Of a DNA stretch of 64,000 bases, positions 1 to 64,000 are shown piece by piece. The notes below the pieces were generated by a model. That model worked only from the letters and a program-made list of their open reading frames with translations, had not been told where the DNA came from and searched no databases. The DNA comes from Glaucostegus cemiculus (taxonomy: Eukaryota). How positions within the stretch are numbered: position 1 is the first letter of the stretch; every line of letters begins with the position of its first letter. Made by a program: the position numbers and the translations under genes. Location of the stretch: assembly GCA_976551045.1 (NCBI GenBank), contig CDPCPM010000215.1, positions 3,844,001-3,908,000 of the forward strand, in the 5' to 3' direction.

Positions 1-844
1 GGGGAATGAGTACGAGTACCTTTTCATTTTCACCAGTAACACTAGACTAGCAGAATTGATTTATCCAGCATAAAAGACCGGGAACTTTAATGCAAGTGAG
101 TTATGCCCAACTCTGCAAAGCTCATTTACAATATATGAATAAACTCCCATTAACTGTTTGTTGTGTGAAAGATTGTCATCTATTTCTCTTTAAATGAAGA
201 ACAATGCTAGCATACTTCGAAATATTGATGTCTTTGTAAGACATAACTATTTAGTTAATAGCCATTGTAGTATAAAGTTATGCAAAGACATCCACTCTTT
301 TATGCAGATTCGGTATCAAACTTCAGCCCGCAAAATTTGTTATGCACCACGAAGTTATGATCCTTTGATACTCTGAAATATATACACAGGCTGCTCAGTT
401 CTTCCATTTAATTCATATCAAATGAGTGGTTCATTCCTCTTTCTCAGGAGAGGCCTGGAACACATTTGAAATATCTGTTTATTCTGCAGGACGAATCATG
501 TTTTCCGATACAACTATGCAGGTATTTGGCTTCAAGGTGAATGAAAAACTAATAAATAATTATGATTTTGAAACTTTGTAAATTTGAGAGAAATTAAATC
601 TTAGAGAGTCAAAGTAGCAAGGGAAATGGTGATACAACTCATTTACAATACTTCCACTGGAGAGAAATATTCAGAAGGAAAATGTTATTCTTTTTGGAAG
701 TTCTTCATTCAAGAAACATATAAGACAGGGGATAAACCTGGTTTCATTAGACATTAATCTTGTGATCTTTTCCACTGCAGTGTTAGGTTGACACAAAGTG
801 ATTTTGCATGCATAGTTGGTAATGTTTGGCAACATAATCAAGGT

Positions 845-1830
845 TAGGGCCAAAGCTTATCATTCAGGAAAAAACAATGCTCCAACACATCATTCTCTGC
901 AACTTCCGCCACCTCCAATGGGATCCCAACACCAGGCACATCTTCCCCTCCCTCGCCCTCCACTTTCCGCAGGGATCGCTCTCTCCGTGACTCCCATGTT
1001 CATTCGTCCCTCCCCACTGATGATCCTCACGGCACTTATCCCTGAAAAGTTCTACACCTGTACCTACACCTCCTCCTTCACCACCATTCCGGGGCTTAGA
1101 CAGTCCTTCCAGGTGAGGCACACTTCATGAGGGTATCATTTATTGCATCAGTGAGACCCGACGCAGATTGGGCGACTGCTTCTTCGAGCGCCTTCATTCT
1201 GTCCGCCACAAAAGCCAGGATATCCCAGTGGCCAGTCACATCATTTCCACTCCCATACTGACATATTTATCCATGGTCTCCTCTACTGCCATGTTGAGGC
1301 CAGACACAGGTTGGAGGAGCAATACCTCATATTCCACCTTGGTAGTCTCCAATCTGACAGCCTCAGTATAGATTTCTATAACTTCTGGTAACCCCTCCCC
1401 TCTTAACCACCCCCTTCTCCCCCTTTGTTTTCCCTTATTACTGTGGCCTCCTCTCCCCTTTTCTTTCCCCTCCCCCACCTTCATGACCTACCCATCTGTT
1501 CCCTGCCTCCTTCCCTTCATTCCATGGGCTACTGTCCTCTCCTACTGGACTCCTCCTTCTTCAGCCCTTTGCCTCTTCTACCCATCACCTTACATCACTC
1601 CCTGCCATTCCCCCTCCTTCCCCCTCTCATCTGGAGTCAGCCTGTGCACCTCCCCCTCCCCTGACCTTTTTATTCTGGCTTGTGCCCCCTTCTTTTCCAG
1701 TCCTGAAGCAGGGTCTCGACCTGAAATGTTGACAGTTAATCTCCCTCCACAGATGCTGCCTGACCTGCTGAGTTCCTCCAGGATTTTGTGTGTGTTGCTC
1801 CAGATTCCAGCATCTACAAAATCTCGTGTC
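845..1830 (+). mobile_element. Penelope-like retroelement 3' part (GIY-YIG endonuclease remnant plus terminal repeat)
   Basis: Frameshifted translation gives FRHLQWDP..RHIFP, FRRDRSLRDS, TCTYTSSFTTIPG..QSFQVR and ETRRRLGDCFFERLHSVR, typical of the Penelope GIY-YIG region. This is followed by a pyrimidine-rich tract and the terminal motif cctgaagcagggtctcgacctgaaa...cagatgctgcctgacctgctgagttcctcc. Confidence 0.75.
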
Positions 1831-2332
1831 ATTACTTCTATGAATTTGCTTAACTAGCACACTGTCATGTAAATGCACCATTGATTTGTAACTTCCTGTT
1901 ATTTAAAGAATACACCACACGAACAGAATGCAGCGTGGACTTGACAGTGATATCCTAGCCTGTGCTCTGTCAATGTAAGGAACCACCTTTTGATGATTGA
2001 CCTATTTTGTCAAAGCAAAAGGTAAGCTGGATGTAAGAAACAGCCATCCTCCCGCTATATTATCCAAACTCAAATGGTCAGCTGCATATTACATATTTAT
2101 GAATCTGTCTAACTTGCTCAGCTTTTAGGGAAAATACGGGTGAGCACTCATTTCAGTCAAAACCAAATTGCAAGACTGCTGGAAGTGTGCAATACAAGTC
2201 AAATAATCAAAAGCTCTACATTCACTACGTACACACAAGACAATGTTGGCTCCATTTATGGCAACAATAGTTCTTGTTTTCATGTTGCTGGGACAAAATT
2301 TATTCTGCTCTGTGAACATTCCCCAGTCTTAG

Positions 2333-2680
2333 AACCATAGAACAGTACAGCACAATATAGACCCTTCAGCCCACAGTGTTGTGCCAACCTTTAAACCACA
2401 CTTAAGACTATCTAACCTCTTCCTCCCACATATCCCCCTATTTTAAATTCCTCCATATGCTTATCTAATAATCTCTTGAATTTGACCAATGTACCTGCCT
2501 CCACTACCACCCCAGGCAGCGCATTCCATGCCCCAACCACTCTCTAGGTAAAAAACCTCCCTCTGTTATCTCCCTTGAACTTCCCACCCATTACTTTAAA
2601 GCCATGCCCTCTTGTATTAAGCATTGGTGCTCTGGGAAAGAGGCGCTGGTTGTCTACTCTATCTATTCCTCTTAATATTG
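2333..2680 (-). mobile_element. CR1 LINE 3' end
   Basis: Reverse complement of a CR1 ORF2 C-terminus and 3' UTR (aaccatagaacagtacagcaca...cccttcagccc...ccactctctaggtaaaaaacc). Confidence 0.8.
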
Positions 2681-3014
2681 AGGTCTTCTGGGAGAATCCA
2701 GGGAAAAGGATATAACATTAAATGTAGACCAAAGATTCAGCAGTCTCTAAATTCTCCATCTGGAAGCACACCTTCACAGGAAGAGTTGTGGCAGTCTGGA
2801 GCCCCCACACAAAGTTCTGTGAGCCTGAGTGGTGTCAATTAAAAACTTCACGAGTGGGAATTATATTTTCTGTTAAGCAAGGTCATAAGGCAATGGATAG
2901 AATTAAAATACAAATCTGCCAAGACTTGATTGAGTGAATTCCTCCAATTCCTCTTTCATTCTGTTTGAAATACCATCTGTAACATAAAGCAGGAGGGTTT
3001 AGAAAACAAGATGA

Positions 3015-3099
3015 GGGAGGCACAGTAGTGCAGTTGTTGGAGCTGCTGCTTCATAGTACCAGAGATCTGGGTTCTGGGTTCAATCCTGACCTTGGGTGC

Positions 3100-3131
<32 letters not shown>

Positions 3132-3397
3132 TGTTTGGCATGTTCTCCCTCTGATCTGAAGAGTTTCCTCTGGGAGCTCCGATTTCCTCCCACATCTTAA
3201 ACACATGTAGGTTGGTGGGTTAATTGGCACTGTAATCTGCCCCTAGCATGTAGGTGAGTGGAGGAATCTAGTGTAAATTGATGAGATTGTGGGGAGAATA
3301 TAAAATGGCATGAATGTAGGACTAATGTAAATGGGTGTTCGACAGTCAGCATGCACTAAAGGGCCTGTTTCTGCTTTGTATCTCATTATGATTCTGA
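3015..3397 (+). mobile_element. tRNA-derived V-SINE/HE1-like SINE with CR1-type tail
   Basis: tRNA-like head with B-box gggttcaatcc, central domain gtttcctctgggagctccgatttcctcccacat, and tail aagggcctgtttctgctttgtatctcattatgattct. Confidence 0.75.
3100..3127. repeat. (TG)n microsatellite inside the SINE
   Basis: About 14 TG units are directly visible. Confidence 0.95.
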
Positions 3398-3924
3398 GTT
3401 TGGAATTGGTTTTAAAAAGCAGCAATCAGCAGGAGATGCAATCTCAGAAACTCTATTGGCAATTCATGTAGTGTTAGTAACTCCCCCTTCTCCCATTAAT
3501 TAGGTCAAAACAAATTTAGCCTCAACACTGTTAAATATGGTGGCAACATTAGAGACTGCTGTGGTAAAATTCAAAAGTGTTCAGAGCAAATAAAAAAAAT
3601 GGATCCTTAATTATTAACCAAGTTTTATAGACAGATTCAGTCACTCTAAGATTAGAAATGTAATTCTTCACACAACAGAATGTATTTGAGAAAGGGGATT
3701 ATTTCATTGCAGGCACTTGGCTTTCAACATTTGTGATCTGCCAAGATGTAATGGAGACTATATACTTATTGATAGCTTTAATAACATTGAGCAAATTGAA
3801 AGGGCACAGCTTTCTCTGGTTCATAGCTACCATAGAAGTTTTAGGGAGAAGAGCTATTTAGTTCATTGTCACAATCCAGAGGTTCAAATGGATGCTGAAG
3901 AACTTCCCTTAAACCAGACTTGTC

Positions 3925-4510
3925 TCTCACAATCAAAACAAAAGCAGAAAATGTGGGGTAATACTCAGAATGTTGTGGAGAGAAAAATAGAATTAACGTT
4001 GGTGAGTTTTCTTGGGAACTGAGAATAGAGTTGCTGAGAAGGGGAGGGGTGGGGAGAACAAAGGAAATAGGGTGGAGACTAAGAGAAGCTGGATGGCATG
4101 TATTGGTGTCAACTGAGGGTGTGTAAAGGCTTGTTAATGGTACCTCCTCTGCCTGGAGGAGGTAAAGAGCGAGATTAAAGAGAGAAAAACAAAAACACAA
4201 TAGGAACAATGTTTGAAATGTAAGACACAGAAAGCAGCCGGAACTTTGAAATGAAGGAGAATGCTGGAAAAGTCCAGCAGGTCAGGAATATCTGTGGAGA
4301 GTTATATCAGACTGGCCAGGGACTGAGAAATAAAAAACTCCAGGTGCTGGAAACATTCAGCCAGTCAGGCAGCATCTGTGGAAAAAGAAACAGCTTATGC
4401 CCCTGGTCGATGATCCCTCCTCCTCACCAACCATAAAAGATCATTGGTCAAAAATAGCAATCCTGCACCCCCTCACAGATGCTGTCAGAACCTGAGCAAC
4501 TTTCAACATT
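3925..4510. mobile_element. Cluster of Penelope-derived terminal fragments, partly inverted
   Basis: Repeated tgctggaaa...cagcaggtcagg(c)a(g)catctgtgga motif and its inverse cacagatgctg, matching the end of the 845-1830 element. Confidence 0.55.
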
Positions 4511-4989
4511 AGCAGGGAGATGTGGGTATTGTAGCCAGACTGATAGAGATGAAAGGCAACTTCAGGAGCACAGGCCTTCAGCACTGTGACCATGATGCTG
4601 TCAATGCCCACAGCCTTGCAGAGTCCAGTGTGCTCATCAGTTTCTTGATAACACTTGGAGTGAGTCTAATTGCCTAATTAACCTTGCTTCTGTGATTCTG
4701 TGATGGTGCTTACTCAAGAGGTGACCAAGATGGGCCACCTGTGCCTACTGAAGATGGGTGTGACTGCTTCAGCCATATCTTTTGTTCTTGGCTTCCCTGT
4801 CATCATGTAGGGAATGTTCTTTGAGACTCTTCTTCCCATCAGTTTCTTTATTATTCACCACCAGTGTCAACAGGACCTCACTGCTTTGATCTCATTCACT
4901 GGTTGTGGAATGACTAAAATGCAGCTTCAGGATAGTTACATTGTACAGCACTGTAGCTTTACTGTAAAGTTATCAGAGATGCTAAGAGA

Positions 4990-6805
4990 ATACCAGTTCA
5001 AAATAGAGTCGAAGCTGGCAGTTGTGGCAGGGCTTACAAGCTATAACGGGCTACAAAACGAAGTCAGGCAGCATAGTCAACAACAGCACACCCCTTCCTG
5101 ATGAGCGTAATGCACTCTATGCAGGTTTTGAACAGAAGGGGATTTGGTTTGTCACCACCCACCCTGACAGCCTCTAATGCAACTGAACCCACAGTCACCG
5201 TCGAGGACGCAAGATCAATTTTCCGGAGAGTGAACCCCAGGAAAGCATCTGGCCCGGGTGGTATCCCTGGCCGAGTCATCAGATATTGTGCTGATCAGCT
5301 GGCGGGGGTGTTTACAGACGTATTTAACCTCTCTCTGCTTCAATCTGAGGTTCCCACCTGTTTTAAAAAGACCACTATCATCCAGTCACCTAAGAAAAAC
5401 AAAGTAACATGCCGTCATGACTACCAGTTGGTGGCTCTGACATCCGCCATCATGAAGTGCTTTGAGAGGCTGGTTAGGGCATGCAATGGCTCCAGTCTCC
5501 CAGGCAACCTCAACCCACTGCAATTCGCCTACCACCGAAACAGGTCTACAGTGGACGCCATCTCCCTGGCCCTACACTCATCTCTGGAGCATCTGGACAG
5601 TAAAGACACCTGCATTAGACTATTGTTTATTGACTACAGCTCTGCCTTCAATACTATAATTCAAAGCAAACTCATCTCCAAACTCCTAAACCTGGAACTC
5701 AACACCTCCCTAGGCATCTGGATCCTTGACTTTTTGACCAACAAGACCGCAATTGGTGACGATAGGCAGCAACATCTCCAGCACAATTATTCTCAGCACT
5801 GGTGCCCCACAAGGCTGCATCATCAGCCCTATATACTCATGACTGCGTGGCCAGATTCTGCTCTAACTCCATCTACAAGTTTGCAGATGATACCACCGTA
5901 GTAGGTCGTATCTCAAATATTGATGAGTCAGAGTACAGGGAGGAGATAAAGAGCTTAGTGACATGATGTCATGACAACAACCTTTCCCTCAATGTCAGCA
6001 GAACAAAAGAGCTGGTCATTGTCCCCAGGAATGTTGGGGGGGGGGGGGAAAGAGTGGTGTACATGCACCTGTCAACATCAATGGTGCTGAAGCACAGAGG
6101 GTTGAGAGCTTCAAGTTCCTGAGAGTGAACATCACCAATAGCTTGTCCTCATCAGACCACATAGAGGCCTTGACCAAGAAAGCTCACCAGCACATCTACT
6201 TCCTCAGGGGTCTAAAGAAATTCAGTATGTTCCCTTTGACACTCGCCAACTTTTATCAATGCACCATAGAAAGCATCCTATCTGGATACATCACAGCTTT
6301 ATATGGCAACTGCTCTGCACAGGACCGTAAGAAACTGCAGAGAATTGTGGACACAGCCCAACACATCACGGAAACCAGCCTCGCCTCCATGGACCCTGTC
6401 TATACCTCTTGCTGTCTTGGTGAAGCAGCCAGCATAATCAAAGACCCCACCCACTGGGTCATTCTCTCTTCTCCCCTCTCCCATCAGGCAGAAGATACAG
6501 GATCCTGAGGGCATATACCACCAGGCTCAAGGACAGTTTTTATCCCACTGTGAAAAGACTATTAAACAGTTCCCTTATATGATGAGATGGACTCTTGACC
6601 TAGCAATCTACCTTGTTATGACCTTGCACCTTATTGTCTACCTGCACTGCACTTTCTCTTTAGCTGTGACACTTTACTCTGTCTTCTGTTATTGTTTTTA
6701 CCCTGTACCAACTCAATGCACTGTGTAATGAATTGCTCTGTACCAACAGTATGCAAGACAAGTTTTGCATTGTACCTCAGGTCAAGTGACAATAATAAAC
6801 CAATG
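4990..6805 (+). mobile_element. Rex1/Babar non-LTR retrotransposon, 5'-truncated, degenerate RT
   Basis: ORF 5101-5901 has NPRKASGPGGIPGRVIRYCADQLAGVFTDVFNLSL, QFAYHRNRSTVDAI and LFIDYSSAFNTI. KFADDTTVVG follows near 5877. ORF 6125-6508 has KKAHQHIYFLRGLKKF..FYQCTIESILS. The tail is gtgacaataataaacc. Confidence 0.9.
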
Positions 6806-7079
6806 CAATGGCACCTCAGTTCAGAATGAGAATCAGTTTTATTGTCACTACCATATACACATTCAGTATGCATAGGAGTGGAATACTGTACTCCACAGAT
6901 CAAGGTGCTTGTCACATTAAAAAAAACAATGAGAGACACAAAGGCAGAAAGACATTAACAACATTGGAACCACAAAATTAAATAGCGACTCAAATAAACA
7001 ATCTTAAAGTGAGTGTACTGAGGCAGTAGACAATGGACATTTAAAGTGCTGGTGCATTTTTGTACACCTAGCATCCTTT

Positions 7080-8040
7080 GGATACCTCTGGTGCTGCTGC
7101 TAGCATGCCCTTATGTACTCCTCATTGAACCCACGTTGGTCTCCTGGCTGGAATGTAACAGTAGAATGGGGGAACTGCTGGGCCATGAAGTCACAGATTA
7201 AGGTGGAACACATTTCTGCTGCTGCTGTTGATGGGCCATTGAACATCATTAGTGACCCACCTGAGGTATAGAACTGTTGGCATAATGTGTTGCCATACTA
7301 CTGAATTGTGTGTCCTCAAGATCAAGATAGTCACACCTACAAACAAAGTTGTTGGTAAATGCATCTGCAACAGATGAATTAAAGAGGACAATGCCAATTT
7401 AGTATTTCCCTTGCATTGGTTCCCTTATCATTTGCGCTAGACTCATTCTGACAACTCTGTTCTTCAGTTAGAATTCATACCACTTGCTGAAGGTACATTC
7501 TTGCAGAAGGATTTCAAAGTCTCCCATGCAGTGTATATTCTCTGACCTTCCTTCTTTCAAGTGGTGTTGATTGTGAAGGAGCACTGAATCATCATTTCAG
7601 AAAGGATAATGATAAGTTATCAACTGGAGCTTTCTTTTCCCATGTCTCACCAAATGCTCTGAGGCCTCCAGGAATCCAGATCAATATCAAGCACTCCTTG
7701 TGCTTTCTTGCGTTTCAGAGAGGAAATTAAATGACAGCACATTGCTGAGGATCTGGAGACTTGGCAAAGATAATGGTTTCTCTGCAACTTGGTAACTGCA
7801 TGGTCAATATTACTAATACTAGCTTTCTCGTTCTTATTCATTCCTAATTTACTAACTGAATTTATCACTCCCTGGTGCTGTAGTGAGCTTTGTACTCCAG
7901 TCTCCAGATCATTAGTTGTGCCTTGGGATTGTTAACAGTTATATCAGAGCAGGCTACCATGTGCCTGCATGGTAATAATGATCTGGTATCAAGAGGGATC
8001 AGTGTACGAGATTTTTTCATAGTCTCATAATCAGTCTGAC
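7080..8040 (-). mobile_element. Highly decayed CR1/L2-clade LINE fragment
   Basis: Patchy resemblance to chondrichthyan LINE RT/endonuclease sequence on the minus strand; no intact motif. Confidence 0.35.
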
Positions 8041-8129
8041 AGGAGCAGTTTGTTACAAACAGAGCTCTAAGACTTGGAATTCATTTTCTAGCCCTTCCTT
8101 CTCCTCCTTCATTCATTACATGATCACAT

Positions 8130-8525
8130 TTTTCACTCTGGTTTTGAAACTCTCATCGGTTTTCAAGTCCCTCAAGCACACTGACTCTCCCCAGCTCCAA
8201 TTCCTCCAGCCCTTAAACCTTCCATGATCCCAGAGCTGCTCCCAAATCCAGTGCCTTGTGAATCCTAGACAGCCATTCCACCATCAGTGCCCACACCTTC
8301 AGCTGCCAAACTTCTAAGGTCTGTAATTCTCTCAGTAAACTTGTACCAGTTCCTCCCTCTCTTTCTTCCTTTAAGGCACTCCTTAATTCCTCCCTCTTTG
8401 TCTAAACTTTTGGTCATCTGGGCTCCTTATGGGCCTAGATACCAACAAATTCTTTGTTTGAATTACTTGTGTCAAATCTCTTGGGACCATTTTATGTTAA
8501 GGGTGCGACACAAATTCAAGTTGCT
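8130..8525 (+). mobile_element. L2 LINE 3' end, decayed
   Basis: ttttgaaactctcatcggttttcaagtccctc...ccttcagctgcc...ggtctgtaattctctc resembles the L2 ORF2 C-terminus (FK.L.L.FK.L ... AFS ... LWNSLP) followed by a 3' UTR. Confidence 0.55.
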
Positions 8526-10869
8526 TAGAGTTTGAAACATATTCAAATAGCTTACACAGCAACAGATCTCATGGTTGCCAATGTCAAATTCAAGCCCAAA
8601 TGACAATGTCGGTGCCATGATGTAGTTGGACAGCATCAGCAACACAGAAGAAATGTATAAATGAAATCTTCTGTACTTAGTGTCATTTTCTTTGAGGTAA
8701 GAATCAGGGTTTTCTTTTGACCAGTGATAATCCCTTTGGAGGCCTGATTACTGAGAAAGACAGCACTTATGGGAGATGCAACAGAAATGAACTGTGTGCA
8801 TTGTTACTGAAGGGAGCATATCGACTTTAGTAGGAGAGATAAAGAAATTGATAGCAACAATGAAAGTAAGAACTATTTTTATAGCACCTTTAAGGAAAGA
8901 AAATTTTCCAGATTGTTTCCTAAATGTGTTCCTGTGGCTGGCAAATCGAAAGACAGAAAAAAAGACTTTTATTCATATCGTACCTTTCACGGATTCTGTT
9001 GTATGAAAGGCAAAATTAGCTGCCATAAACTGCAGTATCAAGATGGCCAAGAAATTTATTTTAAGATTGTCTGTAGCAGAGCAAAGATTGGTAAAGACAG
9101 CTGGCATTGACCAAAGGCAAATCAATGTGTCAGGGCTTTTAATGCAGAGGACAGAGATGGAAAACTATAGTAAGAACATAGATTTTTCATCTGTCCAAAA
9201 CCATAGCCAAAGGGTGGGGTGAAGAGGACCAGAGATGGAAAATCAGACTGGTCACAGGGACTTGGAGCAGCTGGGCCGTGGAAGAACATTAATGAAGGCA
9301 AGAAATTTTAATTCAGAAATGGAGACCCAGCAAAGTCTGGCAATGATTGAAATCCTGGGGTTTGGGTAGGATATTGGTTGCAGAGCTTAGACCAAATTGT
9401 GATTTGGGCTGGAGGGGGGGGGTGATGAGGGAGAAATATGATGAGCCTCCATTCTTCTCTCTTTTTGTTGCAGTCAGGCTAGCTCCAAGATGGAGAAGCA
9501 GTCAAAGTTGAGAATTCTGGGCAACATGACTCCCGTGTGCATTGCTTGGATTAAACTGTAGATTGTGGAACAGCACTTTACCTTCCATGTAGATTGGACA
9601 GTGAGATAACAAAGATATGTTCCCTTTCCTCAAGAGCATTAAAATTATTAAGACATTGCACAACAATGCTAAGTCAGTCATACAAAAGTTGCTTTTACCC
9701 CCACCATTCCTTCCCCATTTTATAAGCACCAGAAAGTTCATCCACACCAACATGGAAGTCCTGATGTTGTCGAGTGAGCTCCACCTGTGATTTCCTGGTT
9801 CTGTATGGAGGTTACTGGCAGGGTACATGCTCGCTGCAATGCCTCAAACTACAAACGGAATCTCTGGTCAGGTTAGACCTCACAGAGTCATAGAGCATGG
9901 AAACAGGCCCTTTGGCCCAATCAGCCAGCGGAAGAGGAAGTGTAAAGGACAAGGGGTTACAATTACATTTACTGCTATCTGCACTGGGCAATATTGCTCC
10001 TCTGAACATTCACTCCGGTGAAGTGATGTACATAGAGACCGCCTCCATGAATGTATCACAGACTTCCCTAGTCACACAGGTGTAAAACATCTCCAAACTC
10101 ACCACTGGTGCAGATAAACTATCTGTACCAGTCTTGCCACCAAAGTTGGAGGATTTTGTGTTTACTTCTCACTTCATGGGTTTGAATTGGTAATTGGTTT
10201 ATTGTTGTCACATAGTGAAAAACAGTACAGTGCAGTACAGGAGTACAGTGAAAACTTTGTTTTGCATGCATATCATTTTATCACATCAGTACATCGAGGT
10301 AGTACAAGAGAAAAGTAATAACACTTAACCCAGGCACAAATTTCTTTTAAAACAGGTTTTTCAGCAAAGGCATAAAATTCTACCCTCTTAGGTGGAAGTG
10401 AATGATTCTCTGGCCCCTGTCATGCATTCCTTCCAGAGAACTGATCTTCTTCATTAGCCACTCAGGAACAGCCACTGGAAGAATGCCACTTTCAACCTCA
10501 AGCTCCACCATTACTCCCATCATCCAATCAGCAGCAACAATGTGACCTCTCACCTTCCAAGCCATAACCATGACATGCAATGCCACCATGAATTACGAGT
10601 AGAAGTGGAACACCCTGCCCCTTGAGCCCAAATCCCCATTCAACGAAGTCATGGCTCATCAGATTATAACTTCCAATCTGCATTCCCGCTTTCTTCTGGT
10701 AACCATTCACCCCTTTGTTTTCCAAGAATCTGCCATCTTGTGGATTCTGCGCCCACAAGTATTTAAACAAAGGAGTTCTGAAGACTCAGAACCCTCAAAG
10801 GTAAATAATTCACCTCATCCGTCTTAAATATGAGTCCTCTTACCTTGAGGCAGCAACACCTAGTTTTAG

Positions 10870-11385
10870 GTTAAACTAGTTTAGCAACACTGTGACCACT
10901 CTGATCACTTTTGCACTAAAATAGACATTTTGTTCTAATCGTGTTTTTTATATAGTAAAAATCTGTGTATAACTTATGTTTTTCTTGTGAATGATGCTAT
11001 GTGCCTGTGATGCTGCTGCAAGTAAGTTTTTCACTGCAGCTGTGCACACATGTACTTGTGCAGATGACAATAAACTTGACTTTGACAAACAATCTGCCGG
11101 AGGAATTCAGCAGGTCAAGTAGCATTGGTATATTATTGTCAGGTACTGAAATACAGTGAAGAGCTTTTGTTTGGGAGAATCCAGACAGATCATGCCATAC
11201 TCAAGTATATCAAAGTAGTAAAAAGGAAAATAGAATGCAGAATATAGTGTTACTGTTACAGAGAAAGCAATGTGCAAGTAGACAAAGTGCAAGGGTCACG
11301 ACGAGGTAAGTTCATCTTTAGTGTGTGAGAGGTCCATTCAAGTCTAACAGCTGGATAGATGCGGTCCTTGAGTCTAGTGGTACAT
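10870..11385. mobile_element. Two tail-to-tail Rex1/Babar 3' fragments (10870-11085 on +, 11125-11385 on -)
   Basis: The + copy ends gatgacaataaacttgactttgac. The - copy translates as ACTTRLKDRIYPAVRL and matches the UTR at 6520-6800. Confidence 0.7.
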
Positions 11386-13399
11386 GCTCTCTCTGCGGGT
11401 GGGGTGGGGGTGGGGAAAGAGGGGGTAGAAATAGGAATCATCATTATTTCAGGTTGAAACTCTGCATTAAGATGGCAGGATCCTTGTTTCCAGCATCTGC
11501 AGTCTCTTGTCTTCTAGTTCTAGATCCTCCTCCAAGAAGATGTCAAGACCCCTCAGGATCCTGTGTGTTTCACTTGGTCAGTATCTAGAAAGGGTACATT
11601 TTGTTTTTAATTATGTTAATTTAAGATTTAATTGCTAATAAAGTGATATTTTATTATTTCATTTATTTTGATGCATCTTTAAGTGCTTAGGTTTTGTGTT
11701 TATGTATTTTTAAGTGTTTAGATTTTTATGATCAAATTTCTTGAGCTCTGGAACACAACCAAAGTTTTTATATTGAAACTAATGAGAAATGTTTTCTCAA
11801 TTTATTGTGCCTAATGAAATGTTTTCCAGGAACATAACCCCTACATAAATTGAGAAATACTCATATTGCATAAGCCACACATGCTGCACTCAAATCAACA
11901 GCTCTCATCTGCCCCAGTCATAACACACATCACCTCCAGTTTTATTGGAATTATTAGCAAAGTGGATTCAAGTGCAGAATGATGCAAGTGTCCTTAACAC
12001 ACAGATGTCCCACTGATTGATTAGCTATCAAAGGAAATGTATTGGACAAATATTTTTCTAACAATGCAAGAAAAATGGAAACTTCAGTCTGTGGTGCACT
12101 AATATTAACATTCCCACATTCTCTTTTTGAGATGGCTGCTTACTACAGTGAAAGTTCCACTGTTTCTAGATTGAGAGTGGGACACAGCCAGCAGTAAATT
12201 GAAGAGACTTGCCACCTGCAACATTTTCTTTGCTTTTCTCGCTATCCATTATTGTTTGTTGATACTAACATTTATTCAGTTAATGATTGTGGATGGTTCC
12301 TAGAATCATACTGTTCAAAAATATACGCTTTGCATTATAATTACATTTGCTCCACTGATCTGAATGCTTATTTATTAGCACGTGTTTGAAGCAATATACA
12401 CAGATGGTAAACCTTTATGGATCTGAATTCTCCCACCTATCCCTCAGACCTATCCCTGTGCTTTCTCACTCAACTGTGCATGGTTTGCATACAGGCATTT
12501 TGCTTTCAATACTCTCATCCAAATATTTATCTAAGTATTTGAGGCACACGGAGACTCCAAGGATTGATCCCTGTAATACTCTGTCGCTGCCAACTTTCCA
12601 ATTAGAGGTATTACCATTGATTGTCATTCTTTGCTTCTTGTCATTTAAACAATTTATTATTTGATTTTACACACAGTCCTTTGGCTTGAAAGCTTTCAAT
12701 TTTGGCACAATTCCCTTCACGAGATGCATTATGGAAGTGCCTCTGATAAATGCTGTCCACCTTAGTACCATTACCTTGCAATTTAAAACAGGGGGAAAAA
12801 AAGACTTGCCATGACCCAGTTTATATAATGTCCAGGTATGCATTTCAATAAAGTTTGTTCATGAAAAGTTGGGGAGCAAACAAATGGAAGTTTTCTAGGA
12901 GAAGACGGCTTGAAGCTGAGCCTGATGTAATGAGGAGATAGTGAGCTGCTAAGGATATTCAGACCACTTTGAAAAATGTTTGGGGGATTGGTTTAAAAGT
13001 AATTGGGGTAAATGATATTCAGTGATATTCAAAGAAATTTGTAGAGGGCAGGATAGGCTGAATGTATTTTGGGATTTCCTATACATTGTTCATGTTCTAG
13101 AATGCATTGAAGGGCTCAGTCCAACCACAGAATTACTCGATGCTAGAAAGATAGTGATAAAAATCTTGGGTGCTGGAATGCTTTCGGAAGTGTAGAGAGA
13201 GGAAGATGTGATGGGAGATTAGGTTGTAATATACTTTACCTATCTTTGAAGGTGACAAATGCAAAGCTCTCTGCTCCCTTGTGAAAGAAGCCATTATCAA
13301 GAGGGTGCTGAGACAAAGACTCCACTTCGTCCTGTATCATTAAGGACATATTTCAGTCAGGGCCAAAGGAAAAAAAATTCAATGGGAACTGCCTTTGGC

Positions 13400-16300
13400 T
13401 GTCTCCCCTTCCTTTAGGGCACCACAGTTGTCTGAAAGGGATGTGTAGAAGTTATCCTAAATGTCACTGCCGAGGTAAGAGGGAGTCTGGCAGGAGGTGG
13501 GTTAATTCACCTTCTCCAGGAGTGAGAACCTCTGCAGAATGGAACAATGCTGCAAAAAATTCAATGACCTCACAAGATATATCAAGGTGAGCTGCACATC
13601 ATTAAATACAAAGTATGAACATACACACATCCATTCTGTATTCTTCTACATCACCTGCCACCCCACTGTTGACATTCCATCCCTTCAATCCAATCTTAAC
13701 ACAGAGATGAAGTCTCCAGGTGGGATGCCTCACCAGCCTGGAAGAGATGATCACCCACTTCATGGACCGGGGGTCGGAGGGAGGGAGGTGGGCACTCAAG
13801 AATCAAATTAGCTCAGAGTTAATGTGTAATTTACAAGGTATGTTTATTGTGCTTTCTACATCCCCTTTGAACTGATCAACGATACGTACTCTTATTGCCA
13901 TGTGTGCTGCTGTGTCACTGTAAAGGTGTTTTAGCTGCAGGTTATAAGTATAATATTCACTGTTTTGTGAGAGGGTATCAGAGTTTCACCCCCTCCTAAG
14001 GTTGCAGGGTGCAGAGCAGGAATTGCAGGAGCAGAAAGAGAATGAAGAGCACAGTCTTCTTTGCGCCTAACATCCCACAGGACCACCCAAGAGCAAAATA
14101 GTTTCAAGGATGCTTATCACAGGGACCTAGGCACAAGTGGGCTGTGTTCTGGTAAAAGGTGGTGGAAATCTGATATGAGGGCTCATTGGAGGATTGGTCC
14201 AATATTTGTACTGTCCCAGGAGACTCAGGTAGGACACAATTGGGGTGCAACAGATACAAAGTGAGATGCTGAGTGCACTTTATCAAGGGGACAAGGAGCA
14301 GTCCATCTCCAGGCTCTCCACAGGAGGTTGTGTGAAACCAGGAGACTATAACTTCCACTCAGGAGGTCATGTGTATTTCTTTACAGGAGCTCAGTGACAA
14401 TCTGCCTCTCTACCTCCATTGACTCTCACCAAGGTCCAGATGGAGGTTAGATCTGTCACGCAGGTGCAGCTTGAAGATCTTCAAGAACATTTATATGCCA
14501 CCAGGGAGCAGTTTGATCTCCTCATTGAGCAGATTGATTTGCCATTCAGGAGCAGATGCAGAGATCCTCCCTTAGAGCAGCGTTTGGTTCCCCGGGAGCA
14601 AATCAGTACTATGTGTGAATATCCAGCTCTTCCAATAAGCAGAGAGGTGCTGCACATCAGCAGACTGCTCTCCTGCATGAAGAGAGATAGATAATTGAGC
14701 ATAATTGCATTCATACAGAAACCGAGCTATTGCAGGAAGGAGCTTGCCTCTCTTGCAGGAGCAGAGATGTACACCATGCTCACCATTGTAAGCAGAGTCC
14801 TGTTCAACTCTGGGTAGGGGGCAAGGTCAGCAGGGCTAGACACCCAAGATTCAGGATCTGTCAGCTGGGTCAGCTCCTGATCTGGTGGATCCACTTCAGT
14901 GCCAGCAGATCATTGCATTATCATCTCCCCAGAGAGGATACCAAGAGTGCAGACTCAGGACACTGATGCTCCCTCATGAGGTCACCAATTCACAGCCAGC
15001 CATCCCAGACCATTCCTTCAGTTGTTTCTGGGCAGAGGTCTAATGCAGTCCATCTACATCAAGAACATTTTGTGGATCAAAGATATCCATGCAGACCCAA
15101 AGGAAAGGGACAAGACTTCCAGCAGCCACACTGCGATATAGACACCAACATCCGTATAACAAGTGGACCAAAAGAGAAATGGATAAATATCCAGATGAAG
15201 GATCTTGACCTGAAGTGTTGACTAATCATTTCCCTCCACAGATGCTGCCTGACCGGCTGAGTTCCTCGAGCAGCTTGTTATTTTGCTCCAGATTCCAACA
15301 CCTGCAATCTTGTGTCTCCAAATATCATGATTTTTCATTTCTGCATTAATTTATTTTGCCTTGTTGTAAACAACTCTTAAGGCACCAGCAATGGGCAAAT
15401 GTACAACAGCAATAAGTCAACACAGATGTCACAACTGCTGGTTTGGCTGCATACTCTGTAATAACTTGCTCAGAAAGGTTGCCACTGTCATGCATTTCAT
15501 ATCAATGTGTTTGAGCAAAAGGATGTTGTGCTATACAGTGATGAATGAGTTGCCATTAAAATGATTGGCTTACTGTAGAGCAGCGTGTGATTTCAGAACT
15601 GTTTGACTGATGTCACAATTGTCCTATAATTGTGACAATGGGACACCCACAGGAGGCTGAGCTATGAGCATTGTCACATGGTGAAATGAAACATCTCCTT
15701 TATGTTGCCAAGTCTTTTGGACATTTCTTCAAGCTTGAGATTGAAAGTGACAGGGAAAGGTGAGAGCGTGAGTCAAAAGTGAGTGTTAATGTCAGAAAGC
15801 GTGACACAGTGGTCACATCCAATTGTTGTGAGCTGATTGGTACAATAACTTTCAATGGAACTCATGGAACTGAAGGAGGGATTAGTCCTTGCTGAGTGTG
15901 TATGAACTTCATTACCTAGAAATGTCAGCCCCTCAACACAACTCACTATCTATTGCATTTTGATCAATTTACTTTGCTCTGCAATGCTCTGTAGACAATG
16001 TTGAACAGCAATCTAGAATTTTCAGGCTCATGACCATCACCTTTTCACATTTGCAGGGTGAAAATCCCCCAAAGAGAGAGTATTTTGTGCAAAGACTTCA
16101 AGCAAAGTTTCACTCATCAGGAAGCAGAGATAATAACAATACCAGGAATTGGACAAGGTATTCATTCTTTGCTGCATTGTAACCAGGGCAAGTAGATCAA
16201 CATAGCAATGTGCAAGGGAAATGTGTGTCATCCAGACCCTATCAGCTGCACATTGGTGCTATCATGTTGGTGTTAATAACTGGCTTGCACTGAGAACAAG

Positions 16301-16550
16301 GATTTTACAGGCTCCTTATGGAAAGTATTCCTCTATCAAAGATCCTTAGAGCCTATGTAGACAATGCTTCACCCCTCTACACAGGCTGCCGATGTTGGGC
16401 AGGGACATTCCCTTTGTCAGCTTTGTTGTCCTCCTGCTCCTGTTCAGGCTCTGATCATGGCCCTCATGGTCTGGGTCTCAAGGCTTCCTCCAGCACTGGC
16501 TCCTGCCATTAGTAAGCATTTTTTTACCTTTCCAAATCAACACTAATATC
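13400..16550. mobile_element. Decayed PIF/Harbinger DNA transposon (Myb/SANT-like gene on +, possible transposase traces on -)
   Basis: RAPQLS (about 13413), WQEV and QCCKKFNDLTRYIK are followed by a splice donor ag/GTGAG at about 13588, matching the Harbinger Myb/SANT first exon. Weak NVQL and PG transposase traces lie near 16180-16255 on -. Confidence 0.45.
15185..15320 (+). mobile_element. Penelope terminal fragment
   Basis: ccagatgaaggatcttgacctgaagtgttgac...ccacagatgctgcctgaccggctgagttcctc, the same motif as 1700-1830. Confidence 0.7.
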
Positions 16551-16779
16551 TCTTATCCATTATCTCTTGGCCCCACAAATCACAGGCATCCTTTTTCTTC
16601 TTCCAAACCCTTCCTCCTTCACTGCAACTTAAAACGGGTTTACTTTCTGGGTCATTAACCAAAATGCTATCTCTGTTTCTTTCTCCACGGATACTGTCGC
16701 ACTTGCAGAGCAAGTAAAACATTTTCTGTTTTTAGTCAAGTCTCTGGGACAGCTCGGCAATAAATGCTAAGGGGAGGAC

Positions 16780-17950
16780 TCTTCTGGCTGGAAAGACTAG
16801 AATAAGGGAGCATGGTGTCAGGTTGTGGGGCTGAGCATTTGGGACTGAGCATTTGGGACAGAGATGAAGAGGAATATCTTTATATAAGAGGATAGTAAAT
16901 GTTTAGAATTCCCTCTATCAGTGGATCACACATTCAGTTGCTGAATAGATTCAAGGCTGATATTCCTGCACATGAGGGGAGTGAGGATTGTGGTGGGGTG
17001 AATGGAAGGAAACAGGCATTATGTCTAGCCATGATATTGTAAGGTGTCAGGTGTCAAATGGCCATTCTGGCTTCTACTCTTATGTTCCTACATCAGCTGT
17101 CCAAACCCCAGTTTGCCGCCAGGCAAGAAAGCTCCAACTTACTCCCAGTAATTAAACATCATATGTAAAGTGAAGAGACATAACAACTGTACAAATTAAA
17201 TATTGAACTTACATTGGAATTATCACAGTCCTCAGTGTTTGCAAGTGCATATGAGCAAGTCTGTCAAAGTGGCGGGACCTGTTGAGAGAGTGTTTAGTAA
17301 AGCACAGGAGTCTGGGATACATAACAGAGGCAATGGGGACAAATTATGTTGAATCTATAGCTAAAAATAAAACTTGGTTGAGCTGCAATTGGAGTATTGT
17401 ATCCAGTCCTGGTCAACATTCTCTGGGAAGGACACAAGCGCCAAAGGGAGGATGAAGGGGAGATTTGCTGGAACATGCTCAAACATAAGAGATTTAAACC
17501 ATAGGGTTAGACTGGAAAAGTTGGGGTTACTATTCTTGAAGCCAAGTTTGAAAGAATTTTACAGATGTGAAAGATCACAACAACTGAAATTGTTCAGGTT
17601 ACTGAAATGCTCAAGGGCCTGGAGAAAGATTTTATAGTGATGGACAGAAGGAGTGGAAGAGTGGTGGTTGCTTATAATAGGGTGAGATGAACATTTTATT
17701 TTAGACATGGAGTGGTCATGATGCGGAACTGATTGAGTGGATGGATTAGAGAGACAGAGCCTATCAGGAGTTTCAGAAGGGAATTGGATAGAACTCAGAA
17801 AATAATTTGCGGGGCTAGGACTGTGGGGAAAAGGCCAGTGGGGGTGGGCTGGTGCCAGGAGAACTAGGATTACTTGATTGTTCTAAAATAAGTGGGCATT
17901 GACTCCAAGGCAAAACTACCTCCTTCTCTGCTGCTGGCATTCCATGACGC
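16780..17950 (+). mobile_element. Two decayed CR1 3' fragments
   Basis: LEYCIQSWS and RLEKLGLL motifs at about 17385-17535, plus CR1-type 3' UTRs. Confidence 0.65.
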
Positions 17951-18329
17951 TATCATATGGGATTATCTAATTTGCCTCCATAATTCTTCTGCTTTTAATA
18001 ATGTTGTTGATGAATCAGATCCTGCCAGTTCAACTGTGATAGACCCAAACACTGTGAGGCAACCGGATAACAGAGTGCTTCATTCCTCCCAAAGCCAATA
18101 TACTTGCTATGTTTATCATTGCAGATTATGTACATAGTCCATCCCAAAACATAAAGGCAGGTTTAATGCAAATCTGAAAGATCAACAGCTTACACCCACT
18201 TTGAAGTCACATGACAGTCAGTCAAGGGGTGCCGGGGTAAAGCTCCAGGAAGTTTAGTATCACTTTGCTTATGCATCAAGTTGGGAAGTGCTTTTGATGT
18301 ACATTGCAACTTTCTATATCTCCATATGA

Positions 18330-18628
18330 ACTAGGAGGAGGCTACCTGACCTGTCAAGTCTATGCTAGCTCACAGAGCAATCCCTCTCCTGATTAATTTT
18401 TCCCATGATCTATTCTCCCCACATTACCACCAGTTCCACAATCCATCTATATTAGGGGCAATTTATAGAAACTGATTAACCTACCAACGTACGTCTTTGG
18501 AATGTGGGAGGAAACCAGAGCATCCTGTGGAGAACATGCAAACACCACACAGACTGCAGTCCAGAATTAAATGTGGCTCACTGGAGCTGAAAGGCAGTGT
18601 CTCTACTAACTGCACCACTGTGCCACCC
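18330..18628 (-). mobile_element. V-SINE/HE1-like SINE
   Basis: tctttggaatgtgggaggaaaccagagcatcctgtggag...aactgcaccactgtgccaccc is the reverse of the SINE core and head. Confidence 0.75.
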
Positions 18629-18759
18629 ACTTTGCATAAATTGCACTCTTCAGCAGTACTACAGTTGAACTCTCCTGTAGCTTACTCCAAATTGCATATG
18701 GTACAAATGAAAGAATCTTTTGCATAGCAGACTTCACAACCCTAGATTTCAAAGGAATC

Positions 18760-19440
18760 TGACAGCTATTTTAGTTCCCCTCCCCATTCCTACACCGACC
18801 TGTCTGTCCTCACTCTCCTCCACTGCCAGGGTGCGACCAAACACAACTGAGAGGAACAGCACATATTTCCATGGGTAGTTAACAAATCAATTTCAGGTAA
18901 CGTGTTTTCCCCTGTCCCTTTTTTCTCCCCTCCTGTTGTACCTAGTTCCTCTGACATACCCCCCACCTCCCATTTTCCCAGTTTCTTTCCCCTTCTCCAC
19001 TCTCTGTTGCCTATCACCCACACACTCCTCTCACTGCAACCCCTCCCCCACTGTTTCCATCTGCCCATCCCACCTTCCTTATTTGGTTCCATGCTTCACC
19101 TTCCTTTCCCATCAGACTCCATCTGCAACCCTTTGTTGCCTCCACCTATCACTCCCAGCCTCTGTTGTTATTTCCACTCTTCACTCTTCCCTCTTCCATC
19201 TGCCTATCACCCTTCCTCACCTGGATCCACCCATCACTTGCTAGCTCTTGCTCCACCCCTTACTCTCCCCTCTTTATATTGATCATCTCCCCCCTCATCT
19301 TTCAATCCAGATGAAGGGTCTCGACCCAAAATGTCTCCTTTCCATCTCCCTCCACGGATGCTGCCCAAGCTGCTGAATTCCTCCAGCAGTTGTTTTTTTT
19401 GGCTCCAAATTCTAACATTGGCAGTCTCATGTGTCTCCAG
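18760..19440 (+). mobile_element. Penelope-like 3' fragment
   Basis: Homologous to 1250-1830: ctcctccactgccagggtg...gaggaacagcac, pyrimidine tract, then ccagatgaagggtctcgaccc...gatgctgcc. Confidence 0.75.
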
Positions 19441-20064
19441 TCTCTGAAGTTTGTTTACTTTTCCAATATTGAAAATGTCACACCCACATCACATGGTCCA
19501 ACAAACGAGGATGGGATTTAACTAGTTAAATCAGTTTATGCAAGGTTGACTAAATAAGAAACATCGTAAGGGACCCTAAACAACTATTTTGCTCTTATTG
19601 AAAATAGTACCTTGGGATCTTTTGCCCAGCTGATAGGGCAAACAATATATAGACATGTTACTTTTAATGTCCTATCCTAAAGACTACTTAACAAGCAGCT
19701 GGAGATCCAGACCATGGTGTGTGGGGAACTTAAATCTAAGTAATTAAATACAATATGGAATTACAGAATAAAGAACAGATTAATACCACTAAATACAAAC
19801 CAATGGGCTGTTGTAAAATTCTACTTAACTCCCTCCTGTCCTTCAGGGAAGGAATCTGCCAATTATACCCAATCTGGAAGGGAAAGAGACATCACTGAAA
19901 CAAGAAAAAGTGGCAGTGAATCCAACAAGTTGGTGAAGAAAAAACTGTGGATGCTGGAACTCCGAAATAAAACAGCTTGTAGTTCTGATAAAGGGTCTTT
20001 TATCTGAAGCATCAGCTCTGTTTCTCTTCTCACAGAAACAGCAAAACCTGCTGAGTGTTTCCAG

Positions 20065-20130
20065 TATACTCTGGAATATATACTCTGGTATATATTCTGG
20101 TATATATTCTGGAATATATACTCTGGTTAT
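20065..20130. repeat. Short minisatellite with a 12-14 bp unit (tatatactctgg / tatatattctgg)
   Basis: About 5 imperfect copies are visible directly after a Penelope terminal fragment. Confidence 0.85.
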
Positions 20131-21504
20131 ACTTCCAGTATAACCCACCATCAGCCTCCTTAAATGAGGGGAAACTATCAATGAATGACAAGAGATGGTG
20201 TTGCCTGTGACATCCACTCAGAACCAACTCTGACACAGCAGTACACTGCAGTAGAACATTGGCCTGGAATTGACTGCGAAGTTACAGCCTTCTGACTTGG
20301 TGGTAACAACTGAGCTACAACCAAAGAAAAAAAAATGCTCATTCTGGAAATCTGAAATCAGAACAGAAAATGCTGAAAACTCACATTAGGCCAGACAACA
20401 TCTGTGGAGGGAAAAACAGCATTAAAGTTTTAAAATGAAGAGCTTTCAGTTGCTAAATATTTCCATGATTTTGGGCCTAGGGAAAGCCACCTCCACCTTC
20501 CACTCTCAAGTTGAGAGTTCTCAGGAGCTTGAAAATTTCATTATAGGTTAAATCTGAGTAGCTGATTTTCAGAAAGTCTATAAATGCATTTTGAAATATT
20601 TACAGCAAGATAAATAAGAGTGGTTTGCAATAGCACACCAGCATGGAAATGATCTGGAAAATTGTACAATTTTTGTTTAAACAAAAAGGTGCAAACATAA
20701 TTTGCATATGCAGCTTTGAAATATTGCCAAAAAAATTGACTGGCATAGCCTATAAAGAGATTTCATATTATTGGTTTTGAGTAACTAAAGTATTAAATTT
20801 GGATAATTTTTATTTTTGCTGTTGTGTAGAGAAAAATCACAAATTGAAGTCACATTATAAAAAAATCTCAGCCTTTTCTCTTTTGTATATCAGCATTGTA
20901 AAAATAAGGAGATAAAATTGCCAGAGATTGGTCCAGATTTAATAATCTCAAATAATCTTCAGCAGCATTTAGTTGGCTCTAAAAGGGATGGGGAATATCC
21001 TGAAAAATGCTGGAATTTTTTTCCTAATCTAGGCAATATAAATGCTCAGAAAATGAATAGAATTATTTAAGTGACAAAGCAGTCAGAAATGAGCATATCT
21101 TTACTTTCCTTGATTGGGTTAGAGCTCTTTGTATTGTTCTGAAAACAATGAGGCAAATTAAGTGATTTTTGTTCAGCAAATCCAATGCTTCTTTGCTCTT
21201 TTTGTTGCTTTCTGAAGCACACCGTCCCTCAATCAGTAGCCCAATCACCCAATGGGCAAGAGAGACGTGTGTCTGCAGTGAAGCACAAATACTTGGTTGA
21301 AATAAGAGAAATGAGAGCAATACATTTATGGAACAACAAAGATGTTTTAAGTATTTTAAGTCCCACCAGGTTCTGACAGGTGACATATGGTTTCATTTGA
21401 AAAGCAGTATGATAACCACATTAATATATTTATGAGTATTTTAAGGAAATAAATATTTCGACAGAAAGAAGACTTATTAAGGACCTTAAGAACCGACATT
21501 CGTA

Positions 21505-21970
21505 AGAATGAAAAGAAAAAGAAATTGCATTTATATGTGTATTTCATGACCCTAGGGTTTGAAAAAAAATTTTGCAGTGAGTGAAGTGTTTTATAGTGCA
21601 GTCTGTGCTGAATGGTAGGAAACATATCAGTCGATTTGTACACAGCAGGCCCCTCACAAACAATATCATGATAGCAAGGTAATCTGTTTTTAGTGATTTT
21701 CATTCAGGGTTAGATTCCGGTTTGCGCTCTGTGGAAGACTTCCCCAGTCTTCAAAATTCTATTGCAGTCTCTTTTGCACCCACCTTTGATAGGAAACAGG
21801 CCTTCAGTTCAACAACTCATCCAAAGTAGGTTGTCAGAGACAGTGCAGCACTCCTGAGATGCAACAGTGAAACATCAGCCTAAATTTTGTATTCTTGCCA
21901 CAGGCTTGAAAAAAGCCCTTGATCTGTGACCCAAAGGCAAGATGCCAACTACTCGATCAACATTGACACC
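21505..21970 (-). mobile_element. SacSINE1/DeuSINE-like ancient SINE
   Basis: ttgcatttatatgtgtatttcatgacc...gacagtgcagcactcc...cagcctaaattttgt...gcttgaa...ctgtgacccaaaggcaagatgccaac; related copies at 35740, 43860, 48900 and 63420. The family name is from memory. Confidence 0.6.
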
Positions 21971-21994
21971 AAAAGCACAAAGATGTTTTCTTTA

Positions 21995-22440
21995 AATATT
22001 CATTCAAGGGATGTGGGCTTTGCAGGCTGAGCCAGCATTTAATTTCCCATCCCTAGTTGAGAAGGTGGTGGTGAGCTGCCTCCTTGAAACACTGTAGTCT
22101 TTGAGGTGTGGGCATGGTTACAATGCTGGGAGGGAGACGGTTCCAGGATTTTGACCCAGCAGTGGTGAAGGAACGACAAGATATTTTTAAGTCAGGGCGT
22201 TAAGTGGCTAGGAGGGCAACTTCCAGGTGGTGTTCCCAATACTTTTGCTGCCTGAGTCCATCTAGCGGGTAGAGCTTGTGTGTTTGGAAGGGGCTGTCTT
22301 GGTGATTTGCAGTGCAGAGGGTACACGCTGCTGCTACTGTGCAGTGGTGCAGTGAGTGAGTGGTTACGGATGGTGTACCTATCAAAATGGCTGCTGTGTT
22401 GATCTTCTTGAGTGTTGTTCAAGCACTCATCCAGGCAAGT
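21995..22440 (-). mobile_element. CR1/L2-clade LINE 3' end (same family as 58055-59157)
   Basis: Reverse complement of 58700-59150 (attcattcaagggatgtgggctttgcaggctgagccagcatttaatt...). Confidence 0.8.
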
Positions 22441-23255
22441 CTTAAGGATGTCAAAAATTCAATTTAACCAGATAGCTCACCATTTAACTCTGGGCTGTCC
22501 ATTCCCTGAAGTATATGCCCATGCTCACATCCTGGCCTGGGGGCAGGGGACGGAAAATATCGGGGGGGTGGTGGTGAAGCTGTACTTGAGCTCCCATGAC
22601 AAATCTGGACTAACACATCATGGTACTTCCATCAGTAATTTATTAACAACGTTTTGCTGAAAGAATTCTGTATTAGGATTTTACTCTATTCTCCAGACAA
22701 GATTTCATATCACTTTAAGACCCAGTGATCAAGTATACACTGGATGTAACAAAATATACTTCCATACAATGTTCTGTTTTGTGTTCAGATTGCTAATATA
22801 CAAGTTACAGAATCAAAACCAAGTTCTCCTAAAGTAGACAGACTCCTGTCTGCTTGTGTATGCATCCTGGCAGATTCAGTGAAGCCAAGTAGGATTGAAA
22901 TTTATTTCTCAAGGAAAGCAAGCACTAGAATAGTGAAACATTGAGGATACGTGCCAGTTTGTCCCTGGGTTTACACAAGGTTTTTATGCCTGCACCACCC
23001 TCAGTCTTAAGTGAAGCAAATCACAGGCTTCTCTGCCTCGGTGCAGATTATCCACCGGGTAATTTCAGAAGTCTGCTACGGCAGCTGAAATTAATCTGCA
23101 CTAATAAACACCACGGCTGCATCTCTTCAGGGAAATTGATAACTGAATGCAATAAATGCTGAAAGTTATCAAAAGAAATTACAACGGGGACACTGCAGTG
23201 GTCACCCTAGAAGCAGGAATAGGCCCTTTGGCCTCTCATGGTTGCTCCACCATTC

Positions 23256-23500
23256 AACGAGGGAAATAATTGCTTGAGAACTCCAACAACCGCAAGGTGA
23301 CCTCTAAGATGCACATCTTCATGAGTTGTAAATATATTGGGGTTTGTCGCGGATTCTTCCTACACAACCAGAACTCGCCGCAAAGCAGCACTGTAAGAAT
23401 ACCTTTGCCATGAGCACTGCTCTGGGCCAGGAGGTTAGCTGCACAACATCCTTAATAGGAAATGGACACACTCATTAAGTGCTGTCCTGTCAATGATGCC
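23256..23500 (+). repeat. Left arm of a 245-bp inverted repeat
   Basis: Reverse complement of 25678-25922, apparently without indels and above 90% identical by eye. Confidence 0.95.
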
Positions 23501-23764
23501 CACAATTTTTTCCTGTACTGACCCCATAATCCCTCGATTTTCTTCATATTTAAATATCAGGTGGAGAGGGGTGCTGTATGTTTCCAAATCTTGGAGGGTG
23601 ACGTATTAAAAAACAAAGCGGCAATGAGGGGCAGTGGCCAGGGAGGTCGGTGCACACAGAAATACCACTCCCCATACCCATGCACCATTCTGCTGCGTAA
23701 TGACCTCAGACATGTATCCACAATGAAAAATGCACTCCATTCAACAGCTGTGGCAAAACTGCAT

Positions 23765-23938
23765 GCACTCACTCTTCCAAACACTACAACCTCCTCACTG
23801 GATGGGGCATCAGTCTCCGCCATTCCCACATCTACATAACACACTCTCACCGCACTCACTCTTCCAAACACTACAACCTCCTCACTGGATGGGGCATCAG
23901 TCTCCACCATTCCCACACCTACATAACACACTCTCACC
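23765..23938. repeat. Tandem duplication, 2 x 87 bp
   Basis: gcactcactcttccaaacactac...acactctcacc occurs at 23765-23851 and 23852-23938 with 2 mismatches. Confidence 0.95.
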
Positions 23939-24544
23939 GTGAATTCCATGTTTCAGATCCTGGCACATTTCCAGCTACTCGGGCTGGCAGGCACCTCTCC
24001 CAACCCCTTTGCTTGGCCTTCCCCTTCTCTTGCAGACAATAGTCGGCTGCAAAGTCCATAAGATCAATCATATTGAAGTGTGGATGGTGGTTTGCAGCCA
24101 CACTGCTCATGGCCAACAGATGCAGGGCAATGGAAATAAATCAAGGACCATTGAAGATGTGGTTACACTCATGTGTAACTCTCTCACATCATATATGTTC
24201 ACCCTACTTACAAGATTCTGACTGGTGATTTGTACGCCTATGACCTGCACCCACACCTCTCATCATCAGATGTTTGGGACTTGCACATTTCAGAGGCTCA
24301 GTGACTGCCACCTGACTGCACCCCAGCTGATAAGCCTCTGATCCAAGAAAATGATGCATAACCCTTTCTGAGAATCACAACCACCCCTCACTCACTGTAA
24401 GGGTCTGTTTGGAGGCGGGATTAGCACATGGCAAGTCACCAGGCACGTGGACTTCAGCCAGGAAAGGTTGTAAAGGTCTGATTATGTGCCAGCTTCCTTG
24501 AGTTTATATGTCAGCTGTACTCCAGAGGTCTCAGATGAGAACTG

Positions 24545-24850
24545 TGATTCAGATTAATTTATTGTCATATACACCAGGGTGCAATGAAATTCCTTGCTTG
24601 CATGAAATTCAAAGAATAAACAGTGAACATAGTAGTAAATAATATGATAAATACAGTGATGAGTGCAAAACAACAGAATGGTGCAAAGATAGCCGTGCTA
24701 AAGTGACAGTAATGGGATAACTGAGAGAGGTAGAATTAAGTGTTGGGAAACGTGGTGCATCACCAGGAAGGGGGTGTGAAAGAGGTGATTGCTCCAGAAG
24801 TCTGATAGCATTGGGGAAGAAGCTGTACTTGAGAAGCAGCAGCCTTTAGA
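24545..24850 (-). mobile_element. Rex1/Babar 3' fragment
   Basis: Reverse tail gattcagattaatttattgtcatatac, and agtctgatagcattggggaagaagctgt (SFFP.AIRL on -). Confidence 0.65.
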
Positions 24851-25677
24851 AAGTTGATGTACCTATTTTGGTGCTTGAAGCACTGTCCTACCTATTTGGC
24901 AACTGCAGAAGATGTTTAAGAGTTGCATACAGCTTTGTTTGGAGACTGGTGTCCACTCATTCCAACATTGTGGACAAGTCACTGAGCATGAAAATCTTTT
25001 ACAAACCCTGGGACAAACAGCTTCTTCCCTTCTATCATCAGATTTCTGAACGGTCCGTGAACCCATGAACTCTACCTTATTATTCCACTTTTGCACTATT
25101 TATTTATTTCTGCATTAAGCTGATTGACTTCACTGAATCTGCCAGAATGCATGCGCAGTTCACATCAATGCATGGAACTAAAACAAGTTGTCCATTGTAT
25201 GGCTGGGGATGCAGTTTCCACTGCTCCCAGCATATGACAGCTGCAGTAGAAACTTAGTCAAGTTCATGATGGCTCTGGAACCACTAACCCATCACCAAAT
25301 GGGGCTTTGAGGGTGTCCTGTCCTTCCAATAATTTACGCTCTAGCCAGGCTGATCACTGGCATTACTGATTGTCCCCTAAAGTGGAGCATCAGCAGCTCC
25401 TTCAAGTCTGATCTGCTGTTGTCTCTCAGGACAACAGCATGGTGCTTCATCGCAGCTGTTTCTGTAGTATCCTTGCCGTTGGCCGTTTCCCTGCTGTCAC
25501 TCATTGTGACCACATCAGAGCCCAGTGCTGCTCTTGGCTACTATTCATGCCCCCTACACTGCAATGGTAGTACCATCCACCAACTGTTCTGCAGCCACTG
25601 GGAAGTAGTTGGGTGGACAAAGGAAGCTGGAAAACAGGCACACACAGAAGCACAACTGCGATTGGTTAATAATTGCA

Positions 25678-25922
25678 GGCATCATTGAGAGGACAGCACT
25701 TAATGAGTGTGTCCATTTCCTATTAAAGATGTTGTGCAGCTAATCTCCTGGCCCAGAGCAGCGCTTGTGGCAAAGGAATTCTTACAGTGCTACTTTGTGG
25801 CGAGTTCTGGTTGTGTGGGAAGAATCCGCGACAAACCCCAATATATTTACAACTCATGAAGATGTGCATCTTGGAGGACACCTTGCAGTTGTTGGAGTTC
25901 TCAAGCAATTGTTTCCCTCGTT
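25678..25922 (-). repeat. Right arm of the 245-bp inverted repeat
   Basis: Reverse complement of 23256-23500. Confidence 0.95.
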
Positions 25923-26024
25923 TTGGGGTGGGTATGCTTGAAGAGTCTGGAAGCCTTGATGAATAGCTGCCATCTATTGGTAGGTGGCACACATTGTGGC
26001 CTTATCCTTTTACAGATTCGTGAA

Positions 26025-26320
26025 AACAGGACCTTTGGCCCAACCAGTTTGCCTCAGCCATTCAGCACTTAGTTACACAAATTCCATTTAAAAAAATAAT
26101 AACTCCCATCAAATTCTACCTCTCACCTCTGCATAGGGGACAATTTCTTGGCTAATTAACCTATCAACCTGCACATTTTGGAATGTGGAAGGAGACTGAA
26201 GCACTCCAAAGAAACACACGCACAGTAAGAATATGCAAACTCCAGATAGAGTACTGGAGCTCAAGACTGAACCAGAGCGAATGGAGCTGTGGGGCAGCAG
26301 CTCGACTAGCTGTGCCATTG
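26025..26320 (-). mobile_element. V-SINE/HE1-like SINE
   Basis: ttttggaatgtggaaggagactgaagcactcc...tgcaaactcc...tggagctgtggggcagcagc. Confidence 0.7.
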
Positions 26321-27579
26321 CGCTATGGCCAGAAGTCCCTTCAGGTCGAGGATCTCTTTCATCCATTTCAGTTGTGGGTGCTGAAGTGACCAATGCGCCC
26401 TAAATGGGATCCCCAGGCTCTGCCACCAGTGGGGAGGTGGTGCATTATGGGACAGATGGGTGGGACCTTCAGGCTACTATGCACATTTTCCCCCCTTGCA
26501 CTTGGCCTTTGCATGCTGCCAGAGAGATCCAGAGTGCTCAGTGCAATTCTGGACATCGTATTCCCATGAGTTAGTAAGGATATTTCACTGGATTGCTGGC
26601 AGACAGCAGTGAATACTGATGGCAGTCAATGGGATTTGGCATGCAAGGGCGATGCTTCAGTCTGAATCAATTCAAGCTCTTCCAATGGCTTTGAAGATGC
26701 ACTCTGAGCAAGTAAAGAGCATTTTTTAGTGTCTTTCGATCTGGAATCATAGAACTTTTCACGTCACCTTGATTTGTGTTCTACAAGGGTTTGAAAATTT
26801 TTTTTACTGTCTAATACCATTTGGATGCTTATCTCCTCAGGCAGATAAAGATGGGAACATTGCTCCCTGAAGATCTTTTGACGTCATGCCCTTCTGGACA
26901 GGCGCATCCTCCCCCTCCTTTGTCAAGTAGGTCTTAACTTCAGGCCCCTCCTCCTGTTCCTGGTCATGCCCACTACCGATGGAGTCATGTTAGGAAAGAA
27001 AACTTCAACATTTGCAGCTTCAATGTGCAGATAAGCTGATGTCAAGGAGTTCAGCTTCAAAATCATCTCCAATACTACTGCAAGAGTAGTCAATGATCCT
27101 TTCAGTGAGTGCTTAATGCAGAGCTGCTTCTGCTCTTCAGACCCAGTGTCTTGAACACAGCCCAGATGTGGCCTCGAAATTTTATTGCATGGCACAACAG
27201 TTTAATGAACGAGGTAGTGCAACTTGTTATTAGTGTGCTGCTAGGACACTCTTTGTAAATTAGATGCAGGTTCTCCAAATGTATGAAGTACATCCACAGC
27301 AAGTTTTGGTTATTTGCCGTAATATCAGACAGAATGCAGTGAACGACTTGGGCCCCGCCCTCTGAAGTGGCCATTTACCAGAGTGGAGACCTGCTTTACT
27401 ATTACTTAAAAGGGCTCAGCTCAGCCTAGGCCAGTATCAGGGACCCCAGGCTGTGTTTAAGTTTTCTTTGTTGATGATTACTCCCACTGCCAACCCCACC
27501 TCAAATATTATCCTCAGATTAATTATCACGACTGCCGTCAAACTTGCTTGCATGAGATTATTGCCGCAACCAATGTTAG

Positions 27580-27876
27580 GATAAGATATCTTTATTAGTC
27601 ACATGTACATCAAAACACACAGTGAAAGGCATCTTTTGCATAGAGTGTTCTGGGGGTAGCCCGCAGTGTTGCTATGCTTCTAGCACCAACATAGCATGCC
27701 CACAACTTCATAACCTGTATGTCTTTAGAGTGTGGGAGGAAACCGGAGCACCCAGAGGAAACCCATGCAGACGGGGGAGAATATACAAACTCCTTACAGA
27801 CAGAAGCTGGAATTGAACCCACGTCACTGGAGCTGTAATAGCATTATGCTAACCGTTACACTACCGTGCCTGCCCC
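27580..27876 (-). mobile_element. V-SINE with Rex1-like 3' tail
   Basis: V-domain gggaggaaaccggagcacccagaggaaaccc, tRNA head at 27800-27876, and tail (on -) catgtgactaataaagatatcttatc. Confidence 0.75.
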
Positions 27877-29149
27877 AGTTTGTTCCAGATGTGCGAAGAT
27901 GGTGCGACCAAATGAGTTTTCAACATGCCTGAGGTCCACTGTAATGTGCTGACCACTAATGGGGCCCTGTGGCACTTGAAAACACGTGACAGACAATTGA
28001 CTAAATTGGCCAGTGTGTTTAAATGTTATGGCTGGCCAGCTCCATATTCTGGGTTTTTAATTCCTTGTCATTCAGTACAACAGGGATAGAACTCTGGTGT
28101 ATCAATGCAGGTTTCATGCAAACCATTTGTGCAGCTTGGATTGATAAAGTGCTGGTTTTACGTTCCATTTCTGTATTCTAAGGAAACCTCAGGCTATATA
28201 TCTAGATTTTCCTTTATTGTCTGAGCTGTTGACAAAGCCTTCTTTGTATTCCAAGTGCTTGCTACAGTGAAGAAGCTCAAAAACTGGTTCAACCTTCATT
28301 TATTTGTCATGAACATTTGAGAGATAATTGGAGAGAAAAACATATCCTGAAGTCATCAAATGCTACATTAATTAACAATAAATTGTCATGTTTGATTTAA
28401 ATGTGGAATCCTTAATTGAAGTGGAGCAGATTATCATACAGTTGGAAACATTTAAGCGGCTGGATTTTTGTACATTTATATGCGATCCTGTGTGGATGGG
28501 GCATAGATTCAATGACAGCAGACTCCCAGACCAATCCATCACTATTCTGTGCTTCACAAGCTGTGTGTGGGGAAGCCAAAATATGGCGTTATTCCTGGTG
28601 TAATTAAGGAACTCTTGTTGACTTTAATATTACTCCAAAAAGGAGTTGAAAACTTTTCACCTCTTTTCAATGTCAGCACAATCTGGTGCAGCCCTGGGTG
28701 GTGAGTCCCAAGTAGAAGAGTTCCAATTTCTGCCTGATATTCCTTTTGAAACCACATCAGCTCCTTTTACTCCCTAGCTCGGTGCAGTGTGAGCAGGTGC
28801 CATCAGGGGATACCCTCTGACAGCGTGTGGAATATCGGGAAAGTTTGCAATAAAAGCTCTGGAAGTTTCAGCTAGGGAAGATATAGCAGAAATTAAAAGA
28901 AAACTTTGAATGCTGTAAACCTGACAGGCTGTTCAGTATTTCTATAAGAAAAGCTTTAAAGTTTATTAGGGTTCTTGAACCTTCAGTAGGAATTTATACC
29001 AATAGATGGATTTTTGGAAATATAACCAGCCCTTGGTGTAACAGACTCCAGAAGTACTCAAAGACCTTGTCAGAAATTCCACATTATGGACATATCTCAC
29101 TAGTTTCTTTTGCTTTATGCTGTCTCTAATGGCTTCTTGGTTAAAGTTA

Positions 29150-29680
29150 TTTTCTGGAATTTAGATATCCCTGGCTATGCCAGTGTTTACTGCCCATTTC
29201 CAAGTGCCCTTGGGCGGCACAGTAGCGTAATGGTTAGCGTGATGCTATTACAGCGCTAGTGATCAGGCTTCGATTCCCGTCACTGTCTGAAAGGAGTTTG
29301 TACATTGTCCCACGTCTCTGTGGGTTTCCTCTGGGTGGTCCGATTTCCTCCCACACTTCAAAGATGTACAGGTACTTAATTTGGGTTTAAAATGGGTGGC
29401 ACGGACTCATTGGGCCGGAAGGGCCTGTAAATAAAATTTATAAAAAATTAAAAGGTGGTGGTGAGCCACCTTCCTGAACAAGTACAATTTCTCTGGTGGA
29501 AGTGTTCCCACATCATCGATGCTGAGGGACTTCCAGGATTCAGAGCTGAATCAGGATGAAGGAGGACCAGTGATACATTTCCATGTCAGGTTGATGGGTG
29601 ACTTGGACATGAACTTGCAGGTGGTGGTGTGTCCATACACCAGTTGACCTTAACCTACTTGGCAGTCAGCATTAGTCATT
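29150..29680 (-). mobile_element. CR1/L2-clade LINE 3' end interrupted by a SINE
   Basis: gccagtgtttactgcccatttccaagtgcccttg continues after the SINE as aaggtggtggtgagccaccttcctgaac; homologous to 22030-22250. Confidence 0.7.
29213..29450 (+). mobile_element. Relatively young V-SINE nested in the LINE
   Basis: tRNA head ggcggcacagtagcgtaatggttagcg...cttcgattccc with CpGs retained, V-domain, gggccggaagggcctg and an A-rich tail. Confidence 0.85.
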
Positions 29681-29799
29681 AGCAAACATCCCCACTTCTG
29701 ACCTTACCATAGAATGAAAGCAGCAGATAATGTGCAGTGAGTTGTGGTCAGTCAGTCATACCTGCTTTGAAGAATTCCATATTATAACACATCCTTATG

Positions 29800-30126
29800 A
29801 CAAGGAAGGCGGTCATTCAGCCCATCAGGTCTATACCAGCTCTCAGAACTATTTTAGCTCTTCACTGTAATCTATCCTCTCTCACATGCCCATTAACTCC
29901 CCATGAATCTTCGGCCACCCACCTACACTAGGGACTATTTACACTGGCCAATTAACCTACCTGCAATTCTTTGAGATGTGGGAGGAAACTAACACACCTG
30001 AAGGAAACCCACAAGATCACATGGAGAACTTGTAATCTCTCTATACAGACAGCACCGACGATCAGGATCAAACCTGGATCACTGGAGATTTGAGGCTGCA
30101 GCTCTACACGCTGAGTTGCCATGCCA
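29800..30126 (-). mobile_element. V-SINE/HE1-like SINE
   Basis: tctttgagatgtgggaggaaac...gaaacccac...tcaggatcaaacctggatcactggag. Confidence 0.75.
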
Positions 30127-31044
30127 TCCAATCCACCCCCAGTTGTGACAATACATTCACTAGGACCGTTAAATCCACTAGGGGTGACAGCAGCCTGCTG
30201 ACAGAGGGCAGCATTGGATAGGTGGCTGAAATCTTGAGCCTTCAGGGGACTAATGGGATTAGAGGGGCGAGGATGGGAAGCGTTGAAAGGCAGGGAAGTG
30301 GAAGGCAGTCAGTGGTTCAGAAGTGCCCCAGGAAGAGAGCAAGCAACTGGAAAGTCAGGAAAGAATGGGGTGCATCAGGTGGAAGGGAAAACCGAGCAGG
30401 GAAGTGGAGCAGGAAAAGAGGGGAGGGGGAAGGGGTGGTGGGGCAAGCAAAAGTAGGTGAGAGGGAAGCAATTGAGAGACGGGATTAGAGGATTTAGAGG
30501 AACAAGGACAGCGTGTTGAGAAGAGCAAATATTTGTGTGTGCATGCCTGTGTCTCGAAGTGCAACTGTGTGCAGTTAGAATCCGAGTAAGTGCCTGTGTA
30601 TTTGTGTGCTAAGCCTGATCTAGAGTCATCTTGGTCTCCCTTGTCACTGGATGAAGACTCATTCTGTGAAGCCCATGTGATAGTTGGAGTGCAAAGAGAC
30701 CACACACAGGAAAATTCCACTCCACAACATGAAGTTCAGGACCTAGAATGTCAGGATCCTCATGGACAACAGCAACAGAGCTGAATGTTGCTCTGCCATC
30801 ATAACTCTGAAGCTTTATCCTCGTCACCACTCAAACACAAACAGGCAGATGGCAAAGCACATGGAACAAGAATGTAAGCAAACCATCTCCTGAAATGGCA
30901 GACCACAGGGTGGGTTTCAAGAGTGAATTAATTTGTCATCTTAGTAACTACCCTATGGGATAAACAAACTCCTCGTGACACTTTTGCCTCCCTATTGTGG
31001 AACTAACATGCTCAGCACATATCCTGTAATCAACAGGCAAGCCC

Positions 31045-31200
31045 TCAGTGGGTCGAGCAGCAACTGTGGGAGGAAAGGAGTTGTCTGTTTGAATGAAAAC
31101 ATTAACTTCTTTTCCTCTTACAAATGCTGCTCGACCCGCTGAGTTCTTCCAGCAGATTGTTTGGTGCTCTGGATTCCAGCATCTGCAGTCTCATGTCTGC
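31045..31200. mobile_element. Palindromic Penelope-terminus-derived element
   Basis: gggtcgagcagcaactgtgggaggaaaggagtt pairs with aacttcttttcctcttacaaatgctgctcgaccc. Confidence 0.65.
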
Positions 31201-33339
31201 AATGCCAAACAGGGGTCTTACTCCAACACTGAGCAACCTTTGACCCAGATGTTAATGGCAGGCTTGCTGATCCTGTTAGTGTTAGAAAGGACACAGCTTT
31301 CAGGAAAGCTGTGATTTGCAGGGAAGGAAAACAAATTGTTAAAATGCATGGAATGTAACCTTGTCATAACCAACATCTTGTCTTGTCAGGGAGACATGTA
31401 CAAGGCCTCATGGTAATATTTCTGATCCAGACATTGGCACCTGTGAGATTACAATTGGAGGACCATAAGGATGTCTGGTTCCCTTAACCAATTTGTAATA
31501 CTGTAGCTTGGGCCCAAATACCAATCCCTGTGGTACCCACTAGTCAAAGCCAATTTGAGAATTACCCCTTTATTCCCACTCTGCTTTCTGTTTAATAATC
31601 AATTCTCCTTCCGTGTCAGTATATTGTGTGCTCTGACCTTGTTAACCAACCTCCCAACGTCAAAAGTACTTCGAAAGTCCAAATCTCCCCTCATCTGTTC
31701 TACTGGTCGCATACTTGAAGAATTCTCACAGATTAGTCAAACATTATTTTCCTTTCATAACTCCATATTGACCTTTTGATCCTATTACTCTTCTCAAGAT
31801 GCTCTGTTATAGATTCTAGCATTTTCCCTTTTGCTGCCAGGTCAGTAGGTTTGTTCCATAATTAAATAGTCGGTGGGGGTGGGGGGAAGGGGTCACATTT
31901 CCTACCCTTTAATCCACCAGAACAATTCTAGAACTTAAGACTTGATAAGAAGTTGATAACGAGAGCATCAATAATACCTAAAGCCACTTCCATGGTGGTC
32001 ATCTACATTGGTCCTTACCCCATAACTACCCTCTCCTCCTTTGAAACATTGCCAAAAATCTACCACTGACAAGCATTTGGCCATCTGTATCATAATTTCC
32101 TTTTGGGGCAAGGCTTTAAACATTGGCTGTTGATTGTTATTGTAGTCTTGCACATGTTATTGTGATACAAGCACATTGTAAATGCAGTTTGGGATTGTGT
32201 AAACAAGTAGCTATGTATTTCTTTTTCTGTAAAAAAAAGGACATATTTACAGTTTCTAAACATGTATGCACGTACATACAGATACATAGGAAATGGAGAA
32301 CTTGTGACATATACTGGGAGTTTTTCCACATCAACCTCGTTTGTGACTCCTGTCTCCTGTGTTGTGAAAGCAATTTCTTTTAAATTTAATAACAAGCAAA
32401 AACATCCTCATATCAATCCCAAGATGCTTTTTACACATCTCCAGGGACAGAATATTCTTCTAGCTATGAAGCCTACCCTTTCACTGAATAAGCTCTCCCC
32501 CTCTCTTTACTGCCACCTTTCCTGTAGATGAAACCATTAATATTAATGCTGCATTGCCATTTAGTTGATATATGGCTTGATTCTTTGTTGATAATCAATT
32601 GAGATCAAGTCTGATACTTCTGTAACCTGCAGAACATAAAACCTCTTGCACATCACATTATGAATTTGGGGAGCTTTGAACAGGGAACAGATTGTTACTT
32701 CTGCACAAAGGAAGAAAAACTGTTGTACTTTGGATGACATAAAGGAAGGAAAGAATTGAATGAAAATAATACTCTGTCCAAGTTTGCAAAGACAGGTCTT
32801 AGTGACATATAATTTTTGAAAGAGGAAAAGGATTCAGGTAGTTTCTTGAAATGCTATATTGCAAAGCAGCTCTCTCTGTACTGAGAGCAGCAGGAAAAGA
32901 TGGTAAAGCAACTTTAAACGGTAATGAAGTCTGTCAGAAGTGTAGTCAGTGGAAGAGGGGGCGGGCGGAAAGAAGGAAATTGAAATGAAAAGATAAAACA
33001 TTAATGAACATAAACAGCAAGGCACATTGTGCTTCTGCTGGCCGGCTGCAAAATTCAGGCAGAAGTGCCAAAGCAAAGTTTGCACAGTTCACTGCACGCT
33101 TTCTAAGTGGAACAGACCAACAGCTTTGTGCTGAGAAGGAGATTAGCTCTGATTTTCTCCCATTCCACAGACACAAACAATATTGAATGTATTGTACAAT
33201 TAAAGGGGAAGTTTTCACTGCCTATAATCTCTGCTAGAAGTTATTGTACTGCTTTGGGCACTGCCGAGGTATCAATCCAGAAGTGGAAGCTGGCACTCCA
33301 CTTCTCCGATGATGATTTGAAGTAATTAATAATACTCAA

Positions 33340-33900
33340 GTAAATAAACATTATTATGCAGGTACAGCAAGCAACTGAAAGAGAAATTATATGTTGGCCT
33401 TCATTGCAGAGAATTTGAGTACAAGAATAAAGACATCATATTGTAATCATGCAAGGTCCTAGTGAGATCACAACTGGAGTGTTGTGTACAACTCTGACCC
33501 CCTACACTGAGGGCAAGTATATGCCACAGAGGAAGTACAACTAGGGATCACCAGACTGAATCCTGGAATGGGAGGGCCTCTATTCACAGGAGTTTAGAAG
33601 AATGAGAGTTAATCTCATTGAAACATGCAAAATTCTTACAGGTTTGACCAGGTAGATGGAAAGGTAATGTTTCCCCTGACTGGGGTGTCTAAAACCAGGA
33701 GTCATAGTCCCAAAACAAGCAGTTGGCATTCACAATGGAGAGGCCAAAATAATTCCTCACCCAGATGGCAGCATATCATTGGAATTCTCTACCCAAGAAG
33801 ACAGTAGATCTTCAGTATATTCAAGGCAGAGGTTCAAGTAGAGGAACAGGTGCAAGTGGCCAAATGGCCTACTTTGACTTCCATTGCATGTGTTCCCGTG
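33340..33900 (+). mobile_element. Decayed CR1 ORF2 3' fragment
   Basis: caggtacagcaagcaactgaaagagaaatt...ctggagtgttgtgtacaactctg (LE.CVQ.W) followed by a CR1 tail. Confidence 0.75.
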
Positions 33901-35739
33901 CCTCCTAACTGCTCTTACCTCCCACTCCACTTAACACTATTTCTTTAATTCGTCCCCGGTAGGTTTTCCGTATCTAGTTTTAGCTAAAAGTTAACTATCT
34001 TTTCTCAAGAAAGGTCTAAGTAAATATATAAAATTAAATGGTACACATATCCACCACAACCTACTATACCATTAAATGAAACCACTGACCATTATGAATG
34101 AGGCAAGATGAATACAGTCTTTTGATGCAAGATCCCATGTAAAATAAAAACACGTCTCTCTTTCAGGCACTACTTTGTACCAGTCTCCTTTGGTGGTAAT
34201 TTCTGTTCCTTCCTTTAGATTAAAAAAAAAGCAATATTTTTTCAAGAAAGAATGATCCAGAACAATGTATTGCTAGTCTAAATATTGCTAGTCTAAAAAG
34301 TCTAAATATTAATTTACAGTGTAAGTTTGATCTGAAAGCCATGTTAAAGATACAAATTGCAACAAATGGATTTCTGCTTGCTCACAGATTACACTTCATT
34401 CTAAAAAATCTATTCTCACTAAGGTTCAATTCCATGCCGTATTCACAATTTAAGCCAAGGAAATGTGCAACTGCTTGAATGTGCATTGTCAGAACTGGAT
34501 GGTTCTTGTTATGTGTGTAGAAACCTTTCCACACTTGTTAGAAAGCAAATAGATAGCATAGTTTCTATTTGTTTGGCATGGGTTTGGTGCTTGGGCACAT
34601 GTAGAACAAGGTTGTGAGATTAATTTGTTTTATGTTTTGGTCTCTATTGAATCAGAAATATTGTAATTGATGTAAAACAGCAGTAAAGTAGTAAATAGGT
34701 TTGTCTCAGAGTTCACTTCCAACAAGTTCTCTCGCAAATAAATTCTGAACCTCTTTAAAAACATTGCTCTACAATGATGGAACATTTGTTTGAAACAAAT
34801 ATTTTAAACAGAGGGAAAGAAATAATTTTCTATTAGTGGCATTAAAAAACTAATATATTTTACAAATATAATCTGTTTCTTCAGCTTTAGGATGGGCCAT
34901 TTTCATGTAAAAACAAGCTCTCCGTTGTGTTCTGGCTAACAACCAGAGATCACTGAATACAGAATTTGAGGCAAACATTCAAGCAGGAAACACAGTTGCC
35001 AAGTTTGGATGTTGATTCAATGGTTGTTTATAACAGAAGATTTAGGAACTGTGGGACTATGAGCTTGAATTCTAAAGTGGAAAGCTGTTTGTGAAATACA
35101 AAGATATAGCTACTTCCATTAGGAAGAGATGTTGCTTCAAGCAAAAGGCTGAATCAGGAGTGCAGGAGGCAGCCACTCAAACATTATAATTGATACTTTG
35201 ACTGGTGTGGGAACTCATCCACTAATTTCAGTCATTCTCCATGATATACCAAGTATTTGCAGAGGGGAGAATCAACTCATTTAGCTCATATTCGATAACT
35301 GAGTGCAGTTTCTCACTGTGATGAGTTAACCAACAAATCATGGACTATCTTTCCCCCCCTCGACTTAAACATAATATACCAAATCTCAGAACTAGTCCTT
35401 GGAAAACTTGGTTCATTCCATCTCAATATTTAGTCTGACCTTTCTAATGATTACCCTTCTATTTTAATCCCTATGGTTTTATCAGCAGAGAGAGCAAGTA
35501 TCATTCCCAAGCATAATGAAATCCTACAAAAAGAATCTGAAAGCTTTTGGACTTCAATATTTCAAGGGTGGTGAGGAAGAAGGGGCAACAGCTTTATTTT
35601 AGTTGTGACTTGGACCATGGACCCTGGACCCAGATTTATAATGATTTACAATTTACTGAGATCCTTCTATGCAGTTGCTGAATTTCAAGAATAAAAATTT
35701 CACTGGAAAAACAAAAAGGAGACAATATTATGAATAAAT

Positions 35740-36190
35740 AGGCAAGGCAGTGAGAAATAGAAGGAAACCAACATTTCTTTGGAACCTTTCACAACTTCAG
35801 GGAATCCCAAACTCTTTTGGACACAGTGAGATATCCTTGTGCATTTTATGTTTTAATGCAGGAAACTGTAAGAAATAATTTACCCACAACAATAACTTAA
35901 CCCAAACAGTAATGATATTAATAATCAGATCATCTGTGTAATAGTTTTGGTAGAGGAATACATGTTGACTTGAAGACTGAGAAGAACTCCCCTGCTTTTC
36001 TTCAGGATCGTGCTTTGGGAACATTTCTATCCTCTTAATTGAGCAGGCACAGTCTTGATTCAAAAATGGCATTTCCCATTATACAACACTCTCTCGGCAT
36101 AAGCACTGGAATGTGTTGTGGGTTCTAGGGTGCATTTTGAAACAATGGCCTTTTGACTTGTAAACAAGAGTGTTACCAGCTGTGTTGACA
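35740..36190 (-). mobile_element. SacSINE1/DeuSINE-like ancient SINE
   Basis: Homologous to 21505-21970 (gagaagaactcccctgcttttcttc...gccttttgacttgtaaacaagagtgttaccagctg). Confidence 0.55.
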
Positions 36191-36394
36191 TTATAAAAAG
36201 GTACCTGATATTCTGAAATAAAAACCACAGACTTTGAAAGGTTGACTTTACAACCACATGGACAAGTCGCACTCAATTTACCACTTAGCAATAATTGTTT
36301 GGCAAGCAAACAGAGCAGAAGAAGGCTCTATGTTGAGTTTTGCAGGACTGAACACCAAGAACACAGGAGTAGAAGTATAGATTGTTGGCTTAGA

Positions 36395-36560
36395 CCATAA
36401 GACATAGGAACAGAATTAGGCCATTTGGCCCATTGAGTCTGCTCCACCATTCAATCATGGCTGATTTATTTTCCCTCCCAACCCCATTCTCATGCCTTCT
36501 CCCTGTAACCTTTGACAATCTTTCTTATCAAGAATTTATCAACCTTCACTTTAAATATCC
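36395..36560 (-). mobile_element. CR1 3' tail
   Basis: accataagacataggaacagaattaggccatttggcccattgagtctgctccaccattcaatcatggctgat. Confidence 0.85.
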
Positions 36561-37099
36561 CCCTTTTACAGCAGGACCTTGCAGTGATTTTAACTTGTGG
36601 ACATCAACAACATTCTGCTGGACAACCTTACTCCAGAAGTGGGCAAGAAGTGACTGACAGTGTGGAAAATTCAGAATTATTTGGTCACATATTCACACTC
36701 AGATTGGAGCAGGGGACAGTTTCTGGATAGAGGGTAAGCAGTTGGGGGGAGGGGTGTGTGTGGGTGGAGTGCCAAATGAGTGGACTTTGGGGAAAGGCCT
36801 AAATTTTCTTCTATTGCTGGAGACTCGCCATCTTCCTTATTGATTGGTCTTTCTAAAGCTTTCTGATATCAGGTAATATAAATAGGACATGCTGGCAACA
36901 AGCGTGGAAACAGAAAGCTAATATTTGTCAGTTTGTCAGAACTGGGCAAGAGAGAAAACAATATTCCCTGCTCAGCGTCCTAACACAAACAAGGGAACAA
37001 TGGGATCCACGTCTACTTAATTAAACACTCCAGTGATCTGGCCTGAAAATGTGGTTGAAAAAAAATCACATGCCAATGATGTCAACTAAATGAAAAAAA

Positions 37100-37541
37100 C
37101 AGTAAAAAAATGTTAGAAAGCAGTTACGGTAGGGGGTAAATGACAGAGAGACCTAGAATTCACCCCTCAGCCTTTAGTGTTTGCAACAGACGAATTGTTC
37201 GTCTGCAACTTGTTGATATGATTTTTTAGCTTGTAAGAATTGTACTTGTATTTGGAAATCCTTTGTAAGTTACAAGTTGTTAAGAGTTACTTATTTGAAT
37301 TAAATGTGTCTCACTGAAAACGAAATAAACTGTGTTTAAACTGCTTCGTAAGCTGGAAGCATCTTCTCCTTGATTGGGAGGTGGGACCCACCGCTCGAAA
37401 TAGTGGATCATTAACAGCTAGACCTTTCCATACAGTATAATCTCTCTATAGTGAGAGGACTCGTAGATCCTTATGCCAGATAGAACTTAAAGCCTTGACT
37501 TAAGTTTAGAGCTCTTGGATGGTACCCTCAATATCATCACA
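37100..37541 (+). promoter_or_regulatory. Putative 5' LTR remnant (R-U5)
   Basis: Ends in CA at 37540-37541, 2 nt before the PBS. It has AATAAA at 37324-37329 and an 8-bp hairpin cagacgaa/ttcgtctg at 37187-37205. The start position is a guess. Confidence 0.55.
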
Positions 37542-37543
37542 GT

Positions 37544-37561
37544 TGGCACCTAAAGTGGTCA
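37544..37561 (+). promoter_or_regulatory. Primer binding site, tRNA-Lys-like (degenerate)
   Basis: TGGCACCTAAAGTGGTCA versus the foamy tRNA-Lys1,2 PBS TGGCGCCCAACGTGGGGC: 12 of the first 15 nt match. It lies about 95 nt before the putative gag ATG. Confidence 0.75.
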
Positions 37562-37655
37562 CGCTTACTTTGAATAAAATAAAATAGAAATAATTATTTA
37601 GCAGTATTCCAACTCAGAGCACTTAAAGTGTTAAGACACATCATCTCGTACTATA

Positions 37656-38475
37656 ATGGCTAATATCCTAGTTCTAGCAGTTGTACAAGCAAATGCTGGT
37701 CAGTATTATGAATATAATATTAGGTCAGCAGAAATATGGGATGATACACCCAATGCTCCTCAAATTGATCATAATGAATATGTTATTTTTCAAGTCAGAG
37801 ACTGGAATGATGATGGAGTAGAACACTGAGTAGGATGTAGACTAGATAGACCGAATCCTGCTTTAATACCTACAGGACTCAGACCATCGCAATTTGTAAC
37901 AGATCTCAATAATGCAGCAATAATTCATGCCTGGAGACAACAAATTGGCCCATTTCAAGCTCAACCCTCGGATCACTCACAGTCACAGCGTCCCCATACC
38001 CCCGCTCCTCATCAGGGATGAGGTAATCAATAACCTAGACAAATGTCTTAGGGAATACCTGCCTCCGGCAGGTACATTCACCCACAAACTAGATGGCTGG
38101 ACATGAGTTATAGACCGAGACCTTTACCCCCAACCCAATTCTTTGAGCAACAAGGCATTAGACCAAGTTAAATTTGGTCTAACTAACACTCTCTGAATGT
38201 TATTTCTGTCTCATTTTGAGACATAAATACCATTCAGAGAGCCTGTTGATATTATGAAGGCAAATACGAAACTGACAAGGCACCGTGGGGTACAGCTCAT
38301 CATTCACAACCATCGGAACATGTAAAAGGACAGGACTCACCCCAAAAATCCATTCCCTTCCCTAGAACACAGGGAAAACAGAATGTAAAGAGGAAAAGCC
38401 AACGTTAATGTGATTGAAACAGAACAGGAGAATTTTAGCCATGACCCTGACCTAAATGCCCCATCTCAGGAATAG
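37656..38475 (+). pseudogene. gag: gag pseudogene, apparently internally deleted
   Basis: ATG at 37656 opens MANILVLAVVQANAGQYYEYNIRSAEIWDD...VIFQVRDWNDDGVEH*VGCRLDRP...RQQIGPF, followed by a P/Q/R-rich region. Two early stops are TGA, consistent with CGA decay. The C-terminus KANVNVIETEQ..SQE* is in another frame. The call rests mainly on position between PBS and protease. Confidence 0.6.
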
Positions 38476-40886
38476 GATGCAGGCATACTTTGTCTTGCCT
38501 TTCCGTATGCCAAAGCCTGTATTTTTGGGAAAATTTAGCCATGACATTTTGACACAGGTGCAGACATCTCAATGCTGAATGAAGATATTATTAGTGGTGA
38601 TGAACTAGATGAGCCAACAGAGACAATTAAAATCGTAGGCATACGTGGAAACGAGGTAGACTGCCCAAATTATAAAGTACTCATACAGATATACAGCATT
38701 TAATGAACAATAGAAGTCACCATAAAGTCTCCACACCAACTTGCCCCAGATCATACAAAACCAGCTCTTCTAATAGGATATCCTGGCATTTCCTATTGGA
38801 TTCGTACCATTATCAAACCAAAAACCGATGATATTGTACCAGATGAACGAGACATTCATATCCAGAAACAGTTAAACTATCAGAGCAAAATTAAAAAACG
38901 TCTTGTACAAATGTTGTGACCACCTGCAACAACACCCCAACCACTGTGGGTTGGTCGATATTGAACCAACTAAATCTGGATGCAATCCATTTCCACATCA
39001 GAAACTGTGGTATATGTTTTCCTCCGTTCAGGCAATCTTTACAAGAGACTGTAGACTCCCTCTGTAAGCAAGGAGTAGTGATAAAAGAACCTTCTCGAAT
39101 TAACTCACCCATGTTTGGTGTAGGAAAACCTGACAGACAGTGGCGATTGGCCATCGACTATATTGACCCAAATAAACACGCAGAGCTTAATTCAGTCCAA
39201 CAGCAGTCATTACAACAAAAGTTGCAAAGATTAACTCATAAAAAATATAAATCTTGCATAGACCTAGCTCATGGCTTTTGGTCACACTGAATTCTTGAAA
39301 ATGACAGCCTTTGCAGCTCCTGATGGTTCACAGTATCAGTGGACCAGACGAGGTTTTTGGATTAGTCCACAAATATTTTCAGTAGGAGTTATTCAGACAC
39401 TACAGGGCATACCAAATATTTGTGCATATGTAGATGATACATACTGCACAGCAGATAGATTGGAAGAGCATTTAACACAAATCAAGACTGTCATTAAGAA
39501 ATTGACGGGCAGAAGCTATGTAATTAACATTAAAATATCTCAACTCTGCCAATCAGAAGTAGATTTCCTCGGCATGTCAATTACAAATGAAGAATGTGGC
39601 TTAACCCCCGAATTTAGACAGAAGGTTGCTCAAGTGGGATATCCAAAGACCCTAAAAGCTTTACAATCAATTATGCTAGAACTTTCATTCCTGACTATGC
39701 CTGTATGACAGATGTGCTCCAAAGAATGAAAACCCTGTTGCCTTTACTCCAGATTATTATGAGACACTAGTAAAATTGATGAACACAGTTCAGTTAGCAA
39801 TAGACCTCCAGACAAGTGACCTCAAAATCTCTTGTTTTACATATCAGTGCTTCTCCTAAATCTGCTATAGCATGGGAGAAGAAATACACTATGCCTCATA
39901 ATTTCACCCCAACAGAACAAAAATTTACCTCTTTAGAGTGATGTCTCACTGTGGTGTTCCAGACACCTTTTGTAGTAAGACCATTTCAGGGAGACGAACC
40001 AATTATCATACAAACAGAATTTATGTCTCTAAAGAAATGATAACATTTGGCATTTGGCTTAATGTGGCACAACATCCTTTAAGACACTACTCTGAAATAT
40101 GGTACTGTGATGGGTCAGCAATGAGAGTCCATGGAAATAAATCTACTAGGTTACAAGCAGGAGCATGGATTGTTAAAGGATACTTTTTATCTGAACCAGA
40201 ATTTGAACCTTATGAATTACAAGCTTATCCTTTAGGGAACCATCCAGTGCAATTGCTGAGACTAAAGCTCTAGAGATATGCTTGAGACAAGTAAATACAA
40301 CTCAACCAGATCTGCACTGACTCTAACCATGTCAGGAATGCAGCAGAAAGAGATCTCCCCATCTGGTTGACTACCAGATGAAGAACACAGAGGAAAGCCA
40401 TTTTCACACTTGTCCACATGGAAAGATATCTGAATTATTTTTGACTTGTCCATTAGTACAGGTGTAGCACATCCTGGGACATACTGCAGGCTGTCTACAC
40501 AGCTATGGTAATAAATTAGTTGATGAACAAGCCAAACAAGCTGTTGGGATGGAACTTACTGCGGTAAGGCAGGCCAGGGTTATGGTAGTAACTAAGCAAC
40601 AAAAAAAAGTAATCAAAACAATGTTTTAAGAATACTCCCAGATACTACTCAACCCAATCCAAAAGGATTTGCACCACAGTACAAGTATGGAACTGACTGT
40701 GAAGGTAAGGTTTGGGGATGCTGCCCTAAAAAAGGTAAACAAATACCTTCTTCTCATAAGCGGGAAGAATTAATTCGAGAAGTCCACCAAGGAGTTGGAT
40801 ACAGTTATGGTGGCGGACAAGCCTCTCATGTGAAATTAGCTATATTATACTGGTGGCCTTGCATGTTGACTGATAGCAAGCAATTT

Positions 40887-41627
40887 CAGAATCAGGATCA
40901 GATTATTGTCACTTTCATGTACACACACCCACACACCCAGCATACATGAAGGTGAGATATCGTACTCCACAGGCCAATGTGCAAAGACATTACAGACAGT
41001 AAAAGACAACAGGACAAAAACATCAAAACATTGGTACATCAACCAGCCCCAGCCTCACCCCGCACCGACGACCACCTCCAGCCCCGCAGTCCTACAAGCT
41101 CCGGGCCCACAGTCCGAACCGATGACCACCTCCGCCCCCGCAGTCCGAGTACCTCCACCCCCGCAGTCCGAACCGATGACCACCTCCGGCCCCACAGTCC
41201 AACTACCTCCGGCCCCGCAGTCCGAACCAATGACCACCTCCGGCCCCGCAGTCCAGGCCCCGCAGTCCGACGGCCGACGACCTCCGGCCCCGCAGTCCGA
41301 CGACCTCCGGCCCCGCAGTCCGACGACCTCGACCTCCCGGCCCCGCAGCCCGACGACCTCCGGCCCCGCAGTCCGACGACCTCGACCTCCCGGCCCCGCA
41401 GCCTGACGACCTCCGGCCTGGGCAGCCCCCTCCCCGCCCGCAGCCTGAAGCCACCACAAGACTCCAGGGCCTTTGACACGCTGGGCTCCAACGAGCTGAC
41501 GGTGCCGTCAGCACAAACAACGAATCCATAGAACGAACATCAAGCACGCAGACATCAAGAACAAAGAATAGAAGAAAAAAAAGAGCACAAAACACTAAAA
41601 GACTAACAAAACACATAAAGCACTACT
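40887..41627 (-). mobile_element. Non-coding Rex1/Babar-tailed retroelement fragment with GC-rich minisatellite, inserted in integrase
   Basis: The minus-strand 3' tail gtgacaataatctgatcctgattctg matches the Rex1 tail at 53750-53785. It is flanked by the TSD GCAATTT (40880-40886 and 41628-41634). Confidence 0.85.
41050..41420. repeat. CpG-rich minisatellite (core cctccggccccgcagtccgacga)
   Basis: About 12 variant units of roughly 21-33 bp; explains the overlapping Pro/Arg/Gly-rich ORFs in the track. Confidence 0.95.
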
Positions 41628-42528
41628 GCAATTTGTTGCAAATTGTAAAGAATGTCTGGCCTATAATAAAGGATCAGTTACAAAACCAAATGCACTATTG
41701 CAGGTGTGGCAAATTGATTAAATAGGCACATTTCTGGCATCCCAAGACAACCCATCTTATCGGAGACCAAATAAATATATTCTTGCCATAGTTGATCTTT
41801 GTACGGGATCTATGTAGTTAGTTCCCACTGCTTCTTGTAGTGATACCGCTACCGTCACCGCACTTCAGAACTCAATAGTCCAGCATGCTGGCACCCCTGC
41901 CTGCTTATATGCAGGCCAAGGGTCTTCCTTCATTGGTAAAGGCTCAGGCCATGTGTGAATCGGCAGGAATACAAGAGGAGTACAGCACTCACACCACCTG
42001 CAATCGGGTGGGGCAGTGGAGAGAAAGAATCAGAAGATTAAGAGGGCCCTGGCAAAACTGGTCTACTCTAGAGGTAAAAGACGGACTACACTTGTCCCTG
42101 AAGTTCAGCTATCTGTGAAAAACATGCTACTGGAAAAAATAGGAGTACATAAGAATCCTACACCTTATTTCTTAATAAATAACGTCCACCTAAATACATC
42201 ACTAATCGCGAAATTAGGCCAACCATCACCTACACCTGATAAAACTCTATTCAAGGAATTCAGAGAGTTTATGGGAACCCAAGAGATACCAAAAGAACCT
42301 GATAAGAAAGTTTGGATGCCACATAAAGGCGATTGGGTTCAAGAAAAGAAATTTCATAAAAACAATTTTGACCCTAGTTTCCATCCTAAATGGAAACCTC
42401 CTTGTCTATTTACCCAGATTATCGATGATAGGACTGTGGTAATCGAGACCGAGAGGGGAAACAAGACCAAGGAGATCTGTCTCCATCAATAATATTAAGT
42501 GTGCCCCAGCAGCATTTGTACACCCAGG

Positions 42529-44470
42529 ATGAGTTGGAACCCTTGTATTAAACATATACACGATTCCACCAATAGAACCCCCACATCTGATCGTAGACAG
42601 ATGAGATGTATTGAACAGATAAGACACATGCTTCAATCCAAAAAGCATAAAAATTCCTTTTCACTTGAAGAAGATCTCATGGATATGTTACCCAGAAATA
42701 GTACACCTAAAAAGCATTGTTGTTTTTCAAGCAAGAAACACCCGAACTCCAGAAAGAAATGTTGCTCTTGCTATACATTTCTTTTAATATTTATGCTTAT
42801 TACAATATTATTCAGTGCTACTTTACTTACCATTTGTTTTTTAACAGGTGAAGTAGCATTTACCACAGAGTTTGCCTCATCTGGCTCAGATACCCTTAAA
42901 CTTAATGATTCATAGAATATTAGATCTAGGAGATCTGTGAGCAATGATGATTCCAACTTAAATGCCACTAGATAGTTCTTATCCTTTGGTCATGTGTGGA
43001 CCAATACACTGGAACCCTTTGGCAAAGTGATTGTCAATATGATCACAAGATGGCTTTCTCCTACACATCTTCTGATTTTCAGAACCCTTTCCACCATCTC
43101 CAAGACAAACGTCAGGAGAACAATTGAAAACACTCCACCTGCTCCAATACTTAAGTGTCAAGAAACACAACACTGTCCAGAACAAAAATCCTGACCAATG
43201 TTTCGTGCACAACCCTGTACGTTCAGCCTCTCCATCAATGGTGCACAGTGATGACAATGTATATTCTTCATAAAATGCACTGTAGTTACTCATCATAGCT
43301 TCTTTGATTGCACCTCCCAAACATCAAACATCTACCACCTAGAGGGCCAAGGGAAGCATTGGAACGCCTCTACTATCAAACACCTCCCAGGTTTCCAATG
43401 CATCAACTTTCCAGTCATTGAGTGGAAATCCTGGAACTCCCTCTGTGGGAATAAGTTCAGTGGCTCAAAAAGGCAGGTTGCTGGCACCATAATCATTCAT
43501 TTAGAAATAAACTATATCTCCTGGCCTTGCAATGGCCAGCAATGGCCACATCTCACAAAAGGAAATAATTCTTGGTTTATGCAAGTTGTTGCCAATTTGA
43601 TGAGGTAGCAGGACATTGCTAGGACCTGTGCAACTATATCACAAATACACTCAAGGAACAGCTCATAATTCCATAAAAGAAACAAAGCAACAACTACATT
43701 TATATGCCCCTTATTACAGCCTTTGGTTATTCCAAGGTATGTTATAACCAACAAAATAGTTCTGGCATGCACTTATGGTAGAACTTTTTACATATATTGT
43801 AAGATTGAACAGAAGTTATTTTCCAGAAACTGGTTGAAGGTTTAATGTCCCCAGTTGAATTCACATGGGAGAGGATCTAGGTTTCAATGAATATCTCATC
43901 TCTAATACTGCAGCATTCCCTTGGTACTGCAATGAAATTTGTGCCTGGACTTTATGCTCAAATCCCTGGAGTGGGGTTTGAATCCTTGGTCTTTTGGCAC
44001 AGAGATGAGAGTATGATTCAGTTGACAGACTGCATGAGTCCCACTGAAAGGTCTGATTACTAGCTACCCAGTGCAGAGGTGATTACAATGACCAATAAAG
44101 GATGAGTAATCAGTCATCACCTTTGATTTTAAATGAGGTCAAACGAAAGGAACTGGAAGAGCTGGTCAGCAGATCCCCATCAAAATCCAATGGTCTAGCC
44201 ACACACAGCCAGAACGTTTTGAATGCAGCCCAACAATGTCACAAGTAGTTATTCAGGGGATTACGATGAGAGCAAAGTCACAGTTATTAACATTTGAAGG
44301 AGAATATATTGGAAAAGATATACATTTAGTCTAGACAACCTTGTCAGTGAAATAATGACATCATAAAACATTCTGCTCCTACCGGCGGGTGGATAGGTCT
44401 GTCTTTTTCTTGTTGAACAATTTATCTCTGTTAAATTGATGAAGCCATGATAGTACTTGATCTGAATCTT
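42529..44470 (+). pseudogene. env: env pseudogene with foamy-type leader peptide, internally deleted
   Basis: ATG at 42529 opens a long hydrophilic N-terminus, then a hydrophobic helix CCSCYTFLLIFMLITILFSATLLTICFL and furin site RSRR/SV (42922-42933). Matches to PFV: EPFGKVIVNMITRWLSPTHLLI to EPHPEPIVVKERVLGLSQILMI; LVIPRYVITN (43723-43752) to LVIPKHIYLN; IQGITMRAKSQLLTFEGEYI to LVGIIAKIK...SSGESI; LMKPMIV to YLKPILI. Confidence 0.8.
43860..44027 (-). mobile_element. SacSINE1/DeuSINE-like fragment inside env
   Basis: tgcagcattcccttggtactgcaatg...gcctggactttatgctcaaatccctggagtggggtttgaatcc...cagagatgagagt, homologous to 21840-21965 and 36080-36190. Confidence 0.7.
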
Positions 44471-45859
44471 TAAAAGAGGAGTACAATGGGGAGAAGAGGA
44501 AAAATTCTACCCTGATCGGATGACCATTATATATTAAATTTTACAATGTAGCTTTGTTGTTTATTTTTTCCCCATCAGCCCATTCACCACCAAAACTCCT
44601 GTCTACCCCAGCCTGTAGCATTGCTACCATAGATAAAGTCAGCAACCGGCAACAATTAGATGAGATACAAGTCACCCATCCTCCAATAATCTAGTTGTCA
44701 CAAAATTGTATTCAGAGAAATGATTCATATTCTTTCATATTGATGACTGTATTTTGATTAAAAGGAGGCTCAGATCAGCAGTAGCAGCAAATAAAGCAGT
44801 TAGCTCACAGCGAGCATACCCATCATTCTCCTTTTATGACCAGCCTGCTGTGTAGCGCACCACAAGCTCATGCTTACTTTGCAAGAGGCTTCTGAGTCCA
44901 TACATTACTGCTGAACTGGCCTGATGAGAGAGAACAAATATGAACCTGAGAGTTATTTTCTGGTAGCTTGTCTCAACAAGTTACCTGCCTGTGTAATCCC
45001 ATTACGATTCAATATTTGGGAGCAGTGAAGTGAAAATTATAGAAGCAAGCTTGCCCTCTTATTGTGAACATTTTGTGGGAAAATGAATGATTCAAGATAC
45101 TCCTTTGTGCCAGAACATTTTAGCATGAATGGAACCATTCTATACAGTAGCTTAAATCATAAATTTTACTCCATTATAAAGGCTGGAATATAAATTTAAT
45201 ATCAGAGTTTCCCAGGAGGAGCAATGAATCATGCAAGACATTTAAGGCCTCACAGAAATCCTATAGAAACATGCTAAAGACATTAACAAATATTGAACAT
45301 CAGGAAAAAAATAGTGGTCAAAATTTGTTATCACAATAACAGTACAGCTAATGGCATTCATCATTTATGCAGCAATGCTGCAGCAACTTCAGGTGAAGAC
45401 AGGTAGTGTTTAAAGATGGAAATCCAAAGGTCGCTGTTGAAATCATGTCATTCTGCTTATGGCCTTGAGAAAGTAATTGTCTAAAAGCATCAGTTATTGT
45501 CTGCCTCATCAATAATATACATTCAGCAGATGAAGTTCCCTGACTTCCATAGCTGCTAGCAAGCAAACTTATCAAAGAAAATTAAGTCATAGCATGTTTA
45601 AGTACCTTCTTAAAGATATAAAAACTGATCATCTGGGATACTGAAAATTAAGCAATACAATTTGGTAGAGATGTAAAATAAACTTTTTTTTAAAATATAA
45701 AAGAAAACTTTTCCTTTCTGTCTTGTTCCCTTTTTCCCTTTGTTCAAGTCCTTTCCCTCTTTGTTTTTCTATCTGTATTACTTTGACACTGAATTCTTCC
45801 ATTTACATTTCATTCTTAACGGTCTATAGGCAGGGAGGGATTCAGGACAATCTCTGTCA

Positions 45860-47140
45860 CAAGAGAAAATGTATTCAAAAAATTAATGGAGTGAAAGGCC
45901 AACAAAGCCCCTGGATCTGATGGCTTGCATTCTATGGTCTTGAAGGAAGAGACTGAAGGGATAGTGGATGTGTTGATTATAACCTATCAAGATTCTCTAG
46001 ATTCTGGAAAGGTCCCAAGGAAATGGATAACTGCAAATGTAAAGTCACTATTCAAGAAAGCAGGAAACCATAGACCAGTTAGTCTGAAATGTGTCATTAG
46101 GAAAACACTAGAACCTAACTTTAAGATTAAGAAAAATCAGAAGGTAATCAAGCAGATTTCACATATTCCATGAGAGTGAAAGAGTGTTAATAAATTTGCT
46201 TGAGTTCTTTGCAAATGTAACAAACAGGGTGAATAAAGGGGAATTAATAACAAGCTGCTGGAGGACCCGAGTGCATCAGGCAACATTCGTGGAGTGAAGT
46301 GGACAGTTGATATTTCGGGTTGAGACACTTCATATGGATGGGAGGGTTGATCTGAAAGGTATTTTATATGTCACCTTGTCAAAGGTTACTGAACAAGAAT
46401 GAACAGGGCTGCATGTAATATACTGACACAAACAGGGTAACTAACAGAAATAGAGAGTTGAGTTAAACGGGTCATTTTCAGAATGGCAATAAGTTGAGGG
46501 ATGTCACAGGAATCAACACTGGGATCTCACAAGATATATTGATTACCAAGTGTAATGCTGTCAGGTTTGGTGATGATACAAAAATAGATGGGTTAGCATG
46601 TTATGAGAAGGATATAAAGTGTCTGTAAAAGGATAAAGATAGGTTAAGTGAGTGTGAAAGAAGTTAGGAGTATAATGTGCGATAATGTGGTGTAGTCCAC
46701 TTTGGAGGGCAGAATAAACATGCAAATTCTTAATTAAATGGAGTGAGACCTGTGATCCTAGTACATGAAACACAAATGGTTAACATGTGGGTACAGCAAG
46801 TAATTAGGAAAGCCAATGGAATATTGGCTTCTATTGCAAGATTTATGAAGTATAAAAGTAGGAAAGTATTGACACATTTTCACAGGGAAGTGGCCATACA
46901 GTGTACATTTTTGGTCCCCATATCTCAGAATGATATTTATTCTTGCATTGGAGGAAGTGGAGAGAAGATTCACTAATTGATACCAGGAATGAAGGAATAG
47001 ATGGGTGAAGAAAAGTTGGATATATAATCACTGAGCTCTGGAAGAATGAGAGTTAATTGAATAAAAACATTTAAGATTCTGAAGGGTATTGACAAAGTAG
47101 GGATATCTAGAACTAGAAAGCACAGTTTCAGCATTAGAGG
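45860..47140 (+). mobile_element. Decayed CR1 ORF2 with an inserted Penelope terminal fragment at about 46250-46335
   Basis: KA.K.PGSDGLH.MVLKE, SLDSGKVPRKWITANV..LFKK, RFGDDTK and VQQVIRKANGILASIAR motifs. Confidence 0.85.
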
Positions 47141-47149
47141 AGATAAAGA

Positions 47150-47540
47150 ATCGGGGGCCAAGAACCGATCTTTGGAGCACTCCGTTAGTTATATCCTTCC
47201 AGTCTGAAAAAGACCTGTTCATTTTGACCCTGTCTTCTAGGTAATAACCAATCTTTAATCCATACCCCTTCATACCATGAGCTCTTATCTTTGCACCAGT
47301 CTTTTGTGTAGCACTTTGTCAAATGCCTACTGAAAATTCAAATACACCATACCTACACTTCCCCTCTATTGTCTCATTACATCTTCAAGGAATGCTAGCA
47401 AGTTTATCAAACATGATTTACCATTCAGAAAACCACATTGACTTGGTTTGATTACATTAAGCTTCCTTAATTTTCGACTCCAACATCTCATCAACAACAG
47501 ATGTTAAGCTAATAGGCCTACAGTTACCTGCTTAATTTAC
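47150..47540 (-). mobile_element. CR1 RT fragment
   Basis: The minus strand encodes FSDWKDITNGVLQRSVLGP and the upstream AFDKV region. Confidence 0.8.
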
Positions 47541-47674
47541 CCTAAACTGATGTTCAGGCCAAGACTGGATTATTCATTATTTCATTGAATGATGGAGCAG
47601 GCTCAAAGAGCCAACTAATCTCCTTTGAATCCTGTTTCTTCTGTTTTCTTGCTGTTAAACAAGAATTGTTGGGG

Positions 47675-47913
47675 GTTGGGATCCAAACTGGAGAGACTGA
47701 GGAAGAGGTGTTTGGCTCTCTAATAGAGAAAGCTTGTAGTCAGTATGAGGGGAAGGATAGGCAGGTGATAGACAAAGGACGTGCTCAGACAAACGGTTTG
47801 AGATGCGTCTATTTTAACACAAGGAGTATAGGTCTCTAAGGTAGGGACATGTTTGGAACAGCTTTGTGGGCCGAAGGGCCTGAATTCTGCTGTAGGTTTT
47901 CTATGTTTCTATG
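47675..47913 (+). mobile_element. Chimeric CR1 piece: ORF2 endonuclease start joined directly to a 3' tail
   Basis: GLRCVYFNTRSI (about 47795-47830) is immediately followed by gtctctaaggtagggacatg...gggccgaagggcctg...ttctatgtttctatg. Confidence 0.7.
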
Positions 47914-49994
47914 TGTCTAACCTCAGAATCTATTGGTTAAGAGATTGTTGAACTCTTCATTGAGACCCCGGATGCCCTAGAAAGGGCAATGCACTTTTCC
48001 CACCTCCTTCTTCAAGTAGCCAAGTGTACAAAATGTCATTAACATTAAACTTGTAAAGTAACATATAACCAAGACCATGCTGAAGTCACACAGAGTCACT
48101 TCTACAGATACTTAAGTAAATATTCACTCCAGAGCAGGCCTGCCTCTAGAAGTCCCTGGCCTTATAGCTCGGGTGCCTGGATATTCCTCATTTGTAGAAT
48201 TACAAGTCTTGTATGAAAGTGAAAGTGTTGCAAGATGCCACATTTGCAAAACATCCACCACATGGGCATTGAATTATGGAAAACATTTATGGGCCAAAAC
48301 TCTTTGATTTGTTGACTCAATGACTTCAGCCAATTAATGTCAAGCTGAACAATGCTTATTGACTGTAATGTAATTGCAAAGGAAAGAAAGCTGCCAATGA
48401 ACAACTAGGCAAAAGGCTCAAATTCCACATATAGTAAAGCAAATGGATACAAAACCATTAGCCACAACACAAAAGGGCACTTGTCAATAAAATGCAAGTA
48501 CATCACAAAGCCAGTCATTGATTATATCATTAGTTTATCTTAGCCAAGGAAATATATTGAAGTATGAAATGCAGCACATAAAAATCCACAACAAATTGTT
48601 AAATTTATCCAGGTCACTTACCTTTTCTTGCTTGGAAACCAGAACAGCAACTTTTCTCTTTTGAGGCCTATCTCCCTCTTATGGACCTTAGTGCCAAATG
48701 CTGCTTCATTCAAAATATTGACTTTGGGCATTGGGAGCACACTCTGCGCAGAATTTAAAAAGCCAGTAGGTCCCCAGAGAGGCCTCCCACTCCTGTACAA
48801 ACTCTTGCTCATCTGCAACTCCCAGAATTCACCTGCACCAGACTGTAAGCTGCAACTCCCAGAATTCACCTGTGTCACTGTTTCCTTCTGAATCCAAACA
48901 AGAATTTACATTTATTTAGCATCATTCATATTCCTAACTCATTTAACAGTCAGTGCAATGCTCATTTAATGTAATTTCTCTAATGCAGGAAAACTAAGAA
49001 ACGATGATAATGGTCCACAGTGGCAATGATTAAAACATCAGTTGACATTTGTGACTAAGTCAGGGGTAATTATTGGTAGGAACCCTGTTTTAAGTAGTGA
49101 AATAGATCCCATACATCTTCTAGAAAGGCAACATTCCTTATTATTGCATGAAAGGATGAAGTGCAGCTATCTATACAAGTCTCTGGAAAGGGACATAGCA
49201 AAATATCTAAAGGAGTGAGACAGTATGGCCTCAACGTCAACAGATGAGAACACAATGCATTAGATTAAAAGGCTTCAAAAGACTTCTATCTAATTGCTCT
49301 TCAAAGCTAACCCAATTTAGGTTCTGCAGCAAATTAGAACCTAGGAAAGGGTTTAAAGTCTAATCATAAGGTCATATACATGGCCACTGCATTAACCCTG
49401 AGACAATGTGGTCCAAAAAACTAGAAGTTATAGAGAATGAATTTTGTGAACAGTCAGTCCAAATGCCAAACAGAAAGAAACTAGATTCAACATCTTACTC
49501 AGTACTCGGGGAGCGGATGAATGATTTGTACTTGGACTTCTATTGCTCAAGATGTGAGGTGTGTTAGACAGGGCTTAACATATGAAAATCTGCACAAATG
49601 CCTTTCCTCTGCTCATTCTGCCATTCTGGGCTAATGCTGGGAAACAGGTGCGTCATGGTGACAGCAATAACTGAGAGAGACCCAAGAGAAAGGAAGATTG
49701 GCTCTTCGATCAGGAAGTAAGGACTTTGAGGGTTGTGTCAGGCCATGGGGATGAGGGTCTTGATTTCTGCGAATGGGTTAGAGAAGCAGTTAGCAGGGGA
49801 TCTGGAGCTGGGGATCCTGAAAGACATCCACAGTAATAGGGTGGGGAAGGTTGGAACCAAAAACGAAGTAAAAAATATACGGGAGTCCTACCTACAGGAG
49901 CATCCATGCATCTGAAAATAGCCATGGACCATTGAAGGCTGGTTCCCTTTAAGTAGCACTGTTGCAGACCTCACCTATCTGTGAAGACCTACAC

Positions 49995-50390
49995 TCCAGA
50001 GTTTAGAAGGATGAGAAGTGACCCCGTTGGAACGCAAAAAAATTATAATCGGGCTTGACAGAATGCACACAGGGAGCATGTTTCCCCTGGTTGAGGTATC
50101 TAGAACCAGGGATCATAGTCTCAAAGTAAGGGATCATCCAGTCAGGACAGAGGTGAGAAGAAATCTGGTGAATATTTGGAGTTCTCTACTCAGGAGGCCT
50201 GTGGAGGTTCAATAATTGAGTATTTTCATGACAGAAATTGATAGACATTTGAAGATTAAGGGAATCAAGGGATGCGGGTTAATGCAAGAAAGCAGCTCTG
50301 AGGTTAAAGTTCAGCCATTAACTTACTGAATGGTGGAGCAGGCATGGGGTGGTGGGGAGCAGAATTCTTCTTTCTCATGTTCTCATGGTC
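49995..50390 (+). mobile_element. CR1 3' fragment
   Basis: GLDRM..GSMFPLVEVSRTRDHSLKVR...RTEVRRN followed by a CR1 UTR. Confidence 0.8.
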
Positions 50391-50532
50391 TTTATGAGGA
50401 GACCATGCTGTTTGCAGACTACAATTGCTGAAAATAATCTTAACCAGGGGATCTAAAAATGTAATTTGTACTCAACATTTGATTGTTGTAATGAATCTAC
50501 TTCCATTACTCAGTGATTGCACATGGAAAAGG

Positions 50533-50990
50533 ACATAAGAACATAAGAAATAGGAGCAGGAGTAAGTCATCTGTCCCACGAAACCTGCTCCACCATTCAA
50601 TAAGACCATGGCTGATCTGGCCATGGACTCAGGTCCAGCAACCTGCCTTTTCCCCATAACCCTTAATTCCCCTACTATGCAAGAATCTATCTAACTGTGT
50701 CTTAAGTAAACTTAATGAGGTAGCCTCCACTGCTTCCCTGGGCTGGGAATTCCACAGATTTACTACTCTCTGGGAAAAGCAGTTTCTCCTCATCTCCCCC
50801 AAATCTTGAGGCTATGTCCCCAAGTTCTAGTCTCACCTACCAGTGGAAATAACTTTCCTGCCTCTATCTTATCTATTCCCCTTTCATAATTTTATATGTT
50901 TCTACAAGATCCCCTCTCATTCATCTGAGTTCCAGTGAGTATAGTCCCAGGTGACTCAATCGCTCCTGATAGGCTAACCCTCTCATCTCC
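50533..50990 (-). mobile_element. CR1 3' fragment
   Basis: Reverse tail acataagaacataagaaataggagcaggagta..., then the ORF2 C-terminus on -. Confidence 0.85.
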
Positions 50991-52715
50991 AAAAAGTACT
51001 GTAAAATAATATTATCTCTCCTCACCTCCCCCAAAAGAATTTCTAGGCCTTATTCTATCATGACTTCAACACTTGTTCATCTATTATAAATAAAGCAGTC
51101 CATTCAAAAACATGCCTGAATTATCTATTCATTGCTGGCCCAGCCATTTCTCTTGCCATCCTCTATCCCAATGATCAGCCTTGGGAAAGGGCTGGAAGCA
51201 CAGGTCCAAGGAGGAATATTGGGATGAGCATACATATTGCACATTGCCCTCAGTGCAACAACGTCAGCTGAAGTATATACTTCTGAGCTGTATCTGAGGG
51301 ACACTTGGCAGGGAAAATAGTGGCTCCTGCAGTTGTACTGTTGGATACAAAAATATAAGCAAGACATTTCTTTGTTCAATGGTTTTGGACTTCAGCTATG
51401 TTTCACTGGAAATCATTGCAGCAAAGACAAATGGGTATTTTTCAGGAGCACTGCTTTAATATTCTAAAGCAAACAGCAGTGAATGACACTGGTGAGAGCA
51501 GTATGGTGGAATTAGTATTTGATTAGTGTTCGACACAAGCACAATTGGCCGAGTGTCTTCCTTCTACCTGCAAACCCACATAGCCTCTCCAAAGGCTGTA
51601 TTTCCCCCTGAAAGGTTAAATTAAATCTCAAACAAAAACTATCGTAACTGCAAAATTAATTAATTGACAAATATACTGATGCCAGTGTTAGGTTTTTGAA
51701 TCTAGAGATATCTCCCTTAATCCTATTTCCCTGCTTCTTTCTCAATACCCTGTTGAATTATAAAAATGGAGCTGCTCTAATCCAGTTAAATCTCGCTAAC
51801 TGAATAATATCTGCAGTAAAGCAAATGTAATATTGTGTGAAAGTCTGTCTGATGCTGGAGATTCCTGAATTAACACTGGTTTAGATTAGCAAGCTTCCAT
51901 CATATTGCAAATAAACCCTAAGGGATAAGAAAAGACTTAAATTATATGGTTACACAAAAATAAGGACTGTGATACAATTCCTTTTAAAATGGTTTAAACA
52001 GTCTTCACAGCATAGCTGCTGGGAATATTTCAGGTGCAAGTCCAGAAATCTGTGCCTTATCAACAAGTTCTTTGATTAATGTGTCGATTTCTTTAATGGA
52101 AAGACATGTTGCTCCATCATCTCCCCAAAATGCACTGAAGAGGCACATGAGGAGGATGGCATCCTGACAATTAAACAGATCTCTGCATGTTGAGACCGGA
52201 GGGGTCAGGTTGGGTACTGGGCCAAGATTATTTTCTGAAAATGCATCCATCTACAACACTGAACTCTTCTTTGAGATCTGAGAGCAAAGGCAAAATGAAA
52301 CAATCATACAATAATACAATGCAGAAAAGAGGCCATTTGACTCGCCTCACTCCTGCTAGTTTGGTGATCCTGTTTGCACTGTTCCTTGTCTTTCTTCTTA
52401 GAACTGCAAATTTTAAACACTTATCCAATTCCTTTTTGGATGTTGATATTAAATCTGCTTTAGGCTGTCCAATGCAGATGGTAAAGCACTGTGTGAACAA
52501 ATGTCATTCCTTGTCTCCATTATGCTTTGTCTGATGATTTTGAGCTGATGCCCTAACAGTGGGTATAGGGTCTCTTCATCCTCAGGTAAAAACAAGAGCT
52601 AAAGTTTTAAGTGGAACTATTTTGTGTCCCAATCATCATCTCTGGTGCTTGCATCCAGGAAGCTTCATAGGATAACTTCCAGTACCAACACTCCTGCCAT
52701 AATCTGTTCAACATG

Positions 52716-53785
52716 TTCACCTTGTTGACTCACGACTGTGAGGCCAGATCCAGCTCCAACCGCATTGTTAAATTTGCCGATGACACGACAGTGGTGGGTC
52801 TTGTCACGAATGATGATGAGTCGGACTACAGAGAGGAGGTGAAACAACTAGCCGTGTGGTGCCATGACAACAACCTCTCCTTGAATGTGGATAAAACTAA
52901 GGAGATGATAGTGGATTTTAGGAGGGGTCACCGTGTGCACGCCCCGCTGACCATCAATGGGTGCTGTGGAACAAGTACGCAGCACCAAGTTCCTGGGGGT
53001 GCACATCACCGACGACCTGACCTGGTCCACTAACATTATGGCCCTCATGAAGAAAGCTCAGAAACGCCTCTACTTCCTGCGGAGACTGAGGAAAACGTAC
53101 CCCCATCCCTCCGTCATGAAAACCTTCTATAGGGGGACCATTGAGAGCATCCTAACTCAATGTATCACTGTTTGGTTTGGAAGCTGCTCAGCTGCTGGGC
53201 AGAAGTCCCTCCAGATGATAGTTAGGGCTGCGGAGTGGATCATAGGTGTCTCGCTTCCATCCCTCGCAGACATATACAAAGACCGTTGTGTGAGGAAGAC
53301 TAAAAGCATAATGGCCGACCCTTCTCACCCCTCCCACCACCTCTTCACAATTTTGCCATCAGGGAGGAGGCTTAAATGTATCAGGGCAAGAACGACCAGG
53401 CTGAACAATAGCTTCTTTCCGCAAGCCATCAGAACATCAAACTCTCTCATCCCTCCATCTTCCTTTGTTAACACTAAGAGATGCTAGGTGCACAGAAATG
53501 CACCAGCACTTTAAATGCCCGACACCAGCCCATTCACTTTAATAACTATTTATTTATTTACCGGCCATTTTTAATTTAATCTGCGTACTAATTTAATTTT
53601 AACTTCCATAGCTTTTAATGTCTAATGTTTTGTAATGTTTATTCTGTCAAGTGTGTATGTGTGTCTCTGTTGGTTGTTATGTTATTTTATGGGACGAGCA
53701 CCTGAGGAGGACGGTATCTCGCTCCTATGCATACTATGTATATATATGGTTGTGACAATAAAAACTGATTTTGATTCTGATTCTG
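52716..53785 (+). mobile_element. Rex1/Babar retrotransposon, 5'-truncated, fairly young
   Basis: FTLLTHDC..IVKFADDTTVVGL, NLSLNVDKTKEMIVDFR, KFLGVHI, KKAQKRLYFLRRL and RTTRLNNSFFPQAIR, with one frameshift. Tail gtgacaataaaactgattttgattctgattctg. Probable TSD AACATG at 52710-52715 and 53786-53791. Confidence 0.92.
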
Positions 53786-54959
53786 AACATGCCCATCCTC
53801 ATGGTATTCTGCCTCACAAGCACTATAGACAGCATATCTATTCATCTTTATCAGCTCAGATTACTCTTGTCTGTCAACCAAAAAGCCTCTATCCACCTTC
53901 CCCCCCTTCACCTTTACCCCACCTCCACCCCAACCCTTGTCCAACACTATTGCAATTAAAAAACAAAATGGTTTGCAGAAAATATTACAATACGTTTATT
54001 GGCCCCAATGACTTTTTTCTCCCTGATCATTGTTTGGAGCAGCATTCTGGCAATTAATCTTCAATCCCTGGAGAGTCTGGCTTGATCAAAAAGATTTGCA
54101 ACTCTCCTCCAATAAAGAACTAAGGCACAGAATGCCCTTCAAAGGCAAACTATTCATGCAATAGGCAGAAAGCATCGGCTTTCAGTGAATGGATTATACT
54201 ACTTTTATTCAGCAATGGGGCATGGAAATTGCTGTCCTTTTATAAATATAGGCTGGGTTGTTTCTTCTACGACTAATTGTTGTCATTTGATATTGAGACA
54301 GGGATGACTGGCAATTCTGCTTGGACAATGTCCTTCTGGCTGCTTTCCATTTTAATTGCTCTTTGGTGCAGTGAAGTAAGCAGTTTGCAAACATTGAACA
54401 GAGAGAGGCACAGCGGTTGATATCCATCGACTACAGTCAGGGATTCTGTTCAATGAACGCCAAAGAATGACAAGCTAAGCAAAAAGGAGTAAGTGCAGTG
54501 CTTACTCTGAATGGTAATCACCACATTCCCAGCACTATCTTCACCATGTCCAAATTCCACTCACTCTCAACTCCCTCCCCTGCTTTTACAAAGTGCACAC
54601 GAGCTGAATAAAAAATGTGTCAGGATAAAATGAAGAAAATAGTGACATGATGAGAGGCTGCAAAACTCTGTAAAGTATCTAACTGTGCTTTGGGCAATGT
54701 TATTTCAGTTCTAATCCAGTGGTTGTGATTATATCTGAAGGGAAAGGTTTGGTCTCATATCCTGCATGTCTAACAATCCAAGTTGTTAACTCATACTTTT
54801 TTCCCCATCCTACCCAGTCTGGCCCAGGTTTGACTTTAGTTCTTTGCATTATTGTTCACTCTTCTGACAGGTCATTCAACAATACGAAAGAGGGTAACAA
54901 GGGATGGGCAATAAGTATTGGCCATAGAAGGAATTGTGGTTCCATATTTCCTTACAAGA

Positions 54960-55230
54960 TAGAAGGAGATCATTTTGGCACATTGAGTCTATACTGCCTC
55001 AAAGGGCAAACCTATTCCTTCACTTACTTTTTCCAATACATTTTCTCTTCACATTCCCCTCAACTCTATCCTGATTATTCCACCAGTCACTTACTCTAAG
55101 GATAATTTAAAGTAATCAGTTAACTTACTAAGCTACACGTTCTTGAGATATGGGGGCAAATCAGAGCACCCTGAGGAATCCACACAGTCACAAGGAGAAT
55201 GTGCAAACTCTAGATAGACAGTGCTGGAGA
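54960..55230 (-). mobile_element. V-SINE/HE1-like SINE fragment
   Basis: gagcaccctgaggaatccacacagtcacaaggagaatgtgcaaactc. Confidence 0.7.
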
Positions 55231-56489
55231 CGTGTCCCTTTGAAAGCCTTAAATACATCTTAATGTCAATACAAGGGTGAGGAATATTTGTTTTTCTCAT
55301 CACTTGTTTACTTTTGTTTGTTCTTACTGCCTTGTGTGGGTGCAGAGGACAAGTGGGCTCCACAGTAATACAATATACCCATATTGCGATCATTGCTAAA
55401 TCTTTTCTGACTTTTTAAGGCAAGATATTCCAGAAAGTTCCGAAATCACACTGGCCTGTGGGACCCACTGCTGTGAAATACTGCCCAACTGGAGATCATT
55501 TCAGCAAGAACTAACGTGCCCACTTATCCTTCACTCTCTTGTGGAGATGCAGTGATCAAGGCATAGTCAAGAATCAAGTCAACAAGAGTGCCAATCATTA
55601 CCAAGCCAAGGTTATTTTTGGAAAACAGGAAGAATATTGATTTTCATCAAATGTCAGGATTCAATAGTACACAATGGTGTCCAGGGTGGCTTAAAGCAGA
55701 TAAGCGTTTCTCAACCCCTCTACACCTATGAGATATGTCTCTTCTGGTTAGTGCTATTTCATTAGTAGTAATCCCCAACAGCTGAACTATGCGACATACT
55801 GCAATTCCATCAGCCAACTTGACATGTGTGACAGTTAGGTGACATATCATTTCATTAAAATATAAAGCAGCTCCTAAAAAGTATGATTTCCCCCCACATA
55901 CAGACACCTGAGGCCTTTTAAGAAGCAGATTATCTTGTTCTGTCTCATCAGGCCTGTTTTCTATTGCTGGATTATATATTACAGAAGGGAAGGTAGATTC
56001 AGCAGCTGTTGTGACAGTGTGAAAAATAATCAATGCGTCCTGGGGCTGGTATACAGCAAAACTTTTTCCAGGAAAAGGAATTAAAGTGAACAATGGGACA
56101 AGTTTTGCCCAAAATGTTGCAGTTAGGTAAGAGCTGATAATGGAGCACAAGTGTAACAGTGGCCTGCAGCATCAGTGACCCATGAGACAAAGAGTCGTTC
56201 TCCATAATATTTAGGGATCAAGGAATAGTGAAAGGGTTGAATTGAGGAGTGAAGGCAAAGTCAGATTCAGTCAGATCAGACATAGACATAGGGATTAAAA
56301 GAAGGGAGGTCAAGATGAAACAGGAAAAAGTGATAAAAAATATGCTTAACATTTACAATCTTCTGACATGATGGTTGCAAGGGTAGCTGTTTGATAATTG
56401 TTAACAATTGTGAAGTTATTGAAATGTACCCATTGCAGTGAATATAAGAACTTAAAAAATAGGAACAAGATTAGGCTATTCAGCCTACA

Positions 56490-58010
56490 GTAATAGAGCA
56501 AGACAGTACAGATACAGGCCCTTCAGCCCAACCAGTCCATGCTGACCATGTTATCCACCTAGTTAGTCCCAATTTCCTGCACTCAGCACATATCCCTCCA
56601 GGTCCCTCTCCTCCATGTACATACCCAAGTACTTCTTCAATGATACTATTGTACCTGCCTCAACCACTTCCTCTGGCAGCTTGTTCCATTTACTCACCAC
56701 CCTCTGCGTAAAAAAGTTGCCCCTCAGGTCTTTTTAAATCTTTTTCTTCTCACTCTAAATCTATGATCCTAATTTTGGACTCCTGTATCTTGGGGAAAAA
56801 TTTGTTACCATCCACCTTATCTCTGCCTCTCATAACTTTAAACACTTCAATAAACTTGTCACTTGTTCTGCTACATTCCAAGGAATAAAGACTTAGCCTG
56901 GCCAACCTCTCCCTATAACTTAGGCCCTCTAGTCCTGGCAACATCCTCATATATCTTTTCTACACTCTTTCCAGTTCAACCACATCTTTCCTATAACAAG
57001 GTGACCAAAGCAGTACACAGAACACTAAGTGTGGCCTCACCAATGACTGATAAAACTGCATCATAATGTCGCAACTCCTATACACAGTGCCCTGACTAAT
57101 AAAGGCCAGAATGCTAAATGCCCTCTTCACCACCCTGTCGACATGTAACACTGCTTTCAATGAGCCATATACTTGTACTCCAAGGTCCCTCTGTTTCATT
57201 ACACACCTGGTGCCCTACCATTCATAGTATAAGTCCTGCGCTGGTTTGACTTTCCAAAATGCATCACCTCAACTTACCTGTATTGAAATCCATGTGCCAC
57301 TGCTTGGCCCACTTCCCTAACTAATCAAGTTCCACTTTTATCTACGATAACCTTCTTCACTTTCAACAACACCTCCTAACCTTCTAATGTCATGTCACCT
57401 GAAAACCTGTTGATCGAGTCTTGTGCATTCGCATCCAAATCATTTATATAAATAATGACTAACAAGGGTCCCAACACCGACCCCTGTGGTGCGTCACTAG
57501 TCACCAGTCTCCATTCCAAGAAACAACCTTCAACCACCACTCTCTGCTCCCTACATCTGAGCCAATTTTGAATCCACATAACTAGCTCTCCCTGGATTCC
57601 ATGGGACCTAAATTTCCAGACCAGCCTGCCATGTGGGACCTCATTGAACCCCTTGCTAAGGTCCAAATAGACAACATCCACTTCCCTACCCTCATCCACT
57701 ATTTTAGTTACCTTTTCAAAGAACTCTAAAAGATTTGTCAAACATGACTTCATACGCACAAAGCCATGCTGACTCCTCCTTATCAGACTCTGTCTATCCA
57801 AATGTTGGTAGATCCTGTCCCTCAGAATTCACTCCAGTAATTTCCCCACCACTGATGTCAGGCTGACTGGCCTGTAGTTCCCCGGCTTTTCCTTGCTACC
57901 CTTCTTAAACAATGGAATGACATCTGCCACCATCCGGAGCTTCACCAGTGGCTAACTATGAAGCAAATATCTCCACAAGAGCCTTGGCAATTTCTTTTCT
58001 AGCCTCCCAC
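56490..58010 (-). mobile_element. CR1 LINE, 5'-truncated, degenerate RT
   Basis: SQHGFVRMKSCLTNLLEFF, VDVVYLDLSKGFNEVPHGRL, PQGSVLGPLL, QRDLGVQV and LVRPHLVFCVLLWSP, plus a 3' tail at about 56500. Confidence 0.92.
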
Positions 58011-58054
58011 AATGTTCTCCCACAAGCTCCATGTGCTTGCTCTGCCATTCAATT

Positions 58055-59157
58055 GAGTTTGGGATCAAGGAGGCCTTGCTAAACTGGAGTCAATATAAAT
58101 CGGCGATGAATCCCTCCACTAGGTGGAATCATATCTGCACAAAGGAAGATTATTTGTGGAGGTTGAAAGTCAACCACCTCAGCCACAGGACATCTCTGTA
58201 GGAATTCCTCAGAGTGGTGTCCCAGGCCCAGCCATCTTCTGCTGCTTCGTCAATGACCTTCCTTCAATTGTAACGTCAGGAGTAGGAATGTTCGCTGATG
58301 ACTGCCCGATGTCCAGCGCAATTTGCAACTCCTCAGATAATGAAGCAGTGCACATCCAAACGCAGCAAGACCTGGGCAATATGCAGGCCTGGGCTGATAG
58401 GTGGCGTAACATTTATGCAACATAAGTGCCAGATAATGACAATATATGACAAGATAAAATCCAGATTTCACCCCCTTAACATTCAATGGTATGACAACTA
58501 CTGAATCTATATCCTGGGGTTACCACTGACCCGGAACTGAACTGGAGTAGCCATTTACACCGTGTGGCTACATGAGCAGGTCAGAGGCTCAGAATCCTGC
58601 ATCAAGTAACTCACCTCCTACTTCCCCAAAGTCTGTCTGCCACCCACAAGGCTCAAGTCTGAAGTGTGATGGAATACTCGCCACTTGCTTGCATGAGTGA
58701 ACATTCAACAACACTCAAGAAGCTCCACACCATACAGGACATAGCAACACGTGTGAAAGGCACCCCATCCACAACCATTCACTCACTCCACCACTGGTGC
58801 ACAGGATCAGCAGTTTATACCGTCTGCAGGATGCACTGCAGCAACTCGCCAAGACAGCACCTTCCAAACCCATAACCTCTAGAAGGACAAGGGCAGCAGA
58901 AGCATAGGAACACCACCATCTGGATGTTGCACTCCAAGGCACACCCCATCCTGACTTTATATATACTGCAATTCCTTCATCATCGCTCCTGGAACTCCCT
59001 CCCTGACAGAATTGTGGGTGCACCCACACCTCAAGGACTGCAGCACTTCAAGAAGGCAGCTGACCAGCACTTTTTCAAAGGCATTTAGGGACAGGCAATT
59101 AAATGCTGGCTCAGCCTGTGAAGCCCACATCTCTTGAATGGATATATAGAATAAAAA
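58055..59157 (+). mobile_element. CR1/L2-clade LINE (second family), 5'-truncated
   Basis: GIPQSGVPGPAIFCCFVNDLP..MFADDC, QQDLGNMQAWADRW and VMEYSPLA; tail aaatgctggctcagcctgtgaagcccacatctcttgaatg...aataaaa. Confidence 0.85.
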
Positions 59158-59449
59158 GATCATGGTCGATTGTTTATCTCAGCACCACTTTCTTGTTCTA
59201 CTTTCTTAACATCCAAATATCCATTGACAACTGAACTCTTAATTACCATAGTTAAGTTTGTATGGTGAGCTCAGTGGGCAATTAATATGCAAATATAGTA
59301 AGTGTGAAAATTACAAAGAGGTTAAGTGGGATGTCATCTCTCCAAAGGATTGTGAACTTTCCAGGAACTTATGGCAATGCACAGACCCTGGGTATCTCTA
59401 CTTCACTGCAGGTAGCAGGCTGACTTGTAATAACTTGTAATAGCTGATT

Positions 59450-59905
59450 GTGATAGCTCACCAGTGCTTCTACTTCCTCAGGAGGCTAAAGAAATTTGGC
59501 ATGTCCCCATCGACCCTCACCAATTTTTATCAACGCACCATAGAAAGTGTCCTATTTGGATGCATTATGGTTTGGTATGGCAACTGCTCTGCTTATGACC
59601 ACAAGAAACTGATGAGAATTGTACACAGCTCAGCACATCACGGAAACCAGCCTCCCCTCTATGGACTCTCACTGCCTCGGTAAAGCAGCCAGCATAATCA
59701 AAGATCCCACCCACCCCAGATATTCTCTCTTTCCCCCCTCCCATTGGGCAGAAGATACAAAAGGCTGAAAGCATGTACCACCAGGCTCAAGGACAGCTTC
59801 TATCTTGCTGTAATAGGACTATTGAACGACTCCCTAGTATGACCTCAAAATCTACCTTGTCATGACCTTGCACTTTATTGTCTACCTGCACTGCTCTTTC
59901 TCTGT
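59450..59905 (+). mobile_element. Rex1/Babar 3' fragment
   Basis: AHQCFYFLRRLKKFGMSPSTLTNFYQRTIESVL; closely parallels 6180-6660. Confidence 0.9.
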
Positions 59906-60009
59906 TCTTTCCTCACCTGTGTTTTTTCTCCATTTTCCTCAAAATTTCAAGAGTAAATGATAACACAGATTCAGTAGCATGATACCCCTGTAACTTATTA
60001 TACAACTCT

Positions 60010-60325
60010 GAAGGAGATCATTCAACACATCTGTCCCATGCCAACTCCCATCCACTCCATTTTCCCTCTCCTTATTTCCCTGTAGCCAAGTAAATTATTC
60101 CCATTCACATGCTCATCAATTCCCCTTTGATTACTTACTTCCACTAAGGGGTAATTTATGGTGACTAACTAAACTACTGACCCAGTTGCTTAGGAAACTG
60201 GAGTGCCTCAGAGAAACCCACATGGTCACAGGGAGAATGTTCAAACTCCACACAGAGGTCGGGGTCGACCCTGGATCACTGGAGCTGTGAGGTAGCAGGA
60301 CTAATTGCTGTGTCAGTGAGCCACT
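60010..60325 (-). mobile_element. V-SINE/HE1-like SINE
   Basis: ggaaactggagtgcctcagagaaacccacatggtcacagggagaatgttcaaactccacacag...ctggagctgtgagg. Confidence 0.75.
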
Positions 60326-60622
60326 TTTGGCTTAAAGAATTAAATTACAAAGGCAGCTTGTGTGGACAAGGCTTGCGTATCTGTGGGTATAAAATAGCAA
60401 GGAGTAATTGAATCAAGGGACTTAAAATGATAAGGGGATTCAACTGGGAACATAAAGAGAAACTATTTGCTCTTGTGGGAGAGCTGAGAAAAAATGGGTC
60501 TTAAAATCAGAACTAGCTTGTTGAGTATTTTTTACAGCGTAGTGCAAACTTGAAACTTTCCCTGTAAATTAAAAACCTAATTTTTTAGGTAACAGTACCA
60601 GAGAATGTGTAGTTATATGCTT

Positions 60623-60886
60623 TAGGGTGAAAGGGGAAAGGTTTAGGGGGAATATTAGGGGGAACTTCTTCACTCAGAGAGTGGTGGGAGTGTGGAACAA
60701 GCTGCCATCTGACATGGTAAATGTGTGCTCACTCTTAAATTCTAAGAATAAATTGGATAGATACATGGATGGGAGGGGTCAGGAGGGTTATGGACTAGGT
60801 GCAGGTCAATGGGATGAGCGGAATAAAGTTTTGGCACAGACTAAAGGGCAGAATGGCCTGCTTTCTGTGCTGTAGTGTTCTATGTT
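60623..60886 (+). mobile_element. CR1 3' end
   Basis: KGERFRGNIRGNFFTQRVVGVWNKLP...KLDRYMD with tail gtgttctatgttc. Confidence 0.9.
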
Positions 60887-61994
60887 CAAACAAGGTTTTT
60901 GTGGGTCACTTCCACAGGGGTCTTGCTGCTTCTGAAGCAGCTCTTTCACTCTGGACTTAACGTTTTACTTGTCAGGTGCTAAGAATTCTGAGATGGCCCA
61001 AAATTACATGGAATTTTACAGGTGTTTATACTTCACATGGGCTTCCTGTCCCCTCTTTGTAACTAATCTCCCCAGGATACGTTTCCATTCCTCTCTCCCT
61101 TATCCACCTTCCCCTTAATACACTGGTCTACTCCCTGCAGTAGTGAGTCCCGCAGTCTCTTAGGAAAGAAGCTACTCTTAATTTCCTTTTTTGAATATCC
61201 TGTCCTCATGAATGTGAATTTTGGATGCCTGTCTGGAAGTGACCTACCCTAGTTCCACATGTGCTTCTTCACCCCACACTGCTTGCACAAGCACAATAGC
61301 TCCCCACACTTCACAGCATAAACACAGCCCCTTGAAATCACAATCCTTCTTTAAATGAAGTTATACAAATAAAAATATCTCATTAAAATTCTCATTAAAA
61401 ATCACATTTGTGTGTGACATTAAAGTGCTACCAAAACTCAATTTGCAATGAGCTACGCTGGAGAAGCCAATTATTTGGAGACTCAATTTGTAATGTCAAG
61501 AGATTAAATCAAAGAAATGCAATAGAATCAAAGGAACTTGAATGTAATGTGACCATGGGCATACTCCCAGGACAGCCACCTTTCATTTGCTTTCATTTCG
61601 TTCTGTGATCGCGACATCCTGAGATGTAATCTCATACAATTGTACACATTTTCCATCTTTATACAAGTGATGATACCACTTGTATATCAACTCCTCCTGG
61701 CAACAGCTTGGCATTACATAATATTTGGCCTAAATTTTGAGAATGAGTATCTTAACCATTCATTGCACTTAAATTGGGCCCACAAATTTTCTGAGCTTTT
61801 GCATTGCATCTGAGAGTCATTCCAATGTTCTCCAGATGTAGTGCCTTCCACAGGAGATTGGAACTTAAGTGACAAGCAACAGAGTACCCACCCAATCATT
61901 CAGATTCCAGCATCAGTGCTGAGCAGTGTAAGGTCTGAACCAAGGAATGTAAATCAGAGAATTTAATTCAATGCCAAATTAGGTACAGCAAAAT

Positions 61995-62415
61995 AGAGTC
62001 ATAGAACACTACAGCACAGAAACAGGCCCTTTGGCCCATCTAGTCCATGCCAGCCTGGTTTTATGTCTAGTCCCATCTACCTGCACCTAGACCATAGCCC
62101 TCCATACCTCTCTCATCCATGTACCTATCTTAAATGTTACAGTTGAACCCTCATCCACCACCTCCGCTGGCAACTCATTCCACACGCACCACCCTCTGAG
62201 TGAAATAGTATCCCCTCAGATTCCCCTTAAATATTTCACCTTTCACCCTAAGCCTATGACCTCTAGTTCTAGTCTCACCCAACCTGAGGGGAAAAAGCCT
62301 GCAGGTATTCACCCCATCTATACCCCTCATAATTTTCTATACTTCTATCAGACCTCCCCTTGTTCTCCTACTCTCCAGGGAATAAAGTCCTAACCTATTC
62401 AACATGTTCCTGTAA
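61995..62415 (-). mobile_element. CR1 3' end
   Basis: agagtcatagaacactacagcacagaaacaggccctttggccc...accctctgagtgaaa. Confidence 0.85.
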
Positions 62416-62593
62416 TTGAGAGAGAGAGGGAGAGAAAGAATTCATAGATTCATAGAGAGAAAGAAGGATTGGATTTAGTGAGATTAATAGAGAAAAAAAC
62501 AAATAATTTTAAAATCTGAAAAATTGAAGCACTGCATGACTAAAACTAAATTTTCAAAACCAGAGCATTTGTTATGAATTAAGATTTATTACA

Positions 62594-63295
62594 GAACATA
62601 GTATAGCACAGCACAGTACAAGACCTTCGGTCCACAATGTTATGCTGACATTTTATCTTGCTCTAAGATCTATCTAACCCTTCCCTCCCACATAGCCCCT
62701 TATTTTTTCTATCATTCATGTGTCTAAGAGTCTCTTAAATGTCCCTAATGTATCTGACCCCACAACCTCTGCCGGCAGTGTGTTCGACGCACCCACCACT
62801 CTCTGTGTAAGAAACTTATCCCTGACATCCCCCTTATACCTTCCTCCAATCACCTTATGGTTATCTCCCCTCATGTTAGCCATTATTGCCCTGGGAAAAA
62901 GTCTCTGACTGTCCACTTGATTTATGCCTCTTATCATCTTGCACACCTCTATCAAGTCACCTCTCATCCTCCTTCTCTCCAAAGAGAAAAGCCCTAGATC
63001 ACTCAACCTATCCTCATAAGACATGCTCTCCAATCCAGGCAGCATCTTGGTAAATCTCCTCGGCACCCTCTCTAAAGCTTCCACATCCGTCCTATCATGA
63101 GGTGACCAAAACTGAACACAATACTCCAAGAGTGGTGTGACCAGAGTTCTATAGAGCTGCAACATCACCTCGCGGCTCCTGAACTCAATACCCTGACTAT
63201 TGAAGGCCAACACTCCATATACCTTCTTAACAACCCTCTCGACCTGTGAGGCAACCTTGAGGGATCTATGGACATAGACCCCAAGATCCCTCTGT
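62594..63295 (-). mobile_element. CR1 3' fragment with a 165-aa open ORF2 C-terminus
   Basis: LYRTLVTPLLEYCVQFWSP, LERVPRRFTKMLPGL, LGLFSLERRRMRGDLIEV and FLTQRVV. Confidence 0.92.
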
Positions 63296-63419
63296 TATAC
63301 CTGTAAAAATTCACATACTTGAAGAGATGAGAATACTCTGTGGCATTTAGATGGGTCCCACGATGTCAATATCCACCCCAAAACCTTTAGTATGGTCACT
63401 AAATTCAATTGCAGAGAAA

Positions 63420-63950
63420 ATGAGAACTTATCCTTCTCAATCTCAGGATATCCCCAAGTATTTTAGTCAATTAAGTACTTTTTTTTGACACGTAATAATT
63501 TGTAATACAGGAAATATGGCCATCAATTGACCCACTGCAACTTCCCAACAACAGTAGTCAGGCCAAGGGTAATTAAATTGTTTAAAGAGAACAAAAGAAA
63601 AATAGTTAACATTTCATGTTCAGTTCTTTGAAATGTGATCTTGTTTCTCTCTCTACAGAAGCTGCTTAATCTGCTCAGTGTTTCCAGCATTTTCTGTTTT
63701 TATTCAATCATCTAAGGAACCAGTCCAGTGAATCTTCACTGCACTTCTGTCATGGCAAGTACATCCTTTGTTCTTAGTGACATTGAGTAGGGGATAAATA
63801 GGCAGGATACTGGAGATAACTTCAGTTCTTCATTAAAATAGAGCCATAATGCCTTTAACATCCATCTGAGGCAGCTGATGATGCCTCAGGTTAAAGCTTC
63901 ATTTCAAAGAGCATGCCTCAGCCAGTTAACACTCCTTCACTCACATAATC
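63420..63950 (-). mobile_element. SacSINE1/DeuSINE-like SINE interrupted by a Penelope terminal fragment (about 63590-63705)
   Basis: ctcaggatatccccaagtattttagtcaattaagtactttt, and ggcaggatactggagataacttc...catccatctgaggcagctgatgatgcctcaggttaa. Confidence 0.55.
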
Positions 63951-64000
63951 ACATGGAAAGATATCTAGCATTTCCCATTGTAAGAACTTCAAAACCCAAT

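Follow-up and report, generated by a model that had tools for sequence, protein, structure and literature searches.

A dead endogenous foamy virus family in Glaucostegus cemiculus whose shared env deletion probably records a spliced, reverse-transcribed genome

Independent expression of Pol is a defining oddity of foamy viruses, which reverse transcribe late and depend on Env for budding (PMC3185757), and a furin-like site between the leader peptide and SU is known in their Env (PMC11468914). Shark foamy-like endogenous retroviruses (FLERVs) have been described, namely CmiFLERV (PMC5512871) and ERV-Spuma.0-Sca (PMC10699275), and a 2023 paper by Wang, Chen and Cui presents, according to its title, an endogenous foamy virus (EFV) of cartilaginous fish that is basal to those of other vertebrates (PMC9972966). 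Splicing has left its mark on proviruses in two described systems: delta-HFV or delta-tas proviruses derive from genome-length RNA minus one spliced intron (PMC1224871, PMC12945018), and endogenous MMTV (Mtv) copies lacking the rem intron carry an in-frame env deletion that equals this intron, such insertions having been called rare (PMC11998498).

The locus described here lies in a 64,000-nucleotide stretch of the G. cemiculus genome, referred to as the window, and holds a dead provirus, truncated at both ends, that belongs to an old multi-copy family of endogenous foamy viruses. Whereas a first-pass annotation had placed a provirus at 37100-44470, its actual span is 36956-43034, as similarity to sister copies stops at 43019-43034 (Table 1). 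As a truncated remnant, the window copy lacks 875 nt of gag, keeps only the leader of env and has no 3' LTR; neither the window nor the 30 kb downstream yielded SU-TM, an accessory region or a 3' LTR. The landmarks reported in retroviral order were borne out on the + strand, with the LTR ending in CA at 37540-37541, the PBS at 37544, the gag ATG at 37656, KKYKSCIDLAHGFWSH of reverse transcriptase (RT) at 39240, PLGNHPVQ at 40229, PKGFAPQY at 40659 and VERKNQKIKR at 42016, together with the protease DTGAD, the RT YVDD, the RNase H DGS and the env leader with its RSRR at the positions given in Table 1. The integrase motifs stood in part: they are present, but a single ~750-nt repeat interrupts the zinc-finger region, and the position of the second catalytic Asp reads otherwise. 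In the 2.85 Gb of genome searched this repeat has 4029 candidates, 40 of which were scored, and its core has zero depth in organisms B, C and D. We take the decayed repeat at 43063-43380 to be LINE-like, and the repeats of the window presumably resemble LINEs of sharks and rays. The segment 43035-44470 was considered as env SU and rejected, with no sister copy matching it and a six-frame Pfam search returning no env or other relevant match. No match was found for a 174-aa ORF at 55647-56171.

Table 1. Parts of the provirus and adjoining DNA, in window positions.
Feature	Positions	Strand	Remarks
5' LTR remnant	36956..37541	+	first ~175 nt absent; full LTRs of sisters ~780-830 nt, TG...CA
PBS, tRNA-Lys type used by foamy viruses	37544..37561	+	2 nt past LTR; compared with stork EFV PBS (PMC6955096)
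gag remnant	37656..38475	+	875-nt deletion at 37955 (central domain gone); p3-like tail, TAG 38473-38475
~40-nt gag stretch missing in related copies	38167..38210	+	comparison with related copies
Protease	38476..38950	+	in frame with gag stop; DTG 38551; no ATG from stop to active site
Reverse transcriptase and connection	38951..40096	+	YVDD 39427-39438; ~150 nt deleted at 40045
RNase H remnant	40097..40557	+	DGS motif in 40103-40117
Integrase remnant, repeat-interrupted	40558..42529	+	foamy Pol match
Later non-viral insertion, ~750-nt dispersed repeat with GC-rich tandem core	40880..41630	.	genome-wide candidates
env leader peptide and first SU residues	42530..43034	+	hydrophobic segment; RSRR 42922; end of provirus
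Non-proviral host DNA	43035..44470	.	decayed dispersed repeat at 43063-43380; unrelated to sister copies

Reconstruction across all three genes, as the first-pass annotation had proposed, holds for the family by way of its sister loci and fails for the window locus. The family carries paired LTRs, 4-bp target duplications and a Lys-type PBS, and stops and frameshifts are present in every copy with aligned pol. For pol, dN/dS is 0.74 among copies of the burst clade described below and 0.37 between lineages, and several viral lineages, held under purifying selection, would have reached the germ line. Downstream of env and ahead of the 3' LTR, the sisters carry a coding, hydrophobic ORF that gave no Tas/Bet match and no match of note in Pfam, NCBIfam or PDB; PF03274 gave none either, in a search without a positive control. 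No clear internal promoter was found in env, where a TATA-like motif is present in one of three copies, and purine runs in integrase, where a central PPT would be expected, recur in seven copies, none of them repeating the 3' PPT. The window insertion is common to two other organisms; in organism B the flank and internal pieces are covered and the junction is bridged by none of the contigs listed.

In 4/9 copies the tail of Gag ends at a TAG that is in frame with protease, and these four copies come from three branches of the tree. None of the seven copies read has a Met between the TAG codon and the protease active site. A TAG in frame with protease and no ATG ahead of the active site suggest readthrough, and from this arrangement of the sequence Pol may well have been produced by readthrough of the gag TAG. 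Should Pol instead have been translated from a separate spliced mRNA, as it is in extant foamy viruses, the TAG would be the gag stop only, or TAG/G would be a splice acceptor; we give this alternative appreciable, if minority, weight, as the TAG is absent from that codon in 5/9 copies, above the expectation from decay only, the frame from the Gag core cannot be followed to the TAG (the distances are mixed modulo 3), and a hairpin downstream of the TAG is inconsistent among seven copies. The Met-free interval and the three-branch occurrence of the TAG speak against a spliced pol message, as do the 72 nt upstream of the codon, which are in frame in 7/9 copies and resemble a foamy p3 tail with its cleavage motif, a purine-rich sequence ahead of the TAG in copy C7, and the relative P0003, in which ~520 aa are fused in frame to its protease.

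Downstream, a precise in-frame env deletion of ~1.87 kb is shared, with an identical junction, by seven independent sister loci, and the env frame is kept across the join in 7/7. In the six copies retaining the left end of the deleted segment, this end reads GT in three (GTAAGA in two of them), AT in two and GG in one, while among the four copies retaining the right end it reads TAG after a T-rich tract in three and TGG in one. The GTAAGA donors rank first or second among 44-64 GT sites in their two copies; the acceptor tract is modest, with 23-59 other AG sites per copy scoring equally well. A random deletion would have GT..AG ends with a chance of 0.8%, or 0.03% if sites as good are required, although the test is post hoc and across 18 junctions the bare chance is ~14%, and 0.6% with site scores. 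GT..AG ends were seen at 0/17 other deletion junctions, several of these control junctions being poorly resolved. As splices, the LTR-to-pol, LTR-to-env, gag and accessory-region deletions were rejected, GT..AG ends being absent. The AG common to both ends of the env deletion makes a 2-nt microhomology possible, and two other shared deletions in the family arose at microhomologies, so that a deletion shared among these copies is not necessarily a splice. Nevertheless, a template switch or host deletion of the ordinary kind at this AG, predating amplification and leaving the family a foamy ERV, is unlikely: it would accommodate a donor GT kept in only 3/6 copies and an acceptor that does not stand out, but the high rank of the GTAAGA donors, the uniformly in-frame join and the want of a comparable junction among the 17 others are set against it.

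In a DNA tree the window copy falls within a star-like clade of 10 rows, with support of 100/100 from a bootstrap that is not fully settled. The spliced env is found in 6/6 assessable members of this clade versus 0/9 outside copies that keep intron-side sequence, and 3' flanks are unrelated in 28/28 pairs among eight loci of the clade. Restricting the clade to the six spliced rows was rejected by the AU test (p=0.04), because unassessable copies fall among them. The window copy ends upstream of the env junction, and its env state is thus one that we infer and do not see. Taken together, the shared junction and the place of the window copy in the star-like clade point to a dead foamy family that probably underwent a germ-line burst of copies from a reverse-transcribed, env-spliced genome. 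In one lineage, splicing within env would have joined a donor in SU to an acceptor among the codons of the membrane anchor in a genome-length RNA, with LTR ends, PBS, gag and pol left in place; reverse transcription and integration of this RNA would have given near-identical, independently integrated copies that later decayed. Such a genome would be unable to make a fusogenic Env, and because foamy virus release needs Env, its spread is likely to have relied on reintegration inside the cell or on Env from a helper virus.

The proposal that the element is foamy, and neither Gypsy nor orthoretroviral, was supported by an RT tree run as a check, in which the copies fall in the spuma clade with support of 100/100 among rows that include no named lokiretrovirus. 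Grouping the copies with the seven non-spuma retroviral rows was rejected by the AU test (p=0.0002), and two further trees also recovered the spuma clade; a position of the family as sister to mammalian foamy viruses had support of only 80/66 in the RT tree. The best matches of the window's Pol fragments are to foamy virus Pol, and the RT fragment matched foamy Pol at E 3e-26, far beyond chance, versus 1e-7 for Ty3 and 2e-3 for MLV. A HMMER search of 1.84 billion representatives returned nothing nearer than the Pol of feline foamy virus, at 45%; neither a word-based search of proteins using the RT fragment nor a viral-contig scan gave any match. PF20672, a foamy Gag domain whose region is deleted in the window, exceeded its cut-off in 4/6 matches, all at sister loci, and PF03408 (foamy Env) scored 37 bits against a cut-off of 27 in sister C74. 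A foamy Env structure chain was also matched (E 0.003), and a PDB search with a sister Gag fragment gave no match. Across 25 stretches, the opening 6 kb contain no Cys-His box of the form CX2CX4HX4C, which is weak evidence given the decay of the copies. A Gypsy, lokiretroviral or class I/III orthoretroviral identity is very improbable and already largely refuted, for while the identity of Pol to its feline foamy virus counterpart is only 34%, the window protease gives no Spuma_A9PTase match, the genome gave no Foamy_BEL match (in a search without a positive control) and the tree holds no named lokiretrovirus, the RT and Pol matches, the RT tree, both Pfam domains in the sisters and the Env structure chain all oppose it.

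Tentatively, these features could be combined into a deep-branching foamy virus that made Pol by readthrough of the gag stop codon, the separate spliced pol message being a later invention, that carried a multi-pass membrane accessory protein in place of Tas/Bet, and whose spliced, env-less genome was the main germ-line amplifier. If this were true, the fossils would preserve the splicing pattern of a virus that died out tens to more than 100 million years ago. A basal member with a one-frame gag-stop-pol would make the time of origin of independent Pol expression testable across fish, amphibian and reptile fossils, and if a spliced foamy genome lacking env did burst in the germ line, this would provide evidence from nature for the kind of spread, by reintegration or with a helper, until now observed in cell culture. 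The insertion shared between organisms offers a calibration point for dating.

The study by Wang, Chen and Cui reportedly covers sharks and rays. As a kind, the element is already known, since cartilaginous-fish endogenous foamy viruses have been published, and the earlier suggestion of an undescribed deep-branching elasmobranch lineage is doubtful, with cartilaginous-fish (PMC9972966, going by its title) and shark foamy-like ERVs (PMC5512871, PMC10699275) in print. Likened by title alone, the EFV of Wang et al. 2023 (PMC9972966) is probably of the same kind; the env splice shared by sister loci and the gag-TAG-pol layout may be new. CmiFLERV, ERV-Spuma.0-Sca and the Scyliorhinus torazame protein P0002 belong, like the family, to the spuma clade, and P0002 groups with the family at 90/88 with an RT identity of only 40%. 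The mammalian foamy viruses PFV, FFV and BFV give the best Pol matches of the family and share with it the Gag central domain, a Lys-type PBS, an Env with a long leader and furin-like site, a p3-like Gag tail, the lack of a detected Cys-His box and the presence of coding sequence after env and before the 3' LTR. Unlike them, the family has a Pol of 34% identity, a pol that apparently follows the gag stop in frame without its own ATG, a hydrophobic post-env ORF without Tas/Bet match, and no clear internal promoter or central PPT among the features found. MMTV without the rem intron (PMC11998498) is a recent betaretrovirus whose rem product is known, whereas the intron of the family is known only from fossils. 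In delta-HFV or delta-tas (PMC1224871, PMC12945018), the loss concerns 301 nt of tas and takes place in somatic infection, while the family has lost ~1.87 kb of env in a form that is fixed in the germ line at at least seven loci.

All motifs named by the first-pass annotation were present where it had placed them, on the + strand, and its preference for a foamy origin over a Ty3 or orthoretroviral one was borne out by protein matches and the RT tree. The window RT fragment (39268-39705) matched foamy virus Pol structures with E values of 3e-26 to 2e-25, versus 1e-7 for Ty3 and 2e-3 for MLV, and all eight significant matches of the integrase fragment were foamy integrase chains. Among 1.84 billion protein representatives, the top match was feline foamy virus Pol (45%), followed by a Scyliorhinus torazame gene model (P0002, 40%) and a 1687-aa Logan protein (P0003, 38%). 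P0002 carries a foamy-like RT and a PR/SET domain within one predicted protein, a joining that is probably a gene-model artefact. Frameshift-aware alignment to feline foamy virus Pol covered residues 19-1129 at 34% identity over 1005 positions; besides a large insertion, the window pol carries seven stops and ~18 frameshifts. The foamy Gag central domain (PF20672) scored above cut-off in four of six matches, all in sister copies, and foamy Env (PF03408) above cut-off in sister copy C74 and under it in C132; a structure chain of foamy Env was a further match of the C74 stretch (E 0.003).

In a careful RT tree of 27 rows, which took in six of 12 aligned family copies and held no published EFV, FLERV or lokiretrovirus rows, the six copies formed their own clade (100/100), to which P0003 and P0002 were joined at 90/88. 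This group joined the mammalian foamy viruses at 80/66 only, all within a spuma clade (100/100) also recovered in quick trees, and grouping of the family with seven other retroviral rows was rejected (p-AU 0.0002). The window element is a real foamy ERV remnant.

The provirus is smaller than the span of 37100..44470 proposed for it: it occupies 36956-43034, and beyond 43034 there was no similarity to any of the 24 sister loci fetched and mapped from the same genome. A match to a dispersed repeat follows at 43063-43380, and neither the remaining env nor a 3' LTR was found in the window or the 30 kb downstream. The LTR lacks its first ~175 nt, gag is 875 nt short and the RT connection ~150 nt short. 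A single dispersed repeat of ~750 nt makes up the insertion at 40880-41630; it has 4029 candidate places genome-wide (best 40 of 4029 scored), and its GC-rich tandem core of 23-54 nt had zero depth in runs of the related organisms B, C and D.

Searching the 2.85-Gb assembly with RT gave 12 other loci with best pieces of 56-77% identity, the remaining loci lying at 24-34% (best 150 of 7460 candidates). The LTR search gave 693 candidates (best 40 of 693 scored), and all three matches fetched looked like solo LTRs. Sister LTRs are ~780-830 nt long with TG...CA termini, and among ten assessable loci the 4-bp target duplication was exact in four, matched at three of four positions in four and was absent from two. 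The copies C377 and C5 are near-identical (dN = dS = 0.064) and probably reflect host segmental duplication, not separate integrations. The family PBS resembles the Lys-type site of stork EFV, as quoted in the excerpted text of PMC6955096.

Pol of living foamy viruses is made from a separate spliced mRNA, according to sections of PMC3185757. In seven of nine family copies, a Gag tail is in frame up to one codon. Protease follows in the same frame, and in none of seven copies read for this does a Met lie between the codon and the protease active site. We call the Gag tail p3-like by what we take to be its cleavage motif. The codon at its end is TAG in four copies (window, C7, C19 and C10), GAG in two, and CAG, AAG and AAC in one each. 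P0003 has ~520 aa upstream fused in frame to the protease of a foamy-like Pol with no stop; it may be a Gag-Pol fusion belonging to a spuma-like element of basal position. Counting against readthrough, TAG is absent in five of the nine copies, the reading frame could not be traced between the Gag core and this codon, and the downstream hairpin is inconsistent among copies. On balance we somewhat favour production of Pol in this family by stop-codon readthrough, a possible new point.

Between env and the 3' LTR, sister copies have a hydrophobic ORF, predicted to contain several membrane segments, for which no family matches were found and which would be unusual as a foamy accessory gene. Mismatches by codon position were 0.24/0.20/0.29 in its N-terminal part (RT control, 0.20/0.18/0.30) and flat at 0.21 in its C-terminal part; the env-leader control was also nearly flat. 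The substitutions in this ORF thus resemble those of coding sequence in part.

Coordinates of additional features in the window and in the stretches holding two sister copies
Feature	Stretch	Coordinates	Remarks
Post-env hydrophobic ORF	L011 (C137)	7207-7674	directly after env
Post-env hydrophobic ORF	L067 (C29)	4630-5187	directly after env
Insertion within accessory ORF	L011 (C137)	7674-8775	1.1 kb, C137 only; resembles a Tigger/pogo transposon fragment
Inverted repeats	window	23247-23510 and 25668-25931	264 nt, 92% complementarity, separated by 2157 nt; probably a DNA transposon or fold-back element
Stop-free frame	window, - strand	55647-56171	174 aa; no match in Pfam or Atlas; may be a chance ORF
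RT fragments, taken to be LINE-like	window	5077-6508, 52714-53781, 57376-57828, 62716-63294	second fragment 94% identical to insertion within env of sister C46

Compared with copy C60, one and the same stretch of env, ~1.87 kb long, is missing from seven loci (C137, C19, C46, C33, C248, C281 and C201), and a search with the junction sequence returned these seven and one unspliced half-match. The first missing bases are GT in three of the six copies keeping the left end (AT in two, GG in one), and the last are a T-rich tract with TAG in three of the four keeping the right end (TGG in one). The putative acceptor sits in the Env membrane-anchor codons, and the env frame is preserved across the join in 7/7, closing a few codons downstream. 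By simple consensus scores, GT..AG ends would arise by chance in 0.8% of cases and equally good sites in 0.03%, or ~14% and 0.6% over all 18 junctions examined; none of the 17 other deletion junctions, several of them poorly resolved, had GT..AG ends. The copies C132, C14b, C14a and C7 show two further shared deletions, the first affecting env and the second removing ~765 nt of the accessory region; both lie at microhomologies and mark a second amplified defective lineage.

A DNA tree of 22 of 25 rows (C27 and C147 excluded by a length filter, C201 also excluded) contained a star-like clade of ten rows (100/100) that includes the window. All six assessable members are spliced in env, versus none of nine copies outside the clade retaining intron-side sequence; in the remaining four (window, C226, C169a and C363) the junction lies outside coverage. 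A clade of the six spliced rows alone was rejected (AU test, p=0.04), as expected if these four are also part of the burst. Among eight burst loci, the 3' flanks were mutually unrelated (28 pairs), indicating separate integrations. The sister copies probably record a splice-derived, env-less burst, likely a new finding.

Inside the burst clade, pol dN/dS was 0.74 (range 0.58-1.3 over 15 pairs), against 0.37 for 36 pairs from different lineages. That the window insertion is old is supported by public contigs: one from organism C covers 42935-46064, across the 3' junction, with 196 differences from the window, and those from organism D cover both junctions (36543-37010 and 42860-43500), placing insertion and truncation before splits of roughly 6-9% divergence. 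LTR pairs diverge by K2P 0.08-0.27 (median 0.14, n=11), giving a median age of ~32 Myr at a mammalian rate of 2.2e-9. At the catshark rate of 0.5e-9 assumed in the available text of PMC10699275, it is ~140 Myr.

The proposal of an undescribed elasmobranch lineage is doubtful: cartilaginous-fish foamy-like ERVs are already reported in PMC5512871 and PMC10699275, and the points likely to be new, the env-less burst and possible readthrough, belong to the sister copies. Neither readthrough nor spliced env is mentioned in the parts seen of PMC5210030, PMC3386198, PMC12789967 and bioRxiv 2020.12.18.423569, or reported for foamy ERVs in titles and abstract openings, although supplements of PMC9972966, PMC5512871 and PMC10699275 may describe them.

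The burst probably arose by amplification of a single spliced genome, through an intracellular route or helper Env, which are indistinguishable from these data. Excerpts of PMC3185757 describe both a strict Env dependence of foamy particle release and reintegration in producer cells in vitro; the review PMC3814592 warns, in its excerpted text, that such retrotransposition may be PFV-specific. In delta-HFV, as summarized in parts of PMC1224871 and PMC12945018, a provirus derives from genome RNA minus a spliced 301-nt intron. A parallel to our env-spliced copies is offered by mouse Mtvs without the rem intron, spliced insertions that their authors term rare (PMC11998498, in extract).

Follow-up and report, generated by a model that had tools for sequence, protein, structure and literature searches.

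Gag and protease share one reading frame in a foamy-like endogenous retrovirus family that probably makes Pol fused to Gag

The foamy-like endogenous retrovirus found in the window, the stretch of 64,000 nucleotides of Glaucostegus cemiculus DNA analysed here, belongs to a family in which Pol is probably made as a Gag-Pol fusion, as judged from reading frames and junction codons. The gamma/epsilon-type layout, with gag and pro in one frame, a single stop and a G at position +4, is found in five of the ten copies covering the junction, and the rest are without the stop. As to the mechanism, leaky termination at UAG combined with a repeated and tolerated loss of the stop is the best candidate, and we lean towards it with some reserve. 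The original prediction had read the junction of this single copy as TAG readthrough. Its single frame, the lack of a separate AUG and the likelihood of a fusion are retained, whereas half of the copies carry a sense codon and no convincing RNA structure was found.

The window contains one decayed copy on the forward strand, with env truncated at about 43034 and without a 3' LTR (Table 1). Its gag has lost about 870 nt of the capsid region at 37955 by comparison with C137, C60, C7 and C132, and the gag ATG is present in five of ten aligned rows. A 42-nt extra stretch (38168-38241), private to the window among the aligned copies, gives rise to a 53-nt inverted repeat in gag. The host repeat nested in the integrase is GC-rich, arranged in tandem, and very abundant in runs of organism A (X1, X2), with little or none in organism B (X3). 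The first env ATG (window 42490-42531) stands 36 nt past the integrase stop, in the same frame and with no pol overlap. A 257-nt contig of run X1, possibly the source sample, spans 38387-38643 with one letter different. Moreover, the env break and its flank (window 42935-44200) are crossed, at about 92% identity, by a contig of 3151 nt from organism B (run X3). Sequence comparison suggests that the window insertion is also present in this second organism, which seems to carry more copies of the foamy-like family, roughly a dozen as judged from contig depth.

Table 1. Features of the foamy-like provirus, numbered from the first letter of the window.
Feature	Position	Strand	Remarks
5' LTR (portion matching other copies)	36955..37543	+	Matches C169 and C7 at both ends, and C19, C137, C46 and C132 at the 3' end
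PBS, decayed mammalian-foamy form	37544..37561	+	Compared with the PBS of IMG/VR foamy loci L114, L115 and L117
gag, broken	37656..38475	+	Start ATG at 37656; ends with the junction TAG
Frame break of the window copy	38386..38392	+	Short purine repeat, 2 nt below most copies
p3-like Gag cleavage motif (KANVN/V, slash at the cut) and 21-residue acidic tail	38395..38472	+	PFV counterpart RAVN/T
Junction codon TAG	38473..38475	+	10-copy alignment
Candidate stem/H-type pseudoknot, weak	38482..38532	+	38482-87 with 38506-11; 38500-04 with 38528-32
Protease (PR) domain, in the gag frame, broken by later stops	38476..38900	+	Catalytic DTG at 38551-38559
RT and RNase H, frameshifted	38895..40560	+	YVDD at 39427-39438; deletion of about 150 nt at 40045
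Integrase, SH3-type C-terminal domain, interrupted	40561..42492	+	Pfam matches to rve (E 7e-4) and SH3_11 (E 0.0075), with scores below the curated cut-off; tblastn with foamy Pol
High-copy host repeat inside the integrase	40886..41629		Missing from other copies
env 5' part	42529..43034	+	N-terminal hydrophobic anchor followed by RSRR, in a foamy-leader-peptide layout

Searches of the animal's own genome, which give lower bounds, led to 35 regions being examined. Nine of them include the gag/pol junction, which is thus covered, together with the window (WIN), by ten copies: WIN, C19, C10, C7, C377, C46, C226, C132, C60 and C137. The junction is missing in C281, C169, C5, C74a and C114, as well as in all 20 further loci found through the integrase, which were left out of the counts. 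In the pol DNA tree, WIN, C19, C46, C137, C226 and C169 form a star-like subfamily A, the internal branching of which is not settled, followed by C10 and then by subfamily B (C7, C132, C377/C5) and by C60. C169, C137 and C7 are old, separate insertions, as their paired LTRs differ at 88 of 723, 97 of 693 and 102 of 747 aligned positions, respectively. C137 also carries about 2 kb of decayed sequence ahead of its 3' LTR.

Several other arrangements were encountered among these regions. G000:C377 and G000:C5 are 95% identical in pol, much closer than any other pair, and are probably a segmental duplication. Two internally deleted forms (L152, L161, L162 and L163; L153-L157, L165, L167 and L168) occur on several contigs, both with early gag fused to the RNase H region at microhomologies. 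They may reflect either non-autonomous amplification or segmental duplication; their interpretation as splice products was rejected because the ends show microhomology. C132 carries a 60-nt insertion that matches a unit of long arrays, in which it recurs every 17-20 kb (L085-L098; G000:C88, C388, C148), a spacing that appears rDNA-like. L113 (G000:C12) and L112 (G000:C74) represent a second, remoter retroviral family, matching foamy RT at about 30-40% and separate in the RT tree. C12 and C74b were set aside as belonging to another, remoter family.

On the evidence of its RT, Gag and PBS, the window element is foamy-like. The best PDB matches of the RT piece are foamy PR-RT (E 3e-26, versus E 1e-7 for Ty3), feline foamy Pol ranks first out of 1.84 billion representatives, and the RT of the family matches FFV Pol at 45% over 130 aa. 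The family forms a clade (100/99) in the RT tree, inside a group that also contains foamy viruses, P0002 and P0003 but has a support of only 88/79. Concerning Gag, residues 262-310 of FFV Gag match five other copies (best E 1.4e-4), and C7 reads YLLRDR at the YxLRxR motif, to be compared with YELRDR in the newt and NLRPR in PFV. The foamy-type PBS is recognized as a decayed match to three foamy loci in the window, C169, C46 and C132, the tRNA-Lys label of foamy PBSs being taken from a passage of PMC5512871. Similarity of env to foamy Env is marginal (E 0.007-0.4, C132 being best at 0.007), with no Pfam match. The PR matched no Pfam family, including the Peptidase A9 profile, a weak test as the sequence is decayed. 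No relatives of the window junction-PR stretch or RT piece were found among longer proteins, which is weak evidence, and the window RT had no match among viral contigs.

From position 38395, the window reads KANVNVIETEQENFSHDPDLNAPSQE*DAGILCLAFPYAKACIFGKI*P*HFDTGAD in a single frame (asterisks for stops), with the catalytic Asp codon at 38551-38553 and a TAA at 38406-38408 in another frame. The predicted translation and coordinates of 38395..38565 are exact, and the G-to-D spacing indeed equals that of PFV GTKLLAHWD (L117), with eight residues in both. In majority columns, 1683 nt separate the gag ATG from the junction codon, that is, exactly 561 codons. Over this interval, majority-shared stops number 2 in the PR frame versus 38 and 41 in the others. 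Between 37955 and 38900, stops common to at least four of nine copies number 4 versus 18 and 23. Three of these four are TGA at sites with a CpG-decay pattern and the fourth is the junction TAG, the sole widely shared stop without a CpG-decay explanation. The capsid match to feline foamy Gag 262-310 has the phase of the PR frame in both copies checked, and third-position changes in 38395..38472 are synonymous in that frame. The stretch from TAG to DTG was also translated in the PR frame, since subfamily differences at 38476-38560 are biased towards third positions (3/3/8 at codon positions 1/2/3) and the stretch is similar to the FPxxxxxxxGK strand of P0003.

The ten-copy alignment of the junction thus agrees with the predicted sharing of one frame by gag and pro-pol. 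The accompanying caveat, that the gag tail needs a frameshift to join upstream gag, is true of the window but concerns a minority state, the purine repeat near 38388 being short in three of nine copies (WIN, C46, C7) and long in six. For the same reason, a gag ending at the TAA at 38406-38408 off the PR frame, which had been named as contrary evidence, is not what the family displays: the break before this TAA occurs in those three copies only. Regarding start codons, none of the ten copies has a securely aligned ATG in frame from the junction codon to the catalytic Asp, which extends to all of them the absence of an in-frame Met noticed in the window. The insecure ones are located inside a host insertion (C226) or past an 11-nt deletion, in a broken frame (C60). 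The ATG at 38477, envisaged as a possible true pol start, is out of frame and private to the window copy (one of ten), and is abandoned. Judging from these alignments, the family lacks the independently initiated Pol, in a frame other than that of gag, which marks foamy viruses in the strict sense.

At the junction, TAG is found in WIN, C19, C10, C7 and C377, the last being homologous from about 38463 onward only. The other five copies display sense codons, namely GAG (C46, C226), CAG (C132), AAG (C60) and AAC (C137), the alignments of C60 and C137 being locally disturbed. TAG is the commonest state; it occurs in subfamilies A and B as well as in C10, which lies between the two. Among 142 downstream PR-frame codon columns, the most widely shared TAG or TAA reaches two copies, versus five of ten at the junction. 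The first base of the junction codon requires five changes on the tree, the sole such case among 417 non-CpG columns, and 3 out of 643 columns show its pattern within subfamily A. This makes it unlikely that a fixed TAG simply decayed neutrally, and leaky termination needs a further assumption. The TAG is located 21 codons past the foamy p3-type cleavage motif, where foamy Gag ends: KANVN, 21 residues and TAG here correspond to RAVN, 27 residues and a stop in PFV, in which p3 cleavage is placed at residue 621 of 648 in the cited part of PMC3705263.

G occupies +4 in all five TAG copies. Further downstream, a candidate knot consists of a 6-nt spacer after the TAG, a 6-bp stem and a 5-bp second stem closing an H-type fold, with pairing in 83% and 80% of cells, a level equalled at two other sites of 925 start columns under thresholds set post hoc. 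Both stems are weaker in subfamily B, their bases also encode conserved residues, and no secure compensatory change was found in them across copies. The pseudoknot sought downstream of the predicted readthrough site is thus represented by a weak 6+5-bp candidate, without secure covariation. More generally, no stable or covarying structure was found 3' of the TAG: MFE z-scores range from -2.0 to +0.6, folds being no better than shuffles, and Rfam gave no match there, its one match, weak and irrelevant, being at a local inverted repeat. Decay of 7-10% may have damaged the signal.

Four other readings have to be weighed against leaky termination. In the strongest of them, which we hold to be unlikely although it deserves attention, the virus had, or also circulated in, a form with one Gag-Pol ORF free of stops, which only the protease would divide, at the p3-type site, and the TAG copies are Gag-only variants, either complemented in trans or favoured at germ-line entry. 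Sense codons in five of ten copies, in both subfamilies, are in line with it, as are the tolerance of a pure fusion by PFV (PMC3196705, in the passages cited) and P0003, whose Gag (YNLRPR), PR, RT, RH and IN stand in one called ORF. P0003 is, however, as far from the window family as feline foamy virus, and the gene caller may have read through a stop. Besides, the sense codons are of four different kinds, whereas TAG, found across the tree, is more frequent than any of them. Starting from a sense codon costs more changes, with five nonsense hits exactly at the Gag end, compared with two copies at most for the other TAG or TAA codons of the 142 PR columns. The junction could also be a 3' splice site (AG followed by G) joining an upstream AUG exon to PR, the TAG serving as gag stop as well. 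The splice-acceptor check suggested with the original prediction gave a mixed outcome. AG and the next G are each present in nine of ten copies with a variable first codon base, and foamy pol acceptors are called suboptimal in the cited parts of PMC3705302 and PMC7828637. Nevertheless, pyrimidines represent 15% of the upstream 20 nt in C7 and C132 (35-60% elsewhere), the 20 further copies include no product of splicing at the junction AG, and in mammalian foamy viruses the acceptor sits upstream within gag and Pol has its own AUG. Splicing at this site is thus improbable.

A classical foamy layout, with gag ending at the TAA at 38406-08, pol starting from the ATG at 38410 or 38477, and the in-frame picture resulting from decay, is largely refuted by the frame and junction counts, and we give it very little credence. 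This TAA does occur in eight of nine copies, the ATG at 38410 exists in C19 and C46, the latter having the short repeat and a sense codon at the junction as well, and stop/start overlaps of this kind are found in cichlid and killifish elements. However, this TAA arises incidentally from conserved Val-Asn codons, which vary synonymously in the PR frame only, and the long form of the repeat extends across both subfamilies. Moreover, the ATG at 38410 displays, with its preceding base, the TG/CA pattern of CpG decay in both copies, the one at 38477 is limited to a single copy, and this layout requires a separate nonsense hit for each of the five TAGs. Least probable of all, and hardly to be expected, is a Pol arising by reinitiation or from a non-AUG codon past the TAG, or from the ATG at 38507, which is out of frame, and then a -1 slip near 38527. 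This ATG is present in six of ten copies and is followed by a G-GGA-AAA run in some copies of subfamily A, but the slippery run is missing in subfamily B, the PR frame is under coding constraint upstream of the slip, and no near-cognate start codon is shared from TAG to DTG.

According to the preferred reading, leaky termination with tolerated stop loss, translation would begin at the gag AUG and cover about 561 codons, including a capsid region of foamy type, a motif of the YxLRxR type and a cleavage site of the p3 type. The majority of ribosomes would halt at the UAG, 21 codons past this site, yielding Gag, and a minority would read through it and go on to produce PR-RT-RH-IN without a change of frame. 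Cutting at the p3-type site, the protease would then free Pol. Stop-less variants could persist since foamy replication tolerates a full in-frame fusion, hence the five sense-codon copies. We infer the readthrough, the p3-type cleavage and the viability of stop-less variants alike. PFV tolerates a pure Gag-Pol fusion in the laboratory, as described in part of PMC3196705; in view of this result of Swiersy et al., tolerated stop loss in a virus population is therefore reasonable, though unproven.

Comparison with known systems highlights the mixed character of the family. Mammalian foamy viruses (PFV, FFV, SFV) share with it YVDD, the PBS, similarity in the capsid, the p3-type tail, an Env layout with a putative N-terminal anchor and the SH3-type integrase end. 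Unlike in the window family, in six of six loci their gag runs over pol for about 44-50 nt in a different frame, and pol starts from a Met of its own shortly downstream of an in-frame stop. Their Pol comes from a spliced mRNA according to passages of PMC3705302, PMC6669543 and PMC7828637, and their PR motif is DSG or DSQ instead of DTG. FLERVs of amphibians and ray-finned fish (NviFLERV-1/-2, AciFLERV, AliFLERV) are likewise endogenous foamy-like elements, the newt Gag YELRDR recalling YLLRDR of C7, but pol is off the gag frame at all four junctions annotated in supplement 1 of PMC5512871, three of them with a visible ATG. Conversely, gamma- and epsilonretroviruses such as MLV and WDSV combine a gag-UAG-G-pro order in a single frame with suppression of the stop (PMC1224870 and PMC8278194, in the parts cited), although their Gag, Env and RT are unrelated to those of the window family. 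MLV does not tolerate stop loss in the account cited from PMC3196705, unlike what is proposed here. A gag-stop-pol precedent exists in class III with XtERV-S, an ERV-S/ERV-L-like element of Xenopus, in which gag and pol are in frame around one stop (TGA) with proposed suppression. It is non-foamy, with a gamma-type Env, an MHR in Gag and an ERV-L-type RT motif, all as given in sections of PMC8278194. The readthrough signal of MLV includes a strong pseudoknot, whereas the window family has at best a weak counterpart.

Among the proteins retrieved, P0003 (Logan, 1687 aa, on a contig of 10,956 nt) likewise combines a foamy-like Gag motif with Pol in one frame and has a similar N-terminal PR strand and DTG. 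It differs by a called ORF without a stop, is 30-40% identical to the window family, and its placement relative to that family is unsettled. P0003 matches RVP-type profiles, not A9, and is possibly a second lineage with fused Gag-Pol. Used as a query, it found one other relative, P0165, and no IMG/VR locus. P0165 (Logan, contig of 10,295 nt), a Pol of 1156 aa that starts from its own Met, is grouped with mammalian foamy viruses (97/98) and may be an undescribed foamy virus. P0002 (Scyliorhinus torazame GCB66461.1) is a gene model labelled PRDM11 whose beginning is a foamy-like fragment of RT; the annotation has probably picked up an ERV.

The literature searched contained no description of a foamy or foamy-like virus with an in-frame or readthrough junction, although work on amphibian foamy viruses by Chen et al. 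and on cartilaginous-fish endogenous foamy viruses in J Virol may already show it. The broader proposal, that a foamy-like lineage produces Pol as an orthoretrovirus-style Gag-Pol fusion and has repeatedly switched between a leaky UAG and no stop, is tentative, and we would rather treat it as a possibility than expect it. If true, it would imply, together with P0003, that a separately initiated and spliced Pol is not universal in the foamy clade and may derive from a fused ancestor. The window family would be a natural counterpart to the laboratory finding, reported in part of PMC3196705, that PFV tolerates the fusion. A natural in-frame Gag-Pol in a foamy-like family would indicate that the Pol-expression trait can change. 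The junctions in fish and amphibian genomes would then make it possible to test which of the Pol strategies is the older one in the most ancient branch of retroviruses.

Follow-up and report, generated by a model that had tools for sequence, protein, structure and literature searches.

A 3'-truncated endogenous foamy provirus of Glaucostegus cemiculus and the probable spread of its env-deleted subfamily

The segment studied here (positions 42529-44470) is part of a 64,000-nucleotide stretch of Glaucostegus cemiculus DNA (GCA_976551045.1, CDPCPM010000215.1:3844001-3908000), which is called the window throughout and is numbered from its first letter. The segment opens with an env remnant, the last recognizable part of a decayed provirus; about three quarters of it consists of a LINE fragment, single-copy DNA and a short repeat. 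The features of the locus are listed below. Sister copies are other insertions of the same family in the 2.85 Gb genome, and C and L numbers are used where they must be told apart.

36956..37541, plus strand: recognizable part of the 5' LTR, ending in ATCACA; 65-76% identical to 3' LTRs in 8 of 10 sister regions tested
37544..37561, plus strand: degenerate primer-binding site (PBS), tRNA-Lys-like as judged by eye, 2 bases after the LTR end
37656..38400 (approximate), plus strand: gag remnant with a ~870-nt internal deletion at 37955, colinear with copy C137
38450..42492, plus strand: pol remnant with protease, reverse transcriptase (RT, with YVDD), RNase H and integrase; many stops and frameshifts
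40887..41630, no strand assigned: insertion private to the window copy, in the integrase region; the sisters join 40886 directly to 41631
42529..42912, plus strand: env leader peptide (LP): cytoplasmic part lacking WxxW, Cys-Cys and membrane helix; 128 codons, then a stop
42922..42933, plus strand: predicted LP/SU furin site RSRR, kept in 10 of 11 sisters
42934..43036, plus strand: first ~34 SU codons and end of the provirus in the window copy; the sister alignment ends at 43001-43034
43061..43548, plus strand: fragment from the 3' part of a LINE, unrelated to env; high-copy genome matches, with RVT_1 upstream in one locus
43549..43889, no strand assigned: single-copy DNA holding LVIPRYVITN (43723-43752); self-match only
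43890..44054, no strand assigned: fragment of a short dispersed repeat, SINE-like, with 9 other genome matches

The LTRs of sister copies are ~800 nt long and start and end with a 7-nt inverted repeat; their first ~180 nt have no match in the window LTR. A Lys PBS sequence is printed in PMC6955096, and the PBS-like site of the window resembles it by eye. In the pol remnant, the positions of protease and RNase H were assigned by eye; Pfam recognized the RT (RVT_1, E 6.4e-8), and rve, Integrase_H2C2 and SH3_11 stayed below the cut-off. Relative to the sisters ~150 nt are deleted before RNase H (40045-40055). The private insertion (744 nt) splits the zinc-binding region of integrase, has long open frames on both strands and includes a GC-rich tandem repeat (41050-41418) with units of ~23, 30 and 54 nt. 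Upstream of the provirus, a short high-copy repeat occurs in both orientations (27703-27870, 29216-29383 and 29948-30013); the same repeat is also inserted in several sister proviruses.

The env frame starts with the ATG at 42529, has a basic N-terminal part and runs for 128 codons before the first stop. The sequence-only reading of this DNA had described about 135 codons preceding RSRR/SV, with Cys-Cys followed by a long hydrophobic helix, and these elements are all in place: Cys-Cys is at codons 78-79, the hydropathy of 19-residue segments exceeds 1.6 for all starting points between aa 76 and 94 (peak 2.63 at aa 84, helix in the aa 76-112 region), and RSRR corresponds to codons 132-135 (42922-42933). 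Codon 129 (42913), between the helix and the furin site, is a stop, and a second stop is found at codon 149. Translation of the window in six frames gave 41 R-x-[KR]-R sites, of which one, the env site, has a strong helix in a stop-free frame 15-70 residues upstream, by site and helix criteria that were chosen after the site was already known. An R-x-[KR]-R motif is retained at the LP/SU position in 10 of 11 sister copies, and in the LP region the DNA identity between the window and its sisters is 65-85%. The N-terminal furin-like site of foamy Env comprises residues 122-126, the same position as RSRR in the window (PMC11468914). As judged from its sequence, the window remnant appears to contain the membrane-anchored leader with a furin-cut LP/SU junction that is a feature of the Spumaretrovirinae. 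The interpretation as a foamy-type leader was borne out in this form, the site being conserved among the sisters and sister env matching the foamy envelope family PF03408.

The window env itself (169 codons) had no match in Pfam, PF03408 included; the foamy Env profile, proposed earlier as a check, recognized SU and TM of sister copies but not the window sequence. Comparison of the window env with the PDB, by sequence and by profile, gave nothing relevant. An LP profile, 3 of whose 9 rows are partly out of frame, had no match among 1.84 billion representatives, and in the ESM Atlas the best match of window env/LP was 0.86, with low recognition, to generic membrane-anchor proteins.

The earlier reading had extended the same frame to ~43840 and assigned LVIPRYVITN to the TM subunit. 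The frame does have just seven stops in its 438 codons before codon 439 (~43843) and the motif is present at 43723-43752, but past ~43036 the frame is not env and a LINE fragment is located inside it. When the 440-codon frame was compared with the genome, residues 1-206 matched a small family and residues 175-310 another, high-copy family. In none of the sister loci does DNA similarity to the window env extend past 43034, and the sisters go on matching one another for ~350-1250 nt beyond the point where similarity to the window ends. The segment 43061-43548 was matched by 40 of 40 scored loci, self included (62 candidates), the similarity extending over all three frames in 7-8 of 8 loci, and RVT_1 was detected upstream of it in one of four loci scanned (L017). 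LINE-type RT fragments on the plus strand are also seen farther downstream of the env remnant, at 45895-47320 (ORF list, by eye). Positions 43560-43910 matched nothing but themselves in the genome search. The dispersed repeat at 43890-44054, which we take to be of the SINE-like class, matched a repeat profile with E ~1e-30, a value to be read with the knowledge that the profile loci had been picked by that match; the profile, when extended upstream, did not reach LVIPRYVITN.

These data bear on the possibility that 42529-43840 is a single, internally deleted env ending in a TM piece. The scarcity of stops speaks for it, as does the fact that 43549-43889 has no other assignment. Against it, the middle of the interval is a LINE fragment, and the motif region matches neither the three long env copies nor PF03408 (E<=1) nor any solved structure (E<=10), gp130 included; for the whole of 43037-45000 the best match to the three longest env copies was E 0.12 with blastn and 0.31 with tblastn. 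No second LTR, accessory region or further env was found in the rest of the window or in the next 10 kb. The continuous env is thereby largely refuted and we consider it very improbable. Because the downstream DNA matches neither long env copies nor PF03408 nor known structures, the env remnant extends from 42529 to ~43036, with LVIPRYVITN most likely a chance resemblance, and the sequence-only reading had thus over-extended env by ~1.4 kb. A later deletion or rearrangement, marked by the LINE fragment, would account for the missing remainder of env and for the absence of the accessory region and of the 3' LTR.

The family to which the provirus belongs can be recognized through its sister copies. 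C137, whose integrase and LP show 84% identity to those of the window, goes on into SU, and its SU matches PF03408 (positions 226-326, E 5.7e-4). C74, which matches the window LP piecewise (73-75%), has a TM region that matches PF03408 positions 753-969 with E 1e-8 and 33.9 bits, above the 27-bit cut-off. Weak matches to the same family were obtained with C19 and C33 (SU, E ~0.01) and C169 (TM, E 0.014), five sister copies in all; C60 env had none. When SU and TM pieces of the sisters were compared with the PDB, the matches were weak (E 0.0026-0.33) and were to simian foamy gp130 chains only (8aez, 8rm0, 8rm1), the SU of C137 aligning with all three and the TM of C74 with the gp130 TM chain. 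The gag of C137, in a segment that the window copy lacks, matched Gag_FV_central (PF20672, E 2.3e-6) with 27.7 bits, which is under the 30-bit cut-off. In a PDB ranking, the RT piece of the window was most similar to PR-RT-RNase H / Pr125Pol chains (E 3e-26), which we take, from their entry names, to be foamy RTs, followed by Ty3 (1e-7) and MLV (2.5e-3); as a similarity ranking, this places foamy-type chains ~19 orders of magnitude ahead of Ty3. A sister SU piece and the RT had no match when used in word-index protein searches, which is weak evidence. No zinc knuckle was matched in gag, whose sequence is decayed; foamy Gag has neither a Cys-His box nor an MHR (PMC3705263).

Env is ~2.95 kb (~980 codons) in the long copies. 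The SU/TM furin site was not located in these frameshifted sequences, comparison of the adjoining stretch with the PDB yielded no relevant match, and the corresponding region is absent from the window copy. In C60, ~2.5 kb separate the end of env from the LTR. In 17 copies, one frame following env has 30 stops in 1972 codons and a third-position excess (0.32 as compared with 0.26 and 0.21), whereas the remaining frames have 121 and 129 stops; the depletion of stops and the third-position excess therefore indicate an accessory ORF, for which Pfam gave no match. This ORF (L075:3600-4130 and 16 other copies) overlaps the end of env, is Cys-rich by eye and is under purifying selection; ~2 kb more, with no annotation, lie between it and the 3' LTR. 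In most copies read, the 3' LTR has a purine tract ahead of it. The pol of C60 contains an LTR-like piece of the family (L041:5067-5431), possibly a nested insertion. Target-site duplications of 4 nt, read by eye in the five copies with both ends, were exact in three and agreed in three of four bases in two, all being different. This length is a foamy trait that gammaretroviruses share. Family traits of this kind agree with those given for foamy viruses in PMC11468914, PMC3705266 and PMC5210030.

Taken together, the PF03408 and Gag_FV_central matches of the sisters, the RT ranking and the 4-nt duplications identify the window element as a decayed endogenous foamy virus. Sequence comparison places it as a descendant of an enveloped spumavirus, the link running through colinear sister copies. 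The RT placement is a similarity ranking, and foamy Env is structurally related to paramyxo/pneumovirus F (PMC11468914); both points would leave room for a class III ERV of another kind, such as a lokiretrovirus, whose envelope is F-like rather than foamy. Lokiretrovirus Env matches PF00523 (PMC7947760). PF00523 matched none of the env frames scanned, whereas sister env matches PF03408, and the long membrane-anchored leader, the Gag_FV_central match and the accessory ORF after env speak against a lokiretrovirus. We consider that such an origin can hardly be correct.

Endogenous foamy viruses also occur in coelacanth, salamanders, reptiles and birds. The family shares with the Spumaretrovirinae the order LTR-PBS-gag-pol-env-accessory-LTR, an Env of ~980 codons with the LP/SU site near residue 130, SU/TM profile matches, a match to the Gag central domain just under the cut-off, the 4-nt target-site duplication, the purine tract and, in some copies, WxxW. 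It differs in that all copies examined are decayed, the LP falls outside what PF03408 recognizes, the accessory ORF has no Pfam match, and the LTR is ~800 nt in contrast to the 950-1700 nt quoted as typical for foamy viruses (PMC6955096). Endogenous foamy viruses of cartilaginous fish have been published (Wang, Chen, Cui 2023, J Virol, PMC9972966), so the window element belongs to a known type; given a shark or ray as host, it is probably of the same kind and possibly of the same lineage. The FLERVs of teleosts and ghost shark resemble the family in their class III RT, in the 4-nt target-site duplication and GGGTG-like PPT/LTR junction reported for them and, as far as the degenerate site shows, in the Lys PBS (PMC5210030). 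For teleost FLERVs PMC5210030 states that no WXXW was found, whereas this family keeps WxxW in some copies; for ghost shark PMC5512871 reports pol alone, whereas PF03408-type SU and TM are present here.

Env-region DNA was collected from 25 insertions, nine apparent host duplicates being counted once. These nine loci (L087-L095; C293, C530, C364, C201) had been considered as an env-less burst, a candidate that was rejected in favor of host duplication of one insertion, since five have flanks in common with L087 and in three the match is confined to the element core. L087-L089 show 97-99% identity over 10 kb, flanks included, and shared flank DNA is seen in three further loci, which suggests host segmental duplication; the duplicated copy is internally deleted, without RT and with nearly all of env gone, and the loci are on a few small contigs. 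Copy number is in the tens, with at least 42 matches to the integrase region and at least 16 to the RT. In 45 of 46 comparisons the flanks were unrelated, and unrelated flanks together with differing target sites show that the copies are separate integrations. K2P distances of all LTR pairs were 0.06-0.25, the three longest comparisons giving 0.11-0.17. If a rate of 1e-9 per site per year is assumed, the latter values correspond to roughly 55-85 My; with 2.2e-10, a rate borrowed from PMC4422223, they correspond to roughly 240-375 My.

Most of env is kept in three of the 25 insertions (C60, C74 and C169), where the longest stop-free frames are of 115-146 codons; the intact env ORF that was to be looked for is thus not found among the three long copies. 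Seven insertions of the window subfamily (class A), at independent sites wherever their flanks were comparable, have one common junction, by which ~1.9 kb of env were removed, and six (class C) have another, with a loss of ~2.9 kb. The three class B insertions carry differing deletions of ~1.5-1.7 kb, which appear by eye to sit at short repeats. The remaining six, among them the window copy, are truncated, incomplete or have other deletions.

A tree of 21 copies places the window copy within a star-like clade of seven members (96/96), together with class A members, and it is 85-88% identical to four clade members as compared with 72-78% to three other copies. The stop at codon 129 was found in five of 11 sisters, all in this clade (sense codon in four, gap in two), that is, in the window and all five alignable clade members and in none of the four alignable outsiders. 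The stop at codon 149 does not track the tree, being present in C60 and absent in C248, so that shared stops can recur. WxxW, the Gag-binding motif in the cytoplasmic domain of the foamy LP (PMC3705266), was found in four of 15 copies, none of the seven in the window clade and four of the eight others. The window copy has lost its own junction region; that it once carried the class A deletion is what we infer from the tree and from the shared stop.

The borders of the class A deletion were read in copies that keep the site. At the 5' border G|GTAA is present in C74, C14 and C14b, it is offset by a few bases in C169, and the GT is missing in C60, C132 and C196, hence the donor is seen in three of seven copies and, offset, in a fourth. 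The 3' border is a T-rich tract ending in TAG in all three long copies, and in C74 it falls within the codons of the anchor helix; this pattern was derived from an earlier reading of the same junction and therefore displays the acceptor rather than tests it. The two sides of the junction have only AG in common. With background frequencies per base of 0.0004-0.0014 for such donors and 0.005-0.008 for such acceptors, the joint chance of the class A borders is ~1e-4 after the placements and classes considered (hand arithmetic). A common deletion at independent sites, with donor- and acceptor-like borders, points to a reverse-transcribed spliced genome; to judge from the border sequences, what class A lost is most likely an intron, spliced out of the genomic RNA before reverse transcription.

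An ordinary template switch of the RT, or a DNA deletion whose splice-like borders arose by chance, would be in keeping with the apparent short repeats at class B deletions, with a 7-nt word shared across the class C junction and with the absence of the donor GT in three of the seven copies. Such an event is at odds with the AG as the only shared sequence, with the match of both borders to the splice consensus and with the low joint chance, and we judge it unlikely for class A. Class C is ambiguous between splicing and template switch: its acceptor is strong (8 of 9 copies), but its donor is weak (present in none of six clade A copies and in three of six that belong to neither clade A nor class C), and the 7-nt word is shared. 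The class C junction (L097:rc ~4554; also L077, L078, L019, L096, L098) joins the cytoplasmic part of LP to the acceptor in the accessory region, and WxxW is kept in two of three class C copies checked.

Splicing as the cause of the class A deletion has precedents. MMTV env with the rem intron deleted and spliced HERV-H proviruses are ascribed to reverse-transcribed spliced RNA, and are called rare (PMC11998498). They resemble class A in being otherwise full-length, with a shared env deletion that matches an intron. In MMTV/HERV-H, however, the intron is known from a living virus and the deleted env is open, whereas in class A the intron is deduced from sequence and the copies are very old. 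Moreover, the class A join re-enters the last codons of env and makes no known accessory protein, unlike in those systems. The join keeps the env frame and terminates a few codons later, so the product would be an unanchored LP with partial SU.

A wider reading, which we offer tentatively and hold to be possible rather than probable, is that these fossils preserve the splice map of an ancient aquatic foamy virus, in which a donor in SU would be joined to an acceptor in the anchor codons ahead of the accessory ORF, and that this splice founded the env-dead burst. Class C may then record a splice from LP to the accessory region, and the spliced message might encode a secreted LP with partial SU, a possible natural foamy Env decoy. 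The class A acceptor would then be the counterpart of the primate foamy acceptor that serves tas/bet and Env-Bet and lies in the corresponding part of env. A delta-Tas genome is known in primate foamy virus.

Going by family membership, the ancestral Env, of ~980 codons, would have functioned like that of mammalian foamy viruses: the leader would be anchored in the membrane, its cytoplasmic WxxW would bind Gag for budding, and furin cleavage would yield LP, SU and TM prior to membrane fusion. The founder of the window subfamily would already have been env-dead, with the stop at codon 129, no WxxW and the 1.9-kb deletion, and many germline re-integrations of its genome would have followed, through retrotransposition inside the cell or with the help of Env provided in trans. 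Since the subfamily shares a stop ahead of the furin site and the 1.9-kb deletion, its Env was most likely not functional during this spread; the route of spread, like splicing, is what we infer. The choice posed at the outset between an enveloped spumavirus and an env-less retrotransposon was right as to the ancestor, but is a false one for the window copy, its subfamily being most likely env-dead when it spread. Foamy budding is strictly Env-dependent (PMC3705266). Primate foamy virus can retrotranspose intracellularly (PMC3705263); according to PMC3185757, the 5% retrotransposition of Env-deficient PFV is from an artificial condition, and none was detected with feline foamy virus.

Selection within the clade was assessed from third positions, the values of each region being compared with random pairings. 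The third-position share was 0.336 for pol and 0.303 for env, neither being significant; an excess in the C-terminal part of integrase (p 0.043) was gone once the RT was added. With the test on pol negative overall, retrotransposition in cis and complementation in trans are not separable. Env-less ERV 'superspreaders' (Magiorkinis 2012) resemble the family in that most copies are without functional env and several have one common lesion; unlike superspreaders, the family numbers only tens of copies (lower bounds), and its test for cis selection on pol was negative overall.

The 128-codon leader might alternatively have been co-opted by the host. Its frame is open in the window and stops just ahead of the natural cleavage site, the stop is common to six clade members, and geckos are reported to carry co-opted foamy sequences (PMC6669660). 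Set against this are the absence of WxxW from all seven clade members, a third-position share of the LP within the clade that shows no excess (0.118 as compared with 0.14), frameshifts or stops in the LP frame of most sisters and the lack of an LP protein homolog among the 1.84 billion representatives; moreover, open frames of 117-177 codons are also present in the dead pol. Co-option thus has a very slim chance of being true: leader co-option is unlikely, and no sign of env co-option was found. Overall, we are fairly confident that the locus is best explained as a 3'-truncated foamy provirus, the founder of whose env-dead subfamily was probably spliced and then re-integrated in the germline.

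By itself, the env piece from which this study started is unremarkable, a remnant of a dead provirus. Foamy fossils have been called extremely rare (PMC8922424), and the value of this one lies in the family around it. A literature search, whose coverage lacked the main paper on cartilaginous-fish foamy viruses, found no report of a shared, splice-bounded env loss in foamy ERVs; the supplements of foamy-ERV papers could already list the family. Foamy budding needs Env, yet most copies are without most of env, many of them with one and the same lesion. If the main deletion is an intron, the family would represent a natural germline multiplication of a foamy virus without its envelope, and splice sites would be readable for a virus that died out tens to hundreds of My ago. 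If, in addition, the class A acceptor is truly the counterpart of the primate one, the splice arrangement would be as old as the foamy lineage of fish and tetrapods.
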